From Lytechinus pictus (taxonomy: Eukaryota): a DNA stretch of 64,000 nt. The translations under genes and the position numbers were made by a program. The notes under the pieces are model-generated. The model made no database searches, was not told the DNA's origin, and worked only from the letters and a program-made list of their open reading frames with translations. Below, one piece after another: positions 1-64,000 of the stretch (position 1 is the stretch's first letter; every line of letters begins with the position of its first letter). The stretch lies in NCBI RefSeq assembly GCF_037042905.1, contig NC_087247.1, positions 44,516,001 to 44,580,000 on the forward strand, read 5' to 3'.

Positions 1-325
1 TGTGCCGCAGGTCTTCCAATTTTGAAATATTGTATGATTTGTACAAAAAAAATACAATACAATAAAAAAGTGGGCGAGTGACATCGTCGACTCGTCCATG
101 CGTATGCACTGCCATGTGCATAGGCCTATATTATTACATTGTGATTTTTTTTAATGTAATCATAATATTTTCGTAATATTTCGATTATGAAAACAAAGTG
201 AAATCTTAGCTAACGATGTCATAATTCATTTACGTTTCATCCAATTTTGTTCAATTTCCCTGCGTTGTGATTATTTTTCTCTTTTTTACTCAAGTCAACT
301 TTTTGTTGCGATCGATCTTCCCGTT
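1..325. mobile_element. Degenerate right-hand fragment of a TTAA/Kolobok-type MITE
   Basis: Shares motifs with the 27184-27774 family: gagtgacatcgtcgact, catccaattttgttcaattt, and tcaagtcaactttttgttg near the end. The terminus is decayed. Confidence 0.45.
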
Positions 326-2559
326 ATGCATCTTGATCCCTTTTTCAACATTCAGGGAAGAGAAAGCCATTATGGCAATTCAATATGATATAAAACAGAC
401 AAAGTGTACCATCATAATTGCTAGAATTCAAACGTTTGTCATTTCTTGGTAGATAAAAAATGGGCATGTTAGGAATCGAAAGCGAGTTCATGACGTCATT
501 ATTTCTTTTTGCTTACAAAACAGTAATTTTTATGCACATTTACACAACTTTTTTATGATCAGGATAAAGTTGTGTTTAATAATGATATTCACTGAGGGCT
601 CTTGTTTGTGTGTTTGTTTGTTTGTTTTGCTTTGCATATTTTACCATGATCGTGATGGTATCAGAGTTGACAAACATTTAAAAAGGTATAAATTGGAATC
701 ATAATGCCAAACCGTAGTTAGGTTTAAGGTTATCTATGAGAGAACTGCTATATGACTGTCCATGGCATTACATCCGATCAAATCTTTCAAGAATTTTAAT
801 TGTGAAAAGTGCATGGAACTTTTAATGACGTTAATAAATGCGTTTTTATGGAATCTGTAAGGTGTTGATTCGGGGGTATGACGCGCTGACATCCCATTAT
901 TGCCCTTTATTCGCAAGATGGTGAGTAAAGTCGTAAAGTAGATTCAAGTGGGGCCGGCCGGGCAAGTATAGGAATATTTCCTAAAAAATATCCACATTTT
1001 TGTTGCCACCCGACATTTCCTCACCGCTGTTTGACATCCATCTAACAACTTCGTCTCTAAGAAAATTACGAAAACAAAGCAGTGTACATTAATTTTTAAA
1101 ATATATTAGCAATAAGGTGACTTGAATAGGTATATGTCATTAATTTTCGTATGTATTTTATTCTTTATTAATTTTGAAATGACAAAAAGTAATCTTGCTG
1201 TATAGGTTGTTTTGCCTAATTAATTAGATTAATATCCTTTCCTTTGTGTTCTTATGTTTATTTCCAGTTCTTCTCCAGTGGAGACCTTTACTGTCAGCTG
1301 TTTGTGTACATTTTGAATGAATTGCACATTTTTGTACCAAAACCAAATATGCAGTTATTTTCAGAAGAAAAAAATCTATGATATACTCGGTGTTAACAAG
1401 AATCAAGAGAAAGTATATGAATGGCTACTATAATGGTTTATGCATTTTCTGCTGGTCAAAACTTACGCTCATTTATTTTTAGAATGCCCCTTTATAATGT
1501 ATGTTTTTAGATGATTTTTACAAAAATATACACTTGATATAAAGCTTATTTTAAATGGTAATACCCTTCATTCTGTTCCTCTATTCTATATGCAAAATAT
1601 AATATTATTTCAACGTGATGCTTGAACTGTTTTGAATAATTTTGCTCAATTCATTCGAAAAAAGAAATTAGAATATCAGCATAAGATAGAAAAACATGCA
1701 TATGCAACAGGATAAGGTTATACCTTGATGTATAGAGTCATATCCAATCTTGCTACTGAAATTCCATGTTTTATTAATGTAAACGACATTCACATCTGAT
1801 TGTTTTTGAAAAAAAATTAAAGAAATGCTTGGTTTGAAAAAAAATCACCCAAATATGCAGTTGCCAAAAATTATTCTGGTTACTGCATATTTTTTGTTGT
1901 TGTTATTTTGGTAACATAATCAATCATACTCATAATAGGTACGGATTGTTATCATACCACTCTCTCACGCAATATACACGCAACTACATACTCTGATAAT
2001 TTGTTTCCTTTTTTCTGCTTTTTTTTTAGTCTGGTGGTGACTTCTGACATGAAATAACTTCTTCAACAAAAACCATCTTCATATCACTTTGATCACCTCG
2101 GAAAATTTGCCACTGATGTAGAACGGGCAGGAAAATAAGGGGTAAACATGGTAAATAAGGAGAGAAAATATAAATGAAAGAAATGGAAGGGCAGGAAAAA
2201 CGGGATAAATTAAAGTATGAGAAAGAAGAAAATGTGATAAAAAGTTTTTCGGGGTCACTTTTTCTCCCCTTCTCGTCTTGCTTTTGACTTTTTCCCCTTT
2301 TCCATTATGGTTCTCCTCCTTGATAATGATAATAAATGTCGATTTCTAAGGTACCATAGCCATTTTAATCTAAATGCTCAAGGCTGTTTCCTCTCCCATT
2401 TTTTTTTTGGGGGGCCAACGGCATATGCAAATTTGCATATACGAAATTATGAATGGGGCCCCACCACCCCTTCCCCAGTATGTGTATATGATCAAGTGGA
2501 GATACCCCTAAGATTAAATTCACGCTAATAATGAGCGATGTGACTTGACAATGACAGTC

Positions 2560-3157
2560 ACATAGTTCCGTGCAAGACTCGCGTGTGACTTACGACTAAT
2601 TATCTCGCACGTATGTCGCACGCACGCTGCCCGCAGGAGCGTACGCAAGTCCGATTTGCCGCAGAAAAGTTTTGAACATGCTCAAAACTTGTTCCGGTTG
2701 AGTTGCGGGTAAATTGTCTGCAGGTTCCACGCAGAACACCAATAGAAGACACGCAAGTTACAGTACACGCAGTAAACCCACTTGAAGTACGCAGATTGCA
2801 CGCGGATCTATGGCTATGCGCTGGAAATGCGTGTTATCTGGGGGCATTCTGCTTGCATAATACGGGTGAATTACTGGCAAGGAACGGTCATGATACTTTT
2901 ACTGTCTACATACGTGTGGCTGATGAGTTCTGTGGGCGAGGCGCGAGCAAATCGCGTGCATCGTGATGGCGAATAACTGCCTTTCTACTGTTTACTTGCG
3001 GGTTGGCTGCAGCCAAAATAATTTCGTTTGTTGAGCACCTCTGCTATATCACTAAGGTGATATCACCTAGCAACCTACAGGCTACTCGCACGCAAGTAAC
3101 TCGCAGCTTTGACACAGGGACCTTGCAACGCTCGTATGTCGCCCGTTACTTACACGA
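2560..3157. mobile_element. CpG-rich non-autonomous DNA transposon fragment (possibly PIF/Harbinger-like)
   Basis: Abrupt CpG-rich block with repeated cgcaagt/gtatgtcgc motifs and the near-palindrome aagttttgaacatgctcaaaactt. Termini and TSD are not resolved. Confidence 0.35.
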
Positions 3158-3565
3158 ATATGTTTTTATCTATTTATTCATTCATTTATTCATCTATTTA
3201 TTCATGTTTTCCTAATTAAAAAATAATAAAATAAGGTGGAGTGAAGTCCGATTCAGTAATAAAACCGCTTTACAACGGTGCCCTCCACCTTTACTAGCAT
3301 AATATAGAACATAAACATGATAATGTCAACATAAAACAAATGAAAATTATCATAGAGTAAAATAAAAGTTATAATCTAAAAAATAAACATAAAAACAAAA
3401 CAAAAAGATGAAGGAATACCAGAACAGAGTTAGTTATAATAAATGTTTGGCCAATCGGTATCCTTGTTTAAAATAATTTATAGAATTGATGGATTGAACT
3501 GAAAAGGGGAGTTTGTTTAATAGGGAGCTTGCTTTATAAGAAAAGGATCTTCTTTTGAAGATCGC
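3158..3565 (-). mobile_element. 5'-truncated LINE 3' end (L2/CR1 group)
   Basis: The minus strand translates AIFKRRSFSYKASSLLNKLPFSVQSINSINYFKQGYRLAKHLL*, which matches the ORF2 C-terminal pattern RSFsY.....WN.LP......S...FK..L...L. An AT-rich 3'UTR follows, then a (TAAA/TGAA)n tail at about 3160-3205. Confidence 0.7.
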
Positions 3566-4678
3566 ATGCTATCTGTGGGCATTCTGCGTGCATAATACGG
3601 GATAATTAATGGCAAGGAACGGTCATGATGCTATAACTCTCATTATACGTGTACTTTCAACGTTCGAGCAAGTGTCATAGCAGCAAGAGAAAATGAAATT
3701 GGCGATAAAAACAATCTCTCTAAAAAATTACTTAAACTACCATTAATTAACAAGTATTGATTAACAATGGTCACCCCTTCCCCACGTATATACAGTCAAT
3801 TTTTTCATTAAAATAAAATGTCAGTCTCCTCTCCTTCAAGATAGCCATTATCATGTTAAATTCGTTCATTGCCTTTTATGCTGTATCTAAAATTGCATTC
3901 GTTTTTTAAATGTATAGCCTTTTTAATGCATTTTACAACGTTTTTTTAACTGTGTAATTTATTGTGCCAACATAAACGTGTAATTTTCCTGCTCCAGCTG
4001 TTTTTTTTCATGTGCGATTGTTTTTAACATGTTTGCTCATCAATGAATACAATTTTAAATTGAATTTTTATCATCCTAATTTTCTAATTTTATGTGAATA
4101 AGTAGCTAGATATCTATATCATATACGATATGATATATTTGCCTTTAGTATGCCCTATTATTTCTGTAATATGATTGGTCAATTTGTCTGAGAGACAATC
4201 CCGTAGTTACCTCAAAACATTATACGACCTCATGGTAAAGAACCATATTATGTCATGTTCCGCCAATAATATTATCTATATAGAGTGTTTAAACTATGTA
4301 TTAATAATGTGTATTTTGGTTTGAATCAATATTGCCCGTTCAATACAAGAGCGTATCCCTAAAAGGACCGAATTCCGACGGACACCCCATAGGCTCCTGT
4401 ACAAAACTTGCTGTTCAATACGAGACCGCATTCAACAGTTTAGTACGCATGCGCGTACAACAATTGAAGCAATGCTATCAGCAAGTTCAAGTTCAATTTT
4501 AAGCTAATTGAGCACAATGACACTCAATGACGTCATAATGAAGTACATGTAAGTCGCATTTCAACGACCAAATTAATTTTGTGATGATGCCATAATAGAA
4601 AGTGACATGACTTGTTCAATCAAATTCCTCTCTCTTTTTTTGGAGGGGGAGGGGGGATGTTGGATGGATGATAATAAT

Positions 4679-4797
4679 TATATTGGATGGCTTTATTTCT
4701 TGGAATACCAAAAATATTCCGCTCCTCTGCGATTTAAGGAATATTTGCCCAAACTCTTGTAAATATTTCTGGTATTCCATTCTTAGCCTCCAATATA
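4679..4797. mobile_element. Short palindromic MITE
   Basis: Terminal inverted repeats tatattgga(t)ggct / agcctccaatata, and an inner pair ggaataccaaaaatatt / aatatttctggtattcc. Confidence 0.5.
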
Positions 4798-6389
4798 ATA
4801 TAGATATTTATAGGCAAATATAATTTATTTCATAATACATGGGACAAAATATATTGCCCAAGAATTTTATTCGTAAATATTTTATAAGCAAAATATTAAA
4901 AGAGGCAAATTCGACCTAATTCCGCTATCACTTTAGCTCCTACAATCACTTTATATCAACTTTGAAAGAAATAAGAAGACTATAACGATTTCTAGCATTG
5001 CTTCCATCTTCATTTTTCGTGTTCAGTTTTATTATTATTTGCAGTACCTACAGGTCAAGTTCAGCAATCTAAATTGTTCGGTCTGGTCAGAGTGTTCGGT
5101 TTATTCTGTTCTCCTTGTGGGAAAGAGGTCGAGATAAATCGTAGCAAGTGACTTCAATAATTCCAGATCCAATTCCCCATACACCAACACCAAATCATGC
5201 GCGTGTCACACTTGGCACAACTAAAGCCCATAAATATTGTTCCACTGTCATACTCGCAATCATCACAGGGTTTCAGTTTGTTTGCTGCATTTTATTGCAC
5301 CGTCTTTAAATTTTGGTAAATTTAAAGAACATGTGTTTTTTTTTTTTTAGATTAAATTTATTGTCCGATAAGACAATTTTTTTAATGGAACACAATTTAA
5401 CGCATGTTGTGTGCTTGGAAAAAAAGATCTAAAGAATGTTTTGGGTAAAAGTTTTAATCAAAATTATGAAATAAAATCAGGTCCGCTATGATTATTTCCT
5501 ACTTTTTAATGCATGTCATACATCCCGATATCAGTATTGCATATGCGGTTTGTTCTCTTTAAAATCAATAAGTTGGGTTTTTTTTAATCAAAGGGACGTG
5601 CCAATTTTACAATCTCTAGAAAAAGTTTATAAACTCTATGGTCCAACATGCTATTAATAAAATAAAAGCAGTTTACACGAGTATTGTCTGAAGACGAAGC
5701 CCTTAGTTAGACATCTTAGAGCCAAATGAGCACCCAAACGATAACTTACTACTTAGTGTTAACCGTGGATCCCTTCCCCCCCCCCCCCTTACCGGCCCAT
5801 ATTTAGAACGCCTGTTAAACTTACACTCTTTGTGGGATAAACTATATGGGTAGTCAAATGTGACGCAAATCTCCATAACTTGAGGATCGATCTGTCATCA
5901 CATCTTTCACTCCTTGTAGATTTAAATATGAAGTTAAAAGATTTGAATACGCATCACAAACCGCCTCAAAATGATAAATGCATTATATTTCTTCACCTTT
6001 AAAACATCGGAAAGATCCAAATAACTCACAAGAAGTATGCGATGAAAACAAACATTAGACAATCACTCTAATAGCTAGCTCACAATGCTTTTATTCCAGA
6101 CTTAGTCCAGTTTTGTCTACTTTCCATTTGGTCTCATTGCACATAGCATGATCCTACTTCGTCTACAATCAGCTCGTATTTTTACCATTCGGTCCAGTTG
6201 TCACTTTTTCCCCCATAACATTTTGACGACTTTCCAGTTGTAGGCTATGATTTTATTCCCATTTTGTTTAATATCCACTTTAATGCAAATTAGGCATATT
6301 CTATAATGATAAGACCTCGCTGAACTGTATCTGTGTGAACCGCATTTTGATTTCACAGTGGAGAAATGTATGATTGATTAATTTTATTC

Positions 6390-6572
6390 GCCAGGTATAA
6401 TAATGGTTACAGCATTAGACTCATATAATCGCAAGATTATGAGTTCGAATCCCCGCTCTGCCGTTGTCTCCAATTTGATAAAAAGAGACGAGAGTAATAT
6501 CTGTCGTCTAATAGGTCAGTCACTATGCATAAAAATAATGTCCTGCCGAGTTCCTATGGCATGTACGGGAGT
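6390..6572 (+). mobile_element. tRNA-derived SINE (head and body), followed by or interrupted by a MITE
   Basis: A-box-like ggtataataatggtta (6394-6409) and B box gagttcgaatcc (6441-6452). The cloverleaf is imperfect and runs into a non-tRNA body. Confidence 0.6.
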
Positions 6573-6574
6573 TA

Positions 6575-6779
6575 CACTATAAAAACGCTTTTAAAAATTT
6601 TAAGCACGTTATTTAAGCCCGTCACTCTAACAACTATTGTTTAAACTTTTTAACTTCTTAAACAACTGTTTAAACTTTTTTAAACAACTGTTTCAACTTT
6701 TTAAACAAGTTGTTTAAAAAGTTTAAACAACTGTTTGTCAGAGTGACAGGCTTAAACATCGTGCTATTTTTTTACGGTG
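6575..6779. mobile_element. CAC-terminal MITE with TA duplication (CMC/EnSpm-like)
   Basis: TA|cactataaaaa...tttttacggtg|TA. Inner inverted repeat tttaagccccgtcactct / agagtgacaggcttaaa, with internal aaacaactgttt repeats. Confidence 0.7.
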
Positions 6780-6993
6780 TACTATAAACAGAAACATAAA
6801 CAAAAGAATATCAGTATCAAAATACATCAAGTAGACGAAGTGGTATTAAACAATGGACAGTAGACTATACCTTAGAAGGCAATTAACCTAAGAAAGTGTT
6901 ACACCAAGTGATGTTTGGAACAAATAGCAATTTGACAAGATGAGCAGATACATGGATACTTACTTTGGCAATGATGGTGGTTTATATTAGGTT

Positions 6994-7598
6994 GGTTTAT
7001 TTTATCTATTTTTCCGTGGTCTAATTCTAATTCTTCTACAACCAGTTCATCTATTTGACTTGCCATTTGTTATAATTACCGTTTAGCTCATTTACTATGC
7101 TGTCTAATACTATTACTTCCAATATTCACTAAGTGTATACACCACTTAGCCTCATTGGCGGCGGAAGCCAAAAATTTAGGGGGGCCCTACTGAAATATTT
7201 TGATGGACAGAGGGAAAACATTTAACAAGCCCCCCCCCCCAAAAAAAAAAAAAGGTCATCAACCTAAATTTTAGGGGGGACCACAAACATTTCAGGGGGG
7301 CCCACGTGAATTTAAGGGGGGACGGAGGAAACAAAATTGACAAGCAAAACCTGTCCCCACCTCAAATTTAGGAGGGGACAGGTCCCCCCCCCCCCCGCTT
7401 CCGCCGCCTATGCTTAGCCTACATGTACTATTGGATGAACATGCTTATGATCCAGATTTTAATTTGGCAAAGTTTAAAAAGAGACGAAGTGGAAATTAGA
7501 CCAACTTGACTATCAGAATGAGACTTATTGGGTTACTGGACCAGATTAGATAATCTAGACTAAGTTAGAATTCGAATTGATACCAAATGGGCGAAACC
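6994..7598. mobile_element. Foldback element with degenerate TAGACCAANTGG-type tandem arms
   Basis: ttggtc/tcgtc-type units on the left and gaccaa/gacgaa-type units on the right, with ggttt...aaacc termini. A hAT MITE is inserted in the middle. A similar arm pair at about 6100-6290 and 6830-6970 surrounds the SINE. Confidence 0.5.
7153..7412. mobile_element. hAT-type MITE
   Basis: 16-bp TIR cattggcggcggaagc / gcttccgccgcctatg (1 mismatch) and a perfect 8-bp TSD CTTAGCCT (7145-7152, 7413-7420). Confidence 0.9.
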
Positions 7599-7989
7599 CA
7601 TAATATCAATTTGGATTCATTGTCATCTGTTCTACACTGCTATCAAACATCATCGAGGGCCGGTCTATACTCACCTTTTTGTAAACATGAAATGAAAATG
7701 ATCCATTAAACATGTTAAGCAGCTAAGACCATTCTGCTGCGTTAATTTGCTGCAGTTCACATCAGCACTGTAACATATTATTTTGAAAAATGTTATAATT
7801 TCATTTAAACATGTCAAATGATTCATGCTTAAATTTGAGAGGATTTCTCGACTCGAGAGACCTCCTACCCTGACATGCGAGTACACACATTCAATACAGT
7901 CATGTAGACCCATTATTACACAATCAATAATTGACAAGTTATATAAATGAATGATATTAAAGATACTTATGAGTTGTTAAAATACTTAA

Positions 7990-8600
7990 AGGGGTGCTCC
8001 AGGCTGAATATATTTATATCGCAATAGATAGAGTAAAATTCACAAAGCAAAATGCTGACAATTTGATCAAAATCGGATTACAATAGCGAAGTTATTGTAT
8101 TTTAAAGATTTGCATTATTCCGGTGAAACAGTTCTTGGCACGTCTTTATGAATTTGCATTAGGTGGGCTGATGAAGTCATATCCCCACTTGTTCTATTGT
8201 ATTCTATTATATGAAATTAGGTTTATTAAAAAAAAAATCTACCAAGAACTAAAATAATTGGATTGACAACTGATTGAATGCATTAATTATTTATTGCTGC
8301 AACTTATTCCATTTTAATGGAAACACATCATTAAAACATGCATGAAAAAAATGAAACAATAATAATAATAATAATGATTAATAACATAAGAAAAAGGAAA
8401 GTGGGGATGAGACATCATCAGCCCACCGAATTAATATTCATGAAGACATGCCTAGAACTCTTTCATCGGAATATTGCAAATATTTATAATTCAATAACTT
8501 TGTTATTTGTTATCCGATTTTGATGAAATTTTCAGCATTTCGCTTTGTGAATTTTGCTCTATTTATGTAGATATAAATATCTTCAACCTGGAGTACCCCT
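7990..8600. mobile_element. TTAA-target MITE with AGG...CCT termini (Kolobok-type)
   Basis: TTAA|aggggtgctccaggctgaa ... ttcaacctggagtacccct|TTAA, with long imperfect internal inverted repeats. Confidence 0.85.
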
Positions 8601-8699
8601 TTAAAGGGCATGTACATGTAACGTTTTACTTCATTGTGAATAATAGACACATATTTCGTAGAATAATATGATACAATCATCACAGCTTATCAGACGGAT

Positions 8700-9112
8700 G
8701 AAAAGGAAAGAGAGGGGGTGGGCGAAAGGAGAGATAGGGGAGGGGAGATAGAGAGAGGAAAAAACAAAGGAGGAGGGGGGGGGGGCTTACTGACTCCCAC
8801 CGGTCATGACGGTCGGCAGGATTCTTTGTGACCAACTCCAAAGAGTGATAAATTGGTCGTAAAAGGCAGGCGAGAAATTGCAGGAAATATTTTTTTCTGT
8901 TCTGCAACATAATGAAGATTTTCACAGATTGTGTCGCGGAGGTTTTTTTTTTATAATGATCGTCCCTTGGCCGGGGATTCAGACAAGCCTCGTTGAGTCA
9001 CGCGATGAATACCGGCTCGCTCTGAGTTTAAAAGGAGGAAAAGCATCCTAAAGGGGATCTTGTGCAAATGAGAGCCAAATCCATAGAAAATGTGTAATTT
9101 TACTTCGTAAGT
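8700..9112 (+). promoter_or_regulatory. Candidate cis-regulatory/non-coding exon region
   Basis: A GA-rich tract, then TGATAAAT (8846-8853) next to GGTCGTAAAA (8855-8864), TGAGTCA (8994-9000), and a GTAAGT splice-donor match at 9107-9112. Motif evidence only. Confidence 0.25.
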
Positions 9113-10226
9113 CTGTCTATTTCATTGTGAGCCATTGTTATTACTAAATTATCACATTGTTTTATTGCTACTGCTCATGTTTCTGAGTCCCTTTCTCCTC
9201 TATTTCATCTCATGATTATTTCGTCCTTTTTTACTATTATTCGGGGATCTTCGAGCTGCATGTTTATTGTTATTATGCAAAGTTGTGTTTATGCCACAAT
9301 ACAGACGACATATAATGTTTATTAAAATCTATGATGAAATTCATTTGAGTCGAGATGGGAGTGAAATTATAACACGACGGGAAGGATTAAAATCAGCGAA
9401 GAATAATGCATAATAGAAAAGGAGAAAATTACTAATTCAATAAGACCCATTATAATGCCGCCAAGCATTATTTATAGCTTTGAATTTTATGCAGTGCGCA
9501 AACAAATTACTACTAAGCAAGTACAGGACACTCCTTTTTTAAGTCTTGTTTATTTGTATTACATTGTATACAGATCCGACGAAGAGACAGTAAAAAGAGC
9601 TGGTATATACATATCGCAGATATTTTTTCTTTTAAGGCATATACCCTATTGGTTAAAGTGGCCGGATCCATAACAAAGTTTATGGTCAAGGAAGGGCAGT
9701 CGGTTGACAAGTTTAGCCTTGACCTACAAGGTGATTGTCTAAGTAGAAGTACATTCTAGAACAAAGGGGCAACATAGTCAGATTGATATTCACCATTTAA
9801 TACAATTATCAAATCTCAATCAGTTTTCTAAATATGTTCTTATACTGCCCCCCATCTTAGCAAAAAAAAATGATTTGAAGAAGTGAGGAGAGAGAGGAAA
9901 AAAAAAACACTGAAAATGTAATCGAAAATGGATGTAGAATATGACGTTTTCAATTTCTTTTTTTTTTCTCAATTTCACAAAACAGTTATGTGAAACACAG
10001 TGATATGCAAATTAGAAAGTCAATGGTCACATCTTCATTATTTCTGTTTATTTTATCGTTCAAAATTTGAGAACATCGCCATGGTCGTACCTAAATTTCT
10101 CAACAATTTTTTGTAATATTTCTAAACGGGGGCGTAACAGGTGTCGGTCGCCAGCGGGGGGGGGGGGGGTGGCAAGATTAAAAAATGTTTGTTATAGCAT
10201 TTTAAACAAATGGCAAGCGAGAAAAA

Positions 10227-10620
10227 AGTGCTTAAATATGACAAAACTGGACATAAGCTAAATGCGATGCAGAGATTGTTATCAAAATCAGGCCAGTAAA
10301 TCGCTATTTGTGACTAAATAAATAAATACTGTGGCGTGTTTCTTTTTCTCCCCCCCCCTTTTTTTTACCGGGGGCGGGAAAACCCATTCACCCCCTGGAT
10401 CCACGCCTGCCCCTAGTAACGGCTATCAGACCAAGTGGAAGCGGACAAAATGGGTATGGGACCAAGTGGGTATCGGACCAACTGCCAATTACCAAGTAGG
10501 TATTTGACAAAAATGGTAATTGGACCAACTGGCAATGAAGTTAGACGAACTGGCTATGGAACGAAGTAGCTTTTGACCCACCTGGCTATTGGACGAAGTG
10601 TCTATTAAACGAAGTCGCTC
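10227..10620 (+). mobile_element. Composite repeat (hAT-like end ...ggatccacgcctg joined to a GACCAA tandem arm)
   Basis: Aligns by eye, in reverse complement, to about 20500-20970 (e.g. aaaactggacataagct.aatgcg..gcagaga..gttatcaaa, and ctggatcc.cgcctg...agtaacg....agaccaagtg). Confidence 0.7.
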
Positions 10621-11390
10621 TATGTATTTTTTTTTCTTATGTATTCCCTTGTTTTATATTTTATTTGTATTTTTTCCACAAAAACTGACGTGACATTATT
10701 TCGGCCGTAAAAATTAAATGACTACCTGCAATGAAAGTAAAAATAATCACCAATTAATGAATTTCAACTGACAGTTACTGATAAACAATTTTGTATCGAC
10801 TTCGTACATGTAATCACTAATGTTGCGTATATGCATAACCCGGCGTCACAAATTTGGTCACAAAGGTAGCACGAGATTTGAAAGTAAAAAGTCAGCGAAA
10901 TGCATTGTTGTTGTTGTGTGTGTGATGGTGTGTGTATGTGTGTGAGGGTGCGTGTGTGTGTGTTCGCGCGCGGGGGCGGGAGAGGGGGGCTAGGACGTCG
11001 GAGGCGGGGAGCACCCCAAAACTCCATGTGACCCCTAAAAGTAGTAACAACAATGAAGGCACTTTTCTTGTCTAAATATTTTATAACTGAAAAAAATAGA
11101 AACTGCCTAAAAGTAAATTTAGTGTACAGATGGTATCCTTGCATCCTTCGACGAGTATGACCCAGTGAAACATACGTTTTGTATTTCTTTTTGTCTCATT
11201 TTTCCAGCAATATGAATTTTTTTTTTCATTGCTCGAACACACTGGCGTACCGATGGGGGATATGGCCTCCAAAAAGTCTCACGACTAAGAAAAAAAAAGT
11301 AAGAAAGGGATGTATTATATGAATATATATAAAAAATCTATCCCCAAAATCATTTCTGTATGAAAAAGGTGTAAACAAAAATGCTCGGTC

Positions 11391-13622
11391 GTAGAACACT
11401 TATCTTCCTTGGCCCTGAGAGCAGCGATCCTGCCTTGGCGCATAGAACAATGATCCTGCCTTGGCCTAGAGAATGCTGATCTTGCCTGGGGGAGAGAACA
11501 CTGATCTTCCATGGCCCAGAGAACAGTGATCTTGCCTTGGCGCATAATACATTGATCTTTGCCTTGGCCCAGAAAAAAAGTGATATAGCCTTGGCCAAGA
11601 GATAAGTGATCTTTGCGTGGCCGAGAGAACACTGATATTGCCTTGGCCCAGAGAACACCGATCTTACCTTGGCCCATAAAACAATGATCTTTGCCTTAGC
11701 CCAGACAACACTGATCTCGCCTTGACCAATAAAACAGTGATATTTGCTTTGGCCCAGAGAACAGCGATCTTACCTGGGACCAGAGATCAGTGAACTCTGC
11801 CTTTGCCCAGAGAACACTGATCTTGTCTTGGCTAATAAAAGAGTCATCTTTGCCTAGGCCCTGAGAAAATTTATCTTTGTCTTGGCCAATAAAATAATTA
11901 TCTTTGCCTTAGCCCAGAAAACAGTGATCTAGCCTCGGCCAAGAGTTAGGTGATCTTTGTGTGGCCGAGAGAACACCGATTTTGCCTTGGCCAAGAGAAC
12001 ACTGATCTTACCTTGGCCATTAAAGACTGGTCTTTGCCTTGGCCCAGAGAACACTGATATCGCTTTGGGCAATAAAACAGTGATTTTTGCTCAGGCCCAG
12101 AAAACAGTGATCTTACCTTGGCCCAAAGAACACTGATCTTACCTTAATTGGCCCATTAAACAATTACCTTTGCCTTGGCCAACAGAACACCGATCTTGCC
12201 TTGGCCCAGAAAACAGTGATCTTACCTTGGCCCAGAAAACAGTGAACTTTGCCTTTGCCCAGAGAAAATTGATCTTCCCTCGGCCCATAGAACAGTGATC
12301 TTTGCATTGGTCCAGAGAACACTGATCTTGTCTTGGCCAATAAAACAGCGGTCTTTGCGTATGCCCTGAGAAAATTTATCTTTGCCTTGGCACAGATAAC
12401 AGTGATCTTGCCTTGGCCCAGAGAACAGTGATCTTACCTTGGCCCATAAAACAACGATCTTTGCCGTGGCCAAGAGAACACCGATGTCGCCTAGGCCCAT
12501 AAAACAGTGATCTTTGCCAAGGCCTATCTCGCCTTAGCGAATAAAACAATGATCTTTAACTTTGCCCAAAGAGCACTGATCTTGCCTTGGCCCGGAAAAC
12601 AGTGATCTTGCCTTGACCCAGAGATCCAGTGATCCAGTGACTTTGCTTTCGCCCAGAGATCACTGATCTCTGCTTTGGTCCAAAGTACAGTGATCTAATT
12701 ACTTTGGCCCACATAATGGGTGACTTTTGTTTTGGCCCTGAGAACACTGATCTTGCCTTGGCCAGAAAACACTGATCTTTGCCTAGGCCCAGAGTACCAT
12801 GATATTGCCTTCACCCATAGGGCAGTGATCTTGGTTTGGCCCACAGAACAGTGATCTTTGCCTTGGCGCAGCAAACAGTTATCTTACCTTGGCCCCAAAA
12901 AACACCGATCTTACCTTGGCCCAGAGAACAGTGATCTTGCCTTGGCTCAGATAACAGTGATCTTACCTTGGCCCTGAGAACAGTAAATTGGCCCAGAGAA
13001 AAGTGATATTTACCTTGGCCCAGAGAACAGTGATCTTGCCTTGGCCCAGGGATTAGTGACCTTTGCTTGGCCCAGAGAAAACTGATCTTGCATTGGCCAA
13101 TAAAGCAGTGATCTTTGCCTAGGCCCTGAGAAAATTTATCTTAGCCTTCGCCAAGAGAACACTGATCTTGCTTTTGCGTATAATATAGTGATCTTTGCCT
13201 TGGCGCAGCAAACAGTTATATTGCCTTGGCCCACATAATACTGATCTTGCCTTAGCCCAGAGAACAGTGATGATACCTTGGCGCAAAGAACATTGACCTT
13301 GCCTAATTACCTTGGCCCAGGGAACAGTGATCTTTGCCTAGGCCAAGAGTACTATACTCTTGCTTTTGCTCATAGGGCATTGATCTTGCCTTGGCCCACA
13401 GAAGAGTGATCTTTCCTTGGCCCAGAGAACAGGGATCGTACTTTGACCCAAAGAAAATTGATCTTGCCTTTGGTTATAGAACACTGATATTGCCTTTTCC
13501 CAGAAGACAGTGATCTTGCCTTGACCCAAAGAACAATGATCTTGCCTTGACCCCGGTCTTTGCATCGGGCGTCTACTTATTGGCCTTGGCCTTAACGTTC
13601 TGAAGTCATTGGCCTTGGTCTA
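11391..13622. repeat. Degenerate 26-27 bp satellite array (~2.2 kb)
   Basis: Consensus gccttggcccagagaacagtgatctt(t), about 80 diverged head-to-tail copies with no unique spacers. Confidence 0.9.
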
Positions 13623-14079
13623 GGAGTAGGTCCCCAGAAGATGACAGGATGATGCCGGAAAAGATCAAGAAATACTATAGAAATAGCTAGGTCAATAGGT
13701 GTTTTTTAATGGAAAATCATAGTGCGGTTGATTTTATAGTTGCTCTTTTTGGTACACTATTGTTAAATGATGAATTACTCATCGTTTTTGTTATTATGAT
13801 GTTGTTTTATTTTATAGTATTATTGTATTGTGTTGTCTTTATTATTTGTAAAATATGCACGTTCGTCTTGGAAATATGAAACGTCTAAAATGTTCTACCC
13901 ATTTGCATTGTTGTAATTCAATTTTTTTTTTCCATTTCTTAAATGACCTCTTTGTTTATAGTTAAATTACTGTATCATTGACATTTTCATTTTGTTGTTG
14001 CTGTTGCTGATGATTATACCATTGACATAGATTCGGAAGCCATGTTTTGTATGGAAATATAAAGAAAAGTGATAGATAT

Positions 14080-14400
14080 GATGGTAATAGTAATACTAAT
14101 TAATTATTGTTATCAATTAGCAAAATAATAATAAGGATAATAATGCTAATAACGATGGTAATAATGATAATAATAGTAATTGTTATTATTATCGTAATAA
14201 TGAGAATAGTAATAATAATCATAATGATAAGGAGGAGGTGAATAAGAAGTTGAATAATTAGAGAGGAAGAAGAAGAAGATGAGAATAAGAAGAAGAAAAA
14301 GAAGAAGAAAAAGATAAAGAAGAACAACAACAACAAGAAGGAGAATTAATATTGTAATAACAATAATGATGGAAATATCAACAATGAAGATAAAAATAAC
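14080..14400. repeat. Low-complexity (AAT)n/(GAA)n/(CAA)n tract
   Basis: Direct reading. It explains the Ile/Phe-rich ORFs in the track. Confidence 0.9.
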
Positions 14401-14475
14401 CAAAGTATCAGTAAAGTACACAAACAATTGCGAATAGAATGATGAAGTATAGCCTCACTCGATTGTCTTTAGTAT

Positions 14476-16400
14476 CTTCAGATTTTAGACTTAGATTTTA
14501 TTTCCAACAGAACGTAAAGAATGATACAAATTATTTTCATACATTATAACATTTACAATACGAATCATTGTCATTTGAATTATATTTAATAACATTAATG
14601 GTAATTAACACAGGTATTTACATAATATAATACATTTTGTTGACAAATTATAATGCATAATTTCTTATGCTATTGTCGAGGGAGTTCCAAAATCTAGGAC
14701 CATCGAACATATAAATGTACTTTTCGCCAATATAAAGTTCTAAAACGGGTTTAATGAAATTCGTTAGATTGTCTAGTAGGGTAATTATGAAATGACCGAT
14801 TGAGAGGAAAAATTGTATCAAATACACGTGGAAGGGTGTTTTGTCAAATTTAAATATAAATTGTCCTAAATGAAATAAGTAGAGGTTGCTATAAAAAAAA
14901 AATAGTGGTCTGTGTGTGAACGAAAAGCTGAATTATGAATAATACGAAGGGACTTCTTTTGCAGTAATAACAGTCTTTCTAAAAGGGTTTGATGAGTGCT
15001 ACTCCAGGCAAGTATCCCGTAATTCAAGTAAGGCAAGATCAAAGAAGTGATGACGACGAAAAATGATATTTCAATTTATTGATAATGCCAATATTTCGCG
15101 AAATAGTCTTGCAGGTACTATCTTTATGGTACTTCCATATCAACGGTAACACCGAGAAATTTAATAAATTTTACACTTTCTAAATTAGTGTCATCTAATA
15201 CTACGTTCATGGGAAGTATATCAATAGAATTGCTAAATAGCATGTATTTCGTTTTAAGTAAATTAAGGGACAATTTGTTAGATCTTATCCATTGGGTGAC
15301 TTTTAAAAGTTCTCTATCAACAGTATTTAAGGCATGTGGATTTTTATGAGAGTAAAATCGTCTGCAAAAAGTATAAACAAAAGTACATCAGGTGATTTAC
15401 AAAAGTCATTAATATAGATGATAAATACCAAAGGGCCTAAAAACTACCTTGCGGGACTCTACAGTTAATATGTTTTTGCGTATCCGGACATCTACCCCCT
15501 GGACATCCACCCCCCGGACATCCACCCCCGGACATCCACCCCCGGACATCCACCCCCCGGACATCTACCCCCCGGACAATTACCCCCCGGACAATTACCC
15601 CCCGGACATCTACCCCCCGGACATCTACCCCCCGGACATCTACCCTCCGGACATCTACCCTCCGGACATCTACCCCCCCGGACATCTACCCCCCGGACAT
15701 CTACCCCCCGGACATCTACCCCCCGGACAATTACCCCCGGACATCTACCCCCTAGGACAAGTACCCCCCGGACATTTACCCCCCCCCCAGACAGGCTACC
15801 CCCGGGCATCTACTCACGGATATTTTGGATACGGGGGGGTAAATGTCCGGGGGGTAGATGTCCGGGGGGTAGATGTCTGGGGGGTAGATGTCCGGGGGGT
15901 AGATGTCCGGGGGGTATATGTCCGGGGGGTACTTGTCCGGGGGGTAAATGTCCGGGGGGTAGATGTCCGGGGGGTAATTGTCCGGGGGGTAGATGTCCGG
16001 GGGGTAGATGTCTGGGGGGTAAATGTCCGGGGGTAGATGTCCGGGGGGTAGATGTCCGGGGGGTAATTGTCCGGGGGGTAGATGTCCGGGGGGTAGATGT
16101 CCGGGGGGTAGATGTCCGGGGGGTAGATGTCCGGGGGGTACTTGTCCGGGGGGTAAATGTCCGGGGGGTAGATGTCCTAGGGGGTACTTGTCCTAGGGGG
16201 TAGATGTCCTAAGGGGGTGGATGTCCGGGGGGTGGATGTCCGGGTGGTAGATGTCCGGGGGGGTGGATGTCCAGGGGGTAGATGTCCTAGAATCATATTA
16301 GATGTGTGGCAATGCAAAGATACAAATTGGCGTCTATTGGACAAGTAGCTTTTCAACCACTCCAAGGCCTTCCCGCGCACACATCTTACTTCATAATACA
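14476..16400 (-). mobile_element. Decayed LINE ORF2 (reverse transcriptase to C-terminus), L2/Crack/Daphne-like, interrupted by a foldback insertion
   Basis: Minus-strand translation, with frameshifts and stops, gives in order: RGKALEWLKSYLSNRRQFVS (about 16380-16315); INCRVPQGS, LGPLVFIIYINDF and LFADD (about 15357-15470); WIRSNKLSLNLLKTKYMLF; KFLGVTVD; LILPYLNYGILAW; LQKKSLRII; HNYPTRQSNEFH; GPRFWNSL. A polyA-signal/tail region lies near 14480-14500. Confidence 0.9.
15479..16294. mobile_element. Foldback element built from inverted arrays of a 15-bp unit (CCGGACATCTACCCC)
   Basis: Left arm about 15481-15812 is (ggacatctacccccc)n. A short spacer follows. Right arm about 15832-16290 is (ggggggtagatgtcc)n. 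It splits the LINE RT frame, and no direct target-site duplication is visible. Confidence 0.85.
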
Positions 16401-16471
16401 TTTAAAGAAATTGTCGATATGTTGCAGTGGTGCATCTTTATTTTATATATAAAAAAAGTAAGGACGGGGTG

Positions 16472-17110
16472 AGATCTAAGATGAGTATATATGATTGTTT
16501 GACATAGTTTGCTGCTCAGATCTAAGATGAGTATGATTGTTTAACATAGTTTGCTGCTCAGATCTAAGATGAGTATGATTGTTTGACATAGTTTGCTGCT
16601 CAGATCTAAGATGAGTATGATTGTTTGACATAGTTTGCTGCTCAGATCTAAGATGAGTATGATTGTTTGACATGGTTTGATGCTCAGATCTAAGATGAGT
16701 ATGATTGTTTGACATAGTTTGCTGCTCAGATCTATGATGAGTATGATTGTTTGACATAGTTTGATGCTCAGATCTAAGATGAGTATGATTGTTTGACATA
16801 GTTTGCTGCTCAGATCTAAGATGAGCATGATTGTTTGACATAGTTTGCTGCTCAGATCTAAGATGAGTATGATTGTTTGACATAGTTTGCTGCTCAGATC
16901 TAAGATGAGTATGATTGTTTGACATAGTTTGCTGCTCAGATCTAAGATGAGTATGATTGTTTGACATAGTTTGCTGCTCAGATCTAAGATGAGTATGATT
17001 GTTTGACATAGTTTGCTGCTCAGATCTAAGATGAGTATGATTGTTTGACATAGTTTGCTGCTCAGATCTATGATGAGTATGATTGTTTGACATAGTTTGA
17101 TGCTTAGATC
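16472..17110. repeat. 42-bp minisatellite, ~15 highly homogeneous copies
   Basis: Unit agatctaagatgagtatgattgtttgacatagtttgctgctc. It explains the MSNNHTHLRSEQQT repeat ORF. Confidence 0.95.
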
Positions 17111-18570
17111 AATGGATCATAATATCTGTATCAGGGTTTAGAATACAAACAGATATTCTGCCTTGAGTATATGTTTTTAAACTATGGATATTATAGTACT
17201 TATCTCTCGAGTTAACAGTTTTACTTGGGTGCCAGAAATATATGTATATAAAAATTAAAGGGTGCTTAGTACCATCATTTTTACTTGGTTTTCTGTTACG
17301 CTATTTTTAAAACAAGATACCTTTCTATTCAGAATCATAAACCAAACAGAGTGATTCCATGCTTTATCATATAACAATCAATAAAATTGAAATATCAAAT
17401 ACTATAATGACAAAGATACACCCATTTCACTGTCTGACCTATTTTGGCATATCACCAAATAACTTCTGCTTTAACAATAATGGTAGACACATTATGGGGA
17501 AGTCGAATGCTTTTATCGATGATAACTTTGGTTTTAAGGTGTAATATAATAGTGTCTAGCAAATATTTGATGCTCAAATTTACAACGTCGTAACTTTTTA
17601 TCAAGGAATGTAAATCAAGAATAAACAGACATGTTTTACCAAAAGTTGTGCCTCGAGTAGAGTTAGTAAATTCATTTAGCAATGTCTTATTTTCAATTCT
17701 TATTGAATATTAATTTTCCAACTGTACAATCCATCAAGATCAATATTTTTGTTTCATTAGAAATCGATATGAAAATTTATGAACCAGGAGACTGCACAAA
17801 GTAGGGTGTTCTATCTTTACTTAAAACTGTCGACGCGATTTTTTTGACTGATATTATGAGACTACATGGGGCACAGTTCATTCCGCCTGTTTTTTTTCTT
17901 CAAATTCATCGTGAAATATAATAAATATTATACTTGTTAGAACATATTTGTTTATGATCAACTCATTCCACTTCTGTTTTTTTAACGAATTTCTTCACGC
18001 AACGGACCCCTAATACTGCATTTGCAGTAAAAGGAAATGGAGCGGACTGAATTTAAGCATCATCATTGTTCTCAGGTTTTAATGAATACTTTAGTCAATT
18101 TTGCTGTTTAGTTTCAACATTATGTCAGAATTGAGAATTCATTTAAAATATGGACATCGGTAGCTCGTAAATTTTCCCAAAATGCATATCCAAAACTCAA
18201 AGTCCATTTTAACATTTTTCACAGGCTGAAATAATGTGAGTTGTGTTGCCACAACTCGTATTGCTATATTGCTTTAAAATCTTTCGATTATACAAAATTA
18301 TAATTTATTAAGTAAGCATGCGAATAGACTAAACGACGCCTGCCTTTAAAAAAATGATTTTGTTCAAATTAAGTAGTGTATTTCAACGGCCATGCGGAAA
18401 AGAAATGAAACCAAATACCAATTACGTGAGGAGTACGTCTGCATTGTGTTTAATAGCGAAGACAAAATGTACTAAGAAAACATAAAATGAGTTCAAGGGT
18501 GTATTTAGAGACAGCACTGCGCATTTTGGATGTATAATTTGCAACGCGTGAAAAACGAAATGCCCTGAAT

Positions 18571-18992
18571 GGGTTGAACTTGATCTACAAGTAATCGGTC
18601 TACTTCACAGATAGTCCAAAACCACTTGGGCTAATTACATCCGGGCTACCATCAGTTTGGTCTAGTTGTCGTTCAGTCTACACTGTCTTAGTCTTATTTT
18701 CATCTAATGCCTAGATTGCCTTATTTCCACTCCATCTACTAGGCCTATTTATGTTGCGCTTTATGAAATGAAGTTTTTCTCACCCTGTACGCCAAATGGT
18801 GTTAGACCAAGTGGATATTTGACGAAATGGGTGGATTTTAACTGGAAATTAGACAAAATAATGAATGGGATAAACCAAATGGTCAGGTCCTATATAGCAG
18901 ACAATTTTTCTAAAGACTATCTTGGATAAGATCATGTGGGATGGGACCAAATGGAATGTAGACGAAGTGGATTTAGACCGATCTGCAATTTA
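18571..18992. mobile_element. Foldback element, GACCAA/GACGAA-type arms
   Basis: Left ggtctac/ttggtctag units face right tagaccaagtgg/tagacgaagtgg units. It ends gcaatttac. Confidence 0.55.
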
Positions 18993-19118
18993 CATTCCAC
19001 CAAAATGCCTTGTACTTCGAGTACGCTACGTCGCCACTTACACACTCACACAATTATGTGCAATGTTTGTACATAACAACTTTGTATAAGTAAACTGCAA
19101 AGGTTCATTAGGGCTTGA

Positions 19119-19291
19119 CGGTTTTTCAAATGGTCTAATGTCAATTTGTCCAATCACCAACCTGTCTACTATCATTTGGTCTACAATCAGTTCGTCCGTT
19201 ATCCACAGATTCTTATTCCCATTTTATCCACTCACCATTTCGTCGATGGGGTGATTGGACGAGTTTGAAATAGATGAAATGACAATTTACC
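19119..19291. mobile_element. Short foldback element, GACCAA/GACGAA-type
   Basis: cggttt...ttggtcta/ttcgtcc units, then ggacgag/gatgaaat...caatttacc. Confidence 0.5.
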
Positions 19292-19427
19292 GTTCATTCT
19301 TGTAGGCCTACATTACTGTTAGGTAGAGAGATTATCACATTACTGCAGTTAAGAACAATTTGTTTTGACGATCTTGCATGAACTGCATTTTGAAAAGTGA
19401 GTCCGGAGGCTTGCTACGCAACAGGTG

Positions 19428-19641
19428 TGTAACGGCACATTTAAGTAAATTGCGCATTTTGATAAATTACCAAAATGTGCCGTTACTTTGTTACGGCACA
19501 TTTTGGTAAAATACATTTGTTACCAAAATGTGCCGATAGTGCACCTATATATGCCTGACAGGATTTTTGGGTTAGCAAAATGTGCAGTTGAACGTGATGT
19601 GCCTGCACATTTCGGACAATGTGCACATTTTGGTAACAACA
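19428..19641. mobile_element. TGT-terminal repeat with TTACCAAAATGTGC units (left arm or separate copy)
   Basis: Starts tgtaacggcacattt and contains several ttaccaaaatgtgc / gcacattttggtaa units. It is an inverted match to 22660-22821. Older traces occur at about 1320-1360 and 1850-1916. Confidence 0.6.
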
Positions 19642-19683
19642 AGTAAAGGTTAGGTTAGAAACAAGTCAGAGTAGTAGGTCAAT

Positions 19684-20311
19684 GGGCCGTATGCATAAAA
19701 ACAAGCAATTGCTTGTGCTAGCCTTTTGCTTGAATCGGTATGCACACAAACAAGCAATTGCTTATAAGCAAAAGCTTTTGCTTACAAGCACAAACAATTG
19801 CTTACTACTCGTAAGCAAATGCTTACCAAACAAGCAATTGCTTAAAACCGTATGCATAAAACAAACCTTTTACTTGTCTTGATAAGCAATTGCTTGCGTT
19901 TTTTCAAGCTCCTCCGGACCAGCTTGAGCTCTTGCTTACTCATGGCATTCTCGTTTAAGGATTAAATTTTCATACCGTTTCAAGCTCCATATTCCAGAGG
20001 TTATGTTGTGATTTCATATCTAATCAAATTCCTGTTATTTTAGACTTTTTACGGCAATTTTTGTCCATCGATCTACACAGAAACCCCCCTGATGCTCTGC
20101 GCTGTTTTCCCCCTATTTGCGTAATAAAAAATACTGCTGCCAGGTCGGGCACGAAGCGTCGTTGTCCTACAGTGCGATGTTCGCACAACCGTAACGATCC
20201 TTTGTCCAACACATAAGCAATTGCTTAGGCAGTGCAAGCAAAAGGTTTCAGCACAAGCAAAAGCTTGTGCATACGAATTTAAGCAATTGCTTGTCTTTAT
20301 GCATACGGCCC
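19684..20311. mobile_element. PIF/Harbinger-like MITE
   Basis: Perfect 16-bp TIR gggccgtatgcataaa / tttatgcatacggccc and subterminal AAGCAATTGCTT palindromes. The 3-bp flanks (aat/act) form an imperfect TSD. Confidence 0.75.
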
Positions 20312-21443
20312 ACTTGTCTCTCTGTGTGTGGGTAATTTGCCTCTACGTCCAATGCAATTTCGTCCAATGACCATATCGTCTAATGCCGTTTGGTCCAATA
20401 TAATTTCGTTCATTAGCAATTTCGTCCTATAGTCAGTTTGTCTAAGAGCCACTTCGCCCCCCACAAAAAAAAATCGTCTAAGAGCTATTTCGTTCAATGG
20501 CCAGTTCGTTTAAGAGCCGCTTCGTTCAAAGCCACTTCGTCCAAGAGCAATTTCGTCTAAATGCCACTTCGTTTAATAGAAACGTCTCTTAATAGCCATT
20601 TCGTCCAATAGCATGATCGTCTAGCTTTGCATGCCAGTTGGTTCAATTGCCATATTGGTCTAATAACGTGGTGCAGTTGACAGTTGGTCCAATACCCAAT
20701 TGGTCCAATTGACGAGTCGTCATAACCCACTTTCTACAATACCCATTTGGTGGAATTCTCACTTGGTCTAATGATCGTTACTGGGAGCAGGCGAGGATCC
20801 AGAGAGTGAATGCACCCCGGTATAAAAAAGTGGAAGAAGAAAGAAACACTTCACAATATAGGATGAACAACTATATATTATTTAGACACAAGTAGCGATT
20901 TATTACCCTGATTTGATAACCGTCTCTGCGACGCATTCAGCTTATGTCCAGTTTTCTCAAATTTAATCACTATTGGTGTTGCAATTTATTCTTCCCATGA
21001 ATATCAAATCATGTGTCCATCAAGTAATGGGAAACAAAACCTTATGCTTATTGCGAATTTGAAACTTAAATCTGGGTCATTTCTGCATACCCTAGGCTTA
21101 ACTCTTGTATTCTACCAAGAACAATAACAACAATTAACCTGTATATCTTCGATTGCTCCCTCCGTGTACATTTTTTTTTCTGAGTTATCCAATGAATAAC
21201 GAAATATTGGAGATCCCATTATTTTTTTTGCCTTATTTGATTCCTATTACTAGGGGGTGTATTTTACTACTCTGATATTTAAAAAAAAACTGGGCAGATT
21301 GATTTTCATTAAATATTTAATGTTTTTGATGAGCTGTATTTTGGGGATCTCATTCGTTTTGAATATTGCGGGTTTTTTTTATTTGGTATTTGTTTATGGC
21401 TCTCTTCCCGTCTCTCTATTTCTCTCTTTCTTGTGCAAGGCGT

Positions 21444-21576
21444 NNNNNNNNNNNNNNNNNNNNNNNNNNNNNNNNNNNNNNNNNNNNNNNNNNNNNNNNN
21501 NNNNNNNNNNNNNNNNNNNNNNNNNNNNNNNNNNNNNNNNNNNNNNNNNNNNNNNNNNNNNNNNNNNNNNNNNNNN
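21444..21576. other. Assembly gap (133 N)
   Basis: Run of N. Confidence 1.
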
Positions 21577-21834
21577 GCGCCATCTATCTAGAAATATTCT
21601 ATTCCGAGGCGCGTTGTTATTATTATTATTACACCGGCTTTAGCTCGAGCTGCCTTTCAGCGCTCATACATTCAAGGAATTAATTATGCCAAGTACCCAT
21701 TCACCTCACCTGGGTTGAGTGCAGCACAATGTGGATAAATTTCGTGCTAAAGGAAATAACGCCATGGCTGGGATTCGAACCCACGACCCTCTGTTTCAAA
21801 GTCAGAAGACTATTCCACTGGGCCACAACGCTCC
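21577..21834 (-). mobile_element. tRNA-derived SINE
   Basis: Minus-strand head ggagcgttgTGGCCCAGTGG...gtgGGTTCGAATCCcagcc (A and B boxes). Central cacattgtgctgcactcaacccaggtgaggtgaatgggtac domain and an (AAT)n stretch. It runs into the gap. Confidence 0.85.
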
Positions 21835-22659
21835 ACATCATGGAATAATTAGTATTTATGTGTTTGTAATCCATGGATTGTAACAATTTTTGTCCTTGAT
21901 AAGTTTTGTTTGTGTTATTCTGTTTTGTTTTTTTTCATTTGAAACAATGGTAAGCGAGAAAAAATTATATGAAAACAATTAAATTTCGAGATCTTAAGAG
22001 AAAATTGATGTTGGCCTACATTTTATATCTAACATTGGGAAAGTTAATAGTGAATGTGTGCGTGTGTGGATGGGAGAGTGAAGGCAAGAGCCGTGGGAGT
22101 TTACACCTGTAATTACCACGCGATTGCGTAGACTTTAGACCAATTGGGCATTGGGTATTGGACCAACTGTCAGTTAGATCAAGTGGGTATTGGACCAACT
22201 GTTAATTGGGCCAAACAGGTGTTGGACCGAATCGGACCAAAGGACATCAGATCAAATGGCTATTGGACAAAATGTTTATTGAACAAAGTGGCAATTACAT
22301 GTAGAAGAAGTAGCTCTTAGACGAAGTGGCCATTGGACGAAATGCCTCTTAGACGAAGTGGCTTTCTGGCAAAGTGGCTCTTAGACTAACTGGCTATTGG
22401 AAAAATTGCTATTGAACGAAATGATATTGGACTGAACAGCATTAGACGACATGGTCATTTGACGACGTGCCATCGTATTAGACCATATAGATCTTAGACC
22501 AACTCGAGATTAGACAAAATTAATGGTAAACCAAATGGGTTTAGTCGATGTGGTTTTAGAAAATCGATACCAATTGAAATGCCCTCCTTGTCCAGTTGCA
22601 GGGTATTTTGCATTTTTTAAATGCAATGAAGGAGTACAGCCAACTGAGCGAATAATCCA

Positions 22660-22821
22660 AGAAGTTACCAAAATGTGCCGTCAATGTCCTGCACATTTTG
22701 GTAAATTTACCAAAAAAATGCAGTTACCAAAATGTATCGTAACATAGTTACAGCACATTTTGGCAACTGCATATTTTGGTAAAATGCACATTTTGGTAAT
22801 TTACCAAAATGTGCCGTTACA
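22660..22821. mobile_element. ACA-terminal repeat with TTACCAAAATGTGC units (right arm or separate copy)
   Basis: Ends aaatgtgccgttaca, the reverse complement of the 19428 start. Confidence 0.6.
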
Positions 22822-22996
22822 TAGGAACGTGATTCAAATTTCTGGCAAGGAAAATGCCCTACTTACTTTAAATGCTACAGTCTATGCATTCACGAGCAAA
22901 TCATACGGAAGGGAGAAAAGAGGGTGGTAGCAAATGGCTAAGTGAATATTTCATATAGTTCTCTCTTTGTCAATAAAAAAACAACATGGCTTCTTA

Positions 22997-23678
22997 TACC
23001 CCTTTCATACTGCCCTCTTCATTTTTCACCGGCGAACTTCGCCGGCGAACTTTTCCGCCTCGCATTCCTCACTTCCCCGGATAAGAAAAAAAAATGTACC
23101 CTTTCGCACTGACATTTTTTCCCCGGCGAAAGTCAACAGGCGATTGCAGAACAAACGAAAGAAAATTGTAAACATTATTTCTTACCTATATTACAAAAGG
23201 TATAAAAACAATTAATTACAACATATTTTGGAAGTATTGCGAGAAAAACAAACAATATCACCTTGTTTTTATATTTTAGCGCATTTTATACATGTAAAAA
23301 TTGCTTTTTAATAAATATTGTTAGTAAAAAAAAAAATTATGTTCGAGGGTATCTACTTGGCCATAGCATTCAGCTGAGCTTGCAACTATCGCGCGCGGAA
23401 TCTCGGTACAGGGGACTTTGGGAGATAAAAAATTGACCTCTGACGTCATTAAAGAGAATAAGTTCTCCGGTTTGCTTTCATACTGGCCGTTTCACCGGCG
23501 AACTTCGCCGGTGAAACAGTTTCGCCGGCGAAGTTCTCCACCTCTAGAGGTGGAGAAGTTCGCCGGCGAACTTCACTGGTGAAGTTTTCCTGTGTACCTT
23601 TCATACTGGACACTTTCCCCTTCGCTGGCGAACTTCGCGGTGAAGTTCGCTGGTGAAAAGCGCAATATGAAAGGGGTA
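22997..23678. mobile_element. PIF/Harbinger-type MITE
   Basis: TTA|tacccctttcata ... tatgaaaggggta|TTA (13-bp TIR, 3-bp TTA TSD), with subterminal ttcgccggcgaa palindromes. Confidence 0.85.
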
Positions 23679-23793
23679 TTAGAGGAAAAGACCCACAAAA
23701 TGGCCCATTTTTTATCATAAAAGGAGTTAAGGTCACTACGTATGCGATTTGTTTTATTTTTATGGGGGCAAGCAAGATAAAAGTTTATCCTTG

Positions 23794-23987
23794 CACTTTT
23801 TAAAATGTTGGGCAACATACTGTCCACAACAATTGGTTGAAACTTAATCCAATTCTGGGTAGCTTTAAAACAATAATGTGTGCTTTAGGTGAAAACTACA
23901 CAGTATTGCTTGAAAACTACCAAGAGCTGGATATTTTTTTTAACGAATTGTTGTGTGGACAGTATGTTGCCCAACATTTTAAGAGTG
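23794..23987. mobile_element. CAC-terminal MITE (CMC/EnSpm-like)
   Basis: TIR cacttt-ttaaaatgttgggcaacatactgtccaca / tgtggacagtatgttgcccaacattttaagagtg, with 2-bp flanks TG/TA. Confidence 0.75.
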
Positions 23988-24879
23988 TACAATCAACCTC
24001 ACCCCGTTTTGTCGTTGAGGGCAATATGTTCTATACACTTCTCTGCTGTTCAAAAATAAGATTTGATAAAAATCATCACCCTGCCGTCCATAAACATGAT
24101 AAGTGTGCGAGGTGATAGGGATATCCCTTTTTTTTAAATAAAACTAGAGGTGGAAATATAGTAAGCGAAATAATCACCGTTGGTTAAGGTGATGTGCATA
24201 CTATCACTTTCCGAAGCAAGGTTGAGGAAAGATTCGGTTTTCCGACTTGCATCTGGAACCACTTAAAAGGAAGAAAACAATACTTATCTACAAGAGAGGA
24301 TTGTGCGGTATAAAAATCAAATTTTCCTTAATAAGATGCTCAATTTGATGCTTGTTTTACTGCCGGCTCGTATATAAAATGTGTGCCTGCATCTTGATCT
24401 CGACCGAAAACATGAACAATAGTAATAGACCTTATGCTTCGCCATTAGAGATCGGCAAAACACAGAAGTTCCAACATTGCAAATATTACTTCTCAGGTAG
24501 ACTACGCAGAGTATGGTACTGGCTGAAAATTTTAGAAAATTATATTTGAATGTAGCTTTCTGATATCCAATCACTATTGTAAGTGCTCAAAGGGACATTT
24601 GAAAAATAGTGCCGACAGATGGCGCTAGATGTCTGGAAATTTGAAAATTAAAATATGAAATATTTACATTTTTACAAAGAATCAACCGAGGGGGGGGGGA
24701 CATTAATTGGCAACTACACATTAGAGACTGGAATGATAGATGATACTAAAGAATGAATAAAAAAATATTGGTGATTACATGATTTACAAAGCTTTTGATA
24801 AGGTTTTGATAAGGCTTTGTAAATTTGACATTCATATATCCATGTTTTCGTATGAAGTCATATCACAATGACCTTGAAG

Positions 24880-25580
24880 ATAATAAATAATAATAATAAT
24901 GGTCTTTATTAGGCATCAAAACATTCTTGGCAGCCAATGGCTGAATTGTAAATGTTTTTACAGAGTAAAAAGATTCACATACAAATTTAACAGAACAGTA
25001 TACAAAATATACAAAATACAGAATATGTATATGTGAAATATGATTAATCAATATACACAAGAAAGGGCGGACCCCATCCGACCTTGCAAAGATAACTAGA
25101 AAAAAAAGGAAACGTTTGATTGGGACGGTATGAAGTTGATTAAGCAGTTTGAAAAACCATATTAAACTGACGGAAAGAAAGAGAGACAAAGAAGAACAAA
25201 AGCGTATCCACGGGCACAGTTGAGTTGGATTGTTGGTAATTGAATGAAATGGGGTAAAAAAAAAAAACAGTATAAAGATACAAAATGCACTTTGCAAAGC
25301 TGAATGGAGCATTAAACAATGACGTAAGCATGAGACTTGGTTTGAAACTTTAAACTAAACTTGAAACGTAATCAAAAAGTCCCCACAGGCTGATCCAAAT
25401 GGATGGAGAAAAGAGAAACAAGCATAACATTGGATATCCCAACGGACCCCACTCCATCCTTTCAAAACAACCTGCAGGAGCAGCCCTGGGCTAAAAGAAG
25501 AGGAAGGAAAGATATGAAGAATGGAAGAACAGAGAAGATGCAATGCCCCCAAAATAAATACATATAACCAGTACAACATA
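24880..25580 (-). mobile_element. Possible 3' end of a non-LTR retroelement
   Basis: The minus strand has AATAAA followed by an (ATT)n tail at about 24880-24910 and a small cagccattggctg hairpin just upstream. No convincing protein motif was recovered. Confidence 0.3.
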
Positions 25581-26977
25581 TTAAAAACCTTTAAAAATTC
25601 GAATGACAGAATTGCGTCCCCTTTATTACTTCAATCCGTCAATGTTATTGCACTAGTACTGAAGGTGTGTGTTAAGGCGGTAGAGGGGAGATGGAAAATA
25701 GAGATGAGAGAAAGAAACATAAATAATTATAAGAGAGATAGGGAAAGAGTGTGTGAGAGAGAGAGGGGGAGATGAAGAACAGCCTACAATATGCATGTAC
25801 ATGAGATCACAAAGTTCAAGCAATGATGCGACCGTGGAAGGACGGATGAGTGTTATTGACAGTCTCTTAGCCAGACAGTAAGTCATTAGAAACGAACCTA
25901 TTCCATGAAAGTGTACACAATAACAGTCTTTATAACCACTCAATATTTCTCCTATGAAATAAGAGTTATGATAAATTTGGTTTTTGTAATGCATGTCATC
26001 ATGCAGAAAGATTGCGATGTATTTTTACGCGGATGACATGAATATTAAAAGCTACAAATTCATGATGTCCGGTAATAAATTAGAAATATAAGCAAATATC
26101 AATTGACTTGTGTAAATGTCTTTGTATTTTGATAGGAAGCCTTTTATCATCTATTTCCTTTCAAAACTAAAAAATGTACAAATCATTTCACTAATCTTTC
26201 GTTGCTACAATATCGATCATATTACAGATTTAGAATTAGCAAATAGCGATTAGGCCGGGAAAAGGAGAGATGCTCCCTCTCTTTCCGAGATCTTGGCCGT
26301 TGAACTCTTAATATTCTTCAGAGACATTATTTCAATTTAATTATAATTTATTTAATCATGCTAATTCTTGTTACTCTTTAAACAGAATTGTTGCTAATAT
26401 GGCTCTTTTTGTTGAAGATTTAATTTTTTTTTACGAGTGTACTTGAAGAAAATAAAATCGACATCACCTTTTTAAAAAAACAATTTCGAAGGTAGGACCC
26501 TATTTCTTTAGATTTCCGATTTATACATTTATAGGGGTTTCTTAAGGGAACAATTTGCGACATTCTTATAATCATTATTTTTCGTTATAAATTTATGATT
26601 TATTTTTGTTGAAGGGTATTTTTGCACATTTTTTGTTTGTTTCATCAGTTCGCATTTTTTATTCGATACGAGAATACAAAATCTTCCGGACATCATGCTA
26701 GGACGTCGTGAAAATGATGTACATGATTAAACACCAATAGGGGAGGGCATGTTAGGTTGCCTCGATACCTTTGCGCGTTTTCAAACAGTTACACATTTTC
26801 AGTTTAAGTTTAATTCCTCCCATAATGCAAGGGTGCATATAAATATCACTTTTATTGCATTAACTGATGAACATCGTCGTCGGCATCCATTCGTATCGAG
26901 AGACGATGGTAATCTCGAGAGCAACTTTTACACCTGGAGCAGGTTGGCGCTGAATCAAAACTGGTAAAGATTCTGCC

Positions 26978-27125
26978 CAGCCTACAGAAATCTAACCCTG
27001 CTGCAAGCTAGTTACTGGCTAGCGGCGAGCTGATGGCCCACTTAATAAGCGATTGTAAGCTATTTATGCATGCCTATTACAAACTTATTAAGCTATCCGG
27101 CTAGCTTGATATTTCTGTGAGGATG
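26978..27125. mobile_element. Short MITE with 2-bp CC flanks
   Basis: CC|cagcctacagaaat ... atttctgtgaggatg|CC, with inner inverted pairs caagctag / ctagcttg and cttaataag / cttattaag. Confidence 0.5.
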
Positions 27126-27183
27126 CCCTCGCTTTCCCCCTAGCTTCTTTGTCTGCTATAGCATGGCTAGTTAACATGGTTAA

Positions 27184-27774
27184 AGGTCAAGTCCACCTCA
27201 GGAAAATGCTGACTTGAATAAATAAAGAAAAATCAAACTAGTATAGTGCTGAAAATTTCATCAAAATCGGATGTAAAATAAGAAAGTTATGACATTTTAA
27301 AATTTCGCTTATTTTTCACAAAACAGTGATATGCACAACTAGGTGGGTCAGTCGATGATGTCCATCACTCACTATTTCTTTTGTTTTTTATTGTTTGGAT
27401 TATACAATATTTCATTTTTTATAGATTTGACAATAAGGAGCAACTTGACTGAAACATATAGTATTAAACAATGCTGATGCCACATGTTCAGGGAGGAATT
27501 AATCGTTGTATCACTTGCCAATGAGGAGAAAAGTAGAATATTTCATATTTGACATAATAAAATACAAAAGAAATAGTGAGTGGATGACTTCATAGTCTCC
27601 TCATTTGCATACCAGCCAGGATGTGCATATAACTGTTTTGTGAAATTAAGCGAAACTTTAAAATGTCATAACTTTCTTATTTTACATCCGATTTTGATGA
27701 AATTTTCAGTGTTATGCTTGTTGGATTTGTCTCTTTTTATTCAAATCAACTTCTTGTTGGGGTGGACTTGTCCT
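27184..27774 (+). mobile_element. Kolobok-type MITE (copy 1)
   Basis: TTAA|aggtcaagtccacc ... ggtggacttgtcct|TTAA, with long subterminal inverted repeats (gaaaatttcatcaaaatcggatgtaaaataagaaagttatgacatttt). Confidence 0.9.
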
Positions 27775-29293
27775 TTAAGCCTCCTTGGTGGTTCCGCTGT
27801 CTCGACACCTATAGCTATCCATAGACACGGCAACTATGGGCTACATCCTTCCAAGTGTTAGCGTCAATGCCGACAAGCTTCATGTTAGGTGTCTTCCAAA
27901 GGGACGACACCCATTATAACAATAAGATGGATAATTACTTATTTGGGAATATTACCTTTAAAAAGCGGGAGATGGTTCTAGTTTCTAGGTTTGAGATTTG
28001 AAGGATGTTGTGGTAAGTGACCCAAGAAACCTTTATACAACCACTATGGTCTCGGTTGCTGCACCCGTGTTGAGGAAACGAACATAAATCATATCAAAGG
28101 AAATTATAATCATGAACTACTAGAAGACAAAGATTTGTAATGAATATCTATCTTTACTTTAACGCATGAGTGTATTAACAAAAGCTACTGGCCTGGAGGG
28201 GCGATCGAGGCGCTTTAGAAATAGGGAGTTTTCGCAAAAGCTTCGCAGACGCTTTCTAGAACAGAAAAAGTCTATTGTCAAACGCCCTTCATGACAATGA
28301 AGGCATTGTCGAGGGTCGGTGAATCGAAACAACCGTTCCGTCCGTGACTCTGGACAAATCACATATTTGTTATTTTTGTTAGCTCTGAAACGTCGGACGA
28401 AACTGCTGTGGTAAAATGGTTACCATGCAATAAAAACTAACAAACAAATACAATCACATCTTAATGAAACAGAGGATGCCACGAAGGAGACTGCTAACAA
28501 GGTGAAATTGTGAAGACAGTGTTGTCCATTATGCCGTGTGATTGTAAAATAGTGTGATAATGAACTATTAAAAAACAGAAAAGCAGAAGAATGTAAAACA
28601 TGAGAGTGACGAGGTACCAGAAATGAAAGGAATGCAAGGAAAATTAATGCGCTCAGGGAATTGACAATTAAAGACTCAACCTTATTTAATATGTTTATAA
28701 TACCCATCTTACAAGAGAGGATGCAGAAAGTAGGATATGTAGCCAGATTTAATTAACTTTGGGCGTGCATCAGACCTTCTTCATATAGTGGTGTATATAG
28801 GCTCAACTATATGAGAGTGGTATGTGGATGTGTATATACCGTGCACGGATATCGATGTGTAAATACATGTGCATAATGCAAGATAGGTAGCTAAATAAGC
28901 TATAGTGAATAGCATATCGACAAAGATGTGTGTATAAAACAAGATTGTTGTCCTATCCATGGTGATTACATTGACATAGACAATAGTAAATGAATGAATA
29001 AATCATTCGATCAATAGATACCAATTTCTATTCAATAATGAATAAATTAACAGATAAATAGATTCTAACGCTAATAACCCTGAGCGACATTGGAGAAGGG
29101 GGTTACTATCCATCGAAACCGAGGAATATTTTATTGTTTACAGCATCCAAACCCAAGCAGCCGAGTTTGATCGCTGCTTGTACTGTTCCTGATGGTAGAT
29201 GGCGCCTATCAACAATTCATCGATTCAAAGCAGATTTCAGTGGAGTAATATCGTAATTCCTCTGAATCGTAAGATAATTCCTATTTGCCAAAC

Positions 29294-30628
29294 CAGGGGT
29301 GGCGGAGTGAAGTTGAAGGGGGAGGACACACAGGAAAAAAGGGCACCTTTTCTTTCGAAAGGACAAAAACAAAGGGGAAAATTACTCATCTACCCCACTC
29401 CCATGTCTTATGAAACTTGGCACATAGGATTATTCTTCAACTTTTTTCCTTCATAAGTAGTAACATATAAAAATGAAAACATTGTTTTGTTTCTTACCAA
29501 TCTTGTTGTTTCTTTGTGGGAATTTCAAAAGGTAAAGCTATGAAAAGAATTACTATCTCTTCTGATTACTTGACGCATTTGTGATTGAAGTCCTGTGTGT
29601 GACATGCATGGAACATTTCAGTTGCGCGTATTGAACACACTTACGTTTTCCTCTGCGTAGCAATTATTTCGAAAAGCAACTGCCTCATATTCCTCGAGAT
29701 AATTATATGTGAACTTCATAAATTTAAAATGTTTTTTTTCCAAAATCATATAACAGGAACAGGAACCCCATCAGAACATTAACAGACTGACATTTTGAAC
29801 AAACTAGAAAAGAAAAGGGGCCTTTATCAAAAGTAAATAAGAGCATATTAAAATAGGGTTATTAATTAGGAATTAAAAGGGAAGAATTTCATTATCAAAA
29901 GAAAAAGAAGTAGCGAAAGGGGCAAATCACTTTTTTAAGGGATTATACGATTAAAGGATGCCCTTGCAGAAGGAAGCAAAACGCTAAATACAGAACGCGG
30001 AAAGAATGGTTTTTAACATGTGTAGGGACAACTTACGCTGTAAAAAATGAAGTGCTAATTTAGCACTTACAGTGCTTGTATAGTGACTGCACTATGAGTG
30101 CTGATTTTCTAGTTCAAATTTAAACTAAAAAATCAGCACTCGTAGTGCAGTCACTATACAAGCACTGTAAATGCTAAATTAGCACTTCATTATTTACAGT
30201 GTATCTGATATGAAGATCAGGCACCTATGAAAAGGCAAAGGGACACTCGTTAACACATAAAACGGGTCCTTCTCTGGTGAAAGGGGCACAGAACACGTTC
30301 GTGAAGGGCACTGTTTTAGGGTAAAAAGGGGCACTGATTCGAGAAAGGGCACTTACAAGAAGGCAAGGGGCACTTGTTCACACATAAAACGGGCCCTTCT
30401 CAGGTGAGACGGGCACAGATCACGTTCATTAGGAGGCATTTTGGATTTTTTTGTTTAAATGGCACTTGTATACGAGAAAGGCACTTGCTAACACCTAAAA
30501 CGGGTCCTCCTGACATTTGAAAGGGGCACAGTACACGTTCGTGAGGGGGAATTTCTTGCGTAAAAAGGGCACTGTTACTGTGCTTCAAAAAGTGGGGGCA
30601 CTGTGCTCCCCCCGGATCGCCGCCCCTG
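29294..30628. mobile_element. hAT-type non-autonomous element with AAGGGCAC subterminal repeats
   Basis: TIR caggggtggcg / cgccgcccctg and a degenerate 8-bp TSD tgccaaac / taccacac (6/8). There are many aagg(g)gcac motifs near the right end. It contains a nested MITE. Confidence 0.6.
30036..30201. mobile_element. Near-perfect 166-bp palindromic CAC-terminal MITE
   Basis: TA|cgctgtaaaaaatgaagtgctaatttagcac ... gctaaattagcacttcattatttacagtg|TA. The arms pair almost to the centre. Confidence 0.9.
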
Positions 30629-32149
30629 TACCACACGAGTCAAATGATAATGATTGGATTGACTATAAAACTTTAACACGATTAACGTGACACTGGTAGC
30701 AAATTTCTTAAGTCAGGCGACATTTAGCGGGAAATCTAACATTAATTTAATGTGCTTTATCTCAATTCAAATTATTAATACTTTTAAATCTAGAACTTTG
30801 GGACACTAAATACCCAAGGTGAGAATTGAGACCGGAGAAAGATTGAAGAAAAAAATAACACAAAAGTGAGAGACTTAAATCATGAAGAACAAAATATATA
30901 TCAATACTAATACATTATGATTATGCGTCTCCGAACTTGTTTACTGTGTTGATTTTTAGCGAAAAGACGAATGAAATGTTCAAGTTCTGATATCTTTTGA
31001 GACTTTCTATTTTTTGTTAAAGCTGAAGTAAATGCAAAATAATCTTACGTTCGAATCTGGCAAAAGTTTAGTGACAGTAATTTTTTTTCTTCTGTTTGTT
31101 GATTCTTTGAGACAGTTTGGTTTTATTGAAGATATTTAGCACCATCGCTCAGTGTTTTTTTTCTTTTAAAAGAGGCCTTTTAAATAGACCTTGTATTTCG
31201 GAAAGCTACAAACACATATTATTTTTCTAAACTTCACGTCCATGCCATATTTCATAAATGGTCTTATACGAAAGTTAGCTCAAAGTTGTGAGAATCGCAT
31301 TATCTATCCATATAGCTCATTAACACATCAAACAAATGAGCGTATATGTTACATATCATTCGCAACATGTAAACACCATGTACATATTAATATTGGCCGT
31401 GTTACTTGCCAAAACTTAATTAACGTGTATAGTCAGTTGTTTTGAAATTCATATTTGATATCCTTGTTACTTCCCCGACACAATGCTCGTTGGACATCCC
31501 CAACCTGGGCCACCCCTGACTTGCCCCTTTACAGAGCTTGCTTTAAATTTTTCTTAAATCTATCATGCCAATTCTACAGAGATCATCAATTTCACAGAGC
31601 TCCTGTGAGTATTCCAACAACTCAATGACTTTGTATTAAAATATGATCGTAGCGCCCTCTCTGGAGTGAAATGAACGAGTGAAAACACGAATTACACACT
31701 GGATTAAATGTCAAGATTTATGGAACGTGACGTCAGACGGCTGCTCATAATGTGTCATGAGAATTAATTCATCACCAATAGTATATGACCCCCCCCCCCC
31801 CCCGGGGGGTTGGCCTTGCTTGGTAATGATATTGTGATAAAAATAAGTTGTTCATCCACACGTTTTTCCTTTGAAAAAATATTAGAAACATTTTGGACCT
31901 GCGTTAATCCATGGAACAAATTCACTCATTTATAATTGGAAAGTTTTTTATATGCTCAAAATTATGCAGGAATCAAAACATGAATAGAGTTGGTATAGTG
32001 TGTATAAAAATTGAAACAAACAAACAAACAAACAAAACAACAGAATAGGACGAGGTTTGTCAATTTCATTTGTTTGAAGTCGTTGATTTTTTCCCGGCCT
32101 CCGCACAATGTCTGCTTCATTACGTCACAGCATCTATTAGATGTTTGTA

Positions 32150-32325
32150 TGACGATGGCCACGATGCAGATGACATGATTATGATGTTTGTTGTTGTTGA
32201 TGATGATGATGATGATGATGATTGTAACGATGATGACGACGACGACGATGATGGTGGTGGTGATTATGACGATGGTGGCGATGATGATGATGGTAATGAT
32301 GATGATGATGATAATGATGATGATA
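32150..32325. repeat. (GAT)n-type microsatellite
   Basis: Direct reading. It explains the poly-Asp ORF. Confidence 0.9.
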
Positions 32326-32767
32326 AGGACTCCACAGTGTTCTTATTTTTTATAAATTGTATGATGAAGGAATATTGGTGAGTTCTGAACATTTCATAAC
32401 TGTATACTGGGACAATTAAAAAGAGAGTATAAAGGAAATTGATCCGATTGATCCCTAAGAAGTTAACTTCTGTATGATTTGTGTCAGACCATTTCTTTGT
32501 CTTTGTAATTGTATTGTAAACAATAGTTTAGGTAAATCCCGAAAGTGTTGGTAATTCTTTCATTGTATTACAAGGATTTAAAAACTGTCAATATGGTCTA
32601 AGTGGGATCAATAAAGTAAATGTTTTGGTGTGCTTATTTACTGCGTAGGTTTTTTTAAATGGGTTTTACATGATTTAGAATCATTTCCTGAGCTTGAAAT
32701 CGGATGACATTCTTTTTAGGATGATAATCTTTGTAGTATCCGGTAGGATGCGAAAGATATTGTATGT

Positions 32768-32960
32768 TTGAATTTGCCAGCGCCATAATGAGGCTGCGAT
32801 GAATGCAAGGAATGCACCCCAGGGAGTGAAAATTGTGCTCTTTTCATGCGGGATTGAAATGAATCCAATGACCGGGGAAATAATATGCTGTAAAGCGCTT
32901 TGAGCCTTTCTGGGAAAACTAGGCGCTATATAAAAATTGGCTATTATTATTATTATTATT
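32768..32960 (+). mobile_element. SINE 3' half with L2-type tail
   Basis: gtaaagcgctttgag...aggcgctatataaa followed by (ATT)n, the typical L2-dependent 3' stem-loop and tail. Confidence 0.7.
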
Positions 32961-33565
32961 GGCTATTTAAATCTTTCCTCAAAGGTGGCTTCAATTTTCA
33001 CATAAATGCAACAAATGAATAGATGATACACAAATATATTTCCTAGAGTAATGTTTTCAAATCATCGGGCACGTTTTGATGGTATTGCACGTTATTTACT
33101 CAGAATCTACCAGAAAAGACAAATTCGTCTGCAGGTCAAAGTCAATCAAATCAAATATTTCATGGAGGTTACCATTGGATCTCGTTCAACATATACAATT
33201 TTAAACAACAGAGGGCAGCATCCCTACCGTCTATCACCTTCCATGGGCAGATTCCTGGGCCCTGTAATAATAAAGATACAATCAATTTTTAATCAAGCAC
33301 AACTCACTGTAAGTCTATGCTAATACATATTGTTCATGCATGTTGAAGGTATTTTCATGTTACGTCCCCTATAAGTAGAAAAGGACTGGGTTTATTTCAA
33401 ATTTACTAAGCTAAGCGGCATTAATTTCGTCTCCCATATACATGTATTGTGATATGCCAGGAATAATTAGTGAGACTTCCCTGTAATGTATATAGACGTG
33501 TAAATCATTCTCGGTTTAATAGTTCCTAGTTGCCATATATCATTTTATAGGAATGCCAGTCTTAA

Positions 33566-33922
33566 AGGTATATGTAACTTGGATTCAAGCATGCGCTTTC
33601 TGACGGTTTTGTAACGTTCTGTATTTGCCATTTTCATTACGAAGATCATCGACGTAATGCAGTTGTCGATCATCATCAGCCAGACTAGCAGCACATGAAT
33701 ACGCTGCCCTGCTTTTGGCGACATCGGCGCTTTCATAAACATCTGCTGACGTCACATCACACAGCAGATGGAGGCGGGGCCAATACAACCTGCCAATATC
33801 TTCGAACGGCAGCCGAATAAATCAGAGCTCGGGCATTCAGAACATGGCATCTGCGTATTATTGATGTCTATTGGGAAGCTGGCATCCAACAGCGCCCTCT
33901 TAAATCCTAGGAACGTATACCT
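33566..33922. mobile_element. Kolobok-type MITE (distinct family, CpG-rich interior)
   Basis: TTAA|aggtatatgtaacttggatt ... aatcctaggaacgtatacct|TTAA. Confidence 0.75.
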
Positions 33923-34129
33923 TTAACTAACAGCTCCAAATTGCCAAACACAAATACTTCCCCTTAATTTATTCTTATTGTGTTATATTGACTCTAAATG
34001 TAAAAAAAAGAGAAAAAGAGAGAAACAAAATGGTAATTAAAACTGTGTTTATTTTGCCTTTTATTTTATGTACCTATATGGATTTTCACACATTGGTATA
34101 AAAAACCGATTTGATATTAACAGATGCAT

Positions 34130-34848
34130 TATTATATTTGGGGTAATACATACAAATCACGCCTTCTAAAACTATGTATCCTACAGAAAAAATCAATCCG
34201 ATTAATTACAAAGTCCCATATGCAAAGTGCTAGTAAACCCCTTTTCAAAAAGAATAATATTTTACCTCTACATGAACTAATTACTTTAAATACTCTAATC
34301 TTTATGTACTCAGTTAAAATCAGATTTTTCCATTGAAATATTGCAATATGTTTTCACTCAATTCAAATGTTCATTCATACGCTACTCGACAAAAAGATAA
34401 TTTCCATGTTCCAAAAGTGAAACTTTCTTCTTCTTTAAATTCACTAGCTTTAGTCGGTATAAAAAAATGGAATCAACTCCCAACTTCCCTAAAAGATTGC
34501 TCAACTTTATCCTGTTTTAAAAAAGTGTGTAGGGCCTACTTAATGGAAAATCTTTAAAATTACCAGGGTTTGTGTGTGTGTGTGTACGTGAGGGTGTGTG
34601 TGTGTGTGTGTATGTTTATATATTTGCATTTATATCTGCTGATAAAGTTTGTGTTTTGTTAGTTTTATGTTTCTAATTGTAAATTTTGTCAATGTTATTG
34701 TTTTGGGGGCCATTCTCTACAAGCAGTTTGCTTTTTTATGGTCCTAGCCATATTTTGTACCATTTATTACATAATTATGTACACTGTATGATTTGTATAT
34801 ACATATTTTTATGGTTGAATAAAATTGAATTGAATTGAATTGAATTGA
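34130..34848 (+). mobile_element. 5'-truncated LINE (L2/Crack-like) with TSD
   Basis: ORF2 C-terminus IWGNTYKSRLLKLCILQKKSIRLI...KPLFKKNNILPL / HSYATRQKDNFHVPK...KKWNQLPTSLKDCSTLSCFKK with one frameshift. The 3'UTR has (GT)n and AATAAA, then an (ATTGA)n tail. ATGCAT is duplicated at 34124-34129 and 34849-34854. Confidence 0.9.
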
Positions 34849-36090
34849 ATGCATAGGGTTATAACTGTTATCCACAGGAATATGATTTTGAAATTCTGCA
34901 GGTATTAATCTTCCTTAAGACAGTAAAGGGATCACTTAACATAGGAATTCTGTTGATACCTTATCTAGATTTTGGCACATTTGTTGATGGGACCGTTAGC
35001 TATTTGAGAAGGTCTGTAGAACCCCGGGATAGAACCTACCCCTGTGCCATCACGGTGGTATACTCTTGACAACTTTAATAGTGTTCAGTTGGTGTCTAAT
35101 GGGTATAACATTTTCTTTGACAGGGCGTTCTGTACCCATGGTTTGTCACGCCTGGCTTCCTCTTATTTCCCTTGTCAGACATTGGACCATTTTCAGACCA
35201 TTGACCAACACTAAGGTGTTTCATCAGACTCACTGTAAGCAGTACCGTCTTATCTCGTCAAAATGAGCCCTCTGCGGCAAGATATACCAAAACGAAAATT
35301 ATGAACTCTTTCAACACCAAATGCCAAATTAATAAAAAAAAGTTCCCAATTTACTTTACATTACTTTTTGATAACAAAACGATATAACTACCTTACACAT
35401 TATAAACACGAGACACGTTCGAACTTTATTGTTATTACCACCCCTTATTAATTTATGAATTGGGATCAAAGTGTTTCGTTATCATTGGGAGTGCAGGTTA
35501 AAGATAAAAAATCCCGAATTTATAGCCATTTGCGTGATGATAAGGCTGTTGTTATAGTCTATTTTTAACACCGCTTATTCACCCAGTACATACATATGGC
35601 TACTATAAAATGGCTCTGCATAATCAAAAAAGGAAAATTGTAGAGCCTGGTTTATAAACACACCGGATGATTTATGATTTGGACGCTGTATATTTGTATT
35701 CACTGGGCGGTTACATCTTCCCGATATTTTTATATATTTTTTTCTTCGTCGTTCTTCCTCTCCCATTTCTTTCTTTTCAATCCTTCTTTTCCATTAAATG
35801 GCTAGTCTTGAAATATACCTTTTTAAATAACCATTAACAACACAGAGTATTAAAATTATCCTGAAATTTAATGTACAAACGAGCAATTTGAGAGGAAAGG
35901 TGCTTGTTTTTGCTACTTGGTAAAATAATTATTGTAAGTTTTATGACATGAATGTATCGAGTTTTATTGCATGAATTTATTGAGTAGTGAAATAATGTAC
36001 TCTCATTCAAGTGGGCCTATATTACAAAACTAAACTTCTCAGAATGTTGCATTGTGGGTAGAGAACCTGGCCAGCTTCCAGAAGTTGCGG

Positions 36091-36282
36091 ACTAGTCTAG
36101 ACCTGGACGATAGATATTTGTTATATTTCGGAAAACCCTTCCCTCACTCACCGCGCGTAGCTGCACGCACACGCACATCCCCTACACACACACACACCGC
36201 CTTTTTACTTCCTTTCATGTGCGCGGTGAGTGAGTGTAGGGTTTTCCGATCAATAAATACTTACGTCCAGATCTAGACTAGT
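36091..36282. mobile_element. Nested inverted-repeat element (probable MITE)
   Basis: Three concentric pairs: actagtctagacctggacg / cgtccagatctagactagt; cggaaaaccct / agggttttccg; ctcactcaccgcgc / gcgcggtgagtgag. The loop is (CA)n-rich. Confidence 0.6.
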
Positions 36283-38295
36283 TGCAGACTTGAAGTGGGG
36301 CTATAAACGCAGCCATTTAGTCTGTCCTTAAAAGAGACAACGTCCCCAAAGGAGCTCAATAACACAATGGATTTCTCAGGCACGGTTATAGGAGGGGGCT
36401 TTGGGGACTGAACCCCTCCCCCCCAAAAAAAAAATAATAATAATGCAGAATTTCACGCAGCTAGTCAAGTGCTCATTAAAGCTTTTACTATTCAAATTCG
36501 AATATTTTCTCGCTTGGTCGCTACACGTTCCCTCGCAAAATAACATCTGAATATTAATGCCCTCTTAAAGTGCGAGTATCAATTGTCCACTGTTAATACA
36601 TTGCCTTTTTGTTAAATTCCCCCCCCCCCCATTTCACCCACCACGAATATAATAATACTAATGCCGTAAATTTTTAGTTTTAAACCTAAATTTATCTATA
36701 TTTTGTCGAAAGCACGCTGAATGTTGTAATTCTTTAGGATATATGTTTCTTTTTTCATGTTTAGAAAATGGCTCGGTCACTTTATTCTCCCTGACCGAAA
36801 CTTAAGTTATTTAAAAACATCTGTAGACTTACAAGTGTAGTTTAGAGTGAGAGATGTCGATCCAATTCGGATGGGGTGAAAAAATATTCAAAATTTTCGC
36901 CAAATTGACCATATTCTTTGTTTGATAATATTTTTTATGTTAAGTGCTTTCCAATGCTTTTTCAAACATTTTTTTAATTGCACATTATGCAGTTTTCAAG
37001 TTTTAAAATTTTTGTGGGAGGGGGATTAATATGCTCCCCAAATATTTCATCATGAGGGCCATCACCCCCTGTCATTAATGATCGACGCCTTTGTTTAGAG
37101 TGACTTGACTCTATTCTCTACAATACTCTATTGTGAAATAAAGAATTGAAATAAAGTATTGAAAATTGAAATTGTGTAGACCACTGATATGCTGTACAGG
37201 GCAGCGATGCGGGTCATGTTCTTTGCAGCCCTTCTATGTGTTGAGTAGGTCTGTCACATTCAGTAATTTAAAGATGTAGATGTACATTTATTTGGACTCA
37301 AGTTCATAACAAAGTTCTCCAAATGATAGGTTTCGCTTAAAAAATTATTTCCCCGGAGGCCACATTCCCTCGTTATATCGTTAAGGGGCGGGGAGTCAAA
37401 AGTCTCTAAAATTTGAAAATATCGCTCTTGAAATTAGGATTTTTTTGCTCGTTCACTAGGCTCACTCACATACTAAAACAACTGCAGATAGTAACAACAC
37501 AGGTAACCTGCCTGATAACCAGTCTTGTTCAAATTGTCGTGAAGTGAAATCATATGCTCTGATGGTGGTATAGACATCGAGATTAAATAGTTTTGAAAAC
37601 ATTTTAAAGCATTTTGCATGTTATTTTTTTCTCGCTTGGTCGCTACACTCCATCGCATAATATTCTAAATATTTTTAAGCGGTGGGGGGCAGCTGCTTGG
37701 TTAGTATAGTCTCCCATGTACAATATGCTGTCCATGATATGGCATTTTCATTGTATTCAGTAAACCAACGACGAAAATTTCTCAAGACCCCGGAAGCCCC
37801 AAAAACTTTTAGTCCGCGCCTTGGATTTCTGACCATTTCCCATGTTACTAAAGCCTTTGTGGCCGTTAAACCTTCACCTGTCACAATTTATTTTGGGGGG
37901 GGCCGGAAAAGTACGGTGGTCATTTAACTGCATTGAAAACATAAATCTTTGTAGGGATTTAAAAAAAAAAAAATATTGTAGAATTAATGATTGAAGAAAA
38001 ACTAAAATATAGATTATGCTAGTTGGCTGGGAATGTATAGTCGGCATGTTAAGAGAAGAATGAGTATTATTACCCAAAATCGGAGTATAATGTAATAGAA
38101 GACTTACATCATTTTTGCAATAATAATAATAATTCATTCCATTTTAAAATACAATTTTTCGATCAGTCCGATCTGTTTTTCTCTTCTTTTTTCTTTTCAA
38201 ATGTGTACCATCCGTAACCAAAACCTGTATTTCAATAACTTCATCGATTAATCTTTCAAGGGTTTCTTTCTATTTCCCTCATGCTTCCCTAATTG

Positions 38296-38394
38296 CCAAT
38301 GGTAATGTCAGATTCTAATGTATCTGCGCATGCGCGCTTGCCAGTGACATATCATTGACTACTCTACAAACTTGACCCGACGAGGTCATGACCT
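38296..38394. promoter_or_regulatory. Motif cluster: CCAAT, NRF1-type palindrome, nuclear-receptor palindrome
   Basis: gCCAAT (about 38296), TGCGCATGCGC (38325-38335), and TGACCC-gacg-AGGTCATGACCT (38373-38394). Confidence 0.3.
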
Positions 38395-39109
38395 TACGAG
38401 ACACTTACAATCCATCGTAGCATTTTGGTTTCTCGTCCCACCCTTTCTTTATGCTTCCAAACTTATTTATCGTGCAGTCAGTAGGTGGTTAATGGTGTCT
38501 ACTTCGTGTATGTGTTTGCAGGCAAATGATTATGATAATCATGGAAATATAATCTTTAAAAAGACAATAGTTCAAAATCAATCATGTTCTTTTTTTCAAG
38601 TACTTCGCCTTCTCTAAAAAAGGTTTTGAAAAATAATCCGAAAAATATGGCACACCTATACTAGGTTTAAAATCCAAGGTGAAGGAAGGTGAAGGAAACA
38701 TGGCTATGAAAATGAAAAGGCAAAATTTGTTTTTTTAGGTAAAATAATTACTGCAATCATCATTTTGCAGTTATATCTGGTTACAATAACTTTTACGATT
38801 TATTACGTGTTTATGATTGATTAGCGAGTTAGACAATTAGATAGAAGACCATCTCTGTCATCATCTTCGAAAACCTTTAAGAATTATTTTCAATAATTTT
38901 ATCAATTTTGTGTAATGTCCCCATATAACACCAAAACATATACGAGTCTATGAACTGATGTGAAGAAAAAAAAACGCAGTTGGAAAAAATTATAAACAGC
39001 CGGCTAACCAATCAAAATAGTTCTTAAGAATTCGCATTTATTTTTAAGACTTGTTGTTTATGACATTTCATTGTTGTATGGGGAACATGCCAGTAATAAC
39101 TATTTCAAA

Positions 39110-39255
39110 GCTCACTTGCTCAGTATATAATGCACCTGGATGGCGAGTGCCAAAATGTGGACGGACGTCTTGTCAAAGAAAGGCCGATGTGGGATTCGAA
39201 TACCCGACCTCTGCTTTTAAGTCATTGGTCAGAACCACTTCACTTCATGCTTCTT
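39110..39255 (-). mobile_element. Degenerate tRNA-derived SINE
   Basis: B-box complement gggattcgaa, and cacctggatggcgagtgccaaaatgtgga resembles the body of the 21577-21834 SINE. Confidence 0.5.
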
Positions 39256-40442
39256 CACAATATATGATCTTATTGTTTTAGAATGAATATCATGACTTAA
39301 ATTCAGATTTTGTCTACAAATTAAAGGTTAGTAGACATGCTGTGAGCTCTTACCATGAAGTGCTTCCACTGCAACTTAATTTTGACTGCGAAGCTTATAT
39401 TATTTTTAGAAAAGGGGGTTTAACGTAGTCAAACCATATTTTTTCCATGAAGCAAACCTCTATAAAACTATAACAAAAAATCTATATCTATACATCTCCT
39501 GTTTTTTAAATGAAATAGCCCCAATAAATCGTACTCATTACATAAAATATTAATGGACATTTTCATCTTTTAGAGAGGACATCCTAGAATGAAGAAGCAG
39601 TAAGCGGTAATTCATTGTACTTTGGCTGCCTCCGCTGGCAGCCAGTGACTCGTCTTGATTGAAGGGGCGGATTTAAATAGCAAACAACAATGTTTAACGA
39701 ACAATGGTTGAACTACGTGAACATGATGTTCTAATTGTAATCGACATCCCAGTCAGAGTTCAAAAGAGAAGTGAGAGTTACGCTGCTGAGGTGCCAAAAA
39801 TAAATGCATTTAGTTTATTTTCCTCTTTTTCCATAGTGAGGGGAATTATGGTATCAAACAACATTATCCAAAATGCAGTTGATCTTATTTTGGGATTTTG
39901 GCGAGCGAACTTGTTGATAATGATGTGCCAATTAATAATACACACACGAACTTTGTTTAAATAATAATGATAATCAGTTGAAAAAACACACGAATCAAAT
40001 CATTTAGGCCTAAGTGCTGATGCCCTAAAAAATCATTTAAATAAATATTCCGTCATTTCACTTTATAAATGGTTTTATAAATGCTACTACCTATCGATTG
40101 CAATCCATGAAATTAAACGTTGTAAAATCATTCTACCCGACATTGTAATACTTGACATAGAAATATCCCCGTATGCTACAGTCAATAATCAGCGATGCAC
40201 AACATATTCATAAGATAGACCTCGAAAATTCTTCCATGAACCTCCGAGTTTCCCGTAGCTGGGTCATTGAGACGACCCACTTGACCTACATCATGCCCAT
40301 TACAGCCCGCAAAACTTGACCGGTCAGTGTCGCCATAGTAAACATAAACAACATAAAAAATATTCAATTATGATTCACTAGTCATATTCATATTAAAGGG
40401 TTCTTGAGGCCTTGCCCCACATTTGAGTTTGCTTTGAGTTAA

Positions 40443-41040
40443 AGGACAAGTCCACCCCAACAAAAAACTTATTTGAATAAAAAGAGAAAAATCCAACAAG
40501 CATACCACTGAAAATTTCATCAAAATCGGATGTAAAATAAGAAAGTTATGACATTTTAAAGTTTTGCTTAATTTCACAAAACAGTTACATGTATATGCAC
40601 ATCCTGGCTGGTATGCAAATGAGGAGACTATGACGTCATCCACTCACTATTTTTTTTTTGTATTTTATTATATGAAATATGAAATATTCTAATTTTCTCT
40701 TCATTGTCAAGTGATACTACGATGAATGCAGCCCTGAACATGTGGAATTAGCATTGTTTAATAATATATGGTTCAGTCAAGTTGGTCCTTATTGTCAAAT
40801 CTATGAAAGATGAAATATTGTATAATTCAAACAATAAAAAAACAAAAGAAATAGTGAGTGATGGACATCATCGACTGACTCCCCTAGTTGTGCATATCAC
40901 TGTTTTGTAAAAAATAAGCGACTTTGAAATGTCATAACTTTCTTATTCTACATCCGATTTTGATGAAATTTTCAGCACTATGCTAGTTAGATTTTTCTCT
41001 ATTTATTCAAGTTAGCATTTTCCGGGGGTGGTTTTGACCT
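40443..41040 (-). mobile_element. Kolobok-type MITE (copy 2, inverted relative to 27184-27774)
   Basis: TTAA|aggacaagtccacc ... ggtggttttgacct|TTAA. It aligns along its length with copy 1 in reverse complement, and the ORF track gives near-identical pseudo-ORFs (27580+ and 40643-). Confidence 0.9.
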
Positions 41041-42349
41041 TTAAAGAGCTCACAAAACAGATGGTACAACATATAGTGGATCATGAGGAGATTAGTGTTT
41101 AAATTTGACAAACAATCATATGGGCCTAACCATGGTCATTAACACAATAAATTAATACACCACTACCCCTTTCAAAATAAAATAAACATTTAACGAAACA
41201 GTTTGAACCATAATATAACAGGATTGTATCTATACTGTAATCAACAGAGTTATTCTGATGTTCTGAGTAAGTACATGGCTGTTAAAGACTGCCTAATTTC
41301 ATACGTGTCAAGGAGCATCGTGGTACAGGGTCTACACATTTTTTGTTTTTTTGTGGGGTAATGATTGCTTTTATTCATCTGTCGTTTTACCATTTCCTGT
41401 CGATGTAGACATTATACTCATTCTCGACTATATGATTGTAAAATACATAAATCAGTATTCACAGCAAAAACCAAGTCTTCAAATCAAATGAAGAGGTTGT
41501 AAATAAGTGAGAGAAATATTGGGAGATTAATATATACATCCTGAATTAATATTCATTCATTCTGATAAACTTTTATCCTCTTCCATTTTCACAAAATATC
41601 ATTTTCAACATAAAATAGACGTATCCAGTATACAAGGTATACTGTAGCATGTATAAAAAACGGCTACTTGTGACTTTTGAATAGTAACAAATTAACATTC
41701 AATGTATGATCACAAATTCCAGCTGACATGGCTGATGCTGTTGAGTAATTTCATATCACACATTGGTTCTTTAATAAAATACAAAAAAAATATTGTCATT
41801 TCATTTTAATTTTTTGTTTCAATTCTGTCTTATTATCTCAGTGGTTTTGACGATTAGTACATGAGGTGGTGAAGAAATGTAAGAGTGAAACTTTTACTTT
41901 CAAAGAAAGTTTTAAAAAAAATTGTATATATATATATGTTTTCGAAATATTCCTCTGCATAAATTTGCAACGAATTTGATTAAATTACCTTTTAAAAGTA
42001 AAAAATAAAAGGGATGTTTTTCTATTCGATTCCAATATTATTTCATTTCACAATTCATAATAACGTTAATCATAAAATTTAAAACAACATTTTTTAAGTA
42101 TAATGCTGCCACTTGCATTATTTTATATTTATTCAGTTATCATGTCTCATATTAATTTTGATTACGAATCATTTTTCAAATTATTATCTAGAGTAAACAT
42201 ATAGTAATTATGCGAAATTACTTCTTATCTTGTGTGCAACAGGAAATTATGTTATCACAAAGATATATTTTCGAGGCTTTAGAATAAGAGACAATAAACA
42301 CAAAGTGGGAGATACTAAACATGGGAGACAAGACATGCACAGTTTTTAT

Positions 42350-43544
42350 CGTGTTTATGGCGGAATATAATTCATCACTGCACGATATAAAGATCTGGAA
42401 TAAATTATGATGATTTGTAATAACGACTGATTTAGGAGAAGGAGAGGGGTTAAAGTCGACTTCGAGGCAAACAACGCCGGGCTTATGTCAACGACATTAA
42501 TAAAAAAGGGCCGATTTTTTTTCTCGCATTTTAACCCCCTTCTGGAAGGGTCGTGGTTTTTCGTTTTTCTTCTTTTTTTTTTGCAATGCGGGTGAACATA
42601 CAAAAGTAAACGCAAACGCTTGAAGGGGGGGGGGGCTTTCATGATATCCCCCTCTCACTCACATCTCTCCCCTTCTATCCGCCTCTCTCTCTCTATATAT
42701 ATTGACGTACATTTTTTTTGTTTCTCTCATACACCACACCCAAATCCCTTCATCTCCGTCTCACCCGTTCCATCTGCCCCAAAACTGTGTTCCCATCCCT
42801 CTTCCTTTGTCATCCTCCTCTCTCTCCCCGCCCCTCCCTTTCACTCTCCCTCTCATCCACCTCCCTGTTATAAAATATCATTCAAAACAATGGTCATTTT
42901 TTTTCCTCATGTCCCCTCTTGCTCTCTCTGTTTGTTTCCATTTCTGGACCGTGGCTTAGACCCTTCCCCTTTACCATAAACTGTATAGACCGCCAACACA
43001 TTCGTGCTCTATGCACATGTTGCCCGTCTTAAGGCCTCCCATTCCGTCATTAATTCAAACCTGGTTGTCGAGGGTAAGTCATGATACAGTCTACTTCGAG
43101 AGACCATCCCAATCTTCCGAACATTGCCAAAGTCCTGAGAACATTGCATTTGGCGTCTGCTGCAACGTTATATGTTTTCAAGAGAAATTAGCGCGCCATT
43201 AATTGCAACACCTGGTGACGTACAGAGTGCGTTGTAAAGAGCTCTCTTTTGGGTTAATATTTAACCAAACAATTTCTATTAGCAGTTTCTGCTGAAGTGA
43301 GGGTGTATGTTTTCTCTTTATTTATGACGGCGCACTTGAAGATAAGGCTGAAACTGGCACGAGAAACTTAGTGGGAGAGAGACGAGGCGCCGTAACAGGG
43401 TCAAGATCACTCGACTAGCTGAGGTCCGCATGCAAGAGACGTGATTGTCTGTGAGCTGCACCTCCAAGAAAACGCGGGAAAGTTAGTGCCGAAATGACAC
43501 GAGAGGAGACATCTGTCCTAAGAGAGGCTTATCTACAGGTAGGT
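42350..43544 (+). promoter_or_regulatory. Candidate promoter and first non-coding exon ending at a splice donor
   Basis: Repeat-free and CpG-containing, with a long CT-rich tract (about 42645-42970). Motifs: TTTATGG (42354-42360), CCATAAA (42974-42980), TTTATGAC (43321-43328), TGACGT. A purine-rich segment ends in CAG|GTAGGT (donor after 43538). Confidence 0.4.
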
Positions 43545-46500
43545 CTTGGAAAACCTCCCCAATAATTTACAATATTATTTTATTCCACAGATATTAAGAT
43601 AATTTTTTGAATTCGTATTAAATGTAGTAATTTAGGCTCTCCCAAGTATATTTATTCTGGCGTTAAAAAATATTCCAATATTTTTGTCTATGACCATGAC
43701 TTATTTTTGTTATTAATAACTTTTTAGGCTTCGCACTTCCCATCAAACTTTTGCTTATAATCCTATTTTCCTGATGTTTTTCCCCTCTGATCCACCCCTC
43801 ATCTGTCAACTGAACGCCTCTAAAAGGCCATGGGCACACTATACATCACCATGCGGTAACAAGTATTCCAGCTATGCTCTGTGATCCCCTGTGGAAAATA
43901 AGACCCGTCGTATAATCTCTACCAGCGCGGCCTCTGCCCCGGTGATCATGATCATGGCCATGGTATAGGGGCCTATGATCACCTCAGTGACGACCTTTCT
44001 CTCTCTCCCTCTCTCTCTCTGTCTTTATTTCTTTTCATCTGTCATCAAATTAGTTCGTTTCTTTTACCGTGACCCTATAAGAAGCTTCCCAGGTTCAATT
44101 CGAGTAAGACCTGTTTAGATTTCTCGTATATAAGAAATGCATATGTATAAGATGATGCCATATCGTCTTTAAACTCCATTAGCGTTACACGGTGTATTTC
44201 AGTTCCTCTCTTTGTATTTTACACCTTATTTTGTTTGTAGTTTTCGACAAGAGAAAAGCTCTGCATTGCAAGTTGTGGCAAAACTAATAACTGCATTGTT
44301 TTAGAAACATAATTATGGACCAAGACATTTACTTTTTAGAACCATTAAGAACTGCACTTCTAAGAAAAGATGCGGGAGCGGGGACTTTTAAGAAACGAAA
44401 TGATAATTATTATTAACAAATTAATGTTTTAAGTATCCCTATGTTGGTTCTCAAATTTTATCTGTCTCCAAAATTGTCTGTATCCCTTGTGATTATATCG
44501 TGAACGTACATGCTTGTAATTCATATGACATTGCAAACTTTAAAAAAGTGATTTACCAAGGTCTGCTCTCTATCACGAAGCTTGAGTTCAAATATGAATC
44601 CAAGGGGTATGAATGCATTTAATTGTGTACCTTTATGTACCGTGCTAGGAAGATCCAAATTTGAACGTTATAATCGTAAAATGTTATCGTTACTTTGCAA
44701 GATGCAACTTTACACTTTGATTTAGGGAGTAATCTTACAACCTATGAGGTGCTGCTATAGTGTTTCAGTTTCATGGTACGAACCTGTATCTTTATCATGT
44801 CTATCCCTTGTAGTTGAGCAAAAGTTAAAACTCAGTAGGATGTGTATGAAAAATGGTACAGACACAAGCTTGCAAGCACTCCAACAAAAAGTCAGTTAGG
44901 TCGGTCAATGGTTTTCCATTTAAAAAATGTATAAAAATCGTTGGGTTCAGTCATGTAAGTGTTTCGAAAGACATTATTAACAATCTGTAAAAATAGATAT
45001 TAAATGATAGCAAGACTTGCAAATGCTCCTATACTTTTTTAAATTCATGTTCAATTTAAGGAAAATAAAATACCGTTCACTAAATACTGCGAAATTTGCG
45101 AATAAGTGTTTAACAATAACGCTGATATTATTGTGGCTGACGTTGATGCGGATAAAAGGGAATGGGTGAATATTTGCCATCTGCACTGATAGAGCTAAAG
45201 GCGTACAATAAATTGTATTGTATAAACAGGGAATAATTTCCGGTGTGAAGATACAATTATATCTACCGTTATACAGATGGAGTTAGAGAGTGAAAAAAAA
45301 GATCAACATGAAACTAGAAAATATATATTGTGATGCCCAAATTGGCAAAATACATCATTTAACATAACTATTATTGCTGTAGCTGATAGCAATGGTTTAT
45401 TAATAAGTAAAAGTGCTGTTTTTCTTTCAAAATACAATCTTGCCCAACATTTTCACGGCATAGGAACAAGTATTGGAGTCCACTCATCAGCTCATTTCTT
45501 GGTAAGTATATAAAGGTAGGGCATATACTTTCAATTATAGATAGAAATAGAGCAATCTTCTCTCGTACTAAGTAGCCCCGTAAGTAGCGTAGAGACAGTA
45601 CGCCAGACGGTGGCCTGTACTTATAGAGAAGAAGAAGAAGAAGATATAAAAACATGCCATGTGGATCTATTATCTACCATCAGCCATCTTTGTTCATCAT
45701 AATTTCGTCATATCTTAGATTACTCATAATAATAATAATATTGCCCCGCTACTACAAGTCCAACGCACAAAGGAACCTAATACATGTAAAACATGGGGCG
45801 TTTCCCTGTACATGACCGCTACCCGTGCGTGGTGTGAGCTCTGTGCCTGTGCGATGCCAAGTCCTACATCTGGCCAACCATCGAGGGCTTACGTTCCTTC
45901 TCTCCCGGGAGTACTCGGGCGATCACGTTCGTTAGATGATGGCGGATAAAGTTCTACACTGTATAGGGTTCAGTGGAAAGGGCTTGCTAGATGGAACGAC
46001 ACGGAGCTATATTTTGTAACATGATGTTTTTTTTTTGGGGGGGGGGCGAAGGTCCAGATCATTAAGTAATGACAATAATTTATGTGTACATTGCACATTA
46101 ATTTTTATCAATGGCCTAGTACAACACAATTTGAAGAGAGAGGATTATTTAGCCGAGTATTGATGCATCTATTACACTATATGGACAACATAATATAACC
46201 ACATAAATATATTTAAGAGGACCGTTCATTATTATATCGAAAAACATACAGCTTCGATATTGTTTCATAAGTATATTGTGTGGAATCAGGATTTTTGCCA
46301 TTCCTAGGCCTACTAGTCGATGTTTTCTTTTAAACACATTTCACCGTTAATGCTGACCAGTCGAATTCCTACATTAAATAAACACGTATATCAATGCTGA
46401 CCATAATAAACTGATAGAAACGATGCTCTATGGGCTATAATAATTTGATGATTACATTAAAAGTTATTTATTTGTCTAATCCAATGCAATAATCATTTTC

Positions 46501-46822
46501 TTATGGTTACACAGCGCTGCACATTTATTTGTTTTTGTGGGTAACATGTTTTATTAGTATTTTTGTCAACTCTAGCTCATTTATTGTGCGAACTGTGCTC
46601 TCACCTTTGACCAATTTCATAAGTTTAACACATCTCTCGTAAATATATTGATTTTATTTGATGTCGTTTCATTTAACAGAAAATGAAAAATAATTTTCCA
46701 ACCCTAGCAATACCTGGGACTTTTCACTTATTGGTGTTGTAAAATTATGTAATTATGTGATTTGTCTTGCCCATTTATTAGGCAAAAATAAATAAGTTTA
46801 CTAATTATAATCATCTGTTAGC

Positions 46823-47092
46823 CAGTGACATAATGAGCCAAAAATTTCGAGGGGGCTAAATACGGCGTAGCGGGCAAAACTTATAAAAAGCGGCGGGCGG
46901 GAGAGCAAAAATTTCGATGTTTTTTATTTAAAAATCAATTTTGTGATAGATTTTGACATAAAATTCATAAAATAATAACACATTTCACTCTTATCTCTTT
47001 AATTTTCTTTCCTTTTCTCTCATTTTTTTTCTTGGTCGTTATTATTTGTTTTTTTTTTGGGGGGGGGCAAGCACCCCATCCGTACGCCACTG
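46823..47092. mobile_element. hAT-type MITE
   Basis: Termini cagtgacata / tacgccactg and a degenerate 8-bp TSD ctgttagc / cttttatc (6/8). Same family as the element starting at 63968. Confidence 0.65.
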
Positions 47093-49658
47093 CTTTTATC
47101 GACTGCATATTAATGGATTATCGGTTCCGTATGAGTTGAGGTAGCCATAGATAGGAACACATTCTTCTATCTTTGGTATAGGACGCTTATCATGTATGGT
47201 GGGATATGATAGGTTAGTCCATAATAGTGCTGCATTTCTAACATGTTAATTACACAAATAATTTCATCCTAGGTGTATATACATCTCTCTTTCATCATCT
47301 CTTTCATCTATGTCATGCATTCTTTGTGGCCGTGGTTAAATAAATTATTTGTGATTTGGGAGATCGTTTACCATACAACATGTATGGTTTTCGGTTCTTC
47401 GAAATGATTAGTTCAATACTTAACATCAATTCTGAATTTATTATGTACACTATCATTATATTGAAAGTTGTAGACCTAACAAAATTGAAAAAAGGCAATT
47501 TCAAACATCAAACAATATCCAATAAAGTTATTAGTAGAATGCCACGTGATTTTTATAAAGCTGAATGCAAAAAGACGTAGCAAACAGCCGCTTTAAGCCG
47601 AGTAATCATGTGATATTTATGACAGATCGTGCTTTATGATTGCAAAATCATAAAACTCTGGGCGTTAACGCTCGTTTTTCTATAATACGCACGAGTATAC
47701 TATGGCCAATAAAATATCGTTCTAGTACACACCCGACTAGACTATAAATCTCCTTATAGTTGGCCTACCCCCCCCCCCCCCCTTCCCCTTGTTTCAGATA
47801 TACTAAATTTATTTTGCCTTTATGCGCATTTTAGACCCGTGATGGTGGTCCAAAGAAAGCAAACACCGAAACAAACTGAAGTAAAACACAGAACGAGAGT
47901 AAATTTAAAGAAGACAACCCAACCATATATACAAAAGGTCAGTTCGATCTATTTTGCTACAATCTGCGCAGCTTCGCCCCCTTCATTTTCATGATTTCCC
48001 TCACTATTTTACCTAAGAGAATACCTACATGTATAAAAACCACTTATTTCTTGATTTATGATTAGCTATGGAAGCGAAAGAATGGTCGGTATTTGTCAGG
48101 ATGTAATTTTGCGTATAACATTTCATAGTTACACGGTTACACGTAACCGCCGCTGTATGTTTGGGGTTTCACTCTTCACAAATCAACAGTATGCAGAATG
48201 TAATATTGTTTTATGCATTTTGTTTACTTTAACCAGATCATACGCCTTTTCGTTTCTTAACAAACCTGAGGTTGTTCAGCCATCTTTCTTTCATCCCCTT
48301 GCTATATTCGCCATCTTTTTTAACTAAAGAAACCTAATACATTTTGCAGCCACACTCTTGTAACAATGGAGGCCATTTTCGATGTTCATGACGAATAAGA
48401 AAAAAAAAGTTTTGATGAAGAATATGATTGAAGAGGGTCCAAACGTTACCCAAGGGTATGATAAATCTAGGACTCTCCTGCCGACATCGTTAATCATCAC
48501 CAAGTTCATTTGCTATAGGGCCAAGGATGTTGTACACCAGTCATTATACTCCTTTCACTGCCGGGGTGTATATCTACACTATTTTTCTACAGGATCCTGA
48601 AAGGGGGAGGCTGTTATGAATACAGATGCAAATACCTTTGTTGAAAATCTACAACAAAAATATTGACCATGTTGACAGAGAAACATATAAAGATCTTGCA
48701 AGTTCAAAGGATTTTTATTTTTGTTGCTTTATGGTTACATATTGCAACGGGATGGAGGAAACTGTTGTTGAAGATTTACATCTAGATCTCCAAGGACATA
48801 TTTCTGGCAATTTAGGTAAAGAATCTCATCTGATTTTTACATCCACTGGTTCCATTACATTAAAAATGCTATAAATATGGAGGATTTATATATAGATATG
48901 TACATGTATTTTTTATTACACAATTGCAAGCGCCTATTCAAATATACGGCCATAATCATTTCGATTCGCTCTCCCTGATAACACATACACCATACGACTT
49001 CTTTACTCTTTTCCTTTTCAACCCCGCTCGAAAATCGCCTCGAATTTGCATTTTTCTTTTGTTGTCATATTTATTTACAATGAAAGTGTTATTGTCGAGC
49101 ATTGTCGTTTCAATTAATTTTGATATAGCTTTCTATTTTGTTTATTTTTCTTGAAATATTACGAGTGTTTTATCTTTATTTTGTGTACATATACTCTCTT
49201 GACAAGCTTGACGAAATAAAGGCATTACATACTCAGATCGATATTGAATTTGATATCATAGTCTGTTATGAAGTTGAAATTCTTTCTTAAAACAATTATT
49301 TCATTTTAAGGCTTATGATTATTCTTCTTACTGAAGTTTATAATATTTTCCATGCATAAGACAGTTTCAGACGATTATTTAATTTGAAAGTTTCAATGGT
49401 AAGAAGTAAACCCTTAAGCCCCATGTGTTAGATTTCTCATGTGCCTATCTCTCAGGTTTGTCCATTTTTTATGTACCCAGATGGTGCAAAGGGCGAAAGC
49501 TAAAAGGAAGAAGGGATCATGAGACTTCTTCTGACCGGAAAAAAAGCTTCAACTGTATTCGTCAAACATGTCAAGGTATACTATGATGGGTGTATATACT
49601 GTGATCAAATTATAACGGGCACATTATTTGAAACTGTCGAGTGATTTAAAACAATTAG

Positions 49659-49661
<3 letters not shown>

Positions 49662-49698
<37 letters not shown>

Positions 49699-49918
49699 AT
49701 AAAGAGGAAATGCATTCTACTAGTTCCAACAGAGTGTATTTCCAAGTCCAAATTTTCGCCGTAAATCCCACGTCTCCTTCAGGGATACAATAAAGCTCAC
49801 AATCCCTGGAGAAGACGTGGGATTTACGTCGAAAATTTGGACTTGGAAATAAACTCTGTTGGAACTAGTATAATGCATTACCTCTTTGCCTCTTTATAAC
49901 ACGCGAAATGTAATATCG

Positions 49919-49983
<65 letters not shown>
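49662..49983. mobile_element. Penelope-like element terminal remnant: 86-bp inverted repeat with degenerate hammerhead motifs between (TA)n tracts
   Basis: Arms 49701-49786 and 49802-49887 differ at 6 positions. The arm consensus atccCTGAAGAagacgtgggatttacgtcGAAAatttgga fits a minimal type I hammerhead. (TA)n lies on both sides. Confidence 0.65.
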
Positions 49984-51536
49984 AACAAGAACGAATTAAT
50001 TCAAATGATTGTGATGATAATAATAAAGGAGGGATTCTATCTGACGTGAGTTGACGTCAATGTGGTTTAGATTTAGGAAAAAAAAGAAGAAAATTAGCTA
50101 TTAATGAAATGTTTTGCGAAAATGCTCCTTACAATAACATGTTACATTCATTTTTATTTTTATATTAATTTGTGATGTCACTTGTGAGCTTGCTATCCCA
50201 CATGTCATGCGATATAAAGATAAAAATGCCATTTCCTCAGAAAATTTGAATAATCTACATAGTATATCGGATACTTAGATCAAGAACTTATGGTAAAGTG
50301 AATTTATGGAATTTCATATAAGGGGTTTGTTGCACGGAACGTAAAGTCACTAAACAAAAAAAATGTAAATTTGGTATTCTTTGTTCGACTCTGTTCAAAC
50401 TTTTTAAAATTTCTTCCTAATCTCTGCCTCTCTAAAATCTACTTGATTCATAAGGTGACCCCCCCCCCCCTCTTTTAGATGTAGACAGCTGCATGTATAC
50501 TTAAATATGGATCTATTTCCTATGTCATATTGTTTGGTGGTTCTATAGTTCAAACATCTTAAGCTGGTTATGTGTTTTAGATAAACATTTCGATTTATTT
50601 CAAAAGTGATAAAAATGATGAAAAGGGATTTCAAACCTTATTCTTTCCTTTTTTCTTACAATAGAATATTGTGTGCTGAATGTAAATTAGGTCTCCTGTA
50701 ATATTTGTAATTGATATCATTTACCTTTCAGTAATTTGTAGGGCTGCAAATTTTGTACAAATCACTGACACAGGGCCAATGAAATTGAGATTTTAATTCA
50801 TTTCGTCCACTGGCTCGGATTATTGTAATATATAGGTCACCTATTAAACATGTCAAAAGTGGATGTTTTGAATCTCAATGCAATATTTTTAGAATGTTCT
50901 GCAAGGCATTAATAGAAGAAGGTAAAAAAAGGAATGAAAATGTCAAAAGGTCAAGTCAAATATGAAAAAAATTAAGGAAATTTATTAATATGTATCAATA
51001 AATAAATAGAGAACTAATCAACTGAATGTATTGATGACGAATTGTAGTAAAAAAAAAATGGAACTTTGACGGATGCAAATCCGTTACTATTATTTGACAA
51101 GCCTATATAGAGGCATGGATTAATAGAAGGTAATGCATGCCTGTCAAGGATCAGAGCTCTACACTGTGACAAGATAGGGGCGCTCTGGGGGGGGAGGCTA
51201 TGGATCCCCAAAACGTAATAGTAATAATGATGATGATTGTGATAATAGTAATGAATATATTAACAATAATTAAAAAATCTCAACCAAGACAAAAAGACAA
51301 TTAAATGTGATGAAATAAGATATCATGTAATGAATATTATGTGAAAATGTATCACGAACTTATATTTTTTATCAAAAAGGTCAAAACGTTTGCTCGATCG
51401 CTTCGCTCACTCGCTCGCAGCTTTGAATAAATTCTGCCCCATACGCCATTTCTGGCCCCCCTCAAAATGTGCTGGAGCTCTGTATCCACTTGATCTACAG
51501 GCAGATCTCAAACAAACACTTTGTCTACATTAAAGT

Positions 51537-51899
51537 TGGTATTTACTGTTTGGTCCAATCATCGTTTGGTCTTATGCTCACTTGGTCTAAATGTCATTAC
51601 ATCTTATGCCCAGATGGTCAAAATTCCACTTCTACTTTGCACTTTGTCAAATAAAAAATTAGTTAAAAAACAGCTGATCTAATCATAATAGACAAGTGAT
51701 GTTAGACCAAGTGCATATTATATGAAATTTGTAGCATATCATATAGACGTCCCATATAGACTAGCTACGTGAAAATTAGACAAAGTGGTAAATCGATAGA
51801 CCAAATGGTAAGTAGACCAACTGGCTGCAGACGAACTAGAATCATACCATGTTGGATGAGACTATAGACCAAGTGACACTTGACCGGTCGGGATATACC
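51537..51899. mobile_element. Degenerate GACCAA-type foldback element
   Basis: ttggtc units (about 51550-51600) face tagaccaa/agacgaa units (about 51690-51890). It ends ggatatacc. Confidence 0.5.
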
Positions 51900-52983
51900 G
51901 CCCTGGCCCCCGAGTCTTATACAGCATCGGTTTATCAGATGTGCTTGTATATAACTGTATCTTATCCTAGCTGCGCCGCCAGGGTCTCGCATAACCCTTC
52001 ACTGCGAGTTTCCAACCATAACTTTCTTCAGGCTTCACTTATCGTATGAAGTCGTTCTCTGACTGGTATGCACATTGAGTGAATGTCTGAGGATTTGGTT
52101 TGTATTCCCAGTAGATAGGTCTTGAGTGTCGGTCTTGAACTCTTTAACCATAGGGTAGAATGAGAGAGAGAGGTGTGTGTCGGATTATCATATCTCTCTG
52201 AACATTGCTTGTCAAGTGCCATCGGGTCTAAATCGGGGGTGGAGTCAGGTAAGGGCTAGACGAGTGGGGGCATTAGAGCCCCTTTCCCTCCCTCTTGTAA
52301 AAAAATATGTTGAGGACCTCAAAGAAAGTCCCCCCCCCCCCCCTCACCTGGAAGCGTTATAACTTTCTTTTTTTCAATTGATCTCGTGTCATAATTTCTT
52401 TCAGAAATAAGTTCCAGATCATCCCTGACCAATAAGTTATATATGATTATTACTACATTTCTGAGGTGAAGTCTTATCCAAGCACACTGCTATGCTTAAC
52501 AGCAAATACGGGTTTGAAATCCATAAAACTATATTGTTTATACCACATGAACAAGAATAAGAGGGGGCGAGGTTATGCTGTGTATCGCTAACTAATTTCA
52601 TGTCATAAGTGAATTTGAATTTCAAATAGAATGAATCTCATTTAGTGCTAGAAAGTCGAAAGTAACAATAGTTCAAAAATAGACAGTATGAAAGTAAAGT
52701 TCTCAAGCTGTTCTCTTTGTTTTTTTTTAACAGATTTATTGAGATTCTAAAAATATTAACAATGCAAGAGACAAACCACTTCCCAAAATAGTGATGAAAT
52801 GCCAAAATAAACTGAAATCTTACAAAACTTTAAATGCAATAGACATAAAAAGCACTGTGGTAAAACTTGAAGCACTGTACTGTATGGGTATGTTATTGGT
52901 AACTGTACTCCCGAGCATTGTACCACGTTTCCTGTAAGGTACTTAAATCCATTTAGGTCATAAGCCAGGTGAAGTTCGCAAAG

Positions 52984-52990
52984 TATAAAT
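52984..52990 (+). promoter_or_regulatory. Candidate TATA box upstream of mir-10
   Basis: TATAAAT at the start of a CpG-richer island about 520 bp upstream of the hairpin. It is preceded by AGGTCA/AGGTGA half-sites (52955-52972) and followed by AACATGGC (YY1-like). Confidence 0.3.
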
Positions 52991-53498
52991 CCCGCGCAAA
53001 CATGGCAAATATGACCGTGAAGTGAAGAGAGGTGCAAAAATTGAAAGGTGAATACTGCAGGCTGACGAACACTATACCAACGCCTTGTTGGACAAGCTCT
53101 CTACAACTGAAAACAACACAAGCAGAGAGTATGATTACCAAGGGGGGATTCGAGGGGAGGCTGGAATTTGTTCTCCTCCTGCCTCAAGCCGACCCGCGAG
53201 ATTTAAGAAGATCGGAGAGGTCAGCTTAAACTTTTCTTAAGATCTCGTCTTTAAGCGGTGTCGTCTGCACAGCCAACATTCCCCATAGCAAGTCATGCAG
53301 CGCGCTCCGGTCCAGTTTAGTCCTACACTTTCTCTGTGTGCTGCCGTCGTACTTGCGTGCGCGCCTGATGGTGCATCGAACGCAGACATCAGCTGTTTGG
53401 AGGATTGCTCAGGAAAAGTGGCATGGAACCGGCCCTCCTTGAAAATTTTCCTTGGCAAATATTTCGGTCTTCAAAACATGGATTCGACTAAATAATTT

Positions 53499-53594
53499 CT
53501 TGGGCTTACATCAACCCTGTAGATCCGAATTTGTGTCCGAGTTTCTCGCCTCTGGAAGTCACAGATTCGGGTCTCTGGGTAACTGTATCCCAGG
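53499..53594 (+). ncRNA. mir-10: microRNA mir-10 precursor; mature 5p AACCCUGUAGAUCCGAAUUUGUG at 53513-53535, star arm at about 53560-53582
   Basis: Positions 2-23 are identical to the canonical miR-10 sequence ACCCUGUAGAUCCGAAUUUGUG. The 5p arm pairs with cacagattcgggtctctgggtaa, whose ACAGAUUCG start matches vertebrate miR-10b-3p. The lower stem is tggg..taca / tgta.ccca. There is an apical UGU motif and a CNNC motif (CAAC 53600-53603) about 17 nt downstream of the 3p end. Confidence 0.97.
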
Positions 53595-56500
53595 GTTAAC
53601 AACGGCAGACTAACGATGCTCACAATGCCTACGGGAGACCTACACCCATTTTCCTGGTCATGCTGGTGGCAGCCATCTTGGAATTATTTTCTCCTTCCAT
53701 ATTTTACCATCATCTCAATTGTGTAAGTCCACTCATTCAGCTTGAATATCAAATATTTTATTTGAAAGAAAGTTCAAGCAAGTAGAAAATATGATTTGGT
53801 TCTTTAAGGTAAAAATATTTCATATTTTATTGTATGATAATAAAAATTAAATATTGGATGTTATAATCTGGCTGTCACTTGACGAATTAACGATTAGTCT
53901 ATGCTGTTTATTACAATCATATATTAATTTCAAGTTTTCCATTACCCATTGCTGTGTATTATTTTTTAAAGATTCTGTGACCAAGATATCTGGTATTGTT
54001 GTTTAGCGTAAGCTTGTTCATTCGCGGAAATATCATAATCTACTCTATCCATTTCAATGCATTATTAACACACTATATTTCGTTGGTTCATATTTGTTTC
54101 ACATTCTATGCCTTGCCAAGATCATTGTTCTGTGAGCTCCTGCTCGTTGTGCTCACATACTTATTTTAATGTGGCGTTTAATGCATTATCAATACTGATG
54201 TGATGCATGGAGATGGATCACTAATTTACATGCATTTGCCCCCGCCCCCCGTACTGAAAAAAAATATATTCATCAAGTCTTTTAATTTCATTTAAATCTA
54301 AATGTAATACAAAGTCATATAATTGAAATATAAATAAACTGATGAACATTAGGTTGCCAATATTGAAAGAGAATGAAAGGGCACGCTTTATTATATTCGC
54401 ACATGCATTATTAAACGGAATTATCACATGAAAAGTGCTTTCCGGTTATCCAAAGCGGAATAAAGATATATTTCATTTTATTCGTTATGAATGTGAAATG
54501 CAACCCCGAAATAAAGCAATCAATAGCTTTGACAGAACGCAAATAAAACACGGTTTTCTTCTCAAATATTTGTCCGAAGTCAAATATGTGCATCGCCCGG
54601 CATAATGGGTACGCTAGAACTACATTCTAGGAGTGAAACCGTTAAGATATGCTTGGATCAAGCATATTTGAAGCATGATTCATTATGGCATAGCCTACGT
54701 ATGCCATATTGGGGTTTAACAGTATGTAGAATAAATCCTGCATTCGTTACTTTCTTCATTATATTATGTTTATAGGATATTATCGTGCATTATCTTTCTG
54801 TTTATTATTGAGCTAACTATCCACAATATATTTGAAGGACATGTGCAATTTTGTTTTAATACTTTTGCAGTAATACTCGCACACAACACAAACTGTATTC
54901 TGCATGGCTTTGAGAAGATGAATAGTAATTTCGAAATGCACATTCGTTTTACAAATTCTTAGAATATCCTTTAAGTACGGTCATCATCGTTTCAATTCCT
55001 TTATTGTACTATGATATTCATTTTTCCAACCAATTTGATATGCAGTTTTCTTCATTGAATTACTGATCTTATAGGAAAAAAATGTTGATGAACATACTTC
55101 TCGATTGATTTCTTTGAAGCCATCTAAAGTATTGGTAAATGCTCAATAATGTAAATTATAGGCAGTATCGCAATCCCATAAAGGTGTAGTGGCTGGGAAT
55201 TTATTTTTCATCCGTTGATTGTTTTCAGAAAATTGAATTTTGTATTTTAATATCCAGTGCCCTCTCTCGGTAATGTATTTTTGCATTATTTTCAACAAAG
55301 GACCCTCTAAAAAACTTATCTTACAAATTAAGTGATTGGGCTTCAGAAAGCTTTATATCTGACAAATATTTTATCCTAAACTTTTTAGCTGAATATCAAT
55401 ATCAAAGGAAGCAATATTTTCATATTGGTTAGCATTCAAACCAAATAAATGTCCTATAGAGCCACTAAAATAATTACAGTTTACGGATATTCACTTAAAA
55501 ACATAAACTGAAACAGCGACATATTTTTTGGCCGGGGATTCACCAAAACTGAAGGATATAAAAAAAGATAGCATTACCCTTCAACTTCCGTGAAATTAAT
55601 ATGTTTTTATACATTGATATCTCGGTCTATTTGACAATGAACGAAGGCTCAGTTCTTGACGGATGAATAATACAATGCTTAATAAAAAAATTGACATATT
55701 TTCATGAATTCGTGTAAATGCTGGTACAATATGAAGATTAATCTGTGAAAGACGAAAGGATTATAAAAGTCTCTGCAATTATTTAGCAACATTTTTAAAG
55801 TCAGAAAAATAGTCTAAACATATAAGTTCATCTTTACCAAACTTTATATAAATGTTTTAATCATCAGAAATACTTTTTTAATTCATGAATTTTTAAGTAT
55901 TGATCACAATGATATGCACTGAAAACAAAATAATTACACTTTTATTTCAAGATTAAATAATATTTACAAAAAGCACGACGATAACTGTAATAATAATCGG
56001 TCTACTTAAACATATTCTTTATGGCTGTAGAAAGAGGACTAAACTGAAGCAATTTTTTATGAAATGTGATCATTAACATTGCAATAAATCTAGAAAGAAA
56101 GGACAACGGTTTACAAAAGAGTATAAACGCATCTGAGTCTATCAATAAAGCAGGCCTACATAGTTAACATAGGCCTATGTTGTGTAAAGAAAATGTTTAC
56201 TTGCGCCAAAATGCTATGCTTTACAACCGACGAATACAAATCTTTAAAGGTGTTTGGAATAACCAAAAGTTGAAGTGAAGGCCTAACTAATTAAGTTCCC
56301 ACTTTATGTTTTAAAGGGATTATTTAAACCAAAGAGATGTAATAATCATCACTAGTAATACAAGAACATGTATAAAGGTTAAAATGTTGTTTCGATAGCT
56401 CGAATATACATTATGAGTAAAGTTCAATCAAGAGTATCTCTTGTCTTTATGATAATAAACCACAACAGCGATATCCTACTCCTTTTTTTCTGGTTTCTCT

Positions 56501-58815
56501 TTTTTGTCTTCCCATGCGTCTCTTTTAAAATCCCAGTCATCGGATTTCCTTTCATATACCAAGAACTGTCTGTTGAATTTTGTCATGTTAAAACATATCG
56601 GTATATATGATTTTATAAGTCACATGTATACTATCATTCAAGTGTTTTAATTATTTCCTGTAGGCATGATAGGTGAATATGAATATATATAATTATTATG
56701 TCCAGTTCTAAAGTAATACACGAATCCATATAGGCCTCGCAAATGTCTCGAGAACAGAAGACCAAAGCTTGGGATTTTTATTCAAAGAAACCAATATTGC
56801 TTAGGCTATAAGGTCGATTCACCTGTTCGTTATTCGCGCCATAAGTGTCATCATAATCGAGGGAGGAATTAATTAATACACTATAGATTCGGAAGGAAAG
56901 AATTTACGTAGTTACTGATGTATTTTTTCTTTCTCTTATAAAATTGTATCTATAGTTCTGTATCAAAAAATCAAGCAATCATAATCGATCAAACAATACG
57001 GCTTGTTCGTGCAATTATCAGTCTGTCCAGATCTACACATGATTACAGTCCAAGAATGAACCGACCTATATTCGATACCAACAGACACTGCTTGGTCAAG
57101 GGGAGCTCATTATGTGCGTTCACCTCCCGTGTAAACCATGAGTAAGGTGACCGCTGGAGATGCGCACGCATCTTCACCATGTTCACGTGATGACCTTGCG
57201 ATGTCGCATCTTGCCCAAATCTCACTTGCAGTCACATCTCGTGCGAATATCGTAAGCCTTGCCCATGTTGTACAAAGTGTCGATAATGCAAATTATTCGT
57301 TATTTCCTCATTTTAATCGGTTATGGATGTATTTCTATGCCCTAGAATTATTTTCAATACTACTTAAATTATATAATTTTTAATCGTAATTTGTTTCTTT
57401 CGTATCACGGCAGTTTCATTACTTGCAAGGCGTATATGTTGCCTAAAATATTTGCAATATGATGTCGTCACCCTCGACCCTTGCTATCACAATTCATCTG
57501 ACGCGCATGGTGTATAGAGAGTAAATTTCGTTAGTACTCTGTTAATGATTGGGTTTCGTTGTTGTGAAAGAATGAAGGATTGATGTGTAGAAGAAAATTA
57601 AGTACATTATTATTCAGAAGTTGTAGACGAAAACTTGTATAAGATTATACTTCTCCACAGAATAGTCACCATGAAAAACTGCATTTACCATAGGAACTGA
57701 TCAGGTATTGTTCGAACTTTAAACATAATGTTAACGATTTACATTTACACTGCTCAATTTGCAAAAAGAAATGTATCAATTTTACTGCTTAGCTTTTTAA
57801 AACATTATGTTTAAACTATCTTTACATACTTAAAGAACAGCAGTAAGTTCATAATTATAGTAAAACGGGTTCATTAAACTTATCAATAATGATTAACTTA
57901 CTTTTTAAATTGCACACACATGGTATTTGTGTGTACAACAAACTTGCATTGCAACAGACAAATTGCAGATCTACAATATTTTATCTGTATTGTAATGCAT
58001 CAGGTTGTATTATGAGGAACAAACAAGCACAAATGCAAAATGATAAACCACCTCCAAACAAATTAATAAATAAATGAGTACAAATCACATTGAAAAAGTA
58101 ATATTGCTAACAACCACAATAAAAACTTTGGCGACGTGGCCTACGTGTATATTTTTTTCATTTGGATTTCTGGCAAGGGAATACTATATCATAAAATTAT
58201 ATATCAGCGGCATTTTTGCTTTCTCAGCGAGATTTTTTAAATTATATATTTCATTTTTCATTTAAACCAAGTTGTACATTGTGTGACTTTCGTTTTGATT
58301 TTCAAAGAGTTCCTCTCATCATAGCTATTATCAAAGTTTAATGATGCGCTTATAAACTGCATTCCATAAAATGATCATTGTCTGTTTACTTACCCCATAT
58401 CACGACTATACATAAAGTAAATATCATTCGTTTTATGATTTAAAACATTACGACTGAACTTGGAATATCACGATTGTTTCAGGGGTTTATGGAAACGAAA
58501 AGGGGAGGATTGTTTGAGTTGAGATTACAGCCTATAATAAATTACTTTTATCAATATCATCTTTCCTGTATGTTACATACTTGAAATGAACTCTTTCGAT
58601 TGAAGCTGGCGTTGGTTTGGTGTTTAATGATTAACTTTGTTAGCATAGTAAGTGTGATAAATGTGTTGCAACTGCATGCCTAATATTGCTTTATGATAAT
58701 GTTTATTACCAGGAAAACCGCTCATTTCTCTTCTCCCTTATGATAGTTGAGGTAATTACATAAAGTTTTCAAGAAGAAAATGTATATATGGGAATAGAAC
58801 AATATTAACACTTAA

Positions 58816-59110
58816 AGGGGAAGTTCACCCTGATGAATGTTTATCGTAAAAATAGAACAACAAAAATATTGGTGAAGATTTGAGGAAATTCTAAAGATTT
58901 AGAAGGTTATTATAATTGTAATATTTGTATTTGTGACGTCATATGCGAGCAGCTTACCATGAATCGAGAATTAAAAATATCAGTGAATAGTCATTTTCTC
59001 AAAAAGTTGAAAATGGGTTTTATTGTACCTTTAATACATCAACGTACAAATTATTTCACACCCGCCCCCTAAAATAAGAAAATTTTCAGTCATCAAGAAC
59101 CATAAAAGAC
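58816..59110. mobile_element. Partial Kolobok-type MITE (left end only)
   Basis: TTAA|aggggaagttcaccctga, followed by ggtgaagatttgaggaaa and gtgacgtcatatgcgagc. No matching right TIR was found. Confidence 0.55.
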
Positions 59111-60139
59111 AATTATTCTCTTGTATTTGCCTGTCTCAACAGAGTAATTATGCTAAAGACTCAGAAATGGGCAATCCTTTCGATTGTTTTATCTATTCAA
59201 CATATTTGCAATTCATTTTGTTTATTTAAGCTGATGCCATCTATGTTATTAATTTATGTTACATATATTTATGTATTGTGTTTTTTAATAATCGGAAAAT
59301 AAATAAACAAACAAACAAGCGAACCCTCCCTCTCTCACTTTTACCCTTCTATGTCTCTCCTTGTTTCCCCAATTGTCTCTCTTCTCCCCCTATCTCTATT
59401 TCTCTCGCTCTCTCTCTCATATTCACACTCTCTCTCACTCTTATTTACGTTATTTCTCGTCTTTATTTTCATCCCTTGTTTTTTCTTAATAACTCCGTTT
59501 CATTTTTTGATCTCTATTATGTCCTTTGATCATTGTGAAATATTGAAATATAGAGAACATTCAATGATTCTTCTCGTATAATCCAAAACATGATGTAAAC
59601 GCTGTTACTGAAACTTATTATTGTTCATTCAAGATATTATGTATATGATCATATCAACAAGGAACTATTTTATATTTCATTTAATAAAACACAGAAAATA
59701 GTGAGTATTTGACATTATCCACTTCTATTTTTCGACGTATTCTTCTCCTTAACGTTTTCTTTGCACAATTCTACATTTCTAATTATCTATTTCAAATTCC
59801 AGCGAGACAAGGGTCAACCAAAAGCATTTTGGTAGGTTTGGCGCCACTAATTTCGCAACTAGAGCTTTGTTTTGTTTTATTTCTTACGAGTGCTGGATGG
59901 GCTATTGAAGTTAATATTTGAAAGATGAAAGGTACAACAGCAGAAAGTGGCATGTGAGTGTACCAGGCATGAAGGAGTAAAGGGGAGGGCAATAATTCGT
60001 ATAGGTTCTTTTGAGATTGTCTTTCTTCAGATTGTTGCTATGACTGGTCTTTCGCGGAAACAATGCCTGATTTTAGATGAAGTTATTCACGTAGTTTCCC
60101 TAGCAGGTCAGAATTCTCATCAGCATCGACAGGAGATCA

Positions 60140-60300
60140 AATAATATTAATAACAAAACATAGGGTTTATATAGCGTCTTTCCCATTTTGATTAAATGCT
60201 CAGGGCGCTTAGAAAAGAGAAGAAAAAAAAGTAAAGAGAACTTAGAGAAGTATAGATGTCTACATTACAAATGAGGAAGAAATGTCTGTCTTCAAACCTG
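60140..60300 (-). mobile_element. L2-type 3' tail remnant
   Basis: tttatatagcg...gctcagggcgct is the reverse complement of the L2 tail stem-loop. Upstream on the minus strand is ttgaagacagacatttc (LKT..., like the LKThLF terminus). Confidence 0.5.
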
Positions 60301-61425
60301 GTACCTGCTGGTGAACAAATGCAATTTTATGTTGCCCTTAAAGGATGTTGCCGAGTTTGAGTTTGAACATCATGCGAATATCCTATTCTCATGATGGGGA
60401 ACTTCGGCAGCATTTTAGTAAAATCAGAAAACAGCATTAAACAGCAAATCTCATCTTGATTCTTGTTCAAAAAATATTTTCCCATTCAAAAACGATAAAT
60501 ATGCAATTCATGAAAATAATTGAAAGTAGTTATACATTAGATGTACAGGCATATCATTTTATTGACCTTTTTAAACCAAATAAAAAGTATTGTAATGTAA
60601 AGAACAATCATTTTATATGCTCTCACATTTATTGTCTTGTATACTTAATATAATTTAACCACCCCCCCCCCCCCCCAAAAAAAAAGTCCTACTAAGTCAT
60701 GTGATATGGAAATCCTTTGCACTTCCCCAGTTTGAATAGCTGAAATAATGACTACATTCGATAGTATTTCAGACGGTATTTCACGAACTAGAATAGATAA
60801 AAGGTAAGAATCATTTGATCCATATGGACTTGTTCTCTGCAAAGCAACATTTGATAACCCCTTTGCCCCTTTCTTTATAGAGCAGCCCCTGCCCATTAAA
60901 ATAAGAAAAATAGTTCGTAAAACGCTGGTATCGCTGAATATATAGGGCAGAGATGGGATGGAGTGACAAGTGTTTATAAATATCCGCATCAAACTCGCAA
61001 ATATCCCATGGCAACAGCGATGTCTTGGCTCTGCTTATTATCGATGCCTTTTACATCTCATAAGAAATTATTACTTCAATTCAGCCTCAAGTTCGGAAAA
61101 TTTATTAAAGGTAGGTATTCTAGAGTCATTTCAATCACATTTTATATATGTATTTCTTAAAAAAAGATAAACATTCAATCTGTGATTAATTTCTATCTAT
61201 ATTTTTTTAAATATTGTCTGTTGTAAGAAATGTGCCATATGTATCTATTATTATATTGTAATCATTTTAAGAGAATGAAAATTGAATTACTGATACTGAT
61301 AAATCATTTTTGAATAATTTGTTGAAAAGGGAAGAATCAACTTTGTTGAAAAAAATAGCTTGGCTTAGGGAGGGGGTATGTCATTATCCGGCTATAAAAT
61401 AATTTTAAAAATCGAGAAATATTAA

Positions 61426-62007
61426 AGGTCAATTCACTCAAGAAAAATTTTGATTTTAACCAACATAGAAAAATAAAAAAAAACAAAATAACGCTGAAAA
61501 TGTTATCAAATTCAGTTGTAAAATAAGTAAGTTACGACATTTTAAAGGTTTGCTTATTTTTCACAAAATATTTTTATGCACAACTGAGTGATATGCAAAT
61601 GAGAGAGTTGATGATGTCCCTCACTATTTTTGTTTTTATTGTTTCAATTATCTAATATTTCATATTTTACAGATTTGAGAATAATGACCAACTTCACTGA
61701 ACCACAAAAGTATAAAAAAAAGGTAATGCCTCATGTTCAGAGAGGAATTAATCTTTGTTTATATATGACGATGAGGAGAAAATTGAAATTATTTCATATC
61801 TAATATAATGAAATACAAGAGAAATTGTGAGTGGGTGACATCATCAGCCCTCTCATTTGCATACCGGCCAGGATGTGCATATCACTGTTTTGTGAAATTA
61901 AACGAAACTTGAAAATGTCTTAACTTTCTTATTTCACCTCCGATTTTAATAAAATTTTCAGTGTTATGCTTGTTTAAATCAAACGTTCTCTTTGGGTGGA
62001 CTTGTCC
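61426..62007 (+). mobile_element. Kolobok-type MITE (copy 3, more diverged)
   Basis: TTAA|aggtcaattcactc ... gggtggacttgtcc|TTAA, collinear with 27184-27774. Confidence 0.85.
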
Positions 62008-63967
62008 TTAACGAGAAATAATTTAAAAAGTTCACAATGATACATCTTGCCTGAGGGTACCTTGTGGGGAAACTGCATGGATGGACACACCGATCCCATT
62101 TATACCAGAATAATTATTTATGAAATGATTTTACCGTTATAGAGACGTTGTAGACTGCTCTTTCTCTACCTGCCTTCATTTCGGCGAAGTGTTGTTCCAT
62201 CTTGTATTACATAGCTTTTACAAATGGTCGTCAAAGAAGGTACGTGTGGCTACCGTCTGTAAATGAAAGGGCTTAAATGGGAGTAGAAAGAAACGATCCT
62301 AAATTTATACAATAAGACATGACTCAATTTTTTAAATTTTTTTTATCGAGTAAGCAATTATATGTTCTCATCCATTTTTCCCCAGATTTTAACTTCCAAA
62401 TAATCAATGAACACGATGACGTGGCCTTCTTGATTTTTTTTTAAGTGATGTGATAACTCGAAACTATGAAAGTAGTTCCAGGTTTCATGGTTCTTTTTAT
62501 ATGAGATTATTGATAAGATTATGATAGACTCTAACGTTTGATAATGGAACCCTCTCACAAAATAATGTCTTTTAAGAAACTGTTTACACTTATTGCTCAT
62601 CGATTTCATTTTTTAACCAATGAATTAATGAATTTGTTTTTAGGTTAAAACGTTTCTACTTTAAAGGATATGAATTTTATTCAAAAGAAGGGGATTGTGT
62701 CATATAATTATTGTATATATCCCATTCGATACATTAAAACAAGAAATAATGTCCATGCCAGCTAGGTCTCTCACCCCTTGTCAAAATAACATGGCAATAA
62801 TTATTGGGAATAATTATTCAATATCTACCCTCACATTTGAATAGTATAATGCTCTTCGCTTCGTGAATTTGGAGGGAAATCTCACATCCCTCTCATGAAT
62901 AAGGAAAAAATATATACCAAAAGGCCAAATCCAGCACTTTAACAATGAGGTTATTCTAGTGAAAGAGAAAAGCCTAACGCTCAAAGTATCGTCGTCATGA
63001 TCAGTATGATCGTTTAGAAGAAGAGGCTTTATATTGTAAATGTTGAAAGCATCCTGTACACGTTTGTTTCCTGGCAACATCATCATAATGTAGGTAACAT
63101 TGTGGGTAAATTGTTATTGCACTGCACAAGACAACATTGCATTCTGGGTAAGGAACCGGGAGCTATACTCGGGTGCTTCATGATTCAAGGTGATGATATT
63201 CATTGTTAGTTCTGTTCATTTACCTTTAAGTGGTTTTCAGTTGTTTTTGGAAGTATATAATATGTTGTTTTGAGTAAAGAGTTCCATGATTTTGAACAAG
63301 ATATATTCTAAAGTTTATGTGGCTTTTGTGTAAGTTCGGTTTTGGTACTGCCTCAGTAAGTGAGTGAGGATGATTCCATTTTTTAATGATTTCTTCCCGT
63401 GACGTGCTTTTTTAATCAAGGTGCAATAAGGTTCCCTAGCACTCAATGTTCTTGATGGATCTTAGAAGGAGGCCAAGCGCTGTCGATGTGCAATCATTTA
63501 TAAAATGTTATCTGATATGTGATGCTCTGCTCCGAGTCTCAACGAGCTTCATGTTTATATTGAGAGTGATATCATGTGATAGTGCAGACGTCATTTATAT
63601 TATTGGCTGCAACGTGTAATGTGAAACAGCTGAGAAGGGTGGGTATGGGAGTGTGTGAGGGATATTTTAAGTGGGTTTAATTTACACTGGTAACCGAGGA
63701 CGTATAGTTCACATTTAAACCGAGGACACAGCGCACCGAGAGTAGAGGTAGTCCTCGGATGTATGTGCGAGATCGTTTGTATGTGATGGTTTACATGGTT
63801 TATGTGAAGATGGAAGTGCCTGTATGGACCTGCAATCACGGACCATTTTTATGTTCTAACCCACTAACTGACCGGCGACGTGAGACACCCAAGAACTGGG
63901 AACTTACCAGGTCCAGATAGACATACCAAGTAATTCCTCAACACATATGAAACCAGTTTTTATAGTC

Positions 63968-64000
63968 CAGTGGCGTAATAAGCAAAATATTTCGAGGGGG
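63968..64000. mobile_element. Left end of a hAT-type MITE truncated by the window edge
   Basis: cagtggcgtaataagcaaaatatttcgaggggg resembles the start of 46823-47092. Confidence 0.55.

Follow-up and report, generated by a model that had tools for sequence, protein, structure and literature searches.

A single-copy mir-10 in Lytechinus pictus, between Hox11/13c and Hox3 of an echinoid-type Hox cluster

The microRNA gene mir-10 shares the transcriptional orientation of its Hox neighbours. In most bilaterians it is positioned between the orthologues of Hox4 and Hox5 (PMC3290615). The cluster of sea urchins has been explained by an inversion of Hox1-5 and a subsequent translocation, in which Hox1-4 were moved to the posterior end and Hox4 was lost (PMC3707753, citing Freeman et al. 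2012). That of Strongylocentrotus purpuratus (Cameron et al. 2006, via PMC3707753 and PMC5638244) comprises eleven genes, with Hox1-3 beside Hox11/13c and no Hox4, all of which is also true of L. pictus, although the distance from the Hox5 homeobox to Hox1 is about 677 kb in the latter, compared with the 588 kb reported for S. purpuratus.

The window studied here is a 64,000-nucleotide stretch of L. pictus DNA, C3:44516001-44580000 (C3 denoting the contig from which it was taken). As in the canonical arrangement between Hox5 and Hox4, its mir-10 is linked to Hox genes, with the anterior members of the cluster downstream of it in the same orientation. By contrast, the downstream gene is Hox3, at a distance of 50.5 kb, and the upstream neighbour is not Hox5 but Hox11/13c, placed head-to-head. 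The persistence of mir-10 beyond the disappearance of a Hox neighbour recalls zebrafish HoxDb, of which mir-10d alone is left (PMC3707753); however, a duplicated cluster was in that case stripped of every Hox gene, whereas L. pictus lacks only Hox4, and from a single cluster. The interpretation very probably correct is that this is the orthologous mir-10 in an echinoid-type cluster, having moved with the anterior block of genes, with one break of the cluster between Hox5 and mir-10 and the deletion of Hox4 from the gap that now separates mir-10 from Hox3.

The mir-10 microRNA, the urchin gene order and the loss of Hox4 are all published already. The location of mir-10 on the urchin map is surely visible in genome browsers. 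No placement of mir-10 on a sea urchin Hox map was found in the full texts searched, which included neither Freeman et al. 2012 nor the L. pictus genome paper, such that a prior mention is possible. These results solidly confirm, and modestly refine, an accepted picture that they leave unchanged; the refinement is that mir-10 serves as a clean landmark of a breakpoint inside a particularly well-known 'broken' Hox cluster.

Gene order around mir-10

The cluster was mapped through a PF00046 homeodomain scan of the whole genome, after which the homeoboxes were translated. Twelve were found in the part of C3 from 44.06 to 44.80 Mb; these are listed below by homeobox start on C3, with the basis of each name, alongside mir-10.

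44062252 (+): Hox5, by protein matches
44108803 (-): Hox6, by signature and position
44170730 (-): Hox7, by signature and position
44210537 (-): Hox8, by signature and position
44251216 (-): Hox9/10, by signature and position
44312376 (-): Hox11/13a, by signature and position
44420008 (+): Hox11/13b, by the Peronella homeodomain
44485793 (-): Hox11/13c, via Diadema protein P0123
44569506 (+): mir-10, by Rfam RF00104
44632614 (+): Hox3, by Peronella Hox3
44651135 (+): Hox2, by signature and position
44737911 (+): Hox1, by best PDB match, HOXB1
44803254 (+): Evx, by best PDB match, Even-skipped

The names of Hox2 and of Hox6 to Hox11/13a are based on homeodomain signatures and position only. Hox5 groups with proteins recorded as 'Hox-A5-like' in L. 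pictus, L. variegatus and S. purpuratus and is 82% identical to a crinoid 'Hox5', while the homeodomain of Hox11/13b has few differences from that of Peronella Hox11/13b; for Hox1 and Evx, the best matches among solved structures are those given above. The resulting order, Hox5(+), Hox6-7-8-9/10-11/13a(-), Hox11/13b(+), Hox11/13c(-), mir-10(+), Hox3-2-1(+), Evx(+), is of the echinoid type, in which Hox5-6-7-8-9/10-11/13a-b-c precede Hox3-2-1, and agrees with the suggestion of an earlier note on this DNA, made from the sequence alone, that the window belongs to a rearranged echinoid cluster with a displaced Hox1-3, here found beside Hox11/13c. Within it, mir-10 is located inside the Hox cluster, co-oriented and on the Hox4 side, with Hox4 absent and Hox5 moved away to the opposite end, approximately 507 kb distant. 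Evx is found 65 kb beyond Hox1.

The upstream neighbour of mir-10 is only just excluded from the window. A 207-codon open frame at C3:44513551-44514171 (-) corresponds to exon 1 of Hox11/13c, the start codon of which (C3 44514162) is 1,839 bp to the left of window position 1 and 55.3 kb from mir-10, in divergent orientation; the statement in the earlier note that 53 kb of upstream sequence contained no Hox gene was accurate by this margin of 1.84 kb. The homeobox exon is at C3:44485793-44485930, and the last exon a further 2.5 kb on. Exon 1 and the homeobox are joined in a 298-residue model from Diadema antillarum, protein P0123, for which the best named full-length relatives are the 'Hox11/13c' proteins of the crinoids Metacrinus and Anneissia. 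The L. pictus RefSeq entry LOC129256286 (204 aa, 'uncharacterized') is 100% identical to the C3:44513551-44514171 frame, and consists of exon 1 alone, read on into the intron, with the homeobox exons 28 kb away left unjoined; the annotation of Hox11/13c has probably been split in this way.

The product of a different gene carries the label 'Hox11/13c' in Peronella; its L. pictus orthologue is at C1:14468761-14476653. The Peronella label has been recognised as a misidentification of Hox11/13d, a gene detached from the cluster (Szabó and Ferrier, PMC6307216). Two posterior Hox genes are found off-cluster in L. pictus: that at C1:14468761-14476653 is identified by sequence as Hox11/13d, via the Peronella orthologue re-identified in that study, and the divergent homeobox at C2:27344699-27344869 is probably Hox11/13e. 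The detachment of Hox11/13d and Hox11/13e matches the description in PMC6307216.

On the other side, mapping the L. pictus Hox3 protein placed exon 1, which includes a YPWM motif, at C3:44620064-44620501 and the homeobox-containing exon 2 at C3:44632329-44633018. The start codon, at C3:44620064, is 50.5 kb downstream of mir-10 and 40 kb past the end of the window. Among named proteins the closest is Peronella japonica 'Hox3', with 66% identity across 92% of the query, and the exon shares 99% identity with L. pictus 'Hox-B3-like'.

The same junction is present in Diadema antillarum, taken here to be a distantly related euechinoid. On its contig JBFRCO010000675.1, Hox11/13c (-) starts at 1,506,911 and Hox3 (+) at 1,627,900, again head-to-head, with a spacing between gene starts of 121 kb as against 105.9 kb in L. 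pictus. The rearranged boundary between Hox11/13c and Hox3 is hence common to another echinoid. In Rfam searches, no mir-10 was detected in the 10-kb flanks of Hox11/13c and Hox3 in Diadema, or of Hox5 in Anneissia, Antedon and Holothuria, these flanks being too short for the purpose. In Anneissia and Asterias, Hox4 separates Hox3 from the position expected of mir-10, for which reason their Hox3 loci were set aside. As mir-10 was not located in other echinoderms, its ancestral position within the phylum is taken from the literature.

By gene order, the junction between the posterior genes, Hox6 to Hox11/13c, and the displaced anterior set of mir-10, Hox3, Hox2 and Hox1 must fall within positions 1 to 53,505 of the window or in the 1.8 kb to its left. 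In this respect the earlier note was right to propose that the left part of the window holds or adjoins a rearrangement breakpoint, since the junction is between the 5' end of Hox11/13c and mir-10.

Absence of Hox4 and history of the cluster

The hairpin divides the window into two intervals:

1..53505 (no strand): non-coding spacer between the 5' end of Hox11/13c and mir-10, with no homeobox, YPWM motif or Pfam domain
53590..64000 (no strand): first 10.4 kb of the 50.5-kb interval from mir-10 to Hox3, corresponding to the position of Hox4 in unrearranged clusters, with no Hox4 remnant detectable by HMM or tblastn

Relics of Hox4 were sought in all six frames of the 154 kb spanning C3:44486001-44640000, using an HMM of nine cluster homeodomains, and tblastn with those nine plus six Hox4-type proteins. 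The sole match in either scan of this region was the Hox3 homeobox, and no Hox4 relic was found. Within the window, the same searches returned nothing better than an E value of about 1-2, and the genome-wide PF00046 scan placed no homeobox in C3:44516001-44580000. Over the 154 kb that run from Hox11/13c to Hox3, [YF]PWM occurs just once, in exon 1 of Hox3 and beyond the window. Two short similarities were judged to be due to chance: one of 19 residues at C3:44490273-44490329 (-), on the Hox11/13c side, with an E value of 0.022 from one of the nine queries, and one of 31 residues at window positions 52696-52770, with an E value of about 2.

The search was equally negative elsewhere in the genome. 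Among the 20 strongest off-cluster homeoboxes, which by signature comprise Xlox, Gbx, Msx, En and other classes, none has the group-4 signature; no extra Hox4-like locus was detected genome-wide, with Hox5 being the best match to a bat Hox-A4 query. There is no Hox4 in the assembly, nor in the interval between Hox11/13c and Hox3. The claims of the earlier note that neither strand of the window has a homeobox or YPWM-containing exon, and that the window represents an interval from which Hox4 was lost, are respectively confirmed and supported: mir-10 is followed downstream by Hox3, rather than by a Hox4 just past position 64000 or by genes unrelated to Hox, and Hox4 is nowhere in the assembly.

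While the gene order is directly observed, the history behind it has to be inferred. Hox5(+) is flipped against Hox6(-) on its own, which fits the inversion and translocation model of PMC3707753. The run of mir-10, Hox3, Hox2 and Hox1 is co-oriented, inverted relative to Hox6 to Hox11/13a, and situated between Hox11/13c and Evx. In this run mir-10 would retain its ancestral relation to the Hox4-3-2-1 genes, upstream of and co-oriented with them. Since its orientation, and the side on which it faces Hox3-2-1, are ancestral, mir-10 is likely to have travelled with the anterior block, to be inserted with it between Hox11/13c and Evx; and since it stayed with Hox3-2-1, one breakpoint of the rearrangement would have been between Hox5 and mir-10. 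Hox4 would have been deleted from the stretch that today forms the 50-kb gap between mir-10 and Hox3, leaving no recognisable coding remnant. As no such remnant was found, it is from gene order only that this gap would be recognised as the former place of Hox4, which is in this way delimited to 50 kb.

The point in this history at which Hox4 disappeared may be a different one. There is a little less than an even chance that the gene had been lost before the rearrangement, in the ancestor of urchins and sea cucumbers, in which case the 50-kb gap would be the old spacing from Hox5 through mir-10 to Hox3, carried along with the block rather than created by the breakage. In the sea cucumber A. japonicus, Hox4 and Hox6 are missing from a cluster that is not rearranged (PMC5638244), and as this cluster is ordered in spite of the absence of Hox4, the loss need not stem from the urchin rearrangement; the lack of any Hox4 remnant in L. 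pictus also fits an old loss. However, reviews link the loss of Hox4 to the rearrangement (PMC3707753), Li et al. describe the losses of Hox4 and Hox6 as lineage-specific (PMC7351957), and Hox4 could have been lost independently in urchins and sea cucumbers. Both the order of these events and the exact breakpoints are testable with the existing genomes of cidaroids, Diadema, holothurians and asteroids.

A further proposal, which at present appears rather unlikely, gives the position of mir-10 a functional consequence. As well as marking a breakpoint, with the junction confined to about 55 kb, mir-10 may have come under posterior Hox regulation with a change in its expression, because it is now head-to-head with Hox11/13c and no longer downstream of Hox5. 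If true, mir-10 would be a microRNA rewired by rearrangement of the cluster. L. pictus is genetically tractable, such that a role of mir-10, whether related to Hox genes or not, could be tested by knock-out.

It is improbable that Hox4 was never lost, but is represented by the urchin 'Hox6', from which mir-10 would have become separated. Zhang et al. (PMC5638244) described S. purpuratus Hox6 as highly similar to A. planci Hox4, and the L. pictus Hox6 homeodomain has a Hox4-like 'TRQQ' at positions 8-11. Nevertheless, the same homeodomain begins with the central-class 'GRQTYTR', where groups 4 and 5 have 'SRTAYTR'; the Hox-A4 query matched Hox5, Hox8 and Hox7 better than Hox6; and L. pictus Hox6 is found between Hox5 and Hox7, on the strand shared by Hox7 to Hox11/13a. 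An arrival of mir-10 by itself, through duplication or transposition independent of the Hox1-3 block, is more improbable still, given that this is the only mir-10 of the genome and has single-copy flanks, and that its strand, and the side of Hox3-2-1 on which it is found, correspond exactly to the ancestral arrangement (PMC3290615). Movement of mir-10 with the anterior block thus remains the preferred explanation.

The hairpin, its processing and its targets

The following features define the microRNA gene, in window coordinates:

53506..53589 (+): mir-10 precursor hairpin, by Rfam RF00104, with an outer stem reaching 53499-53594
53513..53535 (+): miR-10-5p mature strand, seed ACCCUGU, A at position 1; identical to spu-miR-10, with position and pairing taken from the fold
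53562..53583 (+): predicted miR-10-3p (star) strand, from the predicted fold with 2-nt 3' overhangs assumed
53600..53603 (+): CNNC motif (CAAC), read from the sequence, 17 nt past the predicted 3' Drosha cut

The CAAC is at an offset usual for the CNNC processing signal of animal pri-miRNAs, and by analogy would have this role. The only Rfam family detected in the 64-kb window is mir-10, with a single match at 53506-53589 (+) that extends over the full model (1-74) and scores 54.8 bits (E = 6.8e-11), above the RF00104 gathering score of 47.5 bits. For positions 53499-53594, the predicted fold is one long stem with an energy of -44.8 kcal/mol, compared with a mean of -24.4 kcal/mol for 200 dinucleotide shuffles, none of which was as good (z = -6.06). 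The apical loop is longer than in the RF00104 consensus, with 18 rather than 9 unaligned bases. The antisense strand (53505-53588) is also mir-10-like, at 34.2 bits and below the cut-off, as expected of a near-palindromic stem.

The 5p arm at 53513-53535 reads AACCCUGUAGAUCCGAAUUUGUG, all 23 bases of which match the spu-miR-10 23-mer printed in PMC6039759; an identical string is present in two small-RNA papers on Apostichopus japonicus. The mature strand is therefore the same as that of S. purpuratus spu-mir-10, including the A at position 1, which is outside the seed and unpaired in the fold. This identity means that the A is the known sea urchin form and no peculiarity of the locus.

The 501 bases spanning the hairpin occur once in the genome, making the sequence single-copy, and the genome-wide scan found one mir-10 above the cut-off, at the C3 locus. 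A weak match to the family at C8:32629072-32629145 (+), of 30.4 bits, was rejected as a second mir-10 because it carries the miR-125 mature sequence and is hence the mir-125 gene. Judged by its sequence, fold and copy number, the locus is a genuine single-copy L. pictus mir-10, representing known biology and no new kind of element. The earlier note had reported a complete miR-10 hairpin with A in place of U at mature position 1; the former is confirmed by the Rfam score, the z-score and the single copy, and the latter is correct, being the spu-miR-10 form.

Primary microRNA transcripts are rarely captured by polyA or cDNA libraries. In three RNA-seq runs labelled as L. pictus, all ordinary cDNA libraries of unspecified stage and tissue, 0-2 reads were found across window positions 50000-55999, with no splice junctions, lending no support to a polyA host transcript but not refuting one; one low-depth contig set, not recorded as RNA, spans the hairpin without differences. 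That the hairpin resembles mir-10 only by chance, or has decayed, and makes no microRNA is the least probable alternative of all, as the lack of reads in these three runs is of a kind common to pri-miRNAs and is set against 23 of 23 mature bases shared with spu-miR-10, which has been sequenced in other urchins, a score above the Rfam cut-off, intact pairing and a CNNC motif at the usual offset. The hairpin would instead be expected to yield a working miR-10, given that the mature strand is perfectly conserved and the precursor intact. By analogy with the rest of the family, mir-10 would be transcribed from the + strand and cut by Drosha, then by Dicer, releasing miR-10-5p (seed ACCCUGU), which would act as a post-transcriptional repressor.

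No 8mer or 7mer-m8 sites for miR-10 are found within 3 kb past the stop codons of the eleven clustered Hox genes and Evx. The weaker seed matches in the same scan, one 7mer-A1 located 2.9 kb past Hox7 together with six 6mers over a total of 36 kb, are approximately as many as expected by chance. Repression of the neighbouring Hox mRNAs by miR-10 is hence unsupported by a simple seed scan, there being no canonical site.

Repeats and other sequence in and around the window

The earlier note described the left part of the window as saturated with transposable elements. This part is not distinctive: a first-look count of repeat candidates gave 15,425 for positions 1-16000 and 14,268 for positions 48001-64000. 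No long transposable element reading frame is present in the window, with the ten longest open frames having no Pfam domain above the cut-off. Just three open frames reach at least 130 codons, all of them lacking a Pfam domain, and two of the three arise from translation of tandem repeats. Tandem repeats that look coding, but match nothing in Pfam, are present in 15449-17108, and a run of N is found at 21444-21576.

Three interspersed, non-coding repeats have many copies in the genome. These are found at 7986-8604 (about 620 bases at 85% identity), at 61421-61976 (about 555 bases at 82% identity) and at 15484-16200, the last being a foldback or tandem element, at 90% identity, with repeats from 15484 onward. 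Pairs of inverted termini of roughly 60 bases, about 400 bases apart, are observed at window positions 27253-27714, 40511-40971 and 61489-61630, with further pairs beyond the window at C3:44584313-44584774 and C3:44612145-44612612. These elements are 83-90% identical to one upstream of Diadema Hox11/13c, and in sequence look like a MITE-like foldback family common to distant urchins.

Some sequence outside the repeats is also similar between L. pictus and Diadema. The 117 bases at 5134-5250 are 73% identical (E = 1e-6) to Diadema DNA approximately 9.9 kb upstream of Hox11/13c, in a collinear position, and are possibly a conserved regulatory element of that gene. Other blocks conserved in Diadema are found upstream of and within Hox3, the strongest being C3:44625726-44625902, at 83% identity. 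The interval between mir-10 and Hox3 also contains two tRNA-like genes, at C3:44601530-44601601 (-) and C3:44602267-44602338 (+); one scores 54.8 bits in Rfam and is assigned the anticodon TCA ('SeC') by ARAGORN, while the other is a tRNA-Val(CAC). The pair may be either real tRNAs or tRNA-derived repeats.
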